In this document: piece after piece, positions 1-34,296 of the stretch | Position numbering within the stretch: the first letter of the stretch is position 1 | Layout of the letters: every line of letters begins with the position of its first letter | Assembly: GCA_018901625.1 (NCBI GenBank) | Contig: JAHIEM010000078.1 | Span: 1 to 34,296, forward strand | Source of the DNA: Nanobdellota archaeon | Lineage (GTDB): Archaea; Nanobdellota; Nanobdellia; Pacearchaeales; GW2011-AR1 | Direction: 5' to 3' | Length of the DNA: 34,296 nucleotides | The notes under the pieces: generated by a model | What the model was told of the DNA's origin: nothing | What the model saw: the letters and a program-made list of their open reading frames with translations, nothing else | The model's database searches: none | Made by a program: the position numbers and the translations under genes

Positions 1-196
1 TCCAATATAAATATATTTTATTAATAAAGTCCTTTATGAAGTTGTAGATAGGTTATAAGATTGAGATGAGCCCTGTTTTTTAAATTAATTATGGGGCAGC
101 CTGTGAAGTGTGCAGTTTACTTTTCTGACATTAGAAAAAGAAACACCTCTTTTATTTTTTATTAAGTTGAATAATTTGCGCCAACTTAAAATAAGA

Positions 197-226
197 ACAG
201 CGAGGGATCCAGCCAGGCCTCGCTGT
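197..226. other. GC-rich stem-loop in AT-rich leader region
   Basis: 9-bp perfect stem ACAGCGAGG / CCTCGCTGT around a 12-nt loop, followed by an A-run. It sits in a 430-nt non-coding stretch rich in TATATA-type repeats upstream of the PhoU-like gene. Confidence 0.4.
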
Positions 227-430
227 AAAAAAGAAAAGAAAGAATTCTATTTAGGTGTTTAGTCTATATAGTATATATTTTATATATTCAAGCAGACAAA
301 ATAGTTAACACTGGAGACTCGCCATATATACTGATATATATCCTGCAATATATACTTTCCAGAATAATATGGGTTTAAAAGCCTCTTCAAGCTTAGTTTA
401 TTATCAGAATCCAGCAAGATTCTTCTTAAA

Positions 431-1402
431 ATGGAGCAGAGAAAACTAATCAAGCTCGGAAATTCAAGTTTTGCAATAGCCCTTCCTAAAGGTTGGGTAG
501 ACAAATCAGGCTTAAAAAAAGGAGAAAATGTATTTCTAGAAGAAAATAACCGCGGAGAGATTACTATCTGGAGCAAACCAAAAAAGTTTTCTGATGAAAA
601 ATTAATAGAGATAAACCTAGCTGACAAAGATATCTCATCAATAAGAAAAGAGATAGTCTCTGCTTACGCGAGAGGAGGAACAACAATTCACCTAAGTGGG
701 AAAAAAGGCAAAAAAGAACTAGGCGAAGTAAAAGATTTCTTAAAAAATTTAATAAGCTTTGAGGTGATAGAGTCTATGGAAGATAAAACAATTGCAAAAG
801 ATTTCTTTAATCTAGAAGAAGCAAATCTAGACAATTTTGTGAAGAGAATTGATAATAATATCAAAGAAATGTTTAATCTAGTAAGCACTGCAATAAAAAA
901 AGGCAGCCTGTCTAGAAAAGATTTAGAAGAAATAGAAAAGATTGACAAAGACACAACAAAGTTTTATTTTCTTATCTCGAGACTTTTCTTCAAGGGGATA
1001 GACAATCCTTCAATCCTTAACACCCTAAAGAAAGACAGTGCTGCATTTTTCAGGGATTGGTGGTTTGCATACAATCTTGAACACATCGGAGATCAGATTA
1101 AGAATGTTGCAAGGGTAATTCAAGGAAGTGAAGTCACTCCTGAAGAGACTAAACTGCTCTTTGAAACATTCTCCCAGATTTCACAAGCATACAACGAATC
1201 TGTTCAATCATTCAACAAAAGAGATTTCAAAAATGCAATGGACTCTGCTACAAAAAGCAAGGAAATTTTAAAAACCTGTGACAAGCTCTCGCAAAGCAGC
1301 AACCCCTACACAGCTAAACTAGCAACAATATTCAGAGAACTAGAAAACAACTCTTATCAAAATCTAAAGATGGTAATGTATTCAGGAGCTCAAAATGACT
1401 GA
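431..1402 (+). CDS. AbrB/SpoVT-domain + PhoU-like regulator
   Basis: N-terminal swapped-hairpin motif (KLGNSSFAIALPKGWVDKSGLKKGENVFL) followed by a long helical PhoU-like region. ATG start. This architecture is typical of archaeal PhoU-family regulators. Confidence 0.7.
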   Translation: MEQRKLIKLGNSSFAIALPKGWVDKSGLKKGENVFLEENNRGEITIWSKPKKFSDEKLIEINLADKDISSIRKEIVSAYARGGTTIHLSGKKGKKELGEVKDFLKNLISFEVIESMEDKTIAKDFFNLEEANLDNFVKRIDNNIKEMFNLVSTAIKKGSLSRKDLEEIEKIDKDTTKFYFLISRLFFKGIDNPSILNTLKKDSAAFFRDWWFAYNLEHIGDQIKNVARVIQGSEVTPEETKLLFETFSQISQAYNESVQSFNKRDFKNAMDSATKSKEILKTCDKLSQSSNPYTAKLATIFRELENNSYQNLKMVMYSGAQND

Positions 1403-2723
1403 AGAAAATAGTGTTCAAATAGAGAGAAATGCTGCAGACGAAAGATTGCCCAGCCAGCCACCCCTGCCGGTTCCAGACAGAGACAAAATAGACGGCAGAT
1501 ACTGCCAGCTATATCATGAAATAACCTCCCAACTTCCGAGAATAATCAGCACTGTTGGAGGATACAGCCCCCAAGAATGGTTTGATATAAACTCTCTTGC
1601 AATGGAGTATGTTAGAAGCGGGTGGCACAGCCCAAGATTCCTAAGATGCAGGGTTGAATTCTACAAAGGAGGGTATCACGACGAAACATCTCCTCGAGAA
1701 ACACTAAAGTTTTTTGTAAAATGCATCCCATATCAAGACCACGAAAGCATAGAAACAAGTTCTAGTCCACTTCAGAGAGAAATAGAACTGCATAGTCTAA
1801 TGGCTCCTAGCAAGGTGGTTCCAGCAGCATTTTACTGGGAAGAACTAGGAAACAAGATAATTCTAGAGCAAGGAGGAGACCAGACAGCTGAAGACAGACT
1901 TGCATCTCTAAGCAATGGAAAGAGAGCAAACCTCGAAAGCCATATGATAAGAAACATAGCTGAATTCAATATGCAGGCTCAGACAAAAACCTCAGCAGCT
2001 CTTCAAAGCAAGGTGTTATGTGAGTGGTTAAGACTAAAAAAACCCTCAATAGATCAGGCAATTAGGTACTTCAGAATTTATCTCGAAGCAAATAGCAAAG
2101 AAGCATCCCAAGAACTCCTCTCTCAATTTGGAGAGAGCTATGCTCCCCTTATTAGTATGTACGGGGAAGGAGACACCCAGCTAGTCCACGGAGACCTAAG
2201 AAGGCAGAACATAGTTGGCCCAGGAAATGGAGAAGAATGGACTCCAGACAAAATAAAGATAGTTGACTTGGGAAGTATGGTACTAGGTGATCCACTATTC
2301 GGGCTAGCTGAATTCCTGACTTCTGCTGGAACACGCGCAGATGTTGCAAGATGGAACAGCGCAATATTAGAGTATAAAACTCAAGAAGCCCATCTGCGGG
2401 GAATCATGGGCGGGAAAGGGATAAGATTCCTAAGAGAAGAAGGAGCACGAGTAAGAGAGAGATTCTATGTTGCAGCAGTGCACAGCGCAGTCAAGGGGCT
2501 ATCAAAAATGGCAAAGTTAAGAACAAGTGCTCCGCAAGACTATGACAGAATTATGCGGGCTCGCCCTGTTCTATCGCGCCATGATGAAGACATGAAAAGA
2601 ACTATTCGGGTCGGGCTGAAATCTCTTCTAAAAGGAGCCAAGGACTTCCACTTAAACAGAGAAGAGACAGATTCAGTTAAGAAAATACTTCAGATATTCA
2701 ACCAGAGCGACTTACTAAGATAG
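1395..2723 (+). CDS. Protein-kinase-like / aminoglycoside-choline kinase family phosphotransferase
   Basis: LVHGDLRRQN catalytic-loop motif, then IVDLGSMVLGDPLFGLAEF (D-x-G plus GDP..DLA-like). Overlaps the upstream gene by 8 nt. Visibly GC-richer than its flanks. Confidence 0.6.
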   Translation: MTEENSVQIERNAADERLPSQPPLPVPDRDKIDGRYCQLYHEITSQLPRIISTVGGYSPQEWFDINSLAMEYVRSGWHSPRFLRCRVEFYKGGYHDETSPRETLKFFVKCIPYQDHESIETSSSPLQREIELHSLMAPSKVVPAAFYWEELGNKIILEQGGDQTAEDRLASLSNGKRANLESHMIRNIAEFNMQAQTKTSAALQSKVLCEWLRLKKPSIDQAIRYFRIYLEANSKEASQELLSQFGESYAPLISMYGEGDTQLVHGDLRRQNIVGPGNGEEWTPDKIKIVDLGSMVLGDPLFGLAEFLTSAGTRADVARWNSAILEYKTQEAHLRGIMGGKGIRFLREEGARVRERFYVAAVHSAVKGLSKMAKLRTSAPQDYDRIMRARPVLSRHDEDMKRTIRVGLKSLLKGAKDFHLNREETDSVKKILQIFNQSDLLR

Positions 2724-2773
2724 TTCATCACAATAATACTTAAATACAAAACAATTTGTTTTCAAGAAAGAAC

Positions 2774-4375
2774 ATGACAGACAAACAACCAATATACATA
2801 CTTCCTGAGAATGTTCAGAGAATGATAGGAAAAGACGCGCAGAGAAACAATATTCTAGCAGCAAAGATAGTTGCAGAGATAGTAAAAACCACTCTCGGCC
2901 CAAAAGGAATGGATAAAATGCTTGTAGATTCTTTAGGAGACATAATAGTTACTAATGACGGAGTCACAATTCTTGAAGAAATGGAAATAGAGCATCCTGC
3001 AGCAAAGATGATGGTTGAAATAGCCAAAACTCAGGAAGATGAGGTTGGTGACGGAACAACAACAGCAGTGATGCTGGCAGGCAAGCTGCTTGAAAATGCT
3101 GAAAAATTGCTTGACCAAAAAATACATCCTACTGTGATAACAAAAGGATATCGAATGGCAAGCGAGAAAGCCCAGGAAATTTTGCAAAATATTGCCACAA
3201 ACATATCTCCTGACGATGAAAAACTTTTAAGGCAGATTGCAATGACTGCAATGACAGGCAAGGGAGCAGAAACAGTAAAAGAAATATTTGCAGATATAAT
3301 TGTCAAAGCAGTCAAACAGATTCAGGAAAACAATAAAATTGATTTGACTAATATAAAAATAGAAAAAGCAAAAGGGAATGGGATAGAGCATACAGAACTT
3401 ATTTCAGGAATAGTTTTAGATAAAGAACGCGTCTCACTAGACATGCCTGCAAGTGTTTCAAATGCGCGAATTGCGCTCCTGGACATTGCTCTTGAAATCA
3501 AAGGTCCAGAAACAGAAGCAAAAATCCAGGTTACTAGCCCCGATCAATTGCAAAGCTTCATAGAACAAGAAGATAGAATGCTCAAGACAATGGTTCAGAA
3601 AATAAAAGTCTCTGGCGCAAATGTGATATTCTGCCAGAAAGGAATTGATGATGTTGCCCAGTACTATCTTGCTAAAGAAGGAATCTATGCGTGCAGACGA
3701 GTTGCAAAATCAGATATGGAAAAACTAGCCCGCGCAACAGGTGGAAAAATAATGAGCAACTTTAATGAAATCTCTCCAGAACAATTAGGAAACTCAGAAA
3801 TAGTAGAAGAAGTAAAACACGGAGATACAGCTATGACTTACGTACGAGGATGCAAAAATCCAAAAGCAGTTACAATCCTGATTAAGGGGGGAACATCTCA
3901 CGTAATTGACGAGATGGAACGGGCAATAAAAGATGGATTAGGAGATGTTGCTGCAAGTTTAAAAGATGGGAAAATTGTAGCAGGCGGGGGAGCAGTAGAA
4001 ATCGAGCTAAGCAAAGAACTCAGGAAATTCTCACAAAGTTTGGGGGGAAGAGAACAGCTGGCAATAGAACAATTTGCATCTGCCCTAGAGTTTATTCCAA
4101 CAACACTTGCTGAAAATGCAGGATTAGACCCAATAGACATTCTTACAGAGCTGAAAGCAAGACACGACCAGGGAGAAAGTCTTGCAGGATTAAACTTATT
4201 CACAAACAAGATTGAGAATAATATAGAAGCAGGAATTGTAGAGCCATTAAGAATAAAAACTCAGGCAATAAACAGCGCAAGTGAAGTTTCAATGATGATT
4301 TTAAGAATTGATGATGTTATTGCTTCTGGCTCAAAAAGCAAGCAAAACATGCCGCAGATGAATGAGTATGACTGA
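2774..4375 (+). CDS. ths: Thermosome subunit (group II chaperonin)
   Basis: [23 protein letters not shown] and VAGGGAVE motifs over the full ~530 aa. The first in-frame ATG is at 2774; the track start at 2756 is a TTG. Confidence 0.95.
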
Positions 4376-4573
4376 CTATTTTCTCTTAAACAAACAATAA
4401 GCAGGAAAAACTAAAGCCCCATATAGAGCAACTTCAGGAAGAGCTGTTTTTGGAACACTAACATAATCATTATTTCCTTTTTCCAAGCTATTTCTTCCCA
4501 TTTGAGCAACATTATAACCTATAACTCCTGCTGCAATTATTCCTATAATAATTTTAAGTAATTTACTTGACAT
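4376..4573 (-). CDS. Small membrane protein (two hydrophobic segments)
   Basis: 65-aa ORF with hydrophobic N- and C-terminal segments. Last gene of a tightly packed 4-gene minus-strand cluster. Confidence 0.45.
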   Translation of the reverse strand: MSSKLLKIIIGIIAAGVIGYNVAQMGRNSLEKGNNDYVSVPKTALPEVALYGALVFPAYCLFKRK

Positions 4574-4582
4574 TTTCTCTCT

Positions 4583-4864
4583 CTAATTCTTTCCATTTTC
4601 ATTTAATTCTATTAATCTTTTATCACTAATAACATGGTTCCAAAATTCTTTACCTCCATATCTAGTTCTTACGCCATTTCCATCTTCAATTATAACCCTG
4701 TCACAATTTCCATCTTTATTATCATCATAATAACATTTACTAACCCTTCCTAAATATCTAAAATTTACTCTTGGTTCTGGCTTAATTCTATTTAAAAAAT
4801 AATTTCCAGCTAATAAAACTGCAGAAGCAATTCCTAAAATTCCTCCAAGAGTTTTTATTCTCAT
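4583..4864 (-). CDS. Small secreted/membrane-anchored protein
   Basis: N-terminal signal/TM segment (GGILGIASAVLLAG) and a D/N/G-rich stretch (DDNKDGNCDRVIIEDGNG). Its start overlaps the upstream stop in an ATGA arrangement. Confidence 0.5.
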   Translation of the reverse strand: MRIKTLGGILGIASAVLLAGNYFLNRIKPEPRVNFRYLGRVSKCYYDDNKDGNCDRVIIEDGNGVRTRYGGKEFWNHVISDKRLIELNENGKN

Positions 4865-5460
4865 GCTGTTCTCCCTGCAAACTCCCCAGCATCTTCTAAT
4901 CTAAATTCAGGATTATCTCTTTGATATTTTGCTTCTCTTTCTTGTTTCATCCTCTCTGCAAACTCATTAGCATCTCCAGTTTTACAAGCCAATCTCAATG
5001 CCCCTTTTGCAAAATTCCATGCAAATCTTCCTGCGGAATAAGCAGTAGCAACAGCCCCTGTTAATGAATAAAAATTAAATCTTGGGTCTAAATTCATAAT
5101 ATCATCTAAGCTCTGAACATAATTTCCAAAAACTTTGCCTAAAGAATAAAAAAAATCACTGCCAGATAAAGAATCAACAAAAGCAATTCCTGCTGTTAAA
5201 GCTAAAGTTGGAACTAACCCCCTTATACATTCTGGAATATTTAATTTTTCTTCTAATCTTCTTGCAGTTTCTCCAACTAATAATCCAGCCCCAATAGCAG
5301 AACCTGCTTTAGCAATCTCTCCTGTTAAATATGAAGCGAGACTTGCATTGCTTCCATTATTAAATAAATAACTTCCTTCTTCTGCAAATCCCTGCACACC
5401 TCTTAAACTTAAAGCACTTGCTCCAAGTAACTTAAGAGAAGGTCTTTTTAATTTTCTCAT
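4861..5460 (-). CDS. Gly/Ala-rich membrane-associated hypothetical protein
   Basis: 199-aa ORF with several G/A-rich amphipathic or hydrophobic stretches. Lies 2 nt downstream of the lipoprotein gene. Confidence 0.5.
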   Translation of the reverse strand: MRKLKRPSLKLLGASALSLRGVQGFAEEGSYLFNNGSNASLASYLTGEIAKAGSAIGAGLLVGETARRLEEKLNIPECIRGLVPTLALTAGIAFVDSLSGSDFFYSLGKVFGNYVQSLDDIMNLDPRFNFYSLTGAVATAYSAGRFAWNFAKGALRLACKTGDANEFAERMKQEREAKYQRDNPEFRLEDAGEFAGRTA

Positions 5461-5462
5461 TA

Positions 5463-5771
5463 TTATTTTCTGCTTTGCTTATATGCTGTAAAGAGATTAG
5501 ATAATGCATTACCATACCCTTTTTCATCATGCATTGTCTTTGGTTTTGCATTCTGCTCTTTTTCAGCATAAGGTTGTGAATCATCTGGGAATGCTCTTCT
5601 GTCTGCATATCTATCTACCGGGCCTGTATAACATCCTGAATTGCCTCCAAACTTTGCTCTTAGCTCAGTCTTATAGCTTAAATCCATGCCATGTTGAGCT
5701 CCACACCCAACCAAACTAGCTAAACTAACAACAACACCTGCAACATAAGCACTTATTTGTGTTATTTTCAT
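5463..5771 (-). CDS. Putative lipoprotein
   Basis: Signal peptide ending in a lipobox-like LVGC (MKITQISAYVAGVVVSLASLVGC). First gene of the 5771-4376 cluster. Confidence 0.55.
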   Translation of the reverse strand: MKITQISAYVAGVVVSLASLVGCGAQHGMDLSYKTELRAKFGGNSGCYTGPVDRYADRRAFPDDSQPYAEKEQNAKPKTMHDEKGYGNALSNLFTAYKQSRK

Positions 5772-5911
5772 CTTATATTTGTATATAATTTAATTAAAAA
5801 TGTAACTCTAAAGTAGTATATAAACTCTTTTGTGGATATTTTAGCACAAATAGAAACATTTTAATACCTATAGTTCTATAAGTGATAAGAATAAACACGT
5901 AATAGACTATA

Positions 5912-6889
5912 ATGGAAAATAATAAACCGAATATAGACTTAAAAGACAAGAAGATACTAGTTGAATTAGACTGGAATGCCAGAACTTCAAATTCTGAAAT
6001 TGCAAAGAAAATTCAATTATCAAAAAAAGGAGCTGAATATAGAATAAAAAAACTAGAAAAACTAAATATTATTCAAGGATATTATCCAGTTATTAATTTT
6101 GAAAAAATAGGCTATACAATAAACAGAATGATGTTTAAATTGCAGTTAATAGACACTGAAATTAAGGAAAAAATAGAGGAATATTTGAAAAAACAGGAAA
6201 ACATTCACTGGGCAGTCTGGTTTAGAGGAGATGCAGATTTAGGAATAGATGTCTGGACAAAATCAATAAAAGAATTTAAAGAAATTTTAAATCAATTTAG
6301 CATAAAATTCGGAAAATACATAAAGCAAAAAACATTTTCAAGTTCAGTGGGTTTTGACCAGTACCCATATAGTTTTTTATTAAATAAAAAAGATGAAAGA
6401 ATAGCAATAATAACAGAAGAAACAGAAATAGCAAAAATAGATGGATTAGATAAAAAAATTTTAAGACAATTAGTAAAAAACGCAAGAGAATCATCAGCAG
6501 AAATAGCAAGAAAGATAAATTCAAATTACAAGACAGTTTCAAACAGAATCAAGCAATTAGAAAAAAACAAAATTCTCCTCTGCAATCGTGCTTTAATTAA
6601 TGTAGAGCTATTAGGATACAAAATGTATAAATTAAGATTATGTTTTGATAATAATATTCAGCAGGCATATAAACAAGCAAATGAATTTTTTAAATCAAGA
6701 TTAGAAACAGTTTATATTGTTGATTTCTTAGGTGAAGAAGATTATGATGTTGAAGTAATTGTAAAAAATGAAGATGAATTTAATAATTTAATTAAAGATT
6801 TGCAAAACAAACTTGGCAGATTAATCAGGGGATATACCTATTTTTTATTTGAAAAAAACATAAAAGTAAGGTATTTGCCTGACATTTAA
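5912..6889 (+). CDS. Tandem (duplicated) Lrp/AsnC-family transcriptional regulator
   Basis: Two HTH_AsnC-type segments (DLKDKKILVELDWNARTSNSEIAKKIQLSKKGAEYRIKKLEKLNII and DGLDKKILRQLVKNARESSAEIARKINSNYKTVSNRIKQLEKNKIL), each followed by an effector-domain-sized region. Confidence 0.75.
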   Translation: MENNKPNIDLKDKKILVELDWNARTSNSEIAKKIQLSKKGAEYRIKKLEKLNIIQGYYPVINFEKIGYTINRMMFKLQLIDTEIKEKIEEYLKKQENIHWAVWFRGDADLGIDVWTKSIKEFKEILNQFSIKFGKYIKQKTFSSSVGFDQYPYSFLLNKKDERIAIITEETEIAKIDGLDKKILRQLVKNARESSAEIARKINSNYKTVSNRIKQLEKNKILLCNRALINVELLGYKMYKLRLCFDNNIQQAYKQANEFFKSRLETVYIVDFLGEEDYDVEVIVKNEDEFNNLIKDLQNKLGRLIRGYTYFLFEKNIKVRYLPDI

Positions 6890-7017
6890 TATTATTATCC
6901 TCTCTTTACTAGTCAGAATTTATAAACATCCTCCCTCTTATCTGCTATTTTTTATTACTAAATTTTATATTTATTATTCAATTATACTGTAAGCAGCCAG
7001 ATAGCAAAGTTAAATTA

Positions 7018-7674
7018 TTATTTTACTGGAATAAATTTTTCCTGCCTAAGAATTCTGTTTAATTGAGGAGACAAATCTTCAGAACTCTCTCTCCATCCTC
7101 TAATTAAATTTAAGTCCACAACAACATAGCCCTTATGCGGGTTTCTTATTCTGTTTGGAACATAAATTTTATTTAAAAAATTAATAAGCTGGGGAATATC
7201 CTTAAAATTATTTGCATATTTGCTGTCAAATTCAGGAGATACAAGAATCTCCCTGTCAATTACACCATATTTTTTATTAGCATTCTCATCTATTCTCTCT
7301 AACAAACAAACAGCATGATTACTCTCTCCCTGCCCTTGCAGCACAAGCATCATAGGTTTATATCCCAAATCCTGAGCTAAACAACAAGCAAGAGCAGAAT
7401 TATCTTTGCAATCTCCTTTTCCATCATCAACTGTTCTTTTTGCACTTCTAAAAAAATCAGGATATTTTACAGAAGAATCTATGCAATCTTCAAGATAACT
7501 TGAAATCTCTCCCAATGTTCTTGGTTTGCAGTCAGTAATCAGCCTTTCCCACGAAACATTCATCCTCACTCCAACTCTCTGGCTCACTTCAATTGTTCTC
7601 CGGCTATGATAAGAACAACTAGGCGCAGTTAAAGTTAAAACCCCTGCTAAGATAGAAGTTAGCAATTTCCCCAT
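7018..7674 (-). CDS. Transglutaminase-like cysteine peptidase-fold lipoprotein
   Basis: N-terminal signal with Cys (LTLTAPSC). GKGDCKDNSALACCLAQDLGY followed by NHAVCLL and a downstream Asp resembles a Cys-His-Asp transglutaminase core. Confidence 0.5.
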   Translation of the reverse strand: MGKLLTSILAGVLTLTAPSCSYHSRRTIEVSQRVGVRMNVSWERLITDCKPRTLGEISSYLEDCIDSSVKYPDFFRSAKRTVDDGKGDCKDNSALACCLAQDLGYKPMMLVLQGQGESNHAVCLLERIDENANKKYGVIDREILVSPEFDSKYANNFKDIPQLINFLNKIYVPNRIRNPHKGYVVVDLNLIRGWRESSEDLSPQLNRILRQEKFIPVK

Positions 7675-7823
7675 AAATTTAGTTGGAATTGAAGTATAAA
7701 AGAATTATTGTTCTAAAGAGGTATATGCTCTCAAGGATTGCTCACTTTTCTCCCAATCCCCTTGGAGTCAGTATCCACACAAAATGTTATCCCAATAGAA
7801 TAAGTCAAAACTGGTCTCACATT

Positions 7824-7917
7824 TCTCAATCGCATATGCGCCACCCAAAAAGCTTTGCTCTTTCTATCTTGAGTTACAAATTCTAAGAGCAAAGCTTTTT
7901 CCGGGAAGTTGAACCCA
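7824..7917 (-). repeat. Partial copy of tRNA-Gly 3' end (T-arm + acceptor strand + 3' flank) split by a palindromic insert
   Basis: 7824-7846 (ttctcaatcgcatatgcgccaccc) matches 7945-7968 of the real tRNA-Gly 3' end and flank. 7901-7916 (ccgggaagttgaaccc) matches 7967-7981 with a 1-nt insertion. A 54-nt insert separates the two parts. Confidence 0.7.
7847..7900. repeat. Perfect 14-bp inverted repeat with 26-nt loop (54-nt palindromic element; possible bidirectional terminator or MITE-like insert)
   Basis: aaaaagctttgctc (7847-7860) is the exact reverse complement of gagcaaagcttttt (7887-7900). A5/T5 runs at the stem base and CC on both sides. Confidence 0.8.
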
Positions 7918-7958
7918 TGGGTTCAATTCCAGTGCTATTTCAATTCTTCAATAGCATA

Positions 7959-8029
7959 TGCGCCACCCGGGAATTGAACCCGGTTCCCTTCCTTGGCAAG
8001 GAAGAATTCTACCGGTAAACTAGCAGCGC
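7959..8029 (-). tRNA. tRNA-Gly (anticodon GCC)
   Basis: Minus-strand read: GCGCTGC TA GTTT ACCGGTA GAAT T CTTCC TTGCCAA GGAAG GGAA CCGGG TTCAATT CCCGG GTGGCGC A. 71 nt, 7-bp acceptor with two G-U pairs, canonical T-loop, no encoded CCA. Confidence 0.85.
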
Positions 8030-8127
8030 CGAGGAGTTTCGCGAGCGGAATTTATTTGAATACCGGGCGGGACTCCGAGCATGTCTATTAGATATATTAA
8101 AGCATTTTAAAGTTTTGCTATCTGAAA

Positions 8128-8403
8128 TCATTCGTATCTTAGAGCATCAACGGGTCTCAGCCTAGAAGCCCTATAAGCTGGAATTGCTCCAAATATCAAA
8201 CCCACTCCCATAGAAAGCAAAAAGACTTCTATCATCAAAGGGATGCTGACATAAGCATTAGATAAAGAGAATCTCCCAATACCAGACCCACTAGCCAATT
8301 GACCAATAAATGCTGCTCCGAATACTCCTAAGATCAAGCCCATTACCCCCCCAATCAAGCCGATTACCCCCCCAATCAAGCCGATTACCCCCGCATTTAA
8401 CAA
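8128..8403 (-). pseudogene. C-terminal fragment of an FtsX/MacB-type ABC permease
   Basis: Ends with the family-typical C-terminus (FGAIPAYRASRLRPVDALRYE). Only ~90 codons are open and the track start is a TTG. No upstream continuation appears in any frame, and the fragment abuts the tRNA-Val island. Confidence 0.65.
8342..8392. repeat. 21-bp tandem repeat (about 2.4 units) inside the FtsX fragment
   Basis: attacccccccaatcaagccg occurs at 8342-8362 and 8363-8383, with a partial third unit. It encodes the duplicated GVIGLIG peptide. Confidence 0.85.
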
Positions 8404-8644
8404 AAAAGAAACAAAATTACTCTATTTGAAGATTCAAAAATGGAAATATTCTAAGACTAAGGGAAAGAGGAAAATAGCTTCGACTTTGCCATAAATACAT
8501 CCTAAGGTTTTGTCTTTTCTCCTTAGGACTTTTAGTTATGGGAGTATGGTGGATTTTGGTGTTCTAAAAATTGAAAAATCTTAGGATAAGCTTTAAAAGT
8601 GCCAGGTTTATTATTATTTTAAGATTATTAATAATAATCTAAAT

Positions 8645-8715
8645 GGGCTCATAAGCTAGCGGTAAACTGACTCGTTTACACCGAGTATTCCGAGGTTCAA
8701 CTCCTCGTGGGCCCA
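8645..8715 (+). tRNA. tRNA-Val (anticodon TAC)
   Basis: GGGCTCA TA AGCT AGCGGTA AACT G ACTCG TTTACAC CGAGT ATTC CGAGG TTCAACT CCTCG TGGGCCC A. 71 nt; acceptor, anticodon and T stems pair, with one C-A mismatch in the D stem. Confidence 0.8.
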
Positions 8716-8726
8716 TATTTACTAAA

Positions 8727-9299
8727 ATGGAAGAAAAGATATTAAAATTTATTAGAGAAAAATATGAAGAAGGCGATTTTAAGTATCATATTTCTGCTGT
8801 TGTAAAAAATGCTATGTTGTTAGCTAACAAATTAAAAGCTGACAAAGATGTTGTAGAAATGGCTGCTTATTTGCATGATATGGCAAGATCGCTTAATAGA
8901 GATGATGTTAAGGAGTTTGTAAATGAGAATGAACATCATATTGAAGGAGCAAAACAAAGTGAGATTTTTCTTAAAGAATTGGGCTATGATAAGGAGTTCA
9001 TTGAAAAAGTATCCCATTGTGTTCTTACTCATAGGGGTAGGGGTAATATAGAACCAAAAACAGTAGAAGCAAGGATTGTTGCTTGTGCTGACGCAATGGC
9101 TCATTTTGATACATTTTTAGATTTATTCGAAGTTTTTTTAAAAACAACAGACTCTTTTGAAGATGCAGTTATAAGAATAGAGAAAAAAATGCAAAGAAAT
9201 TGGGAGATTAAGTTAACATTGCCAGAAGCAAAAGAAATAGTAAAAGACAAATATGAAGCTATAATGTTATTAATTAAAAGTATGAAAGAATACATTTAA
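8727..9299 (+). CDS. HD-domain phosphohydrolase
   Basis: H...HD signature (AAYLHDMARS), HCVLTHRG and ACADAMAHFD motifs of the HD superfamily. Starts 11 nt after the tRNA-Val. Confidence 0.7.
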   Translation: MEEKILKFIREKYEEGDFKYHISAVVKNAMLLANKLKADKDVVEMAAYLHDMARSLNRDDVKEFVNENEHHIEGAKQSEIFLKELGYDKEFIEKVSHCVLTHRGRGNIEPKTVEARIVACADAMAHFDTFLDLFEVFLKTTDSFEDAVIRIEKKMQRNWEIKLTLPEAKEIVKDKYEAIMLLIKSMKEYI

Positions 9300-9330
9300 A
9301 TCATTAATCAAATTAACATTAATAATAAAT

Positions 9331-9419
9331 TGGGCTCAAAACAACTCGGTTGAACATAATCATCTCAAAAAGTAGTAGCTCGTTACAAAAGTTAACCTTT
9401 AGGAGCTTTTTGTTTACAC
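9331..9419 (+). repeat. tRNA-Val-derived module M2 (5' flank + acceptor-like GGGCTCA ... degenerate core ... hairpin motif ... GTTTACAC core)
   Basis: aataataaatTGGGCTCA mirrors the tRNA-Val 5' flank and acceptor (8631-8651). Internal GCTCGTTACAAAAG is a degenerate anticodon arm. The H-like motif aaaagttaacctttaggagct is at 9387-9407 and the core at 9412-9419. No T-arm follows. Confidence 0.7.
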
Positions 9420-9468
9420 CGAACCTAACAAAGTTCTTCCAAGAAAATTAAAAACATTTTAGAATAAT

Positions 9469-9843
9469 TTATTGGACAAGTTCATAAATTCCTTTTTCTA
9501 AAACATACATATCTAAAGGATTCGGAGCTACACCCCTTAATTGTTCAGCTGCTTCATCTCTTCCAGCAGACTTAAGAGCTTCGATAACATCTGGAGAATA
9601 TGCAAGTCTTGATTCTTTAGGAATGGGAAATGTTGCCCCTGTTTGTTCTTCAATTCTTTCTTTTGTAAAAATTGTTGGAATAACCAAACCCACCAATGAC
9701 TTTCTAACTTCTAAGGGTGTATCTTCGTCCGTGCTAATTTGAGTTACTTTAACTCTTTCCCATTTACCTCTGTAAAAAGTTCCAGGAATTCCATACATAG
9801 CCATCACTTCATCTGACCCATGAATTATTACAGTTCTTGCCAT
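9469..9843 (-). CDS. Hypothetical protein (124 aa)
   Basis: ATG-initiated ORF filling one inter-core interval. No recognisable motif. Confidence 0.5.
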   Translation of the reverse strand: MARTVIIHGSDEVMAMYGIPGTFYRGKWERVKVTQISTDEDTPLEVRKSLVGLVIPTIFTKERIEEQTGATFPIPKESRLAYSPDVIEALKSAGRDEAAEQLRGVAPNPLDMYVLEKGIYELVQ

Positions 9844-9950
9844 TTCAAATCAATAAAATATACCTTTTTAAGCATTTATATGCTAAAATTCAAATTAATT
9901 TCCTTATCATAAAAAGTGTTTAATAAAAAAAGAACAATAATGTTATACTT

Positions 9951-9996
9951 GTTTACACCGAGTATTCCGAGGTTCAACTCCTCGTGGGCCCATATT
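9951..9996 (+). repeat. Orphan tRNA-Val 3' half, type a (perfect 46-nt direct repeat of 8674-8719)
   Basis: gtttacaccgagtattccgaggttcaactcctcgtgggcccatatt is identical at both positions. It covers the tRNA from the last 5'-strand anticodon-stem base (G31) through the discriminator (A73), plus 4 nt of 3' flank. Confidence 0.9.
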
Positions 9997-10003
9997 AAAC
10001 AAT

Positions 10004-10116
10004 TGGGCTCAAAACTCAAGAAAAACAACATATCAAAAAGTGCTCTTTTTATTTGGATGCTTTATGATATATTAGTTTACACCGAGTAGTCCGCAGTTCG
10101 ATCCTGCGTGGGGCCA
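10004..10116 (+). repeat. Module M3 + orphan tRNA-like 3' half, type b
   Basis: TGGGCTCAAAACTC...ACATATCAAAAAG... leads to the core at 10075-10082. Then CGAG TAGTC CGCAG TTCGATC CTGCG TGGGGCC A: a good T-arm and a different acceptor strand. Confidence 0.75.
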
Positions 10117-10165
10117 TGCAAACTAAATCGGATAGTTTTAAATAATAAGGAGCATCATTCATCTT

Positions 10166-10462
10166 ATGGACTCCCTTCCACCCCCTATCTTAATTTCAAT
10201 ACTAGGATTAATAATAATTTTACTTGTAGTCTTCTTTGTGAAAGGCAAAAAGAAAGAAAAAATGAAAAATATAAATTTGGTTCAGTTTATTACAGGAATT
10301 TGTATTGCATTAATTGGGGCAGGAATAATGTTTCATGGAAACATCTTTGGAGAAAGGAACTCAGGTATTGCTACAGTTATTGGAATTATTGGTATAGGAT
10401 TGATAGCTACATCCTATAGACACAGATTACTAAAAAAACAAGTAGTTCGTTATAAAAGTTAA
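10166..10462 (+). CDS. Small integral membrane protein (98 aa)
   Basis: Three hydrophobic segments (ILISILGLIIILLVVFFV, ICIALIGAGIMF, ATVIGIIGIGLIA). Preferred over the overlapping 10108-10419 frame. Its 3' end runs into the repeat module. Confidence 0.55.
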   Translation: MDSLPPPILISILGLIIILLVVFFVKGKKKEKMKNINLVQFITGICIALIGAGIMFHGNIFGERNSGIATVIGIIGIGLIATSYRHRLLKKQVVRYKS

Positions 10463-10509
10463 CCTTTAGGAGCTATTTGTTTACACAAAGTATAACAAAA
10501 AGGATATAC
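10433..10509 (+). repeat. Composite site: degenerate core - hairpin motif H - GTTTACAC core - hairpin motif H
   Basis: TTCGTTATAAAAG, then aaaagttaacctttaggagct (10454-10474), then the core at 10479-10486, then aaagtataacaaaaaggatatac (10487-10509). The left half is near-identical to 9366-9419. Confidence 0.7.
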
Positions 10510-10512
10510 TTT

Positions 10513-10932
10513 CTAAATCTTATTTAGCTCTTCACTTATTTTTTCTTTTATTCTAATTAGTATATCCTCTGCAACTTTAAAATCTTTGTTATAAGGAGCA
10601 TAATTTTTACCCCACCTTTCATCTATAAAAGTGGTGCCAAACAATTCTCTTTTGTCCTTATATCTCGGGATAACATGAGTATGCAAGTGAGGGGTGACAT
10701 TTGCTAGAGTAGCGTAATTATAGAGATCAGGATTAAACAATTTCTTAAAAACTTTCTTCAGTTTTTTACCTATTTTAAAATACTCTTCTTTCTCTTCATC
10801 AGTCATATCAAAGAAGTCTAAAGCATCTTTTCTTTTAGCCCAGATGTAAACCTTTCCTAAATAACATTGGTTTTCATTTAGATAAACTTCCCAGTAATCA
10901 TATTCTTTTATTAACAATTTCTTGTAATCCAT
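10513..10932 (-). CDS. HIT-family nucleotide hydrolase/transferase
   Basis: Histidine triad HLHTHVIPR near the C-terminal third. 139 aa. Starts 1 nt after the stop codon of the NYN gene. Confidence 0.75.
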   Translation of the reverse strand: MDYKKLLIKEYDYWEVYLNENQCYLGKVYIWAKRKDALDFFDMTDEEKEEYFKIGKKLKKVFKKLFNPDLYNYATLANVTPHLHTHVIPRYKDKRELFGTTFIDERWGKNYAPYNKDFKVAEDILIRIKEKISEELNKI

Positions 10933-10933
10933 T

Positions 10934-11590
10934 TTATTTTAGACAATTCTCCATAATAACATTCTTACCTAAAACCATAAATTTAAAGTTTTCTCTTAAC
11001 TCTCTTGAATATCCTTTTGCAAGAGAGACACTAAAAACTTCTTTTTTATTATTTTGAGCAAGTTTCATTGCAGGAGTAAAATCCGCATCTCCTGAAAGAA
11101 CTATTAAAGTATCCGCTTTATTTTTAATAGCATATTCAACTAAATCAACAGCAATCATTATATCAACGCCCTTTTCTTTCTTCTTTACATTTCCAATTGT
11201 ATCTAATATGTTCTGTTCAACAATCGGCTTACAATTTTCACATAACTCCATAGAGTCAATAAGCTCTTGTTTTTCTTTTAATAATTCTTTAGTCGAATGA
11301 ACTTGCAGTTTTCTTGTATGAATCGTAAACTTTGGAATCTTTCTTAAATCATCTATAAACTTGAGATGAGAAAAGTATAATTCTTTTCCATCTTTTAAGG
11401 GGGGCATAGAATTGTAATACCTTGCTTCTTTTAATTCTACATCAAACTGTTTACAAATTAAGTCTACTAGCTTATGGAAGTCTAGATTAGAAGGCTTAAT
11501 CTTCATTTGTTTTAAGTTATGATATAGGTTATTACCATCAATAAAGATAATTGCTTCTTTCGCCATTTTAGAAAATATAAAACCCGGCAT
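10934..11590 (-). CDS. NYN/LabA-like (PIN-fold) domain protein, putative RNase
   Basis: IFIDGNNLYHNL, GVDIMIAVDL and VLSGDADFTPA motifs typical of NYN/DUF88. An alternative start (MAKEA...) lies at 11566. Confidence 0.7.
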   Translation of the reverse strand: MPGFIFSKMAKEAIIFIDGNNLYHNLKQMKIKPSNLDFHKLVDLICKQFDVELKEARYYNSMPPLKDGKELYFSHLKFIDDLRKIPKFTIHTRKLQVHSTKELLKEKQELIDSMELCENCKPIVEQNILDTIGNVKKKEKGVDIMIAVDLVEYAIKNKADTLIVLSGDADFTPAMKLAQNNKKEVFSVSLAKGYSRELRENFKFMVLGKNVIMENCLK

Positions 11591-11665
11591 TGTCCGAAGA
11601 CCATACCGGGGACTTAATAATTAATATAACCACGCAGAGTATTTAAGCTTTGCTTTTTGGCTCCA

Positions 11666-11742
11666 AAGAAAGTATATCCTTTAGGATATAATCGTTTACA
11701 CCGAGAAGATCACCGGTTCGATTCCGGTAGGGACCATATTTT
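11666..11742 (+). repeat. 77-nt perfect direct repeat, copy 1: hairpin H + core + orphan tRNA-like 3' half, type c
   Basis: aagaaagtatatcctttaggatataatcgtttacaccgagaagatcaccggttcgattccggtagggaccatatttt is identical to 15253-15329. It contains T-arm ACCGG TTCGATT CCGGT and acceptor strand AGGGACC A. An acceptor-like GGCTCCA sits upstream at 11659. Confidence 0.9.
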
Positions 11743-11830
11743 TTTTGAGATAGAAAGATTTAAAAGTAACTAATAAATAATATTTTAGAGGCGATGGTAA
11801 AGAATCGCCTTAGAATTCTAAAAAACAAAA

Positions 11831-12439
11831 ATGACAAAACAGGGATTAGATAAATTAACAATAAGTCAACCAATATGGCCTGGAAAAGAACTTCAAGTTC
11901 AACCAGGAGACTTATCAAAGTTTGCTCCTTATGGAAATGGTGTTTATGGTTATCAAAGAAGTTCACTTGAACCAATTAGAGGAGACCCCCCACAAGAGGA
12001 AACAGCAGGATTAATTTATTTTGGAAATAGAGTAAAAAGAGAGGATTTTGATGGATTCTTAAGAATGATGAATGTTAGAGCAGGAAACAAAGATTATGCT
12101 GCTTTTGTTCAAGAATCTGCTAATCCACTTGAAGATAGATATTTTAAACAAATGAGACTAATGTCTAAATTTGGTCTTAGATTCATGTTTGGAGCTATTG
12201 GTAATGGAGAATATGATTCATTTAAAGAACAGGATTTAACATTAGGAGAAGCATTATGGTCTTTTATGGATGCTGAAAAAGAAAGATTTGGAACTTCTTT
12301 TGGAGACCCAAGAATTGAAGGTAAGATGGGTGGGGATGGAGATTATGCTAGAGAAGAACTTAGTTTTGGATTCATGTTAGAAAATGAGTATCATCACATT
12401 TATCGTATTTGGAGCAGAGCTTGGCTAGTCACAAAGTAA
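11831..12439 (+). CDS. Hypothetical protein (202 aa)
   Basis: ATG-initiated ORF occupying one inter-core interval. No recognisable motif. Confidence 0.5.
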   Translation: MTKQGLDKLTISQPIWPGKELQVQPGDLSKFAPYGNGVYGYQRSSLEPIRGDPPQEETAGLIYFGNRVKREDFDGFLRMMNVRAGNKDYAAFVQESANPLEDRYFKQMRLMSKFGLRFMFGAIGNGEYDSFKEQDLTLGEALWSFMDAEKERFGTSFGDPRIEGKMGGDGDYAREELSFGFMLENEYHHIYRIWSRAWLVTK

Positions 12440-12448
12440 AATTTTATA

Positions 12449-12580
12449 TGGCCCAACCACATCAAAATATCAACAAATGGCCCAAAACTCGTGTAACAAA
12501 ACATATCATAAAAAATTCTATCTAAAATAAGAAGTAATTTGAGATATTCGTTTACACAAAGTATATCAAAAAGGATATAC
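12449..12580 (+). repeat. Module M5: decayed 3'-end remnant + acceptor-like GGCCCAAAACTC + core + hairpin H
   Basis: ATGGCCCAAC...AACAAATGGCCCAAAACTCG parallels 9985-10016 (GTGGGCCCA...AACAATTGGGCTCAAAACTC). ACATATCATAAAAA is shared with M2/M3. The core is at 12550-12557, followed by aaagtatatcaaaaaggatatac (12558-12580). Confidence 0.65.
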
Positions 12581-12631
12581 TATCTTAATTCAGCTTTGGA
12601 TATATTTGTTAATTGAAAAATATCTAAAAAA

Positions 12632-13312
12632 CTACTGATAGTGTTTTATCAAACTATCTAGGACAGTATATGCTTTTGTTGAATCTTTCTCATACAAAAC
12701 AAATATAACCTGTTTGTAAGTTGAAGCAATATCTATTATGTTTATTTCCTGCTCAGCAAGTTTTCCAGTAATAAAAGAAAGAAATCCTGGAATATCTTTA
12801 GAGTAAGAAGTTGATTCTCCTGCTTCTCTCAATGAAAGCAGTGTAAGCCCCTCCTTTTTTTCTAGGATACTTTTACCAAGCCCAGAAAATTTCTTCTCAT
12901 TTTTCTTATCAATTACAACGGTAATCTCTCCACTTCCCTGAACAAAGAACATTATGTCTCCCAAGTCCCATCTAATTGTCTTAGAAATCTTATTAATTAG
13001 ATTCATTACATTCTTTGTTCTTTCTAAAGTAAATGAAGAAATTTTATTTTTCATAATCAATTCGCAATCTTTCAAAAGCTCTCCACAGTCATTCTCACTT
13101 TTAGTTACTTTAATCTCATCATAGTATCTCTGGATAGCAATTAAAACCGAAGAAAAGTTAGCCTTCTTATTCTTGTGTTTTATCTTACTTAGAATCTCGC
13201 GAGTAAGAGCAGAATAATTAATCAATCCTTTCTTCAGAACTTCATTTAAGTAAAGATTGGAGCTTATTTCTTCTTTTACTAGTTCAGCAGTTGATTTATT
13301 CCCTACATTCAT
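12632..13312 (-). CDS. Hypothetical protein, possible small-molecule-responsive regulator
   Basis: 226-aa ORF divergent from the ATP-grasp gene across a 59-nt TATA-rich spacer. The N-terminal segment is HTH-like (weak). No firm motif. Confidence 0.4.
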   Translation of the reverse strand: MNVGNKSTAELVKEEISSNLYLNEVLKKGLINYSALTREILSKIKHKNKKANFSSVLIAIQRYYDEIKVTKSENDCGELLKDCELIMKNKISSFTLERTKNVMNLINKISKTIRWDLGDIMFFVQGSGEITVVIDKKNEKKFSGLGKSILEKKEGLTLLSLREAGESTSYSKDIPGFLSFITGKLAEQEINIIDIASTYKQVIFVLYEKDSTKAYTVLDSLIKHYQ

Positions 13313-13371
13313 TTTAGTTATGTATAATATTAGACATAAAGTATAAATATCTATAGTTTAAATACTTTTTC
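13313..13371. promoter_or_regulatory. Divergent promoter region
   Basis: 59-nt spacer containing two TATA-like boxes (agtataaatatc, gtttaaatac) about 20-35 nt from the two opposing ATGs. Confidence 0.4.
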
Positions 13372-14541
13372 ATGAAAAACATAAAACTTGAAAAAGCATT
13401 GAAAGAAACATTTAACAGCGCATATTTTTTCACAAAATATCCCGAACTAAAAAACAACAAAGATACAGGAAACCCTGTATTTCCGTTCGTAGAAAATGGA
13501 TATGACAGTCAGACAATAGTTTCAGAAACAATGCGATTTTTTCCAGTTGCAGCACTAACTGGGGGAAGTTTCTTCATGCCATCTCAAGCACCAATTGAAC
13601 AAGTAGAATCATGGCTAGACTTGGGTCTCCCAATACCTGATGTACAAATATATGACAATGATGATCCGCAGGATTATACCAAAAAAGTAAATGCTCTTGC
13701 TTCTAAATCACTGCATCTTCTACATCCATTCTCCAATTTTTCATCAGAAGTATGTGCAGTAAATCCACAATTGCTCTTAGAACTAAACACGAAAAGCAGT
13801 CTTCCAAACTTAACAGAACACACGCCTAAAAAGAAAAAAGCAACTCTTCAAGAAATGTTAGCAATGCAGCCTCCATTTGTTGTGAAAAAAACAACTGGCT
13901 CATCAGGAGATGGAGTTAAGATAATCAAACGCCCAAGCCAGTTATCTGAGTTAGAATCATTTCTAAATGGATCTGAATTTTTTGTAGAAGATTACATTGA
14001 CTATGTTCATAATCATAGTCTTCAGTTTTTTGTAGACTCTAAGGGGGAAATACACTACATAGGTTATGGAGAACAGAACACAACAGAAGAAGGAGAATAC
14101 CTCGGTCTTGTTTGTATGTTAAATAAAACCCCTGCAAAAGGATTACTAAACGTTGGAGAGAAAACCTGCGCTGAAATTGCTGCAAGAGGGTACAAGGGAT
14201 TTGTAGGGCTAGACATATTAGAAGATGACGAGGGAAAATATCACATAATTGATCCAAACATAAGATGTACTGCTGCAACTCCGGTTTACCTACTTCAAGA
14301 AATACTAGTTCCAATTCTAAGTGCATATATCTATGTGGGGTCTGGCAAAATGCAAGCAGAAAACCCTTCCAAAGTAATTGAAAATATAAAAAATGCAGGG
14401 GGCGTTATGCTCTCAATGTCTCATGGAATTCATGGGCAGTACAAGTTCTTTGGCATGTTTGGTGGATCTGATTGCAAAGAAGCATTGCAAAACTGGCAGA
14501 TATTTCAGCAACAATTAAAAACCGAGAATGAGATAAAATAG
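13372..14541 (+). CDS. ATP-grasp family ligase
   Basis: VVKKTTGSSGDGVKII (phosphate-binding loop region), FVEDYID, and GFVGLDILEDDEGKYHIIDPNIR (Mg/ATP site) fit the ATP-grasp fold. Confidence 0.7.
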   Translation: MKNIKLEKALKETFNSAYFFTKYPELKNNKDTGNPVFPFVENGYDSQTIVSETMRFFPVAALTGGSFFMPSQAPIEQVESWLDLGLPIPDVQIYDNDDPQDYTKKVNALASKSLHLLHPFSNFSSEVCAVNPQLLLELNTKSSLPNLTEHTPKKKKATLQEMLAMQPPFVVKKTTGSSGDGVKIIKRPSQLSELESFLNGSEFFVEDYIDYVHNHSLQFFVDSKGEIHYIGYGEQNTTEEGEYLGLVCMLNKTPAKGLLNVGEKTCAEIAARGYKGFVGLDILEDDEGKYHIIDPNIRCTAATPVYLLQEILVPILSAYIYVGSGKMQAENPSKVIENIKNAGGVMLSMSHGIHGQYKFFGMFGGSDCKEALQNWQIFQQQLKTENEIK

Positions 14542-14542
14542 A

Positions 14543-15271
14543 ATGTGCAGACTATTCGCAATATTATCTAAAGAAAAAACAGATGCTAAGTACTGGTTTT
14601 TTGATGCAGAAATCCCTTTTAAAGATTTTTCAGAGAAAATTATCAATGGTGGTCCGCATAATAGCGGATGGGGTGTTGGCTGGCTTGACAAAAAGTGGAA
14701 GATATTCAAAGAAGGTCAGGAAAGTGTGAATAAATATGATTTCAATAAAATCAGAGAAATAAACTCAAATCTTATACTAATTCATTTAAGGCATGCTTCA
14801 TCAGGAGATAATACCACAAAAAACGCCCACCCTTTCTTATACAAAAATTGGATATTTGAACATAATGGTGGTGTTGACAGAAAAGAACTAATAAATCATT
14901 TAAATACCAATCTAAAAAATCAATTAACTAGCGAGACTGACTCCGAGGTTTTCTTCTTTTTGATAATGCAAATATTAGAAGAAAGAGGAGATATTTTAAC
15001 TGCAATAAAAGAAACTGTTAGAATTATTAAGAAATATCCTTATCGTGCGCTTAATTTTATTTTGTCAGATGGAGAAAGTGTTTATGTCTTTAGAGATATA
15101 AGTCCTAAACATATGGACAAAAAGGAATACTATTGTTTGAATTATATAACAACCGAGGATGAGGTTATAATAAGTTCAGATCCTCTAACACACGATAAAT
15201 GGATCTCAGTAAACTTAAGAGAATTATTAGAAATAAACAAGGATTTGAAAATAAGAAAGTATATCCTTTAG
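14543..15271 (+). CDS. Class II (Ntn) glutamine amidotransferase-like protein
   Basis: Begins MCRLFAI (catalytic Cys2 after Met). HLRHASSG..NAHPF and the FEHNGG motif match YafJ/GATase-2-like proteins. Starts 1 nt after the ATP-grasp stop codon. Its last codons lie in the 77-nt repeat. Confidence 0.7.
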   Translation: MCRLFAILSKEKTDAKYWFFDAEIPFKDFSEKIINGGPHNSGWGVGWLDKKWKIFKEGQESVNKYDFNKIREINSNLILIHLRHASSGDNTTKNAHPFLYKNWIFEHNGGVDRKELINHLNTNLKNQLTSETDSEVFFFLIMQILEERGDILTAIKETVRIIKKYPYRALNFILSDGESVYVFRDISPKHMDKKEYYCLNYITTEDEVIISSDPLTHDKWISVNLRELLEINKDLKIRKYIL

Positions 15272-15329
15272 GATATAATCGTTTACACCGAGAAGATCAC
15301 CGGTTCGATTCCGGTAGGGACCATATTTT
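15253..15329 (+). repeat. 77-nt perfect direct repeat, copy 2 (H + core + tRNA-like 3' half, type c)
   Basis: Identical to 11666-11742. The core is at 15281-15288 and the 3' half ends at A 15323. Confidence 0.9.
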
Positions 15330-15393
15330 ATCAGTTTCATCACTTATTCTCAAGAACAACAATACTTTTAAACCACTCAAAAGTAAGAAAACT

Positions 15394-15642
15394 ATGCCCT
15401 GCTCAAATCCCATCAATCAAAAAGGCACAGATGTTTACGAATCAACAAGAACTCCAGACAATAGAGTCCCAGTAAGAGGCCTAGAAATCAGAACAGATTC
15501 AATTGATGATGGAAATAGTGACGCAGAAGCTGAGAGAACACTCTCGCCCCCCCTTTATTATCTCGCTGCCTTTGTTCATTATCTAACACTCCCATTCAGA
15601 ACAGTTAAAACTTGCCTCAGCAGAAGAAATAAAGAAGACTAA
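15394..15642 (+). CDS. Hypothetical small protein (82 aa)
   Basis: Internal ATG of track ORF 15199-15642. The upstream part of that ORF only reads through the repeat. No motif. Confidence 0.3.
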   Translation: MPCSNPINQKGTDVYESTRTPDNRVPVRGLEIRTDSIDDGNSDAEAERTLSPPLYYLAAFVHYLTLPFRTVKTCLSRRNKED

Positions 15643-15676
15643 TAAAGTTTAAATAGCGTATTTTTCTCACTTTAAG

Positions 15677-17497
15677 ATGGCACAAGAAGAATCTAGAAAA
15701 AAAGACAAGCAAGAAGACAGTCTGCAAAATGAAGTAAAGGATATTTCTATAGACTACCAAGCAAGAAAAGGACTCCCACAGTCAAGCATTTCAGAAGAGC
15801 AGCAGAAAGAAATGGAGAAAACCAGGGAGAAGCTAGAAACATTCAAGAAAACAGTAATTAAAAAATACCCATTCATGCAAGCAATAGGAATTCTCCCGCC
15901 GCAAGTTGCAGAAAAGTTTGAAGAAGAGGAAGAAGTTCCAGAGCAAGACAGGAAAGACAAGCCAATTCACATAATGATGATAATCCCAGAAGAGAATTTT
16001 AAAGAGATTCCCAAGATAAAAGCTGAGGTTGTCAAGATAGTAAAAGACATTAAACCAAAGGCATGGGTCCATATCAAGACACCAGTAGACCTATTCAATT
16101 ACTGCCTGGATTCTAAATATGATATTGCAGAAGCAATTGCAATGTCATTCCCGCTTCATGATACAGGAATATTAGGGGCATTTAGAACAGCTCAAATTCA
16201 CAAGTCATTATGCCTAAGAAAGTTCGAGAGATATGTGGCTAGTTATGTTATTGCAGGCTCACTAGTAAGAGGAACTGCGACTAAAACAAGTGATGTAGAT
16301 GTATACCTAGTCATAGATGACACAGATGTAAAGAGAATGCCGAGACTAGAGCTAAAAGAAAAACTAAGAGGAATAATCTATAGCTACATAGCTGAAGCAG
16401 AAGAACTCGCAGGAGTTAAAAACGTCCTTAATGTCCAGGTTTACTTGCTGACTGATTTCTGGGAGTCTGTTAAAGATGCGCACCCTGTTATTTTCACATT
16501 CATAAGAGACGGAATCCCGCTGTATGACAGAGGAACATTCCTGCCATGGAAATTATTACTAAAAATGGGAAGAATCAAGCCCAGCCCAGAAGCAATTGAC
16601 ATGTTCATGTCAATGGGAGACAAGGTTTCAGAGACAGTAAAAAGAAGGCTTCTAGATATTGTTATAGGGGATATTTTCTGGGGAGTTTCCACACCTAGCC
16701 AGGCACTATTAATGCTATACGGCTTGCCTCCTCCAACTATTCAGGAACTTGTAAAGCAAATGAGGGAGATATTTGTAGAAAAAGAAAAAATGTTAGAGCC
16801 AAGATACGCAGACATTCTAGAAGAAATATGCATAAAATACTATAAAGGATACGAACACCAGAAAATAAAAGAAGTTTCAGGGGCAGAAGTTGACAAGCTT
16901 CTGAAAGATACAGAAGACTATATGAAAAGACTTAAGGAACTAAGAGAGCAGATAGAAAAAAGAAATCAGGAAAAAACAATAGAGCAAATCTACAATGATT
17001 CAATCCAATTGTTGCAGGGAATCTTTGGCAAAAAATCAGAATCAGGCCTAGTAGAAAGCTTTGAAAAACAATTCATAAAAAAAGGCAAGCTCCCAGATAA
17101 TTATCTTCATATACTAAAAGACATTATCAAAGCAAGAGAACAGTTTAAAAAAGGAAAACTAGCAAGGCATGAAGTTGAAGATGCAAGAAAAAATGCTTCT
17201 CAATTAATCAATCACTTAATTGAATACACACAGAGATGCGACCTAGCCACTATTCAAAAATCAAGATTGAGACTAAAAACCAAAGATAAAACCTATGAAT
17301 TAGTGCTTGCAGGCAAAGATGCATTCCTAATTGACCAGGGACAAGTTCAAAAAGTCTCAGAAAAAATAGAAAAGTCATCTCCTGAAGAGCTTACAAACGC
17401 GCTTGCAAAACAAGAAAACAATCTTGAAGTTAAGACATCTGCAAAAGTTCTTGAAATAGTCAGGAAAAAGATAGGCGACTTTGAGATTATTTTATAA
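15677..17497 (+). CDS. Large nucleotidyltransferase-domain protein (606 aa)
   Basis: Pol-beta-type NTase signature GSLVRGTATKTSDVDVYLVIDD in the middle. Lys/Glu-rich N- and C-terminal extensions. TATA-like aagtttaaatag about 25 nt upstream. Confidence 0.6.
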   Translation: MAQEESRKKDKQEDSLQNEVKDISIDYQARKGLPQSSISEEQQKEMEKTREKLETFKKTVIKKYPFMQAIGILPPQVAEKFEEEEEVPEQDRKDKPIHIMMIIPEENFKEIPKIKAEVVKIVKDIKPKAWVHIKTPVDLFNYCLDSKYDIAEAIAMSFPLHDTGILGAFRTAQIHKSLCLRKFERYVASYVIAGSLVRGTATKTSDVDVYLVIDDTDVKRMPRLELKEKLRGIIYSYIAEAEELAGVKNVLNVQVYLLTDFWESVKDAHPVIFTFIRDGIPLYDRGTFLPWKLLLKMGRIKPSPEAIDMFMSMGDKVSETVKRRLLDIVIGDIFWGVSTPSQALLMLYGLPPPTIQELVKQMREIFVEKEKMLEPRYADILEEICIKYYKGYEHQKIKEVSGAEVDKLLKDTEDYMKRLKELREQIEKRNQEKTIEQIYNDSIQLLQGIFGKKSESGLVESFEKQFIKKGKLPDNYLHILKDIIKAREQFKKGKLARHEVEDARKNASQLINHLIEYTQRCDLATIQKSRLRLKTKDKTYELVLAGKDAFLIDQGQVQKVSEKIEKSSPEELTNALAKQENNLEVKTSAKVLEIVRKKIGDFEIIL

Positions 17498-17613
17498 TCT
17501 CAATAGCTGTCAAAAATTCGAATTCAGTGAGAATTTCCGAAGCTTCGAAATCATTCTATAAGCATATTCTTCTATACACAAATGCTTAAAAACACAATAT
17601 ACAAGTTTAATTT

Positions 17614-17886
17614 ATGGTTCAAGACAAAGACAAAAAACTTCTCCAGCTTTATGTACAGATAAGGCAGTCTAGAAGATATAGACCTCAAGAAGGAAATTCT
17701 GAAGAACAAACTCTTCTTGGAGAACTAGAAGAAATGTGCCTGATTCAGAGAAGAAGAGATGGAAGATATGAAACAGAATCTTGCACACCCCAAACAGACA
17801 AGCTAAATCAATTAGCTGATTTAATGCAGCAAGGCGTAAATTTAATTCAGGAAGCGAGAAACCTAGCAGAGGACTACCCTCAATAA
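17614..17886 (+). CDS. Hypothetical small protein (90 aa)
   Basis: ATG ORF. The next ORF's ATG follows 1 nt after its stop codon. Confidence 0.4.
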   Translation: MVQDKDKKLLQLYVQIRQSRRYRPQEGNSEEQTLLGELEEMCLIQRRRDGRYETESCTPQTDKLNQLADLMQQGVNLIQEARNLAEDYPQ

Positions 17887-17887
17887 A

Positions 17888-18130
17888 ATGGGCTATGAAC
17901 AAAGATATGAAGAAGCATCAAGAAAACTAAGGCTTTTATCTGCCTTAGATGAAAGACAAGATGTCAATCAACAAAGTTTAAGCGCAGATATGTTGGAATC
18001 AGCAGTTGCATCTCAAGAAGAAGGGCTCGTTAGAATAATGGATTCTGGATTAATTCTAATGCTCCCTGATGGAAAAGAAGCCCTGAATAATGCAGTTAAA
18101 GCATTCCAAGAGTACACAAAAAATCTCTGA
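17888..18130 (+). CDS. Hypothetical small acidic protein (80 aa)
   Basis: ATG ORF starting 1 nt after the stop of the preceding ORF. Confidence 0.4.
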   Translation: MGYEQRYEEASRKLRLLSALDERQDVNQQSLSADMLESAVASQEEGLVRIMDSGLILMLPDGKEALNNAVKAFQEYTKNL

Positions 18131-18175
18131 AACTAAAGAATAAGGTTTTTAAACCTACTTTTATAACACTTAAGA

Positions 18176-18442
18176 ATGATACAAGGCAAAGTTATACAGT
18201 TTAGAAGGGGAAGGCACACAATACACGAGAGACACTTCTTACTAGACTTTGGCCTTAAGACTAAAGAAGAGGCAAAGAAACTAGCTGGAAAAGAAGTAGA
18301 ATGGAAGTCTCCTGCAGGAAAGACAATAAGAGGAAAAATCTCAGATAGCCACGGTAATTCCGGGTTAGTCAGAGCAATCTTCGAAAAAGGCCTGCCAGGA
18401 CAATCAATCGGAACAGAAGTCAGCCTAGGAGGAAAAGAATAA
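18176..18442 (+). CDS. rpl35ae: Ribosomal protein eL33 (L35Ae)
   Basis: GKVIQFRRG...GKISDSHGNSGLVRAIFEKGLPGQSIG matches the L35Ae consensus. 88 aa. Confidence 0.85.
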   Translation: MIQGKVIQFRRGRHTIHERHFLLDFGLKTKEEAKKLAGKEVEWKSPAGKTIRGKISDSHGNSGLVRAIFEKGLPGQSIGTEVSLGGKE

Positions 18443-18654
18443 TGAGATTAACTAAATCAAGATCTACAATTCGTGCTCAGGTTGAAAGAGATTTCAATGT
18501 CTCACTCAAAAGGAGGAGTATTCATCCAGAATATTATAAACCAGACAGGAGATATGAAATTCCCAGAGATTTATATCAAGAAAAATATCAAGAAAATATT
18601 CTTACTCAATTGGTTAAAATAACTGAAACATTATCAATGGGAGGATTTAATTAA
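18442..18654 (+). CDS. Hypothetical basic protein (70 aa) between two ribosomal protein genes
   Basis: Its ATG overlaps the eL33 stop codon by 1 nt, and it ends 1 nt before the uL16 start. Lys/Arg/Tyr-rich. Confidence 0.45.
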   Translation: MRLTKSRSTIRAQVERDFNVSLKRRSIHPEYYKPDRRYEIPRDLYQEKYQENILTQLVKITETLSMGGFN

Positions 18655-18655
18655 A

Positions 18656-19198
18656 ATGGCACTAAGAAAAGCATCTTCATACTCAAAATTCTCAGCGCGC
18701 CCGTATACAAGAAAATCAAGCAAAAAGAGCAAGAGCTACATAAAAACAGTCCCTCCTCAAAAAGTAGTCAAGCTCCAGATGGGAAATATCTCAGCATACA
18801 ATCAAGGAAAATTCTCAATAATAATCAGCCTAATGTCAACAGAAAATGTCCAGATGCGAGACAATGCAATCGAAGCTGCAAGACAGAGCATCCACAAGGA
18901 GCTGGAAGTTGCTTTTCCAAATCAGTACTACTTTGGTGTTAAGGTCTATCCCCACCATATTTTAAGAGAAAACAGAATGTTAACAGGAGCAGGAGCAGAC
19001 AGAATGCAGACAGGCATGACTCAATCATTCGGGACAACTATCGGGAGAGCAGCACTTGTAAAGCCCAACCAAACAATATTTGTTATAGCAGTAAACTCTG
19101 AAAAAGCAGTTCAGGTTACAAGAAAAGCAATAAGCAAGATAAAAGCAAAACTCCCGTGCAAAACAAGAATACAAACAGAAAAAATAAAGCAAGAATAA
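18656..19198 (+). CDS. rpl10e: Ribosomal protein uL16 (L10e)
   Basis: RPYTRKS...Y.. PPQKVVKLQMGN N-terminus and ..TGAGADRMQTGM.. loop typical of archaeal/eukaryotic L10e. 180 aa. Confidence 0.85.
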   Translation: MALRKASSYSKFSARPYTRKSSKKSKSYIKTVPPQKVVKLQMGNISAYNQGKFSIIISLMSTENVQMRDNAIEAARQSIHKELEVAFPNQYYFGVKVYPHHILRENRMLTGAGADRMQTGMTQSFGTTIGRAALVKPNQTIFVIAVNSEKAVQVTRKAISKIKAKLPCKTRIQTEKIKQE

Positions 19199-19244
19199 TT
19201 CTCAACTGCGATAATATTTAAATTTTCTGTGATAAACTGCTGAA

Positions 19245-20339
19245 ATGGCAAAAACACTAAAGATTGGAATTGATGCTGATAATGGAGACTTTGTTGAAAA
19301 TGACATACCAACTAGAAAGATAATATCTGCTGTATCAAGAATATCAGAAGACTATCCCCTCGCAGAACTAGTTGTTGCTGGGAATAGAGAAAAAGTTTTG
19401 GATGCACTCGGAAAAAGAATCCCAAAAAACGTGAGAATAATCCCTTCTACAGCGTACATTTCCAGAGGAGAAAAGATACACTGCCACATGCCCGGCTCTA
19501 GCTTAAATAATCTTGTTAGAGAAGCGAGAGCAGGAAATATTGAAGGAATCTTCACAATTGGAAACACTGCTAATGTCGGAAAAGAGGCAATAGGACTAAG
19601 AAGAATAACGGGAGTAATAAAACCAACACTTCTAACTCCAATTCCAGTCTATCCTGAAGGTGTTTTCTTTCTTACAGATATTGGAGCAACAAGCATGAAT
19701 CAAAATCAGCAGGATGGAAAGTTATACAGAACTGCAATAGAAGAATTTGCAGAAGAGATTTACTGCCAGGGAATAATCGCAACAGTATATGCAAGGACGC
19801 AAGAAGTTCTGGTTCCAAAGCTAGGACTGCTGACAGTCGGGCAGGAAGAGCATAAAGGGAGTGACTGGGTTTTAAGAACAGACGAGCTGTTCAAAAGCAA
19901 GGCAAGAAATCTTGAAGGGTTTCTAGAATATGCAGGAAAAATAGAGCAAAAACACGCAATGCGGGGGCAAGTAGATATCGCCCTCTCTGATGGCCACACA
20001 GGAAATCAACTGCTAAAACTCGGAGAAGAAATAATCTACACTGCCAAAACAATAGTAAAAGACATTGCCAAGAATTTAAGACTATTAGAAAAATTAGCAT
20101 GCACTCCAGCAGCACTAGTTTTAAGAAGAAACCCCCTAGTCAGGAGAGTAATCGAGAGTTACAACCCTACAAAGTATAATGCTGCTCTCCTCCTCGGATA
20201 CAGGGGAATAATCTCAAAGGGGCACGGAGACTCAAGTGAAGAAGCAGTTTACAAAGGAATAAAACGCGCCCTGGATTCCTGCGGATTAGATTTAGGTCCA
20301 AAGATAGAAGAGGCTGTAAAAAGATACATGCCCAAATGA
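19245..20339 (+). CDS. plsX: PlsX-like phosphate acyltransferase
   Basis: Collinear with recalled bacterial PlsX blocks: IGIDADNGDF, GSSLNNLVREARAGN..IGNT, LTDIGAT, LGLLTVGQEEHKGSD, DIALSDGHTGNQLLK, YNAALLLGYRGIISKGHGDSS. Confidence 0.75.
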   Translation: MAKTLKIGIDADNGDFVENDIPTRKIISAVSRISEDYPLAELVVAGNREKVLDALGKRIPKNVRIIPSTAYISRGEKIHCHMPGSSLNNLVREARAGNIEGIFTIGNTANVGKEAIGLRRITGVIKPTLLTPIPVYPEGVFFLTDIGATSMNQNQQDGKLYRTAIEEFAEEIYCQGIIATVYARTQEVLVPKLGLLTVGQEEHKGSDWVLRTDELFKSKARNLEGFLEYAGKIEQKHAMRGQVDIALSDGHTGNQLLKLGEEIIYTAKTIVKDIAKNLRLLEKLACTPAALVLRRNPLVRRVIESYNPTKYNAALLLGYRGIISKGHGDSSEEAVYKGIKRALDSCGLDLGPKIEEAVKRYMPK

Positions 20340-21395
20340 TTAGCTAACCTTCCAGTCATAATCTCTAAGTTTTCCATCTCGAGCAGGATCCCAGTAAGCA
20401 ATCTCGTCGTGTCCAAAAACCCCGATTGCTCTTGCAAGAAGAACGCATCTTTCAGCTAAATGAGGCTTTCTAAGCTTGCTCTTGCTCGAAAGAGTCTTAT
20501 CAAAAATAAGAACATTGTTCATAAGCTTTTTATCAATCATCGCTCCTCTTCTCGAAAATATCGGGAAGGGATTCATTACAAGAGGATTGAGATTATGACT
20601 CTCACTCTCCTTTTTTATAATTGCAATATAAGCTGCAACATCCTGCGGCTGATAAACAATAAATTTTCCTTCTTCACTTTGTTCCCCGCCGTATCTCATT
20701 CGCCACAAGTCATGTTTAGTCCTCCCCTCAACTGGTTCTCCGCACTCATCAACAATCACCTGAGGTCTAAGAAGCTGAACTGCTGCAAGATTATTAGGAT
20801 TCCTTATTACAGGAACATGCATTAATTTATACTCATATCTTGCTTTTCTTCTTGATCTTGAAGGAACACCCACAACAACCTCAACTCCATCACTTACCGC
20901 TCTTGCAGAATCCCTATATTTTACATTCACATCAATTCCTCCGGCTTGTTTTTCAGCGTATGCAAATATCCTCAGCCCAATAGGCGAGTAAACAAAAGGA
21001 AACTCCCTCACAGTCCTGTCCCCAAATTCCGGTCTTGAACTTAATCCAAGAAAATTAATCTCCTCTTCTTTCATCCCCGAGAGTTTAGCAAGTTCAGCCG
21101 CTCTGACTTGCAGGGGAGTCAGCGGAGAAGAATCTGAATCCCTCCTAGTTTCTGGATAGTGCAGTTTGATTGTATCTCCGTATTTTAGCCACATTCTTGA
21201 AGCATCTTCAGCAGTTTTAACACGAGGATACAAAAAGAACCTTCCCGGAATAATCTGAGCTCGAACTATCAGCCCCTCATCTTCCTGCAATCCATCTATT
21301 CTTTCAACCAGTCCTCTTTGCCTGTAAGCCTCGCTATGATTCATATCCTGCATTTCAGCCACAGTTCTCTCCTCAAAAAATGATTTTCTGCTCAT
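20340..21395 (-). CDS. Hypothetical protein (351 aa), GC-richer orphan
   Basis: Long ATG-initiated ORF convergent with plsX with zero spacing. No motif recognised. Confidence 0.55.
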   Translation of the reverse strand: MSRKSFFEERTVAEMQDMNHSEAYRQRGLVERIDGLQEDEGLIVRAQIIPGRFFLYPRVKTAEDASRMWLKYGDTIKLHYPETRRDSDSSPLTPLQVRAAELAKLSGMKEEEINFLGLSSRPEFGDRTVREFPFVYSPIGLRIFAYAEKQAGGIDVNVKYRDSARAVSDGVEVVVGVPSRSRRKARYEYKLMHVPVIRNPNNLAAVQLLRPQVIVDECGEPVEGRTKHDLWRMRYGGEQSEEGKFIVYQPQDVAAYIAIIKKESESHNLNPLVMNPFPIFSRRGAMIDKKLMNNVLIFDKTLSSKSKLRKPHLAERCVLLARAIGVFGHDEIAYWDPARDGKLRDYDWKVS

Positions 21396-21515
21396 CCCAT
21401 TATCTTATTGTTCAAGTTTAATAATAATTTATGTTCCAAAGTGCATATAACTTTATGAGGTGATAATTCTCACCACATTAGCAAGATTTAAAAACGCGAG
21501 ATAACTAGAAAGAGC

Positions 21516-22217
21516 ATGAACAACTCAGAACTAAAACAAGCTGGTTTAACTGAAAACGAGAGCAGAGTTTATCTTGCACTAATAGACCTAGGCCCTAGTT
21601 TAGCAGGCCAGATATCAAGAAAAACAGGAATGCACAGAAGAACAGTTTATGATACTTGTGAAATGTTAATTAAAAAAGGTCTAGTGGGATATATCTTGAA
21701 AAATAACAGAAGATTATTCCAAGCTAGCAATCCAGAAAGAATCATAGACATACTCAGAGAAAAGCAAGATATACTTGCCCCATTCATCTCCCAATTGTCA
21801 CAGAAATTTTCAAGTACTAAAGAAAAAGAAGAAACAAATTTCTACAAAGGAAAAGAAGGATTAAAAACTGTATTCGAAGACCAGCTAAACTCTAAGGAAA
21901 TATTAATCCTTGGAGCCAGTCCCAAAGCCTATGAAGTTCTTCAATTCTATTTCAAATGGTATGACAAAGCAAGAAAAGAAAAGAAGATTCACGCAAGAAT
22001 AATCTCCCACAGCAAAGATATCAAGCGAATTCCTTTAGCAGAGATAAGATATCTCCCAGAAAAATACTCAAACCCAGTTTCAGTTAATATTTACCAAGAT
22101 AAAGTTGCCATAATTCTCTGGGCTCAAACCCCATTGGCAATTGTCATCAAGAATAAAGAAATCTCAGAAGGACATAGAATCTATTTTGAGCTGATGTGGA
22201 AAATAGCCAAGAGTTAA
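21516..22217 (+). CDS. TrmB-family transcriptional regulator
   Basis: N-terminal wHTH LTENESRVYLALIDLGPSLAGQISRKTGMHRRTVYDTCEMLIKKGLV plus a TrmB-type C-terminal domain. TATA-like gatttaaaaac about 25 nt upstream. Confidence 0.75.
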   Translation: MNNSELKQAGLTENESRVYLALIDLGPSLAGQISRKTGMHRRTVYDTCEMLIKKGLVGYILKNNRRLFQASNPERIIDILREKQDILAPFISQLSQKFSSTKEKEETNFYKGKEGLKTVFEDQLNSKEILILGASPKAYEVLQFYFKWYDKARKEKKIHARIISHSKDIKRIPLAEIRYLPEKYSNPVSVNIYQDKVAIILWAQTPLAIVIKNKEISEGHRIYFELMWKIAKS

Positions 22218-22370
22218 TTATAATTCAACAAACTCTTCCACAAACTTACTGACGAATGAAGTTATAAACTACCTGCACGAACAATTAATTATTAAGAGCA
22301 GTTAGTAAACACGTTTAATCAGTTTTTTCTTTTTCAATAAGTTTTTATACTGCTAAATAATCCAAAAACA

Positions 22371-22628
22371 ATGGTAGCATTTATCTCAATAGAAGCAAGA
22401 GCAAGAGAACTAATTGAGAAATTATTCAGAAATACTGAAGAAAGAAGCAGATGCCCATATTTAAGAAAAGATGAAATCAGCGCCTATTGCTCAAAAGATA
22501 TGCGAACAGGAGAAACAATTAGTGAGCAAAGAATATATGTTTGCGAGATACACTCTCTGCAATTATGGTGCCTTGACATAAGCAGATGTGATAAATGTAT
22601 CTGGTATCTTGGAGAGAAATTTAAGTAA
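22371..22628 (+). CDS. Hypothetical Cys-rich small protein (85 aa)
   Basis: Six Cys residues, including a CDKC pair near the C-terminus. ATG start. Confidence 0.4.
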   Translation: MVAFISIEARARELIEKLFRNTEERSRCPYLRKDEISAYCSKDMRTGETISEQRIYVCEIHSLQLWCLDISRCDKCIWYLGEKFK

Positions 22629-22634
22629 GTTTTA

Positions 22635-22934
22635 TTAATGCCTGATTTTCAACTTTCCATTCATAGCCAAAGAATGTTCAGTTTCAACATTCCTGAATCT
22701 CTCTTCAATATGCAAAAGCCTGTCAACCTTCCTTTCAGTCACATCTATTCCATTCTTTATTTTCCCAAGCTTGTAAGCCGCGCCAATTAGAGACAAGCCA
22801 GCACCAAAGTAAGGCAGCATTTCAACCCAGATTGCAGAATGAATAATTCCAAGCGCTTTCAGCAAAGCCCAAAACAATATAAGCAAAGCTCCAATTAACA
22901 ATACAACATCCCAAAAGTCCCAACTTCTTGCCAT
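22635..22934 (-). CDS. Small membrane protein (about 99 aa)
   Basis: Two to three hydrophobic helices (WDVVLLIGALLILFWALL, LPYFGAGLSLIGAAY). The first ATG is at 22934; the track start at 22952 is a TTG. Confidence 0.5.
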   Translation of the reverse strand: MARSWDFWDVVLLIGALLILFWALLKALGIIHSAIWVEMLPYFGAGLSLIGAAYKLGKIKNGIDVTERKVDRLLHIEERFRNVETEHSLAMNGKLKIRH

Positions 22935-22980
22935 AATTAAAATATGGTTCAATCATGTGAACTACCATAACCTAACATTT

Positions 22981-24135
22981 TCATGTTGAGGTTGTGGCTT
23001 CTGCTTTCATAGATGCTTCTTGCTGAACTAATTGTCCAGTATTGGAAGCTTTCTCCAGCGAGGCAAGTTCCTTGCCTCTAGCCAAGATATTTATTGCAGA
23101 ATTGTAATCTCTTGGAAGTTCTCCATTGCATTTCTCACAGCAAAATTGCCTTTGCCATAAGAATAGCTTTCTGTTTCTATGCCCGCAGAAATTACAATCC
23201 CTCGTAGTGTAAGCAGGGTCTACATCTTGAACTACACAACCAGCGTTTTCAGCCTTGTAGTGTAGATACATAGAGAGTTTGCCCCAGCTCGCATCTGCGA
23301 TATTTTTAGCATTATAAGAAATTCCTATTAGATTCTTTATATTCAGTTTTTCAATGGCAATAAATTTATTTTCTTTGATTAGCTTTGTTGATAATTTATG
23401 TATAAAATCATCTCTTGCATTTGCTATTCTTTCGTGAATTTTAGCAACTTTTATTCTTGCTTTTATTCTGCTATTGCTTCTTTTCTCTTTCTTTGATAAA
23501 GATTGCTGTGCAATTTTTAATTCTTGATGATAATTGTCAAAATGTTTTGGATTTTCATAAGCATTTCCATCGCTGTCATAAATATAATTTTCTATTCCAA
23601 CATCAATGCCAATCTCTCCAATTCCACAAACTCTTTTAATTACATTGTCAGTAACAACAGAAGCATACCATCTTCCAAGAGATTTCTTTATTGTAATGCT
23701 CTTTATGTTTCCTTCAACTTGCCTATGCAGTTTGATTGGAATCTCGCCAATTTTTGAAAGCCATAATATCCCTTTCTTTGCTTTCAAATGCGTGAGAGAA
23801 AATCCAGATTGATTGTAAGTGAAAGTCTTAAACCAATTTTTACCTTTGAATCTTAGTCTACCAACTTTATGCCCCTGCTTTTTTCGTTGTGAAAGTGATG
23901 ATAGATTGCCAAATAATCTTTGATTTTCCATCTGTAAAACTTTTGAATGAACATTATCCATTTGAGGATTTACAACTTTCAAATCTAATAAGAAATTTTG
24001 TATTTCGTTCTTTGTATATCCTTCATTCAGTTCGGCAAGAAGATAATTGTAAGTTTGTCTGCAAACTTCTTTAGCAATTTCTAACTTTTCTACTTCTGCT
24101 TTCTTTGGATACAATCTGAATTTATATGTTATCAT
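22981..24135 (-). CDS. tnpB: TnpB (IS605 OrfB-family RNA-guided nuclease)
   Basis: N-terminal YKFRLYPKK. RuvC-I IGIDVG, RuvC-II IAIEKL, zinc ribbon CNFCG...CEKCN, RuvC-III RDYNSAINI. Confidence 0.9.
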   Translation of the reverse strand: MITYKFRLYPKKAEVEKLEIAKEVCRQTYNYLLAELNEGYTKNEIQNFLLDLKVVNPQMDNVHSKVLQMENQRLFGNLSSLSQRKKQGHKVGRLRFKGKNWFKTFTYNQSGFSLTHLKAKKGILWLSKIGEIPIKLHRQVEGNIKSITIKKSLGRWYASVVTDNVIKRVCGIGEIGIDVGIENYIYDSDGNAYENPKHFDNYHQELKIAQQSLSKKEKRSNSRIKARIKVAKIHERIANARDDFIHKLSTKLIKENKFIAIEKLNIKNLIGISYNAKNIADASWGKLSMYLHYKAENAGCVVQDVDPAYTTRDCNFCGHRNRKLFLWQRQFCCEKCNGELPRDYNSAINILARGKELASLEKASNTGQLVQQEASMKAEATTST

Positions 24136-24259
24136 TATATTTTTTTATGTCTATCTCAACATAATCTCCTTCTTTTATTTTCATTTTTTGTAATATCGGC
24201 TTATCGATTATAACTCCTAAACTTTGAGCTATTTTTACTACTTTTTTAGTTATTTTCAT
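24122..24259 (-). CDS. AbrB/SpoVT/MazE-like small protein (45 aa), not in the ORF track
   Basis: Hand translation: MKITKKVVKIAQSLGVIIDKPILQKMKIKEGDYVEIDIKKYNDNI. A typical swapped-hairpin motif (..LGVIIDKPILQKMKIKEGDYVEI..). Its 3' end overlaps the tnpB start by 14 nt. Confidence 0.55.
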   Translation of the reverse strand: MKITKKVVKIAQSLGVIIDKPILQKMKIKEGDYVEIDIKKYNDNI

Positions 24260-24411
24260 ATTATAACTATAATACTATCCTTTATATACCTTTCTATTCC
24301 AATTCATCCATAACCTAACTTCTAAAGTCCAGGATATGGACTTCTTGGAGACTAGGTTAAATAATCTTCTTTCTCAGCAAGATTTATTAATCTGTTTCTT
24401 CTTAAGAAAGA

Positions 24412-25221
24412 ATGAATCTTAAAAGAGGAATCGGCATAGTTTTAATCTTAATTTCAGGAGCAATAGGCTGGACAAATACAATTACTGGGGGAGTGATAGG
24501 AGTAAGCTCAAGCCCGGGTCTGAATATTCTGACAGTTTTAATCTTCATTGCCGGGATGATTCTAGTTCTGACTGAAAACTTAGAAGGGAGACTGCACTCA
24601 ATGATGACTTCTAAACAAAGAGAGAAATATGGGCAATTGTCAGAAGGCGAAAGAGAAGCATACCAAAAAAGCCTGAGAAGATATCAAGAAAGAAATATGA
24701 AAAGATTTGACAAATCTTACTATTCAAAGAGGGTCAAGGAGCTGCTTTCTCATGAAGGAGATGCTTGGATTGCTCTAGGAGAAGTTCCGGGAGTAGTTAA
24801 AGAATTGAATAAAAGAGGGTATATCGCTGAACACAGAGTAAACGAAGCAACACTCCACCTTTCAACAGGGGTATACAAAAGAAAAGAGGATGATTATGAG
24901 AATGGAAATGCAAATGTTCCTTACAGAAGGATACTTCACATAGAAATATCTGGAAGAGGCAAGAAAAAGGGGATAACAAAACACTTGCTCGTAAGCCGAG
25001 ATCCTTCAGATGAGAGAATAATAAATCAGGCAGGAATTGATGATTCTGGAGAGAGAATAAAAAGAATTCCATCAAAAGTTTATTCAATTGATGAACTAGG
25101 AAGTCCAGTCTATCCCGAGATAGGAATTCCGAAAACAGTTATTCTAGAAAAAGAATATGAAGAAGGAAGAAAGTCAGCTGCAAAGAAAAGATCTCGGAGA
25201 CAATACGCCAATCAAGTCTAG
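24412..25221 (+). CDS. Membrane-anchored hypothetical protein (269 aa)
   Basis: Two N-terminal TM segments, then a charged soluble region with a K/R-rich tail. Its 3' end overlaps the convergent rtcB-like gene by 48 nt. Confidence 0.5.
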   Translation: MNLKRGIGIVLILISGAIGWTNTITGGVIGVSSSPGLNILTVLIFIAGMILVLTENLEGRLHSMMTSKQREKYGQLSEGEREAYQKSLRRYQERNMKRFDKSYYSKRVKELLSHEGDAWIALGEVPGVVKELNKRGYIAEHRVNEATLHLSTGVYKRKEDDYENGNANVPYRRILHIEISGRGKKKGITKHLLVSRDPSDERIINQAGIDDSGERIKRIPSKVYSIDELGSPVYPEIGIPKTVILEKEYEEGRKSAAKKRSRRQYANQV

Positions 25222-26115
25222 ATATTGCCTGATAGCCGGATAAACTTCTTCAATTTTTCTATAGCAGTCTGGATGCTCAGATTGGATGTTTTTATCTCTA
25301 ATAAAACTCGGAATGAAAACTCTCTTTCTTAAATCAGTAAAATCAAAATCTCTGCTCTTAGCAGAGCTTCTTGAAATCTTTCTTCCAGTACCGTGGCACA
25401 TAGAATTCTCTAATTCAACAATCTGTGGTTTAGCTCTAACAATTAAAGCATCTCCGCCCATTGAAGAAGGAATCACAGTTATCTCACCAGGCAGTAATTT
25501 AATTGCGCCTTTTCTATAAGTTACTTGTTCATCATCTAATTCTACAGTATTATGAGGATGATTAGAAACAATCTCCATTCTGTTCTTAGCCATGCTCTGA
25601 ATAAGATCTAGAATATTTTTCCTGTTTTGTAACCCAAAACCAATAAGTCTATCATAAACCCCCATAAATCTCCCTCCAGAAACACCATGCGCATAAACCT
25701 GTCTTCCTAATTCCCCACTCCCGCTATGAACCAGAACAAGGTTATCCTCCGCTTGAAGACCTACCTCGCTATCTTCAGCAATCTTTACAGCTTCATAAAA
25801 AGTAATAAAATGATTCCCTCCACCAAGACTTCTAAGCTCAGAACTAGAAGATTTTAGTCTAGAAGCAGCATTATGAGTCAAATACTCTAAGCCTTCCAAA
25901 GGCCTTTCAAACTTAGCAAGTGTCATCCCACATCCAATATCCGGCCCAAGATAATCTGCCTGGACTTCATGACTCATTCTATCATAAACACCAACAACCC
26001 CCACAGGCAACCCTTCTCTTCCAGGCGAGTAATCAGGCAAGACTATCATTTTCAGTAATCCTTCTTTGCTTCCCCCAAATCTAAGCGGCTTGTCTGATAA
26101 ATTCATAAATTCCAT
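25174..26115 (-). CDS. rtcB: Miniature RtcB-family RNA ligase (about 313 aa)
   Basis: Ordered RtcB motifs: GPDIGCGM, LGGGNHFITF, VHSGSGELGRQV, HPHNTVE, YRKGA...VIPSSMGG, MCHGTGRKISR. The first ATG is at 26115; the track start at 26145 is a TTG. Confidence 0.8.
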   Translation of the reverse strand: MEFMNLSDKPLRFGGSKEGLLKMIVLPDYSPGREGLPVGVVGVYDRMSHEVQADYLGPDIGCGMTLAKFERPLEGLEYLTHNAASRLKSSSSELRSLGGGNHFITFYEAVKIAEDSEVGLQAEDNLVLVHSGSGELGRQVYAHGVSGGRFMGVYDRLIGFGLQNRKNILDLIQSMAKNRMEIVSNHPHNTVELDDEQVTYRKGAIKLLPGEITVIPSSMGGDALIVRAKPQIVELENSMCHGTGRKISRSSAKSRDFDFTDLRKRVFIPSFIRDKNIQSEHPDCYRKIEEVYPAIRQYLDLIGVLSPRSFLCS

Positions 26116-26116
26116 T

Positions 26117-26602
26117 TTATCTTGCTCCCCCCGACAGCTCTTCAAGCTGTTTTAAAAGTTGTGAAATCACTCCGCAAGTTGCTCCATTCTTAGGCACAGT
26201 GAATCTTCCTCTCCCGCCAAGTTTAATAACAAGTTCGTCAGGCTCAATCATTATAAAAATATTATGACTAGATTTTTGTTCAATTGCTAACTCAAGACAG
26301 CATTCAGTTACCGGAACTCTAGAACATACAAATAAATCTAACTGAGAAACATAACTCTTGCTATTAATAACTCTCTGGAACAATTCAGGAGACTGCAAAA
26401 CACCAACACCAGCAAAAAACCCGTATCTAACTAAAGAAGTTGGAGCAAAAGGAAATTGTATTGTTCTTTCATACAACGGGCTTGTTTCATCAATTCTCCT
26501 GTTAGTCTGCAGCACTTTTCTAGCAGGAACCCTATATCCCCAGTTATCAGCCCAGCTGACAATCTGCGCTTCTTCAGGTGTCATTATCTCGTTTTGGCTC
26601 AT
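26117..26602 (-). CDS. Hypothetical protein (161 aa) in the RtcB operon
   Basis: ATGA overlap with the upstream gene; its stop lies 1 nt before the rtcB ATG. No motif recognised and it is not archease-like. Confidence 0.55.
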   Translation of the reverse strand: MSQNEIMTPEEAQIVSWADNWGYRVPARKVLQTNRRIDETSPLYERTIQFPFAPTSLVRYGFFAGVGVLQSPELFQRVINSKSYVSQLDLFVCSRVPVTECCLELAIEQKSSHNIFIMIEPDELVIKLGGRGRFTVPKNGATCGVISQLLKQLEELSGGAR

Positions 26603-27765
26603 TTTCCCACCTCAGCAAGTTCGGCTGGTTTTTCTTGTTTCTCAACTTTAAAACCCTTAACATATTTCACTTCTCTATTAAACTCTCTTTTAAAGTCATC
26701 AAAAGCAGGCAAGTTACCACCATGCCCCGCAATAAAATCATACAACTCCCTAACAGCTGTTGCAAGAGATAAACTTGCTCCAGAATATCCTGAATTATCA
26801 ACAGCTTCCTGCCTCTTGTTTCTGTAATTGACTGCTAAAACTTGAGCGTAATCCCTAACAAACTCTTCAAGTTCTGCTTCTGGAATCTGAGATGCTATTT
26901 TTTTATAGGAGTCTAGCTCTTCTTTAGGAATGTCTCCTCTGCCCCCCGAGCATAATTGAATAGGATGCCACTCGAAGAATTCTCCATTTACAAGAAAGTC
27001 AATTCCACCCTTTTTGATTCCCCTGTCTCTAATTTGGCAACTAATCCCATCTCTAGCAACATAATTGGGAACATATTTTTCTAGCAATAGGGCAACAGCC
27101 CCTTCTTGCTGTGAAAATGCATAAAATCTACTCTCCACATAATAAGAATTTAGTTTAGTCTTCTCCATTTTCTTCAATCCGCCTACTAGTCCTCCTCTGC
27201 GAGCATTGTATCTCTTATTTGGATTATTAAATAGCGTTCTAGATATTTTTAGTTTAGTTTCTTCTGAAAGATGTTTTCCATCCCAGGGAGATTTGCCAAT
27301 CATGCCATGTCTTATCGCTTTTCTATGCTCTTCTGAAAGAAATCTTCCATAATTAGGATGATTATGCCCTGATAATGCTTCAGATATCTTTCTTCTAGTT
27401 TCATCTGAAAGAACTTTTCCTTTCAAAGCCTTGCTAAGAGCTACCCTATGCTGCTGCGAGAGACTCTTTCCAGTTCTAGATTCAGAATTATTCCTTCTTG
27501 GAATTTTCATTTTTCTCATCAAGTATCTAACACTCCCTGCTTCAACACCTATATCTTCTGCTAACTCGGCAATATTTTTTCCATTAAACTGATGTTCATA
27601 AAGTAAATAAGCAGAAAAACTAGGTGCTACCCCCTTATCAATAATACTTTTTTCAAATTCCAAGTATTTTCCATACTGTGTCTTTCTACGTCCCTCGCTT
27701 GCAACTTCCTGCAAACTCCGAATATCTAAATCCTGAATATCCATTATATCAGTTAATTGTGTCAT
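26599..27765 (-). CDS. HTH + 4x NUMOD3 repeat + C-terminal nuclease-like domain protein
   Basis: HTH-like NGKNIAELAEDIGVEAGSVRYLMRKM. NUMOD3-type repeats GKSLSQQHRVALSKALKGK, LSDETRRKISEALSG, LSEEHRKAIRHGMIGK, GKHLSEETKLKISRTL. C-terminal GGIDFLVNGEFFEWHP resembles a PD-(D/E)xK / DUF559-type core. Confidence 0.6.
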   Translation of the reverse strand: MTQLTDIMDIQDLDIRSLQEVASEGRRKTQYGKYLEFEKSIIDKGVAPSFSAYLLYEHQFNGKNIAELAEDIGVEAGSVRYLMRKMKIPRRNNSESRTGKSLSQQHRVALSKALKGKVLSDETRRKISEALSGHNHPNYGRFLSEEHRKAIRHGMIGKSPWDGKHLSEETKLKISRTLFNNPNKRYNARRGGLVGGLKKMEKTKLNSYYVESRFYAFSQQEGAVALLLEKYVPNYVARDGISCQIRDRGIKKGGIDFLVNGEFFEWHPIQLCSGGRGDIPKEELDSYKKIASQIPEAELEEFVRDYAQVLAVNYRNKRQEAVDNSGYSGASLSLATAVRELYDFIAGHGGNLPAFDDFKREFNREVKYVKGFKVEKQEKPAELAEVGK

Positions 27766-27899
27766 TTTCTCTCATTCATAAATTTATTTAGCGCAAACTC
27801 AATCACATGGCTTTTGTTTCTAAACTGCCCGTTCTCCACATATTCATCAAGCCGAGATACAGCTTCCTCATCAATGCTTATGCTGATTTTCTTCTTCAT
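27762..27899 (-). CDS. Ribbon-helix-helix (CopG-like) protein (45 aa), not in the ORF track
   Basis: Hand translation: MKKKISISIDEEAVSRLDEYVENGQFRNKSHVIEFALNKFMNERK. Classic RHH strand-helix-helix pattern. ATGA overlaps with both neighbouring genes. Confidence 0.65.
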   Translation of the reverse strand: MKKKISISIDEEAVSRLDEYVENGQFRNKSHVIEFALNKFMNERK

Positions 27900-28342
27900 C
27901 TTTTGTCCCGATCCCCCATTACTCTCTGAAACCATCCCCTCACAAATACAGAAACATTTTTTTCTGACATTAAATCTCTAAATGAATATATCCCCTTGCT
28001 AACACAGGCAGGTCTCCATTCAGAAAGATATCTTCCTAAAAAACCATCAAGAGTGCATATGCCCTCATCCCAGCCATCCTTGTACAATGCCCCGTCAGAA
28101 CATTTAGAAATATCCTCATCTGTCTCCAGAACTCGCGCCTGAACACTATCTTTGCCTCTTAAAAATAAAACTGCGGCTCTATTGTGTCCGTCTGCAATTA
28201 AATAATTAGAACCAGAAGGAACTGCTATCAAAGGCGCATTCTTTTTTTCATCCCAAAAAGTATACAAATCTTGCACCCTTCTCCATCTAAGAGAAGACTC
28301 AATCGGTAATATTCTCTCTAGAAGTATTATTTTAGTTTTCAT
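27896..28342 (-). CDS. ParB/sulfiredoxin-like N-terminal domain protein (about 148 aa)
   Basis: ILPIE...PLIAVPSGSNYLIADGHNRAAVLFLRG resembles the ParB-like nuclease-domain core (DGHHR box). The first ATG is at 28342; the track start at 28357 is a TTG. Confidence 0.5.
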   Translation of the reverse strand: MKTKIILLERILPIESSLRWRRVQDLYTFWDEKKNAPLIAVPSGSNYLIADGHNRAAVLFLRGKDSVQARVLETDEDISKCSDGALYKDGWDEGICTLDGFLGRYLSEWRPACVSKGIYSFRDLMSEKNVSVFVRGWFQRVMGDRDKR

Positions 28343-28365
28343 AGCATAAGGTAGCAAAAAGTAGG

Positions 28366-28376
28366 ATATTTAAAGC
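28366..28376 (-). promoter_or_regulatory. TATA-like box for the ParB-RHH-NUMOD3-X-RtcB operon
   Basis: The minus strand reads ctttaaatat about 25-34 nt upstream of the ATG at 28342, a typical archaeal TATA-to-start distance for short leaders. Confidence 0.35.
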
Positions 28377-28950
28377 TTTCTAATTAGTGTTATTTAAAAG
28401 TGACAACAGATACTCAATCGTAAGCTAATCCTCGTGATCTAACAGCAAAGAAACATCTTCCTCGTCATCTTCATCACTAGAAACAGCGCACTTCTTCCTT
28501 CCAACTTCACATCCCAAAAATAATTCATCTATGTCAGTCATCTTGAGCTTACCTCATAAGCGAGAGAGACAGAGAATTTGATTCTCTGTATGTTAAAGCC
28601 GGATATTAATACAAGTCACAGGAATATATAAACCTTCTGAAACCAGATTAACACAAAATATTTCTCGCAAACAGTAAAATATTTAAACCCCTATTTACTA
28701 TTTTAGTTATGGGACATAGATAACTATTAGCCAGGAAGTATATCCCGGGCTTCGGCTCCTAGCTAGTGTTCATAGTTTCCCTTGATGTCAAGAACTATCT
28801 TCTATATATGGTTCTTGAGCACTATCAGAAGTCTGAATATCAATGAAGATTTCTGGAGTTCTTAACTAGTTATATCAATTATCAATAGATTTATAATTCC
28901 GATTTCACTAAGTTTTGAAAAGAGGGCAAAACTAACTGCATCTATGTCCT

Positions 28951-30762
28951 ATGACAATTAAAACAGAAATCAACATGGCAAGAAAGAAGAAAGAAGATAT
29001 AGACTTCAAGTTTGACTTGAAAATATACTGGAGTCTATTAAGAAAGTACATATGGCTCTTCATAGCAGTGCTTATCCTAGTCTTGCTAATGGAATCAGCA
29101 TCTGTAGCTGAGAAATTCATGTTCAAGATGCTAATTGATAAAGGAACAGATCTTGAAGCAGGAAGCATTATCCTAAACACATTCCTTAACTTTATGATTG
29201 TTCTTGGAGCAGTCTTCATCTTAGTATTCATCTCAAGAGCGCTTATGCAGTGGCTGCATATCCATATGATTAACAGGCTAGACGGGCATCTTATTCAAGA
29301 CCTAAAAACAAAATTCTTCAATCATTTAGTAAGTTTGTCTCACTCATTCCACGTATCACATAAAACAGGAAGCATGATTTCCAGGCTATCAAGAGGCGGA
29401 AGAGCAATAGAAAGAATGACAGACACAATGATATTCAGCTTTGCTCCTTTAATATTCCAGATAATAATAGCAAGCATCTCTCTCGCATTCATAGACTGGG
29501 TCTCAGCGCTGGTTATTTTCATAACAATTATCGTTTTCCTAGTCTATAACTACATCAGCCAGCAGATTCAGAGACCGAGCAGTGTAACAGCAAATGATGC
29601 AGAAGACACCGAAAAAGCAAACATAGGAGACATTTTCACAAATGTAGACTCCATAAAGTATTTTGGAAAAGAACAGATGATTAAAGGAAGATTCCAAAAA
29701 CTGACAGAAAACACTAGAAGAAGGTATCTAAAAAACTGGGACTACTTCAGATGGGCTGATTCTGGGCAGAGAATAATCTTAGGATTAGGAACACTATTCT
29801 TGCTGTTCTTCTCCATAACAAAGTTCATGGCAGGAGGAATGACTTTAGGAAGCTTAGTATTTATCTACACAATCTTCCTGAATCTCATGGGTCCGCTATA
29901 CTCATTTACTCATGGAATGCGCGAGTTATTCAGAGTTATGGCTGATTTTGAATCTTTATTTCAGTACGCAAAAATAGAGCAGGATATTAAAGATAAAGAA
30001 AATGCTGCAGCAGTTAGAATAGAAAAAGGAGAAGTTGATTTTAATTGCGTAAACTTCAACTATGGAGCAAGAAAGATATTCCAGAATCTGAATCTTAAAA
30101 TAAAGAAAAATGAGAAAATAGCCCTGGTAGGGCATTCAGGCTCAGGAAAAACAACCCTAGTCAAACTGCTGTACAGAATGTATGATGTTAATTCTGGCGC
30201 AATCCTAGTTGACGGGCAGGATATCAGAAACATAAAACAAGAATCACTAAGAAGCGAGATGTCAGTAGTTCCGCAAGAATGTATTCTATTTGACGCAACT
30301 GTCTATGACAACATAGCATTCTCAAATCCAAGAGCATCTAGGGAAGAAGTGCTAAAAGCAATAAGATTCGCCCAGCTAGACAAGATTATTGAGAAATTTC
30401 CTAACAAAGAGAACACAATTGTTGGAGAGAGGGGAATAAAATTATCTGGAGGAGAAAAACAAAGAGTAAGTATAGCCCGAGCTATCTTAGCGAATAAGAA
30501 GATACTTGTGTTAGATGAAGCAACATCTGCGCTAGACTCAGAAACAGAGCACGAAATCCAGCAGGATTTAAGAAAACTGATGGAAGGGAGAACCAGCATA
30601 ATCATAGCTCATAGGCTATCAACAATTATGCACGCAGACAGGATAATAGTTATGAAAGATGGAAAAATAATCCAGGAAGGCAAGCACTGCCAGCTGATAA
30701 ACAAGCCAGGCGAGTACAGAAAGCTCTGGAACCTGCAAAGAGGGGGGTATTTGAAAGAATGA
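28951..30762 (+). CDS. ABC transporter, fused permease/ATPase (MsbA/MdlB-like exporter)
   Basis: Six-TM N-terminal half. Walker A GHSGSGKTT, signature LSGGEKQR, Walker B ILVLDEATS, H-loop IIIAHR. Confidence 0.85.
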   Translation: MTIKTEINMARKKKEDIDFKFDLKIYWSLLRKYIWLFIAVLILVLLMESASVAEKFMFKMLIDKGTDLEAGSIILNTFLNFMIVLGAVFILVFISRALMQWLHIHMINRLDGHLIQDLKTKFFNHLVSLSHSFHVSHKTGSMISRLSRGGRAIERMTDTMIFSFAPLIFQIIIASISLAFIDWVSALVIFITIIVFLVYNYISQQIQRPSSVTANDAEDTEKANIGDIFTNVDSIKYFGKEQMIKGRFQKLTENTRRRYLKNWDYFRWADSGQRIILGLGTLFLLFFSITKFMAGGMTLGSLVFIYTIFLNLMGPLYSFTHGMRELFRVMADFESLFQYAKIEQDIKDKENAAAVRIEKGEVDFNCVNFNYGARKIFQNLNLKIKKNEKIALVGHSGSGKTTLVKLLYRMYDVNSGAILVDGQDIRNIKQESLRSEMSVVPQECILFDATVYDNIAFSNPRASREEVLKAIRFAQLDKIIEKFPNKENTIVGERGIKLSGGEKQRVSIARAILANKKILVLDEATSALDSETEHEIQQDLRKLMEGRTSIIIAHRLSTIMHADRIIVMKDGKIIQEGKHCQLINKPGEYRKLWNLQRGGYLKE

Positions 30763-31193
30763 AAATAAGAAAAGCAACACGGAAAGATGCAAAGATAATT
30801 CAAGAACTATTAAACAGCGATCCTAATCTAAGAGGAAGCGAGGCAGATAAAGCTGCAAAAGAAGATATTAAACAGTTTCTTACAGATAATATTCATAGAG
30901 TCTATGTGTATGAAGAGGACAAGAAGATTGCAGCAGTTATGGTGGCACAATTCTTCAAAACTGCCAAGTTCATTTATCTTTTTTACATAGCAGTTGATAA
31001 AAATTACCAAAGAAAAGGAATTGCAACAAAGCTTTTTAATCACCTTGAAGGAATTGCTAGAAAAGAAGGATATTACCTAATTGAATTGCTTGCAAAAGAA
31101 GAGAATAGTAAAATGAGTCAGTTTATGAAAAAAATAAAATATTCAAGAGGAGGAAAATACAGATTTTATTATAAGTTATTAAAATGGAAGTAA
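30759..31193 (+). CDS. GNAT-family N-acetyltransferase
   Basis: Acetyl-CoA motif A VDKNYQRKGIATKLFNHLEGIARKEG. ATGA overlap with the ABC gene. Confidence 0.7.
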   Translation: MKIRKATRKDAKIIQELLNSDPNLRGSEADKAAKEDIKQFLTDNIHRVYVYEEDKKIAAVMVAQFFKTAKFIYLFYIAVDKNYQRKGIATKLFNHLEGIARKEGYYLIELLAKEENSKMSQFMKKIKYSRGGKYRFYYKLLKWK

Positions 31194-31861
31194 AAAAAAT
31201 CTCACAAAAACAACTCTATGAAATCTGGGCAAGAACCTATGATTCAGAGAGAAATCTTACAATGTTTCTTGAAGAACAAATAACAAAAGAACTATTCAGC
31301 TTCAAGAACAAAGAAATTCTAGATTTAGGATGCGGGACAGGAAGATACTCTATTCCCCTAGCCAGAAAAAATAGTCTAACTGCAGTTGATTTCAGCAGTG
31401 CCATGCTCAATAAAGCAATAGAAAAAGCAGGAAATGAGAATCTCAAGATAGAATTTATCAACTCAGATGTAATTAAATTCAAACCAAGAAAAAAGTACGA
31501 CATAATTCTCTCTATGCTTGTCCACGACCATGTAAAAAACCTCAAAAAACCTCTGAAAGTTATTGAAAAAGCCAGCAAAATAGGAACAGAAGTCTTTATC
31601 TCTAATGTTCACCCAAGATTCACCTATATTTCAAAAGTTAAGGGGAATAAAGCCCAGCTAATTCAAGGATACATAACTGACGAATACCACCATCCGCTAT
31701 CAGAATATCTTCAGATTATGCGTAAATCAGGTTTCGAATTAATAGATTGTAAGGAAATAATCTTAGAAGAAATATGCGCAAAGAACATGCATTTTGAAAA
31801 TATAGATCAATTAAAAAATGAATTTCTTGGAATTCTCTACAGATTCAGGAAGATGAGATGA
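31184..31861 (+). CDS. Class I SAM-dependent methyltransferase
   Basis: Motif I ILDLGCGTGRYS, a post-I acidic residue (VDFS), and motif II-like DIILSMLV. Overlaps the GNAT gene by 10 nt. Confidence 0.7.
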   Translation: MEVKKISQKQLYEIWARTYDSERNLTMFLEEQITKELFSFKNKEILDLGCGTGRYSIPLARKNSLTAVDFSSAMLNKAIEKAGNENLKIEFINSDVIKFKPRKKYDIILSMLVHDHVKNLKKPLKVIEKASKIGTEVFISNVHPRFTYISKVKGNKAQLIQGYITDEYHHPLSEYLQIMRKSGFELIDCKEIILEEICAKNMHFENIDQLKNEFLGILYRFRKMR

Positions 31862-31966
31862 AACTAAAAAATTCTTAGAATATGAGTGGAAGACTTACAA
31901 AACTCTAGCAAGAAGCTAACAAAAAGATAAGAAAACATTTATTAATCAAACTTATCTAGCAAAGAC

Positions 31967-34296
31967 ATGAAAGAAAAAGAGGCAGATAAGCATATCAGAT
32001 GGTTTTCTGAGCTAGGCAAGGATGACATAAAAACAGTAGGCGGCAAGGGAGCAAATTTAGGAGAGATGACAAAGCTCAAACTGCCAATCCCTCCAGGATT
32101 CTGCATTCTAACCTCAGGATACCAGGAATTTCTTCAGGATACTGACATAGATGCTGAAATCTATAACATACTGAACAAAACAGATGTAGACAACACCTCA
32201 GAGCTGGAACAAGCAAGTGCAAGAATAAAGAAAAGGATTATAGACGCAGAAATGCCTAAAGAGTTGGAAGAAGAGATAACAGATAACTACGAGGCTCTTA
32301 ATCTAGATGTAGAAACAATTGGAAAAGCAGGTTCAGAAGCTCTCTCAATTCTGAAAAAAGCATACGAACCAATATTTGTAGCAGTAAGAAGCTCAGCAAC
32401 AGCAGAAGACTCATCAGAAGCAAGTTTTGCAGGACAGCAAGAAACATTCCTAAACATAAAAGGCAAGTCAAATGTAATAGAAGCAGTAAAAAAATGCTGG
32501 GCAAGTTTATTCACTGCGCGTTCAATATATTACAGAATAAAAAAAGGATTCAAGCACGAACAAGTTCTAATCTCAGTTATAATAATGAAGATGATTAACT
32601 CTGACAAATCAGGAGTAATATTCTCAAAGAACCCTGTAGGAGATGATGATAATATTGTGATAGAAGCAGTTTATGGATTAGGAGAGGGAATAGTCTCTGG
32701 AAGAATCTCCCCAGACCATTACGAAGTCTCAAGAGACATGAAAATAGAAGACATAAGAAAAGAAAACAAGAAGATAGCCCTAACTAGAAACTCTAGCGGA
32801 GAGAATACAATTATAAACCTGACAGAAGAAAAATCAAAAAGCCAGGTTCTAACTGAACAGGAAATTCTAAGACTGGCAAAATATTCAATAAGGCTGGAAG
32901 AACACTACAAAAAACCACAGGATATAGAATTCGCAATTGATTCTGGAGAAATATTCATAGTTCAAACCAGGCCAATAACAACTCTCAATCTCAAACAGCG
33001 TAAACAAGAAATCTCAGGCAAAGAGATACTAACAGGTGTGGGAGCATCTCCAGGAATCGGCTCAGGAACAGTAAGAATAGTAAAAACAAAATCTGATCTT
33101 GAAAAAATAAAGAAAGGAGATGTCCTAGTAACTAAGATGACTAACCCGGACATGGTTGTTGCAATGCAGAAATCAGCAGCAATAATAACTGATGAAGGCG
33201 GGTTGACGAGTCACGCAGCCATAATAAGCAGAGAGATGGGCATCCCCGCAGTTATAGGAACAGACCGCGCAACTTCAATATTAAAAGATAATCAGAAGGT
33301 AACAGTAAACGGGTTTGCAGGGAAGATTTACGAAGGAATACAGGAGAAAGTTGAAGCAGAAATTCTCCCGATAGTAAAAACAAAAACCAATATAAAAGTA
33401 ATAGTAGACCTGCCAGACTATGCAGAGAGAGCTGCAAAAACCAAGATAACCCATGTGGGACTAACCAGAATAGAAGGGATAATTGCAGAGTCAGGTAAGC
33501 ACCCATTATACTTCTGGCGTGAGAACAAGCTAAAAGATTATGAAAATATAATATTCAAAGGAATCAAAGAGATAGCAAATCATTTTGAGGAAGTCTGGGT
33601 TAGAACATCAGACATAAGGACAGATGAATATAAAAATCTCCAGGGAGCTCCTAAAGAAGTTGAGCTAAATCCAATGCTGGGGTTTCATGGCATCAGGTTC
33701 TCATTAAAAAAGCCAGAAATTCTAAGAGCAGAACTGCTAGCTCTGAAAAGAGTTGCTGAAGAAGGTAAAAAAAGAATAGGGATAATGATGCCTCAGATAA
33801 TTTCAGTGCAAGAGGTGCAAGAAACTAAAAAGATACTAGAGGATATAAAGTTCACGCACGCAAAACTAGGAGTTATGATAGAAACCCCTGCAGCAGTCCA
33901 GATTATTGAAGACCTATGCAAACAAAGAATTGAATTCATCAGTTTCGGAACAAATGATTTAACTCAGTACACTCTGGCAATAGACAGGGGAAACGAGCAT
34001 ATCCAATATCTGTATGATGAAACTCACCCAGCAGTACTCTCACAAATCTCATCAGTCATTCAGGTTTGTAAGAAATATAATGTAGAAACAAGCATCTGCG
34101 GCCAGGCAGGGAGCAATAGAAAAATGGCAGAGTTCCTAGTAAGCCAGGGAATAGACTCTATATCAGTAAATGCAGACAAAGCTAATGAAATCTCAATACT
34201 CGTGCAAGAACTAGAAAGCAAAGGTTTAATATCTCAAGAATCCCGAGAAATTCAAACAGGAGAAGACAAAATGCCATCTGAAAACACTGAAATAAA
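31967..34296 (+). CDS. ppsA: Phosphoenolpyruvate synthase (partial; runs off the window end)
   Basis: Hand translation from ATG 31967: MKEKEADKHIRWFSELGKDDIKTVGGKGANLGEM..., VAVRSSATAEDSSEASFAGQQETFLN, phosphohistidine motif GGLTSHAAIISREMGIPAV, PEP-utilising C-terminus ISFGTNDLTQYTLAIDRGN. No in-frame stop was seen in the stretches I translated (first ~220 codons and last ~30 codons, up to 34296). It is missing from the ORF track because it is open-ended. Confidence 0.9.
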   Translation, partial: MKEKEADKHIRWFSELGKDDIKTVGGKGANLGEMTKLKLPIPPGFCILTSGYQEFLQDTDIDAEIYNILNKTDVDNTSELEQASARIKKRIIDAEMPKELEEEITDNYEALNLDVETIGKAGSEALSILKKAYEPIFVAVRSSATAEDSSEASFAGQQETFLNIKGKSNVIEAVKKCWASLFTARSIYYRIKKGFKHEQVLISVIIMKMINSDKSGVIFSKNPVGDDDNIVIEAVYGLGEGIVSGRISPDHYEVSRDMKIEDIRKENKKIALTRNSSGENTIINLTEEKSKSQVLTEQEILRLAKYSIRLEEHYKKPQDIEFAIDSGEIFIVQTRPITTLNLKQRKQEISGKEILTGVGASPGIGSGTVRIVKTKSDLEKIKKGDVLVTKMTNPDMVVAMQKSAAIITDEGGLTSHAAIISREMGIPAVIGTDRATSILKDNQKVTVNGFAGKIYEGIQEKVEAEILPIVKTKTNIKVIVDLPDYAERAAKTKITHVGLTRIEGIIAESGKHPLYFWRENKLKDYENIIFKGIKEIANHFEEVWVRTSDIRTDEYKNLQGAPKEVELNPMLGFHGIRFSLKKPEILRAELLALKRVAEEGKKRIGIMMPQIISVQEVQETKKILEDIKFTHAKLGVMIETPAAVQIIEDLCKQRIEFISFGTNDLTQYTLAIDRGNEHIQYLYDETHPAVLSQISSVIQVCKKYNVETSICGQAGSNRKMAEFLVSQGIDSISVNADKANEISILVQELESKGLISQESREIQTGEDKMPSENTEI

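Follow-up and report, generated by a model that had tools for sequence, protein, structure and literature searches.

The window analysed here is a stretch of 34,296 nt (34 kb) of DNA from a Nanobdellota archaeon, in which short repeats of a tRNA-Val anticodon loop follow the tRNA gene and divide 6.6 kb into gene-sized units, raising the question of how this arrangement arose. An earlier note on this DNA had proposed an integron-style cassette platform and left a missing recombinase as a puzzle. Our reading, to which we assign a probability of about three in four, is that the 6.6 kb grew by accretion of seven small, non-autonomous elements (S1 to S7; Table 1) that were inserted site specifically and moved in trans.

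The repeat, GTTTACAC, hereafter the core, occurs eight times in the window, only on the plus strand, against an expectation of 0.41, and 0 of 100 shuffles reached eight copies. Its anticodon-loop part, TTTACAC, was found at just these eight sites in a search of both strands, an exact recount that bears out the positions, the strand, and the absence of the core elsewhere as given in the earlier note. The intervals were also all correct (738, 539, 124, 404, 1215, 856, and 2731 nt, in order), and the core is followed by CGA in six copies and by AAAG in two. The tRNA 3′ halves behind the cores at 8674 and 9951 (H1) are identical, the one behind the core at 10075 (H2) belongs to a different tRNA-Val type with 72% identity to H1, and those behind the cores at 11694 and 15281 both lie inside an identical 77-nt repeat. 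Such 3′-half duplications (50 nt at 98% identity and 77 nt at 100%) are the classical footprint of integration, and the idea that the repeats are crossover cores in an anticodon loop is supported. The region is indeed AT rich (GC content of 0.29 to 0.34), but the lowest GC content in the window is at 6001 to 7000 (0.25). Both ARAGORN and Rfam back the live tRNA-Val(UAC) that had been described as intact; a second ARAGORN tRNA-Val (9916 to 9992) is a pseudo-hit, of which the 3′ half alone is real.

Table 1. Positions of the host features, cores, and elements at the tRNA-Val locus (window coordinates).
Feature	Position	Strand	Details
tRNA-Gly(GCC)	7959-8029	-	ARAGORN; Rfam, 53.1 bits; ancestral neighbor of tRNA-Val
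FtsX C-terminal fragment, truncated	8128-8403	-	Pfam, 22.5 bits (under Pfam cutoff); profile positions 51-118 of 120
Live tRNA-Val(UAC), type 1	8645-8715	+	T-loop TTCAACT; ARAGORN; Rfam, 55.5 bits
Core 1	8674-8681	+	G + anticodon loop TTTACAC
Other seven cores	9412-9419, 9951-9958, 10075-10082, 10479-10486, 11694-11701, 12550-12557, 15281-15288	+	
S1 (class I)	8682-9411	+	H1 3′ half, 8682-8715; HD-domain gene, 8727-9299
S1 arm A	∼9330-9411	+	GGGCTCAAAAC...TAGCTCGTTAC + AAAAGTTAACCTTTAGGAGCTTTTT
S2 (class II-like, e/b ends)	9420-9950	+	124-aa orphan, 9469-9843 (-); inserted in A-core-H1 junction
S3 (class I, empty)	9959-10074	+	H1 + degenerate 5′-half arm; 124 nt core to core
S4 (class I)	10083-10478	+	H2 3′ half, 10083-10116; 98-aa membrane protein, 10166-10462; arm A, 10434-10478
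S5 (class II, d/c ends)	10487-11693	+	Arm d, 10487-10514; arm c, 11666-11693
S5 cargo			HIT, 10513-10932 (-); NYN, 10934-11590 (-); Pfam
77-nt perfect direct repeat	11666-11742, 15253-15329	+	Arm c + core + H3 + ATATTTT
S6 (probably class I)	11702-12549	+	H3, 11702-11736 (identical to terminal copy); 202-aa orphan, 11831-12439; arm b3, ∼12477-12549
S7 (class II, d/c ends)	12558-15280	+	Arm d, 12558-12586; arm c, 15253-15280
S7 cargo			ACT-domain protein, 12632-13312 (-); ATP-grasp, 13372-14541; class II GATase, 14543-15271; Pfam
Native tRNA-Val 3′ half H3, displaced	15289-15323	+	Far boundary of inserted DNA
NTase (nucleotidyltransferase-domain) gene, conserved	15677-17497	+	606 aa; Pfam; host flank, synteny anchor

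To place the array in its host locus, we compared it with 80 related Pacearchaeota/Nanoarchaeota loci anchored on the NTase gene. Most of these carry a single tRNA-Val 100 to 900 nt upstream of this gene, often with tRNA-Gly adjacent, and the empty site predicted earlier, with tRNA-Val directly before the NTase gene, is thus present in most relatives. This synteny gives tRNA-Gly, one tRNA-Val, and the NTase gene as the ancestral order, which marks the 6.6 kb as inserted DNA. The displaced 3′ half H3 at 15289 is most similar to the 3′ halves of the closest relatives (L018, L083, and L075) and sits ∼350 nt upstream of the NTase gene, matching the tRNA placement in relatives. Given that the type-1 5′ half of the live tRNA mismatches H3 and that the native 5′ half is absent, at least one extra event (a 5′-side replacement or deletion) is indicated beyond simple accretion. 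The same type-1 tRNA occurs in L151 (97% identity over 107 nt, with a compensatory 3:70 change) with a different first cassette behind it. On the upstream side, the gap between tRNA-Gly and tRNA-Val is only ∼35 to 55 nt in L044, L067, L068, L072, and L083; the FtsX fragment that separates the two genes here, with 21-nt tandem repeats at 8318 to 8400, is foreign DNA. The truncated FtsX gene of the earlier note is real but a weak match.

The cassettes contain zero to three genes each, with cargo in both orientations, and the gene content reported earlier for each interval matches the Pfam assignments. We distinguish two classes. In class I elements (S1, S3, S4, and probably S6), a tRNA 3′ half is followed by any cargo and then by a conserved arm, which combines a degenerate tRNA-Val 5′ half with a 25-nt module akin to arm c; the alignment of the left arm to the type-1 5′ half runs from end to end (z = 4.4 to 6.2). 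Class II elements (S5, S7, and probably S2) have imperfect inverted-repeat ends, the arms d and c. These inverted repeats are significant in S5 (24 nt; score of 36 versus 13.5 ± 3.4 in shuffles) and S7 (29 nt; score of 42) only; that of S2, whose left end is eroded, is marginal in the window (score of 22), and ends of the S2 type are also found in L135, L150, L124, and L111. In S1, the ATG of the HD-domain gene lies 12 nt past the tRNA end, and the orphan of S6 is 82% identical to an open reading frame (ORF) that directly follows the NTase gene in L085. The picture of cassette-sized units with conserved arms and without an integrase is borne out.

Smaller arrays of the same kind occur in other species (L078, L042, L027, L030, L075, L036, L079, and L080), and the same d/c ends enclose differing cargo in L113, L152, L153, and the window. 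Arm A is also conserved in other species, and its junction with the core was found in 63 metagenome contigs, where by our own estimate ∼1 would be expected, with up to five cores per contig and either highly diverse 3′ halves or the conserved arm d behind the core. A census of what flanks the core, where T5 is a genuine tRNA-Val 5′ half and H a tRNA 3′ half, gave 53 junctions of arm A with H, 17 of T5 with H, 10 of arm A with arm d, 7 of arm c with H, and 0 of T5 with arm d; the metagenome set was picked by its arm A pattern, which biases both the census and the consensus.

No integrase was found among window ORFs of at least 90 amino acids, as the earlier note had stated for recombinases in general, although it had missed an IS605-type TnpB at 22981 to 24135 (minus strand). 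The puzzle dissolves in the relatives, where a divergent tyrosine recombinase family (463 homologues; Pfam matches Phage_int_SAM_1 and Phage_integrase) is encoded at the same tRNA-Val core. The best 38 PDB matches of its AlphaFold model (pLDDT of 83) are all tyrosine recombinases or known inactive relatives (SroF), led by XerA, IntI4, lambda Int, and Cre (E values down to 2e-6). Weighing against our reading, the family has Asn at the expected first catalytic Arg and KxxR in place of HxxR, and some fold neighbors of the model are inactive repressors. In seven of eight contexts examined (L060, L161, L162, L164, L166, L170, and L171), the integrase gene lies ∼70 nt or less from the core. The spacer between them in L170 is the window's arm c of S7 (34 of 36 nt identical), and the left end of L164 carries TCCTAAAGGTT, the arm A motif in inverted form, at the same core offset. 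The integrase is carried on larger elements (>11 kb) that occupy the same core and also contain prim-pol/helicase, methylase, and restriction genes, and the integrase-proximal end joins either tRNA half, depending on the element; none of these was recovered with both ends, so the far end is unobserved. That relatives have a dedicated integrase at this very site argues that the locus is a real and widespread gene-capture hotspot, in which integrase-less units enter the tRNA-Val anticodon loop, rather than a new type of integron.

We propose that insertion proceeds by conservative site-specific recombination, with the 7-nt anticodon loop of tRNA-Val(UAC) as the putative crossover (overlap) region, the exact cleavage points being inferred. 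The attachment site of a circular class I unit would be a pseudo-tRNA-Val composed of the degenerate type-1 5′ half, the 25-nt module, the core, and a genuine tRNA 3′ half. Upon integration, the 3′ half of the unit would join the host 5′ half, leaving the tRNA whole, placing the first cargo gene 12 nt behind it, and shifting the older 3′ half downstream. The ends of class II units, inverted repeats around the core, would resemble a simple recombinase site and restore no tRNA, which would explain why the sampled units occupy class I pseudo-tRNA junctions and not the live tRNA. Each insertion would remake at least one core, so that the locus would stay open to new units. The enzyme, encoded outside the window, would most likely be a member of the Nanoarchaeota/Pacearchaeota-specific recombinase family described above, which presumably moves the cassettes in trans. 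In archaea, integration of elements into anticodon loops, tandem integration, and integrase loss are all established (PMC8371274), and in bacteria, integrase-less cis-mobilizable elements (CIMEs) are known to accrete at att sites (PMC5704250). Apparently undescribed are the scale, the miniature units, the pseudo-tRNA docking site that each of them carries, and an integrase family of this unusual kind.

The same insertion mechanism could also have left a fossil, with units that are now immobile relics kept as ordinary accessory genes, a possibility that we regard as real but doubtful. The window without an integrase and the degenerate ends (the left end of S2 and the diverged H2) would fit it, as would the single, fixed arrangement in all four assemblies of the source population, among which no excision or circular-junction variants were seen. 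Against this, all eight cores are intact, the long repeats are identical or nearly so, and the arms are nearly identical between distant genomes, suggesting recent spread or site selection. The accretion array may still be active.

An integron-like platform, in which a recombinase acts on folded single-stranded hairpin sites (attC analogues), the tRNA serves as an attI-like site, and shuffled promoterless cassettes are expressed from the tRNA promoter, seems improbable to us. The array is alike in outcome: its cassettes are small, the cargo of related arrays is often of the toxin-antitoxin or defense type, the first cassette gene lies 12 nt behind the tRNA in two genomes, and many of the metagenome loci also have empty units, with lengths of 114, 124, or 134 nt. 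Both arm d and arm c fold into hairpins, and the predicted c-core-d junctions of S5 and S7 are strongly palindromic (z = −7.0 and −7.9, respectively). However, such structures are confined to the d/c ends, and the class I site folds unremarkably (z = −1.0). Moreover, the core mismatches the consensus GTTRRRY, cassettes are often multigene and face both ways, and a resident integrase/attI/Pc module is lacking, with no integrase beside the platform in the window or in array-bearing relatives and with the integrase carried on mobile elements instead. We therefore reject the integron-style platform of the earlier note; the sites follow the logic of classical tRNA-targeting integrases.

Transposition is very unlikely in either of two forms, namely, MITE-like units with terminal inverted repeats and an 8-bp target duplication made by a DDE transposase, or IS200/IS605-type hairpin elements (PATEs) inserted next to TTAC and perhaps tied to the window's TnpB. 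The inverted repeats of S5 and S7 are bordered by an 8-bp direct repeat, TTAC lies inside the core, and the joining of the integrase-proximal end to either tRNA half would also be compatible with it. Yet the "duplication" is invariably the same sequence and reaches 45 to 77 nt where a tRNA half is involved, the 3 to 4 nt adjoining the core vary across units, unlike transposon tips, and IS200/IS605 elements insert without duplicating their target. The TnpB gene has no TTTACAC in its vicinity, and neither a DDE nor a Y1 (HUH) transposase was recognized among the ORFs examined within or beside arrays, whereas a tyrosine recombinase is linked to the core in seven of eight contexts.

A collapse or chimera of several tRNA-Val loci, the misassembly that the earlier note had wanted checked, is scarcely credible. 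The remaining assemblies are interrupted at the repeats, where Logan and NCBI contigs stop (8696, 15300, and 8991), but unique cassette sequences tie the repeats into one order, dozens of unrelated contigs contain analogous arrays, and the independent 24-kb ENA contig k141_406623 covers the array in full and shows 0 mismatches over 6995 to 17680.

The core repeat GTTTACAC, which consists of a G followed by the tRNA-Val anticodon loop TTTACAC, occurs eight times on the plus strand, as reported in the earlier note; 0.41 copies are expected, and none of 100 shuffled sequences reached eight. On neither strand of the 34,296-nt window does TTTACAC, the 7-mer that makes up the complete anticodon loop, occur outside the eight cores. 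The first core lies inside the intact tRNA-Val(UAC) gene (called by ARAGORN; Rfam, 55.5 bits), and genuine tRNA 3' halves, referred to here as H1 to H3, follow five of the cores (see the table). An insert is bounded by a direct repeat of the tRNA part (8670-8719 versus 9947-9996, 98% identity), one copy of which lies in the live gene. The only block common to all eight junctions is (G)TTTACAC, and we infer that the anticodon loop, flanked by the symmetry of its stem, forms a 7-bp overlap, with the cleavage points placed accordingly. The intervals between the cores and their gene content agree with the earlier description: the seven cassettes (S1 to S7) carry zero to three genes on both strands, each is bounded on both sides by intact cores and conserved arms, and their cargo contains no recombinase. 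tRNA was the sole Rfam family matched in the array. A second "tRNA-Val" called by ARAGORN at 9916-9992 was rejected as just a 3' half behind AT-rich filler, with no Rfam call. The source is an archaeon as judged by its thermosome, L10e, and L35Ae, and its proteins are labeled "Nanoarchaeota archaeon" by NCBI.

Coordinates of the array and of other features in the window and in related loci (L numbers)
Feature	Location (strand)	Remarks
tRNA-Gly	7959-8029
21-nt tandem repeats	8318-8400	three to four copies
Live tRNA-Val(UAC)	8645-8715 (+)	contains first core
3' half H1	after cores 8674 and 9951	same sequence in both
3' half H2	after core 10075	72% identity to H1
3' half H3	after cores 11694 and 15281	both within perfect 77-nt repeat 11666-11742 = 15253-15329
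S1	8682-9411	class I
S2	9420-9950	third end type (e/b)
S3	9959-10074	class I
S4	10083-10478	class I
S5	10487-11693	class II; arm d after left core, arm c before right core
S6	11702-12549	class I, variant arm
S6 202-aa orphan	11831-12439	82% identity to L085 ORF
S7	12558-15280	class II; arm d after left core, arm c before right core
NTase-domain gene	15677-17497 (+)	606 aa
IS605-type TnpB	22981-24135 (-)	OrfB_IS605, Cas12f1-like TNB, HTH_OrfB; no TnpA detected
RtcB region	25174-27765 (-)	tRNA-splicing ligase
L057 integrase	L057 1-1194	directly downstream of tRNA-Asp(GTC)
Intron-containing tRNA-Val	L079 5670-6770 and L052 7690-7790 (minus strand)	canonical ∼65-nt intron after anticodon
ORF just downstream of NTase gene	L085 11810-12427
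Palindromic site	L169 9700-10000	upstream of integrase gene

Relatives of the locus were collected with the nucleotidyltransferase (NTase)-domain protein encoded downstream of the array as the probe, which returned 80 loci (55 to 74% identity) from metagenome-assembled genomes (MAGs) of Pacearchaeota, Woesearchaeota, and Nanoarchaeota. One tRNA-Val(UAC), often adjoined by tRNA-Gly(GCC), lies 100 to 900 nt upstream of the NTase gene in most of them, so that the empty site that the earlier note had proposed to look for, a single tRNA-Val directly upstream of this gene, is indeed the usual arrangement. Given that tRNA-Gly and the NTase gene are both present in the window, everything between them beyond one tRNA is extra DNA (6.6 kb). 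The terminal 3' half H3 (CGAGAAGATCACCGGTTCGATTCCGGTAGGGACCA) resembles the tRNA-Val of the closest relatives (L018, L083, and L075) and is therefore the native half that was displaced. We call the live tRNA type 1 (5' half GGGCTCATAAGCTAGCGGTAAACTGACTC, T-loop TTCAACT); this type is native to other lineages (L082 and L097). H3 would not pair with the acceptor strand of the live tRNA, and a search of the window for the native tRNA-Val 5' half with up to 8 mismatches gave no match. Together with the FtsX fragment that lies between tRNA-Gly and tRNA-Val, this shows that the 5' side was remodeled as well, a step that simple downstream accretion does not explain. The truncated FtsX fragment itself contains the 21-nt tandem repeats (CCSATTACCCCCCCAATCAAG). 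Among the 80 loci (L018 to L097), tRNA-Val stands by the NTase gene in both orientations (about 14 plus and about 40 minus). For the large elements described below, the tRNA half attached to the integrase-proximal end differs between genomes, being the 5' half in some and the 3' half in others. Sequences around the anticodon-loop core may often undergo inversion.

Once three nested insertions are removed from the array, two cassette designs emerge. Class I units consist of a tRNA 3' half, zero to one gene, and a conserved arm (arm A), whose outer part, clearest in the metagenome copies, reads GGGCTAAAAGCTCAGTAAACAAGTAGCTCGTTAC. In an end-to-end global alignment this outer part matches the type 1 tRNA-Val 5' half with a z score of 4.4 to 6.2 (at most 1 in 2,000 shuffles reaches the score), and other tRNA-Val types score far below. 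Since a stricter local alignment of the left arm with the tRNA 5' half was not significant, we have moderate confidence that the outer arm is a degenerate tRNA-Val 5' half. With such an arm, a core, and a 3' half, a circularized class I unit would carry a complete pseudo-tRNA-Val attachment site; this site has no unusual fold (z = -1.0). The inner 25 nt of the arm read AAAAGGTTACCTTTAGGATACATTA (AAAAGTTAACCTTTAGGAGCTWTTT in the window) and have CCTTTAGGA(TA), equally distant from the core, in common with arm c. The idea that arm A is an inverted tRNA 3' half was rejected, with terminal inverted-repeat scores of S1, S3, S4, and S6 at background. In class II units, arms d (AAAGTATAWCAAAAAGGATATACT) and c (AAGAAAGTATATCCTTTAGGATATAATC) form inverted repeats of 24 to 29 nt, with scores of 36 and 42 against 13.5 ± 3.4 (maximum, 26) in shuffled sequences. 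The circular c-core-d junction is predicted to be a long palindrome centered on the core (z = -7 to -8), a property of d/c junctions only, and would have the layout of a simple tyrosine-recombinase site. The ends of S2 pair clearly in other contigs and marginally in the window. Excision would be recognizable by the predicted circle junctions of S7/S5 (...AGGATATAATC-GTTTACAC-AAAGTATA...) and S1 (...GGAGCTTTTT-GTTTACAC-CGAGTATTCC...) and by an excised donor in which arm a is joined to H3 (...GGAGCTATTT-GTTTACAC-CGAGAAGATC...).

Two further observations concern the cassettes. About 12 to 20 nt upstream of the cores, left arms contain AAAAG-N-AACCTTTWW (e.g., window 9388-9405 and 10455-10472), which resembles a AAAnCTTTTTAA box located about 25 to 35 nt upstream of tRNA genes in related loci and possibly representing a BRE/TATA promoter; if the left-arm box is functional, transcription would start at about the core and read into the 3' half and the next cassette. 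Moreover, the orphan gene of S6 is far closer to its L085 counterpart than expected from the NTase proteins of the two loci, which are only 59% identical, suggesting that it was recently transferred without being part of a cassette bounded by GTTTACAC.

In about a dozen of the 80 loci (L078, L042, L027, L030, L075, L036, L079, L080, L037, L093, and L095), additional tRNA-Val 3' halves and cores lie downstream of tRNA-Val, and the arm is conserved between species whose flanking protein is only ∼60% identical. The duplicated segment of L079 includes the tRNA intron: the repeat bounding its one-gene cassette comprises core, intron, and 3' half, indicating that the element integrated into an intron-containing tRNA gene. 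A metagenome scan with TAGYTCGTTAnAAAA-N15-26-GTTTACAC yielded 63 contigs against ∼1 expected by chance according to our own estimate. In these contigs the arm is near-invariant and arm d recurs almost unchanged, and the 3' halves behind the arm are highly diverse, which indicates different hosts or units. Arrays contain up to five cores, and "empty" units of 114, 124, or 134 nt core to core are common. In this set, which is biased by its selection for arm A, 53 junctions joined arm A to a 3' half across the core, 17 a genuine tRNA-Val 5' half to a 3' half, 10 arm A to arm d, 7 arm c to a 3' half, and none a genuine 5' half to arm d; units that do not restore the tRNA were thus seen in pseudo-tRNA junctions and never in a live gene. 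The cargo in relatives, called partly with Pfam and partly by eye from the sequence, is varied and includes HicAB-, RelE-, and MazF-like proteins, NTase/HEPN pairs, AbiE-like proteins, NYN proteins, AAA ATPases, ATP-grasp clusters, and methyltransferases. The same d/c ends enclose different cargo in L113, L152, L153, and the window. L151 has the type 1 tRNA of the window (97% identity over 107 nt, including a compensatory change of base pair 3:70), and its first cassette carries a methyltransferase where the window has the HD gene, with the ATG 12 nt past the tRNA end in both. Both observations show that cassette content is exchangeable. Arm/core patterns detected no virus or plasmid copy of the site among IMG/VR viral contigs; 11 matches to the first pattern were unrelated chance matches, and the other patterns gave none.

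No Phage_integrase, integrase, or resolvase match was obtained with Pfam for any window ORF of at least 90 amino acids. The earlier statement that no recombinase is recognizable holds to this extent; it had missed the IS605-type TnpB. Likewise, neither the flanks of the window tRNA nor the interior of the arrays in the nine genome loci with ORFs listed contain an integrase. Such a gene lies about 6 kb beyond the array in L078, and in L060 a 426-amino-acid ORF begins 70 nt after a tRNA-Val 5' half plus core (Phage_int_SAM_1, 23.5 bits; Phage_integrase, weak). The L060 protein has 463 homologues at an E value of ≤1e-5, several of which, from Nanoarchaeota and Pacearchaeota MAGs, are named tyrosine-type recombinases. 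An AlphaFold model of the family (pLDDT, 83.3), which includes proteins of L060 and L170, shows a two-domain fold with a C-terminal catalytic domain. Tyrosine recombinases and their known inactive relatives (SroF) account for all of its 38 best Foldseek matches in the PDB, with E values down to 2.4e-6, led by XerA, IntI4, lambda Int, Cre, XerH, and Tn1549 Int; a few of the fold neighbors are inactive repressors. Invariant residues are K216/R217/R219/R222, K301xxR304, H327, and Y337, corresponding to a K/R-rich β-hairpin, the second Arg (in KxxR instead of HxxR), His-III, and the catalytic Tyr. Given that an invariant G-E-N aligns with G-L-R of XerA (G-x-R in Xer/lambda-type enzymes), Arg-I appears to be replaced by Asn. 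The family also has a ∼70-residue C-terminal helix after the catalytic Tyr, seen in the L060 and L170 proteins (P0001 and P0081) and their homologues.

We looked up the genomic context of L060 and seven further members, and in seven of these eight contexts (L060, L161, L162, L164, L166, L170, and L171) the family is linked to the tRNA-Val core. The integrase gene lies directly behind a tRNA-Val 5' half plus GTTTACAC in L161, L162/163, and L164/165, and beside a core plus 3' half, in the opposite arrangement, in L166-168, L170, and L171, the last with the core variant TTTTACAC. The most divergent member, from L169 (49% identity), has no tRNA beside it and a palindromic site (CACCTTTTTGGTCAAC ... 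GTGAACCAAAAGGTTCA) upstream; its contig also carries genes for ParB, a DUF87 ATPase, and a sigma-70-like protein and possibly represents an element that is not integrated, retains an intact attP, and has another target. The elements with an integrase are larger than 11 kb and carry, besides methylase and restriction genes, replication genes of the prim-pol/D5 or MCM type. Their identity to the tRNA at the junction seen is confined to core+CGAG, and their far end (attR/attL) was absent within the 10 to 11 kb searched. Two links connect them to the window cassettes: the 36 nt between the integrase gene and the core of L170 are arm c (34/36 identical to window 11666-11701), and the left end of L164 contains TCCTAAAGGTT, an inverted arm A motif at the same offset from the core. 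A tyrosine-recombinase motif screen of all fetched loci found only XerA-like proteins (L062 and L125), the L057 integrase, and the L060/L078 family. The L057 integrase is more canonical (Phage_integrase, 27.9 bits; HxxR), and its location at tRNA-Asp shows that Pacearchaeota also host ordinary tRNA-linked integrases of other specificities.

The array is best read as the accretion of nonautonomous units at the tRNA-Val anticodon loop by a tyrosine integrase, to which we assign a probability of about 0.75. The integrase would recombine the core site of a circular unit with the anticodon-loop core of tRNA-Val or, alternatively, with a pseudo-tRNA junction already within the array, the overlap being identity across the 7-nt loop. 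Class I integration would place the 3' half of the unit behind the host 5' half and keep the tRNA functional, and class II units would use the safe pseudo-sites. Since each event duplicates the core, the array would grow. The integrase probably binds the conserved module (YTTTAKGATAYAWTN) on the left side of the core and, in class II units, also the inverted counterpart of this module on the right side; the cassettes would be nonautonomous derivatives comparable to bacterial CIMEs. We infer that this integrase family acts on the window cassettes, that the genome of the window encodes a member, that cleavage occurs at the positions placed here, and that the array is still active.

On the last point, the array may instead be a fossil of the same origin that is now immobile. 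All assemblies of this population are identical, as such an array would predict, and its perfect 77-nt repeats and eight intact cores are evidence against a very old array; we consider the fossil rather improbable. Transposition is unlikely, whether it were catalyzed by a DDE enzyme that makes an 8-bp duplication or followed the IS200/IS605 pathway: the repeat is always one sequence and extends to whole tRNA halves, the nucleotides beside the core vary, the ends are not linked to any transposase among the ORFs examined within or beside the arrays, and no core lies near the window TnpB. No Y1_Tnp match was found in the window, where only TnpB is present, and a link to IS200/IS605 through it was rejected, with no shared motif; the 7- to 8-nt repeat on both sides, the duplicated tRNA halves, and the inverted-repeat ends of S5 and S7 are not traits of IS200/IS605/PATE insertions, which lie 3' of a 4- to 5-nt target, duplicate no target sequence, and have subterminal hairpins in place of inverted repeats. 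The integron-style platform proposed in the earlier note is not supported. There is no resident intI, attI, or Pc, the core has a T at position 4, unlike GTTRRRY (attC crossover G/TT), orientations are mixed, some cassettes are multigene, and the fold of the class I site is unremarkable. Misassembly can in practice be excluded, since the independent 24-kb ENA contig k141_406623 spans the array (window 6995-17680) with 0 mismatches, other assemblies ending at the repeats. The sole divergent stretch of that contig is the TnpB gene in which it ends, where 115 of the 124 differing alignment columns (mismatches plus gaps) are concentrated, which suggests several diverged TnpB copies in the genome.

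The principle of accretion at tRNA sites is already known, and archaeal elements with anticodon-loop overlap regions, tandem integration, and integrase loss are established (PMC8371274). Elements of tyrosine integrases that target tRNA genes share with the array the 7-nt anticodon-loop crossover, the flanking palindromic stem, the duplicated tRNA 3' part, the element-borne tRNA copy that restores the gene, tandem integration, and integrase loss (PMC8371274; Islander). In contrast to them, the array units measure 0.1 to 2.7 kb, lack an integrase, and form a stack of seven in a single gene; class I units have an entire pseudo-tRNA as their attachment site; for class II units and the relatives with an integrase, only 8 to 12 nt are shared with the tRNA, which is not restored at the junction seen; and the linked integrases lack the first catalytic Arg. 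An integrase gene inside the element next to the att site is present only in the relatives and absent in the window. Bacterial CIMEs (ICESt1-type) have kept attL/attR and lost their recombination genes, accrete in tandem at a tRNA or other att site, and depend on the integrase of another element for mobilization (PMC5704250). They are decayed ICEs/IMEs of bacteria, whereas the array units are far smaller and form a conserved family over many archaeal genomes, which includes the palindromic d/c design and whose mobilization in trans is presumed. The Dehalococcoides ssrA genomic islands are described at the tmRNA gene, unlike the anticodon loop used here.

Integrons resemble the array in that small cassettes, some of them empty or with a single gene, are ordered at one fixed site and in that the recombinase belongs to the tyrosine family. 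Both bacterial integrons and those reported from archaeal MAGs have intI-attI-Pc and attC (R''/L''/L'/R', GTTRRRY), which the array lacks. Integron cassettes are mostly single promoterless ORFs in one orientation, whereas those of the array occur in both orientations, have up to three genes, and dock at a tRNA gene. IMEX elements and the pdif modules of Acinetobacter plasmids are stacked units of one to three genes, often toxin-antitoxin, that are bounded by short recombinase sites, encode no recombinase themselves, and depend on host XerC/D acting at dif-like sites; the core described here is instead linked to a dedicated mobile-element integrase family, and its site is a tRNA anticodon loop. 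Split tRNA genes consist of two halves that are transcribed separately, have a complementary leader and trailer, and are joined at a bulge-helix-bulge (BHB) motif. Nanoarchaeum, which has split tRNAs, belongs to the same phylum as the window, which keeps its tRNA-Val intact. In the Caldiarchaeum tRNA-Thr model, a recombinase-bearing mobile element separates the tRNA 5' and 3' parts and scatters the fragments (PMC3293823). Inverted-repeat ends would give complementarity of the split-tRNA type; among the elements recovered, none had both of its ends in a live tRNA.

The genomes of DPANN archaea are tiny, and we know of almost no described mobile elements in them. The window locus and roughly 70 other contigs with an arm-core junction or duplicated tRNA-Val 3' halves point to a common, structured route by which accessory genes (toxin-antitoxin, NYN/HEPN/nucleotidyltransferase, AbiE-like, and ATP-grasp) are gained, a route that combines a reusable tRNA docking gene with a pool of mini-elements lacking an integrase and with a particular integrase family that is itself unusual. 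For annotation, tRNA-Val 3' halves and TAGYTCGTTAnAAAA...GTTTACAC mark cassette boundaries, and the integrase family with its core site is a compact recombinase/site pair of potential use as a tool. Our literature search, which is no proof of novelty, found no description of tRNA-Val cassette arrays in DPANN archaea or Pacearchaeota, of seven miniature units stacked in one anticodon loop, of a pseudo-tRNA carried as the units' own docking site, of the palindromic d/c design on the same core or its spread across Pacearchaeota, or of an Asn-variant integrase family dedicated to tRNA-Val.

A more far-reaching proposal, which we regard as doubtful when all its parts are taken jointly, is a Pacearchaeota-wide, integron-like capture system on a tRNA gene, in which a noncanonical tyrosine recombinase (Asn for Arg-I) on plasmid- or virus-like elements shuttles miniature cassettes at the tRNA-Val anticodon loop, with class I pseudo-tRNAs for docking and a first cassette driven by the tRNA promoter. 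If so, the cassette pool would consist of toxin-antitoxin, defense, and metabolic genes, fresh class I docking sites would allow unlimited array growth, and the first cassette would be expressed as a tRNA-mRNA cotranscript. A bolder corollary is that integrase-bearing or d/c insertions in a live tRNA would leave halves with complementary flanking inverted repeats, which is what the origin of trans-spliced split tRNA genes like those of Nanoarchaeum would require. The locus also makes the proposed splitting of archaeal tRNA genes by mobile elements testable in the split-tRNA phylum (cf. PMC3293823).

Elsewhere in the window, the RtcB region looks fragmented. A 323-amino-acid ORF matches the C-terminal part of RtcB only and adjoins ORFs of 161 and 388 amino acids, the latter with a NUMOD3 (homing-endonuclease DNA-binding) motif; possible explanations are a frameshift in the gene and the insertion of an intein or homing endonuclease.

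Follow-up and report, generated by a model that had tools for sequence, protein, structure and literature searches.

For archaeal tyrosine integrases, cleavage at the edges of the anticodon loop has been reported or inferred (PMC8371274). In genomic islands, plasmids and proviruses that were integrated at tRNA genes by integrases of the SSV1, pNOB8, pTN3 and pT26-2 types, the crossover takes place in this loop, the incoming tRNA 3' part restores the gene and the displaced 3' fragment is left behind (PMC8371274). The same principle, restoration by the incoming 3' part and persistence of the displaced fragment, is set out in the Islander report (PMC4383910). The locus described below, which starts at the tRNA-Val(UAC) gene of a DPANN archaeon, has the target, the crossover position and the handling of the 3' part in common with these islands. 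Those elements, in contrast, carry their own integrase and measure 5-40 kb, whereas the units at this locus span 0.1-2.7 kb, contain 0-3 genes and no integrase, have many right arms that are not derived from tRNA and are stacked seven in a row.

Integrons, which have been reported in Archaea as well (PMC9668308), are built from an integrase gene (intI), an attI site and attC-bounded cassettes. They resemble the locus in being arrays of small, mostly one-gene and functionally unrelated cassettes, each of which is bounded by a site with a short conserved core and variable, imperfectly symmetric arms. Both have one fixed anchor, toxin-antitoxin cargo and identical cassette ends that enclose differing cargo. 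The differences lie in the anchor, which is here a functional tRNA gene; in the enzyme, as no intI gene adjoins the anchor and no tyrosine recombinase is found in the 34-kb window (the whole stretch of 34,296 nucleotides that was analysed) or in the arrays of the 41 related contigs; and in the core, G|TTTACAC, which by reading is unlike the attC core GTTRRRY because GTTTACA has pyrimidines at positions 4 and 6, both of which must be purines in attC. Moreover, the cargo lies in both orientations and has its own upstream regions, whereas integron cassettes are promoterless and point one way.

CIMEs (cis-mobilizable elements), which occur at ICE attachment sites, are decayed ICEs that lie beside a helper ICE of the same family. 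They and the 'hitcher' elements have an att site on either side and no recombination genes of their own, accrete in tandem and obtain their integrase in trans (PMC11389934). All of this applies to the present units, the supply in trans being a proposal here; the differences are that no helper is found in any array and that the units look like dedicated cargo carriers common to several genera. IMEXs (integrative mobile elements exploiting Xer), such as the CTX phage at dif, are integrase-less elements that integrate in tandem by means of a housekeeping tyrosine recombinase of the host. The units described here are integrase-less and tandem too, and their P1 arm contains 11 nt (GGATATAATCG) that are identical to the left arm and the start of the spacer of the Pyrococcus abyssi dif site (PMC2958812). 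They target a tRNA gene instead of dif, however, their right arms are unlike dif, and the GATATAA blocks are 13 nt apart instead of 6. Finally, the tycheposon-shaped islands of Prochlorococcus also occur in streamlined genomes beside tRNA genes, with partial tRNAs left by successive integrations and older material pushed inward (bioRxiv 10.1101/2020.12.28.424599). A tyrosine recombinase, often together with replication genes, is encoded by the tycheposons (bioRxiv 10.1101/2020.12.28.424599), and their repeated fragments are remnants, whereas at this locus conserved two-armed sites surround every small cassette.

The initial annotation of the window had singled out a perfect 46-nt direct repeat, made of the 3' part of tRNA-Val and its flank, that brackets a 1.2-kb segment with two genes. 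The repeat is real: the window contains two exact copies with 0 mismatches (Table 1), the 46-mer gave 0 matches in 100 shuffles, and the identity stretches to 50 nt with one mismatch (8670-8719 and 9947-9996). The first copy consists of the last base of the 5' stem, the anticodon loop and the entire 3' part of tRNA-Val(UAC) with 3-4 nt of flank. By the classical definition of a tRNA island, a direct repeat of the tRNA 3' part with one copy inside an intact tRNA, the agreement is 46/46 nt. The tRNA gene is the only one for tRNA-Val(UAC) in the 1.21-Mb assembly, and it is the anchor of the array described below, a site comparable to attI or attB. The distal copy is best explained as the former 3' end of the tRNA gene, pushed away by an insertion there. 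ARAGORN also called a tRNA-Val at 9916-9992, which is a false call, as the Rfam tRNA model found no match there even at E<=1.

Table 1. Features of the tRNA-Val(UAC) locus (positions in the window).
Feature	Position	Strand	Remarks
Functional tRNA-Val(UAC)	8644-8716	+	ARAGORN; Rfam RF00005 gives 8645-8715, 55.5 bits
Repeat copy 1	8674-8719	+	Core 1 (GTTTACAC, 8674-8681), tRNA 3' half 'A', TATT; exact 46-mer
Cassette 1 cargo: HD-domain phosphohydrolase, 190 aa	8727-9299	+	PF01966, E 2.7e-15; HDIG domain
Left arm 'M1' of core 2	9328-9411	+	Repeats D3, D5, D8
Core 2 (GTTTACAC)	9412-9419	+	Joint of HD cassette and 124-aa cassette
Right arm P'2 (CGAACCTAACAAAGTTCTTCCAAGAAAATTAAAAACATTTT...)	9420-9468	+	Homologous arms after cores in G024 (L030 12403) and G009 (L197 8082)
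Cassette 2 cargo: 124-aa protein, conserved DPANN family	9469-9843	-	AlphaFold2 pLDDT 94.4
Left arm P4 of core 3 (AAAAAAGAACAATAATGTTATACTT)	9922-9950	+	Near-identical arm in G024 (L030 12403, 13451) and L125
Repeat copy 2	9951-9996	+	Core 3, orphan tRNA 3' half 'A', TATT; exact 46-mer
Linker (AAAC) and left arm 'M2'	9997-10074	+	
Core 4 and orphan tRNA-Val 3' half 'B'	10075-10117	+	
Remaining array	10479-15329	+	Cores at 10479, 11694, 12550, 15281; P'1/P1 arms; two identical 3' halves 'C'; cargo: 98-aa TM protein, HIT, NYN, 202-aa ORF, ACT-like protein, ATP-grasp, GATase
606-aa protein with nucleotidyltransferase domain	15677-17497	+	Conserved right border of array

The repeat pair had been taken for attL and attR of one insertion. 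The crossover in the anticodon loop can be retained from that proposal; the isolation of the pair cannot, since its copies contain two of eight cores. These cores (GTTTACAC, the anticodon loop sequence of tRNA-Val(UAC)) all lie on the same strand between 8674 and 15281 and partition these 6.6 kb into some seven cassettes, which contain 0-3 genes each. Because the sequence occurs 26 times on both strands of the whole 1.21-Mb genome, about 0.05 cores would be expected in the 6.6-kb array. It is proposed, with a probability of roughly 0.7, that the 46-nt copies are two joints of an array of small mobile cassettes that is anchored at tRNA-Val(UAC), contains no recombinase gene and recombines within the loop sequence.

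The DNA between the two copies consists of two cassettes, parted at a third core at 9412 (core 2 in Table 1), because the arms of this internal core, P2-type on the left and P'2 on the right, recur in other genera. The two open reading frames and the tRNA-like module ending at 9419 were correctly recognized from the outset, and no integrase or replication gene is detected in the segment by Pfam, PHROGs or NCBIfam, again as first described. The 124-aa protein, on the other hand, is not the orphan it was thought to be, as it has 72 homologues with 56-87% identity. It has no Pfam, PHROG or NCBIfam match, and no PDB fold match was obtained at E<=0.001 although its AlphaFold2 model is confident. 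The M1 arm begins with AATTGGGCTCAAAAC, a copy of the 5' acceptor strand of the tRNA and its upstream context, and ends in the P2-type arm AGTAGCTCGTTACAAAAGTTAACCTTTAGGAGCTTTTT, which is conserved in G024, G040 and G009. The second repeat copy, the linker and the M2 arm form a 124-nt cassette without cargo, and the same unit with the same spacing is found in G024 (L030 12279-12403). In L044 and L039, the HD gene is followed by an arm that shares 90-92% identity with M2.

A single mini integrative element of 1.2 kb, with the HD and 124-aa genes as its content and the two copies as its attL and attR, would fit the geometry of the repeat and the tRNA. A suitable recipient, in which tRNA-Val is directly followed by the linker, an M arm and a core, exists in nature (L130, L141), so that the insertion of 8720-9950 at the tRNA as one unit is possible, and joint insertion of both cassettes at the tRNA core would produce exactly the present order. 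One integration of this kind is nevertheless unlikely: the core at 9412 lies inside the supposed element and has arms that are conserved elsewhere, six more cores follow downstream, and the two genes occur separately in other genomes, the HD gene alone after tRNA-Val in L039, L040, L042 and L044 and the 124-aa gene by itself after tRNA-Val in L034. The 46-nt repeat bounds two cassettes within a larger array, and not one mini-element.

The array was compared with DNA that comes entirely from metagenome assemblies, including a related set of 41 metagenome contigs that share the resident tRNA-Val 5' half. In 14 of the 41, tRNA-Val has the 606-aa gene on its downstream side, at a distance of 296 nt to 5.7 kb, and the gene is also present in L040 and L042. 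Between tRNA-Val and this gene, the 14 contigs contain 0-7 extra cores and unrelated cargo. An empty site is found in L138, the contig with the 296-nt distance, in which about 230 nt separate tRNA-Val from the 606-aa gene and no second core is present. In L044 and L039, positions 8621-9300 are contiguous with 10023-10099, and therefore 9301-10022 is absent from both, and with it the cassette of the 124-aa gene and repeat copy 2. Relatives without the second repeat copy, anticipated in the initial annotation, exist in this form; for the pair itself, neither a circular form nor an excision junction nor a precise empty site for 8720-9950 was seen, and 0/41 related contigs carry either flank of the repeat pair.

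Like arms enclose different cargo, and like cargo is found between different arms. The P1-core-P'1, P4-core-P'2 and P4-core-3'-half combinations are all present in G024, P1 and P2 arms in G040 and P2-core-P'2 in G009, and a third P'1..P1 cassette is located on contig C112 of the genome itself. The P'2..P4 arm pair encloses the 124-aa gene here and a 300-aa epimerase in G024, and the P4 arm closes a cassette with a small TM ORF in L125. The cargo differs in almost all related contigs; toxin-antitoxin pairs, nucleases, small membrane proteins and enzymes are among the genes carried. The 46 joints that do not involve a tRNA have a common left-arm consensus, which is unlike the 5' side of the tRNA itself. 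Their dyad symmetry is weak but real, with 4.4 of 11 positions symmetric compared to 2.8 +/- 0.2 in shuffles.

The position of the HD gene bears on another explanation, that the locus is now immobile, the HD gene being an old vertical neighbor of tRNA-Val, the repeat a gene-converted segmental duplication and the cores fossils. In its favor, the two genes are adjacent (9-25 nt) in four other lineages (L039, L040, L042/L043 and L044), the adjacency is seen in lineages with HD proteins of only 69% identity, the second copies there have decayed, and no enzyme is found in the arrays examined. Such a history is improbable, given that the HD gene is missing from the post-tRNA position in 41/41 contigs with the same tRNA 5' half, that HD homologues with 77-55% identity are found in unrelated contexts, that near-identical arms and an NYN gene of about 90% identity are common to several genera, and that the cargo varies in almost every related contig. 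The synteny of the HD gene with tRNA-Val, which had been named as a possible objection to mobility, thus holds in the four lineages and fails in the 41 contigs, and the gene is neither simply private to this element nor simply syntenic.

The comparison also bears on the integrity of the assembly. The source is a metagenome bin of 155 contigs, two of which (C120 and C46) begin at such joints, so that the assembly graph branches at the repeats; coexisting strains with different DNA after tRNA-Val might have been merged through the 46-mer. This artefact is very improbable, because the same architecture is present in many independent assemblies. Ordinary reads and final assembly k-mers, furthermore, generally exceed the 46-50 nt of the repeat. 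The perfect identity of the copies points to a recent event in one population; perfect additional copies of the resident 3' half are also present in other arrays (L163, L140).

Some features are not readily accommodated by the proposed cassette array. Neither B nor C, the other orphan 3' halves, is a match for the 5' half of the resident tRNA, and the acceptor strand of B, TGGGGCC, is incompatible with the resident 5' strand GGGCTCA. In L140 and L143 the tRNA 5' half is joined to a non-tRNA arm, which likewise counts against the array, and L140 has an intact tRNA copy downstream of that joint. Cargo of either orientation is found between arms of one type, for which a simple insertion of cassettes offers no explanation; in the window, the minus strand encodes the 124-aa, HIT, NYN and ACT-like proteins. 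The tRNA-5'-like start of the M arms and the weakness of the dyad symmetry are further observations that do not favor the array.

Alternatively, expressed orphan halves might be united with a 5' half in the manner of the split tRNAs of Nanoarchaeum. The organism is a DPANN archaeon, the anticodon loop contains the break and is also the place of introns and of the breaks in split tRNAs, and the order of 3' half, 12-nt linker and GGGCTCA looks permuted. A split or permuted tRNA is the least credible of the explanations considered: the locus has an intact tRNA-Val(UAC), neither B nor C is able to pair with GGGCTCA, which is the only 5' acceptor strand, the M modules have neither a D arm nor a 5' anticodon stem, Rfam finds no tRNA at any orphan, and several right arms are not tRNA-like.

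The cassette array would need a recombinase supplied in trans, and it counts against the proposal that none is linked to any array examined. No integrase is found among the array ORFs by Pfam, PHROG or NCBIfam, and the PF00589 profile has no match on contig C106, which contains the 34-kb window; its four hits in the genome are on C5, C85, C82 and C4. The bin, which is 84.7% complete, encodes three Xer-like recombinases and one element-type tyrosine recombinase, all on other contigs. No linked integrase was found in the G024, G040 and G009 loci, the loci of HD and 124-aa homologues or the 41 metagenome loci, and a tblastn search of the related tRNA-Val metagenome loci with the four integrases gave no match. 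The contigs of relatives that carry an integrase are other ones than those with tRNA-Val; the exceptions are G024 and G009, where the two are 18 kb and 5 kb apart. The G009 integrase adjoins ribosomal protein genes.

Several candidates were set aside. The element-type integrase, which is cut by the end of C4, is not an evident helper, since its family (118 homologues) occurs on plasmid- or virus-like contigs or is flanked by tRNA-Ser, not by tRNA-Val, and is without TTTACAC joints. A core close to the integrase on C85 was dismissed because it is part of coding sequence, and the genome yielded no serine recombinase. The 606-aa border protein, considered as a hidden recombinase, has only a weak nucleotidyltransferase domain and no sequence relative in the PDB; the CCA-adding enzyme is encoded by a separate gene. 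Some traits recall IS200/IS605 elements, namely the hairpin arms, TTAC in the core and two Y1 genes in the genome, but a Y1 transposase mechanism was rejected, as direct repeats of 8-46 nt flank the units and the IS605-type ends around the TnpB gene of the window are unlike the arms. Of three scans of viral contigs, those with the P1 arm plus core and with 3' half A gave 0 matches, and a looser arm pattern gave 32, all in unrelated coding sequence. No dif site was found in the genome itself, and the family-wide dif-like candidates in relatives barely exceed the control.

By combining these observations it is possible to outline how the array might work. Each joint consists of a left arm (consensus ..TTTA.GATATAWTNG), the 7-nt loop sequence TTTACAC and a right arm. 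The latter is the 3' half of tRNA-Val in some joints and unrelated to tRNA in others, as with P'1 and P'2. Cassettes would be gained, lost and reshuffled by conservative site-specific recombination within the loop sequence, catalyzed by an enzyme acting in trans, most likely a tyrosine recombinase. The HD cassette (8682-9419) carries its own tRNA 3' half, so that the essential tRNA would be kept intact upon insertion. The right arm of the 124-aa cassette (9420-9958) is not tRNA, and this cassette could therefore be placed only at a downstream joint. The circle junction of the HD cassette would be 9411|core|8682, that is M1-core-3'A-TATTTACT, and that of the 124-aa cassette 9950|core|9420, or P4-core-P'2. 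The empty site for the pair would read 8681|9959, followed by TATTAAACAATT.

As the start codon of the HD gene is located 11 nt past the 3' end of the tRNA, the two are probably co-transcribed, and the HD gene, alone among the cargo, could use the tRNA promoter. It is tempting to speculate further that DPANN archaea of the Pacearchaeota/Woesearchaeota type possess a tRNA-anchored analog of integrons, in which a housekeeping XerA-like recombinase, in place of a dedicated integrase, might act on two-armed sites around the tRNA-Val anticodon loop and so allow genomes of 0.5-1.2 Mb to gather, rearrange and swap single-gene cassettes between genera, the first of which would be expressed from the tRNA promoter; this extension is tentative and doubtful in its entirety.

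How DPANN archaea, host-dependent organisms with tiny genomes, acquire accessory genes is poorly understood. The locus described here represents a defined hot spot for the stacking of very small cassettes that lack a recombinase gene and for their exchange among genera. If a host Xer protein or an unlinked helper integrase acts on it, the locus would be the archaeal equivalent, based on a tRNA gene, of integrons or IMEXs, and the TTTACAC core with its arms would provide a simple rule for delimiting flexible genes in metagenome bins.

The perfect 46-nt direct repeat (GTTTACACCGAGTATTCCGAGGTTCAACTCCTCGTGGGCCCATATT) was read in the initial annotation as the attL/attR pair of a single 1.2-kb two-gene element. 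The repeat itself is confirmed: exactly two copies occur in the window and none in shuffled sequence, and the identity extends to 50 nt when one mismatch is allowed. The first copy lies inside tRNA-Val(UAC), running from the last base of the 5' anticodon-stem strand to 3-4 nt beyond the tRNA. The pair is not isolated, because its copies mark two of eight cores arranged on the same strand in an array of small gene cassettes. The core, GTTTACAC, consists of the stem base and the 7-nt anticodon loop. It is found 26 times in the whole genome (both strands), so that only about 0.05 copies would be expected in the array stretch. The tRNA-Val(UAC) of the window is the sole one in the bin (1.21 Mb in 155 contigs, 84.7% complete). 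The G+C content of 35.7%, the small genomes of relatives and the names carried by the nearest homologues suggest a DPANN archaeon of Pacearchaeota/Woesearchaeota type. A second tRNA proposed by ARAGORN at 9916-9992 was rejected, as the Rfam tRNA model has no match there even at E<=1; it is a 3' half joined to an unrelated 5' side.

Features of the cassette array and its surroundings, in window coordinates
Feature	Position (strand)	Right arm of core	Cargo up to next core, or remark
Duplicated 3' end of tRNA-Gly(GCC)	7821-7846 vs 7943-7968		88% identity
Inverted repeat	7847-7862 / 7885-7900		perfect, 16 bp
tRNA-Gly(GCC)	7959-8029 (-)
91-aa ORF	8128-8403 (-)
tRNA-Val(UAC)	8644-8716		ARAGORN; 8645-8715 by Rfam, 55.5 bits
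46-nt repeat, copy 1	8674-8719
Core 1	8674	tRNA-Val 3' half A (functional one)	HD
Core 2	9412	P'2, non-tRNA	124-aa protein
46-nt repeat, copy 2	9951-9996
Core 3	9951	tRNA-Val 3' half A, second occurrence	none (124-nt unit)
Core 4	10075	tRNA-Val 3' half B	98-aa membrane protein
Core 5	10479	P'1, non-tRNA, hairpin AGTATATC-AAAAAG-GATATACT	HIT + NYN
Core 6	11694	tRNA-Val 3' half C	202-aa ORF
Core 7	12550	P'1, as core 5	ACT-like protein + ATP-grasp + amidotransferase
Core 8	15281	tRNA-Val 3' half C
606-aa gene	15677-17497		right border of array
TnpB gene	22981-24135 (-)		384 aa

The left arms are P1 (AAGTATATCCTTTAGGATATAATC), P2 (..AGTAGCTCGTTACAAAAGTTAACCTTTAGGAGCTTTTT), P4 (AAAAAAGAACAATAATGTTATACTT) and the long M arms, which start with AATTGGGCTCAAAAC. 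It is odd that the opening of the M arms duplicates the tRNA 5' acceptor strand together with the sequence upstream of it, and that the orphan halves B and C mismatch the resident 5' half. The intervals between cores carry 0-3 genes, and searches of the array genes against Pfam, PHROGs and NCBIfam found no recombinase- or replication-protein-like cargo, in agreement with the initial annotation of the segment as free of integrase and replication genes. Unexpectedly, cassettes with the same arm types may hold their cargo in either orientation. The NYN nuclease gene and about 60 nt upstream of it (10934-11590) share 86% DNA identity across two genera with positions 9350-10006 of locus L030, where the gene has the opposite orientation relative to the core and is partnered by GNAT instead of HIT. 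A third P'1...P1 cassette of this genome lies, oddly, at a non-tRNA-Val site near tRNA-Lys on contig C112 (L198, 4007-5983 (-)). It carries a TrmB-like regulator and a Glu/Leu/Phe/Val-dehydrogenase-like gene, and the left flank ahead of its core is ..ATGGGCTAATTA.

A joint consensus was built from 46 joints of the window and 20 other loci. The left-arm consensus, ..cTTTA.GATATAtT.G, directly precedes TTTACAC, with T at -3 in 91% and G at -1 in 76% of the joints, and is matched by the tRNA's own 5' side (AAACTGACTCG) in the last bases only; the right-side consensus is CGAGtAtTc. A standard tyrosine-recombinase site has two short, imperfectly inverted arms flanking a 6-8-bp exchange region. The dyad symmetry of the joints about the 7-nt loop is weak yet exceeds that of shuffles (4.4/11 vs 2.8 +/- 0.2). 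Archaeal integrases are reported or inferred to cut where the anticodon loop begins and ends (PMC8371274). A stretch of the P1 arm, GGATATAATCG, is also present in the Pyrococcus abyssi dif site, ATTGGATATAA-TCGGCC-TTATATCTAAA, across its left arm and the start of its spacer (PMC2958812), but the right arms and spacing of the array do not fit. This likeness may be taken as a lead toward an Xer-like enzyme. A search for the dif site of this bin identified none.

Metagenome contigs were scanned with 27 nt of the tRNA-Val 5' half. This gave 41 loci, in 14 of which the 606-aa nucleotidyltransferase-domain gene lies downstream of the tRNA. The distance between the two ranges from 296 nt (L138, which has no second core) to 5.7 kb, compared with 7.0 kb in the window; 0-7 additional cores, accompanied by 3' halves or arms, occupy the interval. 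The cargo varies in nearly every contig and includes toxin-antitoxin pairs, small membrane proteins, a UvrA-like protein, an ABC transporter and a dUTPase-like protein. L163 (three in a row) and L140 also carry additional, perfect copies of the resident 3' half, so the repeat of the window is typical of such arrays. L140 and L143 have a tRNA-Val 5' half that continues, from the core on, into a non-tRNA arm, and in L140 a further, complete tRNA-Val, its 5' half duplicated, lies 3.5 kb downstream; certain inserts may thus bring the 5' part of the tRNA rather than the 3' part. The 606-aa gene is conserved beside tRNA-Val and L35Ae/L10e genes in many DPANN contigs. Its product has only a weak nucleotidyltransferase match and no sequence relative in the PDB; the canonical CCA-adding enzyme of the genome is encoded separately, on contig C71.

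The genome encodes four tyrosine recombinases, all on contigs other than that of the window, and no serine recombinase. A tblastn search with these four integrases gave no match to the tRNA-Val loci, no integrase is co-located with such loci in 40 relatives, and scanned viral contigs had no relevant match to array sequences. Genus G024 has five joints and one Xer-like gene at 78% completeness. The element-type integrase of contig C4 was rejected as the evident helper, since members of its family have tRNA-Ser at their flank or sit on contigs that resemble those of plasmids or viruses. IS200/IS605 transposases are present in the genome; as the mechanism they are disfavoured by the long direct repeats and by IS ends in the window that do not resemble the arms. 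The locus works in the manner of tandem tRNA-targeted integration, but its units have no integrase; it has the appearance of an integron, but has neither intI nor an attC core. Defining features of both systems are missing from it, and a full-text literature search turned up no account of arrays like these from DPANN archaea.

As read from the sequence, the 1.2-kb segment is two cassettes and not the single two-gene unit first proposed, since core 2 separates the HD gene (8727-9299 (+)) from the 124-aa gene (9469-9843 (-)). HD homologues at 87% (L044, a Pacearchaeota bin), 86% (L039), 69% (L040) and 69% (L042/L043) identity lie in every case on the strand of a tRNA-Val(UAC), 9-25 nt behind it. 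Next to each comes another core, whose arm is M2-type or different and whose 3' half is decayed or truncated; L042 continues with two toxin-antitoxin cassettes, after which stands the ~600-aa gene known from the border of the window's array. Homologues at 77-55% identity have unrelated contexts, and HD is behind tRNA-Val in none of the 41 contigs, so HD repeatedly serves as the first cassette without being a fixed neighbour. The tRNA-to-HD gap of 11 nt is too short for an archaeal promoter, and HD could reasonably be transcribed from that of the tRNA.

The 124-aa cassette has P'2 on the left and P4 on the right. This arm pair recurs in G024, where a composite P4-core-P'2 is followed by a cassette with a 300-aa epimerase ending in P4-core-3'-half; in metagenome contig L125, P4 terminates a one-ORF cassette directly behind an identical tRNA-Val, and P2-core-P'2 is present in genome G009. 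The 124-aa protein, previously called an orphan, has 72 homologues at 56-87% identity and belongs to a conserved DPANN family. In the nearest case (87%, L034), the gene forms a cassette of its own, bounded by a tRNA-Val(UAC) and by a decayed copy of that tRNA's 3' half; its orientation is reversed, and nothing beyond the gene is homologous to the window. Remoter homologues lie among housekeeping genes without cores. The AlphaFold2 model, of very high confidence (pLDDT 94.4), has no PDB fold match at E<=0.001 (best TM-score about 0.26), and the predicted fold may be absent from the PDB.

Several other features lie near or beyond the array. Downstream of tRNA-Gly(GCC), a second copy of its 3' end and an inverted repeat are found, and the region 7821-8029 resembles a further small insertion at the 3' end of a tRNA. 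In the metagenome contigs L147, L149 and L136, other tRNA-Val genes of the same type hold an insert of ~100 nt with a copy of the duplicated T-stem/acceptor 3' end on each side (for example, ..ctcgtggggccatacatattg.. twice); such inserts, close to the T arm, form a separate class at this tRNA. The 91-aa ORF, just upstream of the tRNA-Val promoter region, contains 21-bp tandem repeats encoding GVIGLIG and resembles a leftover C-terminal part of an FtsX-type permease. The solitary TnpB (IS605 OrfB-like) has no adjacent Y1 transposase, and similar sequence (aggttatgg..) lies near both ends of its gene. Positions 1-45 have further copies at, or close to, the ends of contigs C2, C16 and C116, and the first 25 nt also occur close to one end of C77; the assembly was probably broken there by a dispersed repeat or insertion sequence.

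By comparing the related loci, it is possible to propose an order of events. In L044 and L039, the equivalents of 8621-9300 (tRNA and HD; 83-84% identity) and 10023-10099 (M2 arm and core 4; 90-92%) are only about 22-28 nt apart, which means that 9301-10022, containing M1, core 2, the 124-aa cassette, core 3, the second 46-nt copy and a linker, is missing there. These two relatives are thus without the second copy and the 124-aa gene, and retain HD. In L130 and L141, tRNA-Val is followed immediately by the linker, an M arm and a core. The HD and 124-aa cassettes may have been inserted together at the tRNA core of such a recipient, giving the present order. Equally possibly, the HD cassette would have entered at the tRNA first, bringing a 3' half A of its own, and the 124-aa cassette would then have entered the new downstream joint, M1-core-3'A, being kept from the tRNA itself because its non-tRNA right arm would destroy the sole tRNA-Val(UAC). 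On either path, the distal 46-nt copy would be the displaced 3' end of the tRNA. An identity of 46 nt that takes in 4 nt of flank implies that the donor had an identical tRNA end, and suggests that the event was recent and took place inside the population or the genome.

Follow-up and report, generated by a model that had tools for sequence, protein, structure and literature searches.

Two gene segments, E1 and E2, in the 34,296-nucleotide stretch of DNA analyzed here (the window) probably represent members of a family of small cassettes, widespread among tiny DPANN archaea, without a recombinase gene of their own, which lie in an array that is joined at the anticodon loop of a tRNA-Val gene. 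Their insertion would have occurred by site-specific recombination with an enzyme probably supplied in trans, a reading to which we assign a probability of about 0.6.

An array anchored at a tRNA-Val gene

The array occupies positions 8645-15329. Copies of the tRNA-Val anticodon loop serve as the joints of its seven segments. It is anchored by an intact tRNA-Val(UAC) gene on the + strand (8645-8716; Rfam tRNA 55.5 bits; ARAGORN tRNA-Val, anticodon tac), in which base 31 and the anticodon loop (32-38) form the sequence GTTTACAC, the 8-nt core. This first copy (core 1, 8674-8681) lies within the functional tRNA. The core occurs eight times in the window and on the + strand only, while 0.41 copies are expected, and eight were reached in 0 of 100 shuffles. 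Displaced tRNA-Val 3' halves of three sequence types are present at four junctions in addition to the intact gene.

Segments, cores and ends are given on the + strand. Segment A (8717-9411) carries a gene for an HD-domain phosphohydrolase (8727-9299; Pfam HD 2.7e-15) and closes with an X-type right-end site (9367-9411) that was aligned with 19 other X sites. After core 2 (9412-9419), segment B (9420-9950) contains a 124-aa open reading frame (9469-9843, - strand). The left end of this segment, CGAACCTAACAAAGTTCTTCCAAGAAAATTAA, was also found at two related loci (L082 and L102), and its Y-type right end (..AATAATGTTATACTT) at three (L086, L096, L115). Core 3 and a displaced tRNA-Val 3' half of type a follow (9951-9992; 98% identity to 8670-8719), and the remainder of segment C (9993-10074) is an "empty cassette" made up of a spacer and a degenerate X site, with no open reading frame and 124 nt from core to core. 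ARAGORN called a tRNA at 9916-9992, which is spurious since Rfam finds no whole tRNA at 9951-9992. Positions 10075-10116 comprise core 4 and a displaced tRNA-Val 3' half of type b, an orphan without a matching 5' half in the window. The remainder of segment D (10117-10478) encodes a 98-aa membrane protein (10166-10462) and is closed by an X site (10434-10478). Segment F (remainder 11737-12549), located between E1 and E2, encodes a 202-aa protein of unknown function (11831-12439) and ends in a degenerate X site (about 12520-12549); homologues of this protein in relatives are found in a core-gene context, without surrounding cores. The initial annotation, which described E1 and E2, had not recognized the core as the anticodon loop of the neighboring tRNA-Val gene, nor E1 and E2 as two of seven segments in a tRNA-anchored array with X, Y and tRNA-half ends as well.

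Conserved ends of E1, E2 and related cassettes

E1 and E2 are the H-type segments of the window. The left boundary of E1 is core 5 (10479-10486), followed by an H-left end (10487-10514, AAAGTATAACAAAAAGGATATACTTTCT) that fits the consensus of 21 non-redundant, nearly invariant sites and stands in an inverted-repeat relation to the right end; the left terminus as a whole (10479-10509) reads GTTTACAC|AAAGTATAACAAAAAGGATATAC. The cargo (10513-11590, - strand) encodes a HIT-family protein (10513-10932; Pfam HIT 1.6e-9) and an NYN-domain nuclease (10934-11590; NYN 3.9e-19), the latter matching the PADLOC candidate HEC-09 (6.5e-15). In the H-right end (11666-11693, AAGAAAGTATATCCTTTAGGATATAATC), a 22-nt block (AAAGTATATCCTTTAGGATATA) is nearly invariant across 30 non-redundant sites, and the right terminus (11669-11701) reads AAAGTATATCCTTTAGGATATAATC|GTTTACAC. 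It leads into core 6 and an orphan displaced tRNA-Val 3' half of type c (11694-11736) with no 5' partner in the window.

E2 begins at core 7 (12550-12557) and an H-left end (12558-12585, AAAGTATATCAAAAAGGATATACTATCT), its left terminus (12550-12580) being GTTTACAC|AAAGTATATCAAAAAGGATATAC. According to Pfam/NCBIfam, its cargo comprises an ACT-domain protein (12632-13312, - strand), an LdmS-like ATP-grasp ligase (13372-14541, + strand), and an EgtC-like class-II amidotransferase (14543-15271, + strand) whose stop codon falls within H-right (15253-15280). The right terminus (15256-15288) is identical to that of E1, and core 8, another displaced type c 3' half and a trailer (15281-15329) form the distal end of the array. 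The palindromic termini of both segments, in coordinates and sequence, and their cargo (HIT and NYN; a regulator, ATP-grasp and amidotransferase, here an ACT-domain, an ATP-grasp and a class-II glutamine amidotransferase-like protein) had been described correctly, as had a perfect 77-nt direct repeat (11666-11742 and 15253-15329, 100% identity) running into a type c tRNA-like 3' half, which is a displaced tRNA-Val 3' half. The composite make-up of this repeat had escaped notice: 28 nt of cassette end are followed by 49 nt of core, displaced 3' half and trailer, with the first copy extending from 11666-11693 through core 6 and the type c half to the end of the trailer at 11742, and the second half of the other copy corresponding to 15281-15329.

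The H motif had been proposed to be an inverted repeat. Each end is indeed palindromic, and GTATATC-N5-GGATATA with at most two mismatches gave nine strand-matches in the window (0.26 expected), consisting of the four H sites on both strands and one unrelated site at 337-355. The description needs refinement for the two ends taken together, which are better called imperfect terminal inverted repeats because the left end has more matches to the reverse-complemented right end than to the right end as it stands (26/31 relative to 21/31 positions in the family consensus, and 24/30 relative to 21/30 in E2). These inverted repeats measure about 28 bp, and the 8-nt direct repeat flanks them.

A search of genomes and metagenomes for the motif, as had been suggested, identified the same ends on 24 metagenome contigs (scan with 22 specified bases) and at 18 genome loci from 14 genomes (generalized scan). 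All were from Pacearchaeota, Woesearchaeota or Nanoarchaeota, and the site architecture is in these data restricted to this lineage of DPANN archaea. The cargo between the shared ends is unrelated and consists mainly of toxin-antitoxin and defense-type genes. The earlier proposal of a defined mobile-cassette family rather than random duplication is supported by these same ends around unrelated cargo at 42 further loci from related archaea and by the occurrence of one cassette in different neighborhoods. An AbiEii/AbiEi cassette (87-90% nucleotide identity) was found in four contexts, with homology beginning at most 2 nt from the left core and with an upstream flank that is a tRNA 5' half (L114), an X end (L105) or a Y end (L102, L108), placing the boundary at the core. 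An E1-like cassette in L089 has 78% nucleotide identity and a different right neighbor. We found no description of such a cassette family in the literature searched.

A census of about 210 kb identified 92 sites on the array strand and three copies of GTTTACAC on the opposite strand, where about four are expected by chance; the sites have a fixed orientation. The 54 cassettes with both ends range from 113 to 3767 nt (median 942) and mostly contain one open reading frame, and 11 "empty" units of 113-128 nt are present in related loci. H-left is followed by H-right before the next downstream core in 13 cases, and the junction GGATAyATTn-GTTTACAC-AAAGTATATC occurs 11 times at fixed spacing, with inverted arms about a 7-8-bp spacer. 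The cassette ends are under strong constraint, while the linker of 3 nt is free to vary and the tRNA halves are decaying. Where base 31 differs (TTTTACAC, ATTTACAC, CTTTACAC), the 7-mer TTTACAC is retained; these sites were found via their flanks. A tRNA-Val 5' half leads directly into the core and H-left in L113, L114 and L121, and into the core and a different left end in L108. Two observations count against recombination at the loop. Some arrays lack an intact tRNA-Val within 10 kb (L151), and the tRNA of two strains that are 99% identical differs in its 5' as well as its 3' half, for which a crossover confined to the loop gives no explanation.

Putative mechanism and competing explanations

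We propose that a one-directional cassette array would build up at the tRNA-Val(UAC) gene. The anticodon loop TTTACAC is present at every junction, in most cases with G31 before it, and most likely acts as the 7-bp overlap, or strand-exchange region, for a site-specific recombinase; the asymmetry of the 7-mer accounts for the single orientation of the array. The flanking sequences are inferred to be recombinase-binding arms: the left arm would be either GGATAyATTn (H-right and X ends) or the 5' stem of the tRNA, and the right arm either AAAGTATATC (H-left) or CGAGTATTCC (tRNA 3' half). For tyrosine integrases of archaea and bacteria, an overlap-plus-core-site layout formed by the anticodon loop and the stem around it is documented, and the cut sites of the SSV1 integrase are the loop borders (PMC8371274). 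The enzyme inferred here is probably also a tyrosine recombinase, and its supply in trans, from elsewhere in the genome or from a helper element, is likewise an inference. A free cassette is presumed to be a circle with a single site composed of right end, core and left end (H-core-H for E1 and E2), which could integrate at any core of the array or tRNA and be excised by the reverse reaction; present-day activity is only inferred.

The initial annotation had predicted an H-core-H junction, and this does exist in L085 and L111, but as a chromosomal join of adjacent H cassettes and not as a demonstrated circle. Its attP-like site with inverted arms around an 8-nt core agrees with the sequence and the fixed spacing, but remains an inference because neither a recombinase nor an excised circle was found. 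The search for a tyrosine or other recombinase found none in the window, in 149 open reading frames at 37 related loci, or in ten contexts of 10-20 kb, and the roughly 0.4 Mb examined yielded none within or close to any array; the local screen for recombinases rested on a XerD query sequence. Excised circles, empty sites and circular contigs were likewise not found. Scans of viral contigs gave chance matches only, and therefore no helper element is known.

Arrays without a linked recombinase would also be expected if full-size integrase-carrying viruses or plasmids had integrated serially at tRNA-Val and decayed to short, now immobile remnants, with the H palindromes being, for example, terminators, promoters or regulator sites. 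Many tRNA 3' halves have decayed, genes end at or inside H ends, and homologues of some cargo (AbiE, the segment F protein) also occur in core-free places, all of which is consistent with such a history. We nevertheless consider it unlikely, as H-left and H-right hardly vary between genomes whose cargo shows only 78-90% identity or no relationship. A core or variant core adjoins each of the four strong H matches in the window and each H copy in related loci, the exception being the weaker fifth match (337-355), and no stray H copies were found in loci picked by protein instead of motif. In addition, 54 of 54 cassettes lack an integrase at a median of 0.9 kb, unlike random decay, and the perfect 77-nt and 98%-identical 50-nt repeats of the window indicate recent events.

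Terminal inverted repeats with an 8-nt direct repeat are a transposon signature too, which we counted against recombination at the loop. The H cassettes could in principle be MITE-like non-autonomous cargo transposons, moved by a trans-acting transposase with an 8-bp target duplication and an extreme preference for GTTTACAC, and DDE (IS66-type) and TnpB genes are present in these genomes. This fits more poorly still, given that GTTTACAC is part of the tRNA itself and also delimits cassettes whose ends (a tRNA half at the left, X or Y at the right) are not inverted repeats. Base 31 varies with the left flank while the 7-mer is constant, which is more in keeping with an overlap region than with a copied target; all insertions share a single orientation relative to the core, and no transposase is associated with the cassettes.

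Movement as single-stranded DNA by an IS200/IS605-like HUH (Y1) transposase, recognizing subterminal H hairpins and inserting 3' of a TTAC-containing target, is very doubtful. TTAC is the target of IS608 and lies within the core, both H ends have hairpin-forming potential with AAAG before each, 11 nt separate H-right from the end of the core, and a TnpB gene is located at 22981-24135. TnpA, however, was found in no locus, the hairpin loops are conserved in sequence and covariation was not seen, hairpin-free cassettes use the same core, and displaced tRNA halves of differing sequence are not a peel-and-paste product. We give almost no credence to H elements being giant introns or split-gene spacers of tRNA-Val, in which H-left/H-right RNA pairing would join the halves as a substrate of the splicing endonuclease, as Nanoarchaeum split tRNAs do: the 5' halves before core and left end in L113, L114, L121 and L108, the complementarity of H-left to H-right, the intron-containing tRNAs of these archaea and an RtcB ligase gene in the window would suit it, but the L113 halves folded without a bulge-helix-bulge (central helix only 2/4 pairs), the core-adjacent linkers of the two ends do not covary, a degenerate 3' half lies behind the L114 cassette, and in the window tRNA-Val is intact while E1 and E2 lie between non-tRNA sequence and partnerless orphan 3' halves.

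Relation to known systems

The closest systems to the recombinase-free cassettes proposed here are anticodon-loop tRNA integration, integrons, and the integrase-less IMEX and CIME elements, and the array is a full member of none. Classes of tRNA-gene integration sublocation were reportedly described by Williams in 2002. IMEX are integrase-less elements at dif (XerCD), and CIMEs are att-flanked elements without a recombination module. Both resemble the cassettes in having flanking recombination sites, no recombinase of their own and tandem pile-up. In the case of dif, the block GGATATAATCG from H-right plus linker also occurs unchanged in the Pyrococcus abyssi dif site ATTGGATATAATCGGCCTTATATCTAAA, whose other arm is similar to H-left, but the site here is a tRNA anticodon loop. 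Use of XerA by the cassettes is only a lead because the GGATATA/TATATC blocks are 15 nt apart, compared to 8 in dif.

Islands and proviruses of anticodon-loop tyrosine integrases likewise have a 7-nt loop with symmetric flanks as crossover and regenerate an intact tRNA (PMC8371274), their junctions are marked by displaced 3' halves, and repeated integration yields tandem arrays. In contrast, the cassettes here lack an integrase, measure 0.1-3.8 kb and usually hold a single gene; many (H type) have dedicated 28-bp inverted ends without a tRNA half, and some have a 5' half in place of the 3' half.

By analogy, the cassette system may be much like an integron, but tRNA-based. Integrons (IntI, attI, attC; archaeal examples in Ghaly et al. 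2022, PMC9668308) are also one-directional arrays of small, mostly one-gene cassettes with a conserved, partly palindromic end and then a short invariant core, their cargo is rich in toxin-antitoxin and defense-type genes, and integrase-unlinked arrays (CALINs) exist. The core here is TTTACAC instead of GTTRRRY, an inverse core is missing, conservation of the ends extends to sequence and is not limited to structure, the anchor is a tRNA gene and not attI beside intI, and genes occur in both orientations. The archaeal integron paper never mentions tRNA (PMC9668308). MITE-like or IS-derived non-autonomous transposons share the terminal inverted repeats of about 28 bp, the 8-nt flanking repeat and the absence of a transposase, but the repeat flanking these cassettes is of fixed sequence and common to inverted-repeat-free cassettes and the tRNA, and the cassettes differ further in their uniform orientation and cargo genes.

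An array at the anticodon loop of tRNA-Val(UAC)

In an intact tRNA-Val(UAC) gene at 8645-8716 (Rfam 55.5 bits; also called by ARAGORN), the eight-nucleotide core GTTTACAC makes up base 31 and the seven-base anticodon loop. It occurs eight times in the window, where 0.41 occurrences are expected, always on the plus strand, with seven further loop copies downstream of the tRNA gene. Since loop copies are found at every boundary, 8645-15329 makes up a seven-segment array (A, B, C, D, E1, F and E2). Displaced tRNA-Val 3' halves of three sequence types stand behind some of the cores, type a after the core at 9951, type b after that at 10075 and type c after those at 11694 and 15281, and no 5' half matching types b and c was found anywhere in the window. 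A tRNA-Val called by ARAGORN at 9916-9992 was rejected as a false positive, being tRNA-like only in its 3' half, which lies behind AT-rich sequence and has no Rfam call; this is a typical effect of a displaced tRNA fragment. In and around the array, Rfam reported nothing but tRNAs. The host is archaeal (thermosome gene at 2756-4375; GC content of about 35%), and a near-identical contig is present in the 'Nanoarchaeota' MAG GCA_018899435.1.

Segments E1 and E2 are bounded by the palindromic end motif H. The initial annotation gave them the same terminal architecture, and their ends were found exactly where it placed them: E1 runs from GTTTACAC followed by AAAGTATAACAAAAAGGATATAC (10479-10509) to AAAGTATATCCTTTAGGATATAATC followed by GTTTACAC (11669-11701), and these ends recur in E2 (12550-12580 and 15256-15288). 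The perfect 77-nt direct repeat (11666-11742 = 15253-15329) was likewise confirmed, as was the unrelated cargo: E1 encodes HIT and NYN proteins, and E2 carries genes for an ACT-domain protein, an ATP-grasp ligase and an EgtC-like amidotransferase. Matches to the H palindrome in the window far exceed chance (nine strand-matches against 0.26 expected), and a core adjoins four of the five H-like sites. The fifth, at 337-355 (GTATATATTGCAGGATATA, one mismatch), has no adjacent core and lies upstream of a MazE/PhoU-domain gene (431-1402).

Two further features of these segments were observed. The amidotransferase ORF of E2 stops at a TAG within the right-hand H end, H-right (15256-15280), and in JAHIHY010000108.1, a near-identical contig (L125, 900-925), two H-right substitutions (GTATATCTTTTATGATATA) abolish this stop. 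A GC-rich hairpin (AAACCCGGCATTGTCCGAAGACCATACCGGGG) at 11572-11610, upstream of the NYN gene, is kept in an E1-like cassette of the related locus L089 (~900-950) and may be a 5'-UTR element.

Cassette ends and cargo in related archaea

The ends shared by E1 and E2 had been taken to mark a family of mobile cassettes. Scanning metagenomes for H beside the core with the pattern GTATATC-N5-GGATATA-N3-GTTTACAC (22 specified bases) bore this out, giving 24 contigs, all genuine. H-right and core were followed by tRNA-Val 3' halves (intact to badly decayed), by the left-hand H end (H-left) or by other recurrent left ends, among them that with which segment B of the window starts. At other junctions in these contigs a second right-end type was identified, X, which reads TCGTTAnAAAAGGTTACCTTTAGGATAyATTn + core; an open frame read by eye on the reverse strand crosses X, core and 3' half. 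X and H-right align base for base and have AAAG-N5-CCTTTAGGA-N7-core in common. A generalised pattern common to both, used to scan species-representative genomes, gave 18 loci in 14 genomes, all labelled Pacearchaeota, Woesearchaeota or Nanoarchaeota.

After removal of duplicate loci, H-right was counted at 30 sites (AAAGTATATCCTTTAGGATATA, nearly invariant), X at 20 (TcGTTAnAAAAGgTtACCTTTAGGATayATTt + core), H-left at 21 (core + AAAGTATATCAAAAAGGATATACTTTCTaAA) and tRNA 3' halves, intact to decayed, at 41. In about 210 kb, 92 sites lie on the array strand and only three copies of GTTTACAC on the other, with about four per strand expected by chance. Cassettes with both ends (n = 54) measure 113-3767 nt, with a median of 942 nt, and mostly hold one ORF, in mixed orientation (44 plus, 27 minus). 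In eleven of the cassettes, 'empty' units of 113-128 nt, a conserved spacer separates a 3' half from an X site. The cargo is mainly of toxin-antitoxin or defence type (AbiE, MNT/HEPN, Fic, HicAB, PIN, PemK, NYN and AAA_14-DUF4143), the remainder being methyltransferases and assorted enzymes. A candidate for a comparable array at tRNA-His (L165) was rejected, having neither repeated loop nor H motif.

Cassettes recur as units in different surroundings. An AbiEii/AbiEi cassette is 87-90% identical at the nucleotide level over 1.4 kb in L102, L105, L108 and L114, and its homology starts no more than 2 nt from the left core. Its left flank is a tRNA 5' half in L114, an X end in L105 and a further right-end type, Y, in L102 and L108, and its right neighbours differ too. 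The toxin of this cassette has more than 1000 homologues, and at 79% identity or more it gives about 58 clusters; the taxa named among these are all Pacearchaeota, Nanoarchaeota or unclassified archaeon, while one weaker match, on a contig it shares with P0057, is labelled bacterial. The E1-like NYN cassette of L089 (78% identity) ends in H-right and core, after which both the 3' half and the neighbour differ from those of E1. The content of H cassettes is mosaic, in that the third gene beside AbiE varies by locus, with a breakpoint that has no core. An intact tRNA-Val is not always close by: arrays such as that of L151, whose 480-kb contig also exists as a 565-kb assembly, lack one within 10 kb. 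The AbiE module and the segment F protein are also found at places without cores.

Proposed recombination at the loop and competing explanations

Comparison of the junctions indicates which bases are held constant. TTTACAC is constant whereas base 31 changes with the left flank: among sites located by their flanking sequence, some read TTTTACAC or ATTTACAC, the tRNA of L089 has CTTTACAC, and a core TTTTCCAC was seen once. The three-base linker between H-right and core varies freely (ATC, TTT, TTC, TTA, CTT, CTC), and the tRNA halves that follow the core show decay. Conservation of TTTACAC while base 31, linkers and tRNA halves vary is the pattern expected of an overlap identical between recombining partners. 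In 13 cases the core before which H-right stands is the next core downstream of H-left. Consensus H-left matches the reverse complement of H-right at 26 of 31 positions and H-right read directly at 21 of 31, so the ends of H cassettes are imperfect terminal inverted repeats (about 28 bp), with the 8-nt direct repeat on either side. X or H-right meets H-left as GGATAyATTn-GTTTACAC-AAAGTATATC, with fixed spacing, in 11 occurrences, which amounts to inverted 10-11-bp arms around the loop. Behind the loop, the native tRNA sequence CGAGTATTCC is similar to the right arm AAAGTATATC, and the H arm may thus be derived from the tRNA site.

The tRNA gene itself takes part in these arrangements. A tRNA-Val 5' half is followed directly by H-left in L113, L114 and L121, and in L108 by a different left end. 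A 114-nt mini-unit comprising core, H-left, about 60 nt and a tRNA-Val 5' half before the next core was found at L113 4196-4318, L114 4994-5115, L121 6033-6154 and L089 1150-1265, and it restores an intact tRNA gene in L121 and L089. This unit carries the 5' half instead of the 3' half, probably accompanied by a promoter.

The best-supported reading, for which we estimate a probability of about 0.6, is site-specific recombination in which the anticodon loop serves as a 7-bp overlap and its flanks as binding arms, the mechanism being inferred. A loop within a palindromic stem mirrors the overlap-plus-core-site organization used by tyrosine integrases, and the SSV1 integrase cleaves at the borders of the anticodon loop (PMC8371274). 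Strand cleavage at the loop borders by a tyrosine recombinase would be the counterpart here, but is inferred without cleavage data. A circle with the junction right end-core-left end, predicted to read GGATATAATCGTTTACACAAAGTATA(A/T)C, would integrate into any core; loss of E1 would leave the empty site GGAGCTATTTGTTTACACCGAGAAGATC and loss of E2 GAGATATTCGTTTACACCGAGAAGATC, and the arm-core-arm site is predicted to be GGATATATTT-GTTTACAC-AAAGTATATC. The asymmetry of the loop accounts for the single orientation shared by all sites. Cassettes with a 3' half would regenerate the tRNA on entering the gene itself, whereas H cassettes would be unable to do so, and in the window they are located in secondary cores. 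In substance, the earlier interpretation of E1 and E2 as mobile cassettes is supported, and the two now take their place in an array of tRNA-Val anticodon-loop cassettes. The H-core-H junction foreseen for an excised circle exists in L085 and L111, between two adjacent H cassettes; the circle itself was not recovered, as no circular contigs or terminal overlaps were found among short metagenome contigs.

No enzyme was identified. Pfam searches detected no recombinase of any kind in the ORFs of the 34-kb window, no Phage_integrase-type protein or recombinase in 149 ORFs of related loci, and none among ten H-cassette cargos. The precomputed Pfam lists of ten further 10-20-kb contexts also held no recombinase, so that no element-encoded integrase was seen at the cassettes searched, and phmmer and jackhmmer, queried with an E. 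coli XerD sequence entered by hand, found no XerD-type recombinase in 623 stop-to-stop ORFs. Fragments of a split integrase of the SSV type, int(N)/int(C), were not present at any cassette end. Look-ups by exact protein brought up nothing beyond this arrangement and contigs that break off at the repeats, and hence no strain of the window organism without E1 or E2; three scans of viral contigs (H-right + core, core + H-left, X + core) gave chance matches without extended similarity. In the absence of recombinase, circles, a strain lacking E1 or E2 and a viral carrier, the enzyme, the circle and present-day activity are only inferred.

One alternative is a fossil array of decayed integrase-bearing elements, which accounts for the decayed halves and the missing integrase but leaves unexplained the near-invariance of the H ends, the exclusive association of H with the core and the uniformly small units. 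DDE transposons and MITEs have terminal inverted repeats and a target-site duplication from a variable target. The H ends fit such a transposon as far as the inverted repeats go, yet the 8-nt repeat is invariant and common to cassettes without inverted repeats, base 31 varies and orientation is uniform. IS200/IS605 elements and PATEs depend on a Y1 HUH transposase and subterminal hairpins and insert 3' of a short target without duplication; the TTAC within the core and the hairpins suggest a similar single-strand mechanism. However, none of the loci searched, the window included, yielded a TnpA, the hairpins are confined to H-type cassettes while cassettes without them use the same core, and the core stands at both ends. 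A split tRNA or giant intron fails, as no bulge-helix-bulge was seen on folding an L113 construct, the linkers lack covariation and the type b and c halves of the window are orphans without a 5' partner. Separately, tRNAs with inserts of about 25-64 nt in the anticodon loop were seen in L107 (3040-3154, 7623-7757) and L082 (3265-3361, 7373-7482), so ordinary tRNA introns are common in the lineage.

Site-specific recombination at the loop also has to be set against known site-specific systems. The integron attC site is an imperfect inverted repeat R''-L''...L'-R', with R' = GTTRRRY and R'' = RYYYAAC. In this case the junction is GTTTACAC with no RYYYAAC partner, and the core-like element lying upstream, CGTTACAAA, repeats the core directly and not in inverted form. 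No intI tyrosine recombinase gene was found beside the array (window, 149 related-locus ORFs and XerD search). An integron array is made up of small cassettes that mostly lack promoters and point the same way; cassette size and the prevalence of single genes fit this, and the ORFs here lie in both orientations. With elements that integrate at the anticodon-loop sublocation of tRNA genes, the array shares displaced 3' halves at the crossover, a regenerated intact tRNA, a 7-bp block of loop identity and the inverted arms GGATAyATTn / AAAGTATATC; those elements encode their integrase, and none was found in the array cassettes. An IMEX uses a dif-mimicking site (11-6-11) recognized by host Xer. 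In the dif site of Pyrococcus abyssi, ATTGGATATAATCGGCCTTATATCTAAA, an 11-nt block (GGATATAATCG) is identical to part of H-right and its linker, and the remaining dif arm looks similar to H-left, but the arm blocks are 15 nt apart in the array and 8 in that dif site. On this evidence the host XerA is a lead to the enzyme, not a conclusion.

On this reading, the array functions like tRNA integration at the anticodon loop, is organized like an integron and, like an IMEX or CIME, has no recombinase of its own, while it departs from the definition of each: no intI, no GTTRRRY/RYYYAAC attC, no element-encoded integrase and no spacing like that of the P. abyssi dif. Searches of the literature for DPANN cassettes, for archaeal integrons, for tRNA fragments and for the motif strings turned up no account of it. 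A paper on archaeal integrons makes no mention of tRNA (PMC9668308), and DPANN archaea go unnamed in a review of archaeal tyrosine recombinases (PMC8371274). There is a fair chance that the array is an undescribed cassette platform of DPANN archaea. The fuller proposal is an integron-like platform of Pacearchaeota/Woesearchaeota-type DPANN, with the tRNA-Val anticodon loop as universal crossover and 28-bp inverted H ends or tRNA-half mimics as cassette sites, where a single trans-acting recombinase shuffles hundreds of small cassettes, enriched in genes for defence and toxin-antitoxin systems, both inside these tiny genomes and from one to another; we consider the odds of this to be about even.

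DPANN archaea have very small genomes, and to our knowledge little is known about how they gain or exchange accessory genes. If the proposal holds, a tRNA-anchored array that lacks a linked recombinase and has strictly conserved ends and a cargo rich in toxin-antitoxin and defence-type genes would give these archaea a major route of gene flux, and the integron principle would have been invented a second, independent time. Arm-TTTACAC-arm is a concrete, testable substrate for finding the recombinase, and such short, well-defined sites could be useful as recombination tools. It is an old idea that archaeal tRNA genes became fragmented through mobile elements aimed at the anticodon loop, and the cassettes seen directly between a tRNA-Val 5' half and its 3' half bear on it.

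Segment F, strain variation and other features of the window

The 202-aa protein of segment F (11831-12439) has 82%-identical homologues in a core-gene context without surrounding cores (L158-L164), with a 625-aa NTP_transf protein, F, YdjM and L35Ae, and more distant homologues in CPR bacteria. It looks as if the gene was either captured into a cassette or released from one. In the relatives with the 82%-identical protein, tRNA-Val stands head to head with a homologue of the window's 606-aa gene, and the island 3' of tRNA-Val differs between strains that are 99% identical elsewhere. One of these strains, L160, has at a distance of 1.5 kb on the downstream side, past a Fic gene, a displaced 3' half identical to the tRNA 3' half of the other strain, which is what integration at the loop would produce. 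The tRNA-Val genes of L158 and L160 (~3700-3990), with flanks 99% identical, differ in both halves with compensatory changes, and divergence begins about 25 nt upstream of the gene; crossover at the loop alone does not explain this difference.

Several features outside the array were also observed. Just upstream of tRNA-Val, three tandem 21-nt repeats (8318-8400) lie within a small membrane ORF (8128-8403, minus strand). A 14-nt direct repeat (CATATGCGCCACCC) at 7837-7850 and 7959-7972 corresponds, in reverse complement, to the 3' end of tRNA-Gly(GCC) (7959-8029, minus strand); judged from this displaced fragment, about 120 nt away, there may be a second attachment site at that gene. The RtcB tRNA-splicing ligase (25174-27765, minus strand) looks split over consecutive ORFs, and a NUMOD3 motif in ORF 26599-27765 suggests an intein or homing-endonuclease insertion. 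A TnpB gene (22981-24135, minus strand) encodes OrfB_IS605 and a Cas12f-like TNB domain and has CCATAACCTAAC on both flanks.

Follow-up and report, generated by a model that had tools for sequence, protein, structure and literature searches.

TnpB, the ancestor of Cas12, is encoded by one of the most abundant genes in prokaryotes. The control of its expression in native hosts has only begun to be studied, so far in a single 2026 preprint, which showed that the bacterial ribbon-helix-helix (RHH) protein Arc represses IS605 promoters (Moon et al. 2026, 10.64898/2026.09.24.754181). Genes for small RHH or AbrB/MazE proteins adjoining tnpB were described in 2023 (PMC10691335; 10.1101/2023.11.20.567912). 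The window analyzed here, a stretch of 34,296 nucleotides from a Nanobdellota archaeon (contig JAHIEM010000078.1), contains a tnpB gene preceded by an overlapping open reading frame (ORF) of 45 codons, and the question raised by this locus is what so small a protein, resembling AbrB-type DNA-binding proteins, would do at the head of a nuclease gene. A sequence-only reading of the window had assumed that TnpB elements carry only TnpA and/or TnpB plus an omega-RNA, a view made out of date by the three reports above; its proposal that the small protein is a regulator is still the best reading of the sequence.

Ends, copies and content of the element

The survey of copies covered one MAG of DPANN type (1.21 Mb, 85% complete), in which about ten copies were found in all and at least nine were aligned. 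The multi-copy alignment contained nine left ends (LE), eight right ends (RE) and one mini-element, located on different contigs and surrounded by unrelated flanks. The left end was placed at 24361 (TTTAA) and the right end at 22957 (…GGTAGTTCAC), and similarity among the copies stops sharply at 22957/22956. Because these ends derive from at least nine copies, the 45-aa ORF can be placed inside the element. The stretch from 24361 to 22957 (minus strand) belongs to the IS200/IS605 family, as a TnpB-only, IS1341-like element that lacks tnpA and is present in several copies in its DPANN-type archaeal host (Table 1).

Table 1. Features of the element copy in the window, in the direction of transcription.
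Feature	Positions	Strand	Basis and remarks
TTTAA, probable TAM/target site	24357..24361	-	Directly 5' of the left end; 10/10 genome copies
Left end (LE) with subterminal hairpin	24299..24356	-	Multi-copy alignment and ssDNA folds
Archaeal-type promoter AATAGAAAGGTATATAAAGG	24279..24298	-	Conserved whichever regulator is present, also in other genomes
Perfect palindrome TATTATA-GT-TATAATA, candidate operator	24259..24274	-	Overlaps the predicted start of transcription and the first base of the ATG
AbrB/MazE/SpoVT-like protein gene (predicted cradle-loop half-barrel, GD-box), 45 aa	24122..24259	-	First gene of the element
tnpB	22981..24135	-	384 aa; RuvC D178/E262/D343 and zinc ribbon; 14-nt overlap with the 45-aa ORF
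Omega-RNA-like scaffold, five helices	22957..23078	-	Shares sequence with the 3' end of tnpB and stops at RE; covariation
Right end (RE)	22957..22997	-	Hairpin and invariant tail TAGTTCAC ending at 22957; second 12-mer inside
Predicted guide ATGATTGAACCATATTTTAA	22937..22956	-	Similarity of copies ends at 22957/22956; position by analogy with TnpB systems

The 12-mer CCATAACCTAAC occurs at exactly 22965–22976 and 24308–24319 (two matches, against 0.06 expected by chance), as had been reported from the sequence. Rather than forming an independent bracket, it is the 3' arm that two subterminal hairpins, one in LE and one in RE, have in common, an arrangement typical of IS200/IS605. The LE hairpin common to all copies consists of the arms TCCATATCCT (24340–24331) and AGGTTATGGA (24316–24307), followed by the conserved sequence GATGAATTGG. 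The larger palindrome previously noticed at this end does fold as single-stranded DNA (-8.8 kcal/mol, z = -3.0), but its GAAGTCC/GGACTT portion is specific to the window copy. At the other end, CCACAACCT (22997–22989) pairs with AGGTTATGG (22973–22965) to form the RE hairpin (22997–22965); within it, AACAT/ATGTT forms an inner stem with a GAAA loop, and the tnpB stop codon falls in the hairpin loop. The smaller palindrome proposed at 22944–22970 exists, but it straddles the junction between element and flank and is absent from the other copies. Both hairpins are found conserved in every copy and carry compensatory changes in relatives; the RE tail GTAGTTCAC persists as far as elements from Aenigmarchaeota, in which TnpB identity is down to 50%. 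Terminal inverted repeats are absent, no target-site duplication was seen in the flanks of the aligned copies, and the LE and RE hairpins are similar, as is typical of IS200/IS605.

TTTAA is invariant at all ten left junctions in the genome, and the sequence further upstream is unrelated among the copies. Other genomes have relatives that keep the motif, with a variable base next to it. Since no empty site was recovered (no relative with the same flanks was found at the DNA level, no MAG contig joins the flanks, and the right flank was on no metagenome contig searched), we infer that TTTAA is probably the target site or transposon-adjacent motif (TAM) rather than part of the element. Family members that lack tnpA are mobilized in trans by a Y1 HUH TnpA; no cognate tnpA was found in the 85%-complete MAG. 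Its two Y1_Tnp genes (on contigs C48 and C62) have flanking hairpins unlike those of the element, and both share about 25% identity with tnpA from a related element, L061.

The assignment of tnpB as an intact 384-aa gene was confirmed by the ORF, by Pfam and by alignment to ISDra2. The product matched OrfB_IS605 (1.3e-22), Cas12f1-like_TNB (9.5e-19) and HTH_OrfB_IS605, all three above their cut-offs, and comparison with the PDB gave E = 2e-39 to the ISDra2 TnpB structures 8bf8, 8exa and 8h1j. The catalytic residues lie in the motifs GIDVG, IAIEKL and RDYNSAINI and align to D191/E278/D361 in ISDra2 numbering; the zinc-ribbon cysteines (CxxC...CxxC) are C314, C317, C333 and C336.

An omega-RNA scaffold had been expected over the 3' end of tnpB, and a covarying structure in the last 122 nt of the element bears this out. 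RNAalifold applied to 12 related elements returned 36 pairs, half of which (18) show compensatory changes; pairing was kept in 94.6% of cells, compared to 34–43% when the partners were slid, and none of 500 shuffles reached the observed values. A long-range GAAC/GTTC pairing was dropped, the first broad alignment having mis-registered the first hairpin. The search against covariance models, also suggested beforehand, returned no omega-RNA or other family from Rfam 15, either at gathering thresholds or at a permissive E-value, where there were chance matches only. By analogy with characterized TnpB systems (PMC8612924), from which its position is taken, the guide would extend from 22956 to about 22937, and would cover the 5' edge of the neighboring gene for a membrane protein with two transmembrane segments, in agreement with the earlier prediction that it reads into the start of that gene.

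In its general plan the element resembles ISDra2/IS608-type IS200/IS605 elements (Karvelis et al. 2021, PMC8612924), with the same TnpB domain order and catalytic triad, near-identical LE and RE subterminal hairpins, a 5-nt motif 5' of LE, a structured RNA that lies over the tnpB 3' end and stops at the RE boundary, and neither inverted repeats nor target duplication. It differs from them in having no tnpA, in a scaffold that matches no Rfam 15 family, and in the added regulator gene and candidate operator.

The 45-aa gene and its predicted fold

The reported 14-nt overlap between the small ORF and tnpB was confirmed (24259..24122 and 24135..22981, both on the minus strand). Low dN/dS, 79 clusters of homologues and conserved linkage to tnpB indicate that the 45 codons are a real gene under purifying selection. 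We considered the possibility that the frame is a functionless chance ORF in an AT-rich leader, as its very short length, its absence from the annotation and a richness in lysine and isoleucine such as AT-rich DNA would give might suggest. This is contradicted by pairwise dN/dS values of 0.04–0.30 (seven loci, with dS near saturation) and by the homologues, which form 79 clusters at the 90% identity level, are 70–100% identical to the query, come from many metagenomes and share the invariant residues M1, K5, S13, G15, I17, D19 and E35. The precise placement of the frame relative to the TATA box and its family-level similarity to AbrB/GD-box proteins also speak against a chance ORF, which we regard as most improbable. 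In all 14 TnpB contexts that were opened, tnpB lies directly downstream of the AbrB-like gene; the sole exception among the contexts opened was L034, in which the downstream gene is NUMOD3 endonuclease-like.

The small protein had been credited with a clear AbrB/MazE motif. As a single sequence it matches Pfam MazE_antitoxin (PF04014) weakly, with 18.0 bits and E = 0.0028, below the 24.7-bit cut-off. Two other family members that were searched gave no PF04014 match, and one database homologue (P0046) has a precomputed one. Sequence matches in the PDB were the AbrB-family protein Sso7c4 (5itm/2l66) and SpoVT, again weak (E = 0.006–0.15), with Sso7c4 the best natural match (0.007–0.05), and a profile search returned designed DPBB half-barrels with a GD-box at 4.5e-5 and AbrB at 0.036. 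The AbrB assignment is thus marginal by single sequence, yet consistent across the searches. An AF2 monomer model of moderate confidence (pLDDT 67.5) has a strand-helix-strand topology, and its best Foldseek matches were homodimeric mk2h/DZBB half-barrel peptides (weak E of about 0.3, probability 0.94). The fold class is likely a cradle-loop half-barrel, with AbrB as its tentative subtype; the protein is AbrB/GD-box-like rather than ribbon-helix-helix. Such a 45-aa half-barrel should homodimerize into a DNA-binding fold of the AbrB/MazE/SpoVT type. The predicted protein would then be like Sso7c4 and the stand-alone archaeal SpoVT/AbrB binders (PMC3159460; PDB 2l66, 5itm), which are homodimeric swapped-hairpin proteins that are about 50 aa long and lack a C-terminal domain, although Sso7c4 is a chromosomal, chromatin-type protein that is not transposon-borne, and the similarity to it is marginal.

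Promoter, candidate operator and alternative regulators

The TATA box (24288–24281) is preceded by a purine-rich, BRE-like stretch and lies 21 nt before the ATG. In archaeal promoters, the spacing from TATA box to start is used to place the transcription start, and from this geometry and the 21-nt distance the transcript of the 45-aa gene would be leaderless. The palindrome over the predicted start is unique in the window (one match, against 0.02 expected). It is AT-rich in an AT-rich genome, and initiator or start-site constraints could also conserve sequence at its position.

Copies of the element fall into two types, those with the AbrB-like gene (type A) and those with a DUF7557 gene in its place (type B). 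There are three type-A and six type-B copies in the genome. Loss of the small ORF from other copies had been named as an observation that would count against its role; no copy in this genome lacks one, but six of the nine carry a non-homologous gene, and close relatives in other genomes (L012–L014) have no small ORF, so that the regulator is dispensable. In more distant relatives the same slot holds a zinc-ribbon ORF or is empty. The type-B protein matches Pfam DUF7557 at 36.5 bits (cut-off 25), and its AF2 model consists of two helices, for which Foldseek returned nothing; we call it RHH-like by pattern only, on the basis of Pfam DUF7557, one weak VapB match and source labels. Some type-A loci have a DUF5679 gene upstream, which was rejected as part of the element, being a host gene outside LE.

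The TATA box is common to both types. In type A the ATG is always abutted by TATTATA-NN-TATAATA, and in type B there is always a direct repeat with a period of about 11 nt (TATTGTGTAT twice, or GTTATGT twice in L028 and L071). Operator type co-varies with regulator type. With up to one mismatch, the palindrome was found genome-wide at all three type-A promoters and at two unrelated sites, and both operator-type motifs are essentially confined to element promoters. The extra genome-wide matches to the operator and RE-tail motifs (C40, C41, C68, C8, C98, C122, C21, C34 and C92:1383) were discarded as unrelated sequence. In type-A loci of other genomes the palindrome is conserved and the adjacent 5–6 nt vary, and it also accompanies the AbrB-like gene outside the TnpB context, in L034.

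The promoter, candidate operator and regulator gene form a portable cassette that is exchanged between near-identical copies in one genome. Cassette identity is 56–61% between types and 80–85% within a type, compared to 77–87% for the sequences on either side, whatever the type. In the TnpB tree the window copy (type A) is the sister of the C148 copy (type B) with support of 100/99, and the regulator label changes at least six times among 19 rows. The pairing of AbrB or RHH genes with tnpB was already known in archaea in 2023; here, sister copies within one genome carry an unrelated mini-regulator together with the matching site.

Read from 5' to 3', the proposed layout would be TTTAA as the probable TAM, the LE hairpin, a BRE/TATA promoter, the candidate palindromic operator and a leaderless AbrB-like gene, followed by a closely coupled tnpB with the omega-RNA scaffold within its 3' end, the RE hairpin, and a guide derived from the flank.

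Possible roles of the small protein

We consider it likely that the AbrB-like protein is the autorepressor of a cassette at the element's own promoter, analogous to the Arc protein of bacterial IS605 elements. DNA binding and repression by it are inferred. Bound to the palindrome at the start of its own transcript, the protein would repress the one promoter from which the 45-aa gene, tnpB and probably the omega-RNA would be transcribed, keeping nuclease and guide levels low; acting in trans, it would control all copies with the same operator. A precedent is the RHH protein Arc, which binds IS605 promoters and represses them (10.64898/2026.09.24.754181). Like Arc in bacterial IS605 elements and IStrons (Zedaveinyte et al. 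2023; Moon et al. 2026), a micro-protein of at most 50 aa that is often unannotated and encoded beside tnpB within the IS, the protein is encoded within the element ends and is accompanied by a co-varying palindrome on the element's own promoter, where Arc has a repeat or palindrome site. Relatives of both also occur beside homing-endonuclease genes. Promoter repression is experimental for Arc and is proposed here from sequence. The two differ in fold (RHH in Arc, an AbrB-like half-barrel predicted here), in host and promoter, which are archaeal here (BRE/TATA, leaderless), and in gene order, since Arc is paired with tnpA opposite tnpB, whereas the window gene is co-directional with tnpB, overlaps it and belongs to an element with no tnpA.

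The same gene order has been interpreted as a toxin–antitoxin-like pair, in which the small protein would bind TnpB and block RNA-guided cleavage, and TnpB would become toxic once the labile inhibitor was lost. In clade RIIIr-4 (Altae-Tran et al. 2023, PNAS, PMC10691335), a small AbrB/MazE or RHH gene lies immediately upstream of archaeal tnpB, with both small-protein folds in the same position, as here. AbrB/MazE and RHH are also classic DNA-binding folds of antitoxins, the small gene and tnpB are tightly coupled, and database labels name one homologue "MazE antitoxin" and one type-B homologue "CopG antitoxin". Operators in their own promoters are likewise bound by autoregulating antitoxins, and such sites are compatible with a toxin–antitoxin pair. 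However, the proteins, at 42–45 aa, consist of the DNA-binding half-barrel and nothing beyond it, with no C-terminal toxin-binding extension, and very close TnpBs exist without a partner; a type II pair would have a toxin-neutralizing segment and a toxin never found alone. Three unrelated small proteins precede near-identical TnpBs, as a promoter module would readily allow and a specific inhibitor hardly would, and the AbrB and DUF7557 genes, together with their respective operators, are also found ahead of nuclease-like genes of the NUMOD3 and HNH kinds. Nor does the window element share the traits of the published clade, which is described as immobilized and as having the RuvC-III Asp changed to His: the window's TnpB keeps Asp343 (RDYNSAINI) and with it D-E-D, and there are at least nine copies with clean LE and RE junctions. 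The hosts differ as well, being euryarchaeal and crenarchaeal for RIIIr-4 and DPANN-type here, with relatives labeled Woesearchaeota, Nanoarchaeota, Aenigmarchaeota and Pacearchaeota. The evidence favors a promoter cassette, and we regard a toxin–antitoxin role as unlikely.

Alternatively, the protein could act at the left end as a cofactor of transposition or RNA biogenesis (with TnpA and the LE hairpin, or in omega-RNA production), or as an activator of the promoter. The candidate site is about 35 nt from the LE hairpin, some RHH proteins activate (cited in 10.64898/2026.09.24.754181), and in the relative L060–L067 the same LE is followed by a DUF7557 gene directly upstream of a Y1 tnpA–tnpB pair. 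Against this, the position of the site between TATA box and start codon is the classic one for steric repression in archaea, the same cassettes serve genes with no hairpin ends (L034, L071), and the MAG yielded no cognate tnpA and two Y1 genes with different hairpins. A cofactor or activator function seems to us quite improbable.

Returning to autorepression, a more tentative extension, which we think possible though doubtful, is that regulator–operator cassettes act as "immunity types" of the IS, a role comparable to that of heteroimmune repressor regions in lambdoid phages. All copies that share an operator would be silenced in trans by the matching small repressor, which would control copy number, and a swap to an unrelated pair (AbrB with palindrome, DUF7557 with direct repeat, zinc ribbon, or none) would allow escape from the resident copies and a new burst. 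The footprint of such a process would be seen in the presence of three type-A and six type-B members of a single IS family within a genome of 1.2 Mb, in the breakpoints of the mosaic, which lie at the TATA box and at the start of tnpB, and in the reuse of the same cassettes before HNH and NUMOD3 nuclease genes.

The control proposed here would mean that DPANN archaea use the solution known from bacteria, with a different DNA-binding fold. Active mobility and a canonical nuclease argue against the earlier reading of archaeal AbrB/RHH–TnpB pairs as immobile toxin–antitoxin systems. The locus also offers a compact TnpB of archaeal origin, for which the omega-RNA scaffold is defined and TTTAA is the probable TAM, and the two natural, putatively orthogonal micro-repressor/operator pairs could serve as small regulatory parts.

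Ends and copies of the element

The window is contig C106 of its MAG (G000; 1.21 Mb, 155 contigs, 85% complete). BLAST of the interval 22900–24400 against this MAG revealed two full copies of the TnpB element, two more that are nearly full but run off the end of a contig, and numerous fragments of either end. When the junctions were aligned, all ten left ends began with TTTAAC/G and all nine right ends finished in GGTAGTTCAC, and the flanks beyond were unrelated between copies, with no target duplication seen in them. The window copy spans 24361–22957, its first base being 24356 instead should TTTAA be the target motif, and the small ORF preceding tnpB lies well within the ends set by this alignment. 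Because TTTAA is retained in relatives although the base that follows it varies, we read it as the probable TAM. A search for an empty site found none: the flanks had no DNA-level counterpart in relatives, were not joined on any contig of the MAG, and the right flank was absent from the metagenome contigs.

A 12-mer, GTTAGGTTATGG, had been noted as bracketing the two genes. It occurs exactly at 22965–22976 and 24308–24319 (two matches vs 0.06 expected), but it is simply the 3′ arm common to the subterminal hairpins of the left end (LE) and right end (RE). Subterminal hairpins with a shared arm are the hallmark arrangement of IS200/IS605 ends. Across copies, TCCATATCCT pairs with AGGTTATGGA in the LE, and CCA(C/T)AACCT pairs with AGGTTATGG in the RE, followed by the invariant tail TAGTTCAC. 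Relatives with another RE stem (CCCCATCC/GGGTGGGG) show full compensation, and their LE stems are also C-rich/G-rich. The long LE palindrome described earlier folds well in the window copy (z = −3.0), but is partly specific to that copy. The smaller palindrome at 22944–22970 spans the element/flank junction and is absent from other copies.

Many IS200/IS605-type elements, of TnpB as well as TnpA kind and not otherwise related, have a short motif, GGGATGAAT or GGATGAATTG, just after the LE hairpin (in G000 at window 24306–24300, C62:~1410, C67:~2860 and C135:~1100; also at the loci L013, L018, L021 and L027). At locus L014 (2330–2500), two LE types stand in tandem ahead of one tnpB, in the order L013-type LE, window-type hairpin, TATA box, which suggests end replacement or nested insertion.

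Two independent mini-elements of 57–59 nt were also observed (G000 C84:7687–7745 and L059:13083–13140, minus strand). They consist of TTTAA, the 5′ part of the LE with the 5′ hairpin arm, a loop, the shared AGGTTATGG arm and, directly after it, the RE tail TAGTTCAC, and may have arisen by deletion from one 12-mer to the other, or may represent minimal single-hairpin mobile derivatives. The right flank of the C84 mini-element is also that of a full-length RE on contig C118, so the population seems to contain the two alleles side by side. An unrelated repeat of ~80–95 nt adjoins one RE copy of the element (G000 C55:313–407), with further copies, 89–94% identical, on C113, C142, C107 and C92.

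The nuclease and its predicted guide RNA

The window TnpB scored above the Pfam thresholds for OrfB_IS605, Cas12f1-like_TNB and HTH_OrfB_IS605, and matched the solved structures of ISDra2 TnpB (E = 2e-39). In the structure–sequence alignment, its GIDVG, IAIEKL and RDYNSAINI motifs fall on ISDra2 positions 191, 278 and 361, which form the catalytic triad (PMC8612924), so that the protein retains D178, E262 and D343. The zinc-ribbon cysteines C314, C317, C333 and C336 are present as well, in agreement with the sequence-only reading of an intact RuvC D-E-D site and zinc ribbon. Two more TnpB paralogues in G000 (C67:2911–3981 and C135:1024–2), ~35% identical to the window protein, have LE hairpins and TATA boxes of their own and no upstream small ORF. 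At one locus (L025/L035/L036), tnpB is broken into ORFs of 71 and 309 aa, with the AbrB-like gene and palindrome upstream still intact.

No Rfam family matched the omega-RNA of the element. Alignment of twelve related elements yielded an omega-RNA-like structure of five helices over the last 122 nt (23078–22957), in which 18 of the 36 pairs show compensatory changes. Paired cells amounted to 94.6%, compared to 34–43% with the partners slid, and none of 500 shuffles reached the observed values. The tail GTAGTTCAC is kept even where TnpB identity falls to ~50%, in elements from Aenigmarchaeota. By analogy with characterised systems, the predicted guide would correspond to the flank from 22956 to ~22937 and would cover the 5′ edge of a two-helix membrane-protein gene, consistent with the earlier suggestion that it reads into the start of that neighbour. 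In the window copy only, the flank past the RE (ATGATTGAACCATA, within 22944–22970) and the RE tail (TATGGTAGTTCA) have complementary sequences, so that the would-be guide could pair with the 3′ end of the scaffold; this may be chance, or a handicap to the omega-RNA of this copy.

A small, probable half-barrel protein encoded ahead of tnpB

The ORF list reproduces the 45-aa ORF and its 14-nt overlap with tnpB, as first read from the sequence.

Coordinates of the element genes, candidate operator and neighbouring genes in the window
Feature	Coordinates	Strand	Remarks
AbrB-like ORF, 45 aa	24259..24122	minus	ORF list; overlaps tnpB by 14 nt
tnpB, 384 aa	24135..22981	minus	ORF list
Perfect palindrome TATTATA-GT-TATAATA	24274-24259	minus	candidate operator; between TATA box and ATG
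tRNA gene	7959-8029	minus	ordinary neighbour
tRNA gene	8645-8715	plus	ordinary neighbour
TrmB-family regulator gene	21516-22217	plus	ordinary neighbour
Putative RtcB-like ORF	25174-26145	minus	sequence motif only; ordinary neighbour

A search of 5.8 billion proteins returned 79 clusters of homologues (70–100% identity), all 41–63 aa long, with M1, K5, S13, G15, I17, D19 and E35 invariant. Across seven loci, dN/dS was 0.04–0.30, with dS near saturation. The small gene is real, and a chance ORF is very improbable. Four of the proteins were looked up at 15 places in varied genomic settings, and tnpB lay directly downstream at 14; the sole exception was L034, with a NUMOD3 endonuclease-like gene in that position.

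As to the proposed AbrB/MazE motif, the single sequence gave weak matches to the AbrB-family proteins Sso7c4 and SpoVT (E = 0.006–0.15) and a match to Pfam MazE_antitoxin that stayed below threshold. The family profile matched designed double-psi half-barrels via the GD-box (4.5e-5) and AbrB proteins (0.036). An AF2 monomer model had moderate confidence, and its best Foldseek matches were homodimeric half-barrel peptides. We conclude that the protein is probably a half-barrel of the cradle-loop class, which would have to form a dimer, and that the AbrB/MazE/SpoVT type is its most likely assignment.

Exchangeable cassettes and a proposed autorepressor

The conserved AATAGAAAGGTATATAAAGG lies 21 nt upstream of the small-gene ATG (TATA box, 24288–24281), a geometry that would imply a leaderless bicistronic mRNA. 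The palindrome is unique within the window and is kept in type-A loci (those with the AbrB-like gene) of other genomes, where adjoining bases vary; genome-wide, with at most one mismatch, it occurs at 3/3 type-A promoters (C106, C92 and C38) and at two unrelated sites. Six other copies in G000 (type B: C148, C132, C134, C140, C141 and C83) encode a non-homologous protein of 39–43 aa (MKQRTNIQIEHKTLEKLKKLRITKRETYDEIINRLMK..), which scored above the Pfam threshold for DUF7557, has at least 123 homologue clusters, and is putatively RHH-like in fold, judging by pattern and source labels. Their promoters have the LE and TATA box of type A, with a direct repeat of 11-nt period (two copies of TATTGTGTAT) replacing the palindrome in 6/6.

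The cassette of promoter, operator and small gene is 56–61% identical between types and 80–85% within a type, while its flanks are 77–87% identical between types. The TnpB tree joins the window copy and the type-B copy of C148 as sisters (100/99 support). Elements with no small ORF (L012–L014), and elements from Aenigmarchaeota that have a zinc-ribbon ORF of 47 aa, are scattered among the other branches; the occupant upstream of tnpB changed at least six times among 19 rows. Because the divergence between types is concentrated in the cassette and the tree mixes types, the small-gene slot appears to be swappable, with whole cassettes exchanged between sister copies in one genome.

Each with its own repeat motif, the DUF7557 cassette also precedes a tnpA–tnpB pair behind the same LE (L060–L067) and an HNH-like gene (L071), and the AbrB gene precedes the NUMOD3 gene of L034. 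At L034 (2440–3357), the AbrB-like gene and palindrome lie 4 nt upstream of the NUMOD3 gene (244 aa), and at L071 (1940–3004) the DUF7557 gene and GTTATGT repeats lie 4 nt upstream of the HNH gene (294 aa); both are surrounded by strings of short unannotated genes, viral- or plasmid-like in look. L060–L067 are one locus in eight samples, with a composite element (e.g., L061:1940–4080). Its first part, from the LE and TATA box through the direct-repeat operator to the DUF7557 gene, is that of type-B copies. Next come another LE-like hairpin, which has a TATA box of its own, a Y1 tnpA and a tnpB that is only distantly related (28% identity); the RE at its far end (…GGTAGTTCAC) is very similar. 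Nested insertion is one possible origin, and the element may instead be an autonomous relative.

The simplest model fitting all the evidence would be a portable promoter–operator–autorepressor module by which expression of a selfish nuclease gene is held down, the small protein probably acting as a repressor of the element promoter. The function proposed here is the one shown experimentally for the RHH protein Arc in bacterial IS605 elements (10.64898/2026.09.24.754181). An inhibitor or antitoxin role, following the toxin–antitoxin reading offered for archaeal RHH/MazE-TnpB pairs (PMC10691335), fits less well and is unlikely, because a tail for binding a toxin could not be accommodated in the protein, TnpBs that are almost identical occur with any of three unrelated partners or with no partner, these cassettes also stand in front of other nuclease genes, and the window TnpB has a canonical triad in a plainly mobile element. 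A cofactor of transposition or RNA biogenesis, or an activator, is likewise an unlikely alternative to the repressor.

The pairing of a small AbrB or RHH gene with TnpB was already known (PMC10691335; 10.1101/2023.11.20.567912; 10.64898/2026.09.24.754181). What is added here is that DPANN archaea have an AbrB-type version, in a TnpB element whose mobility is demonstrable and whose catalytic triad is canonical, that regulator type co-varies with operator type, and that sister copies of one genome have exchanged the cassette as a whole.
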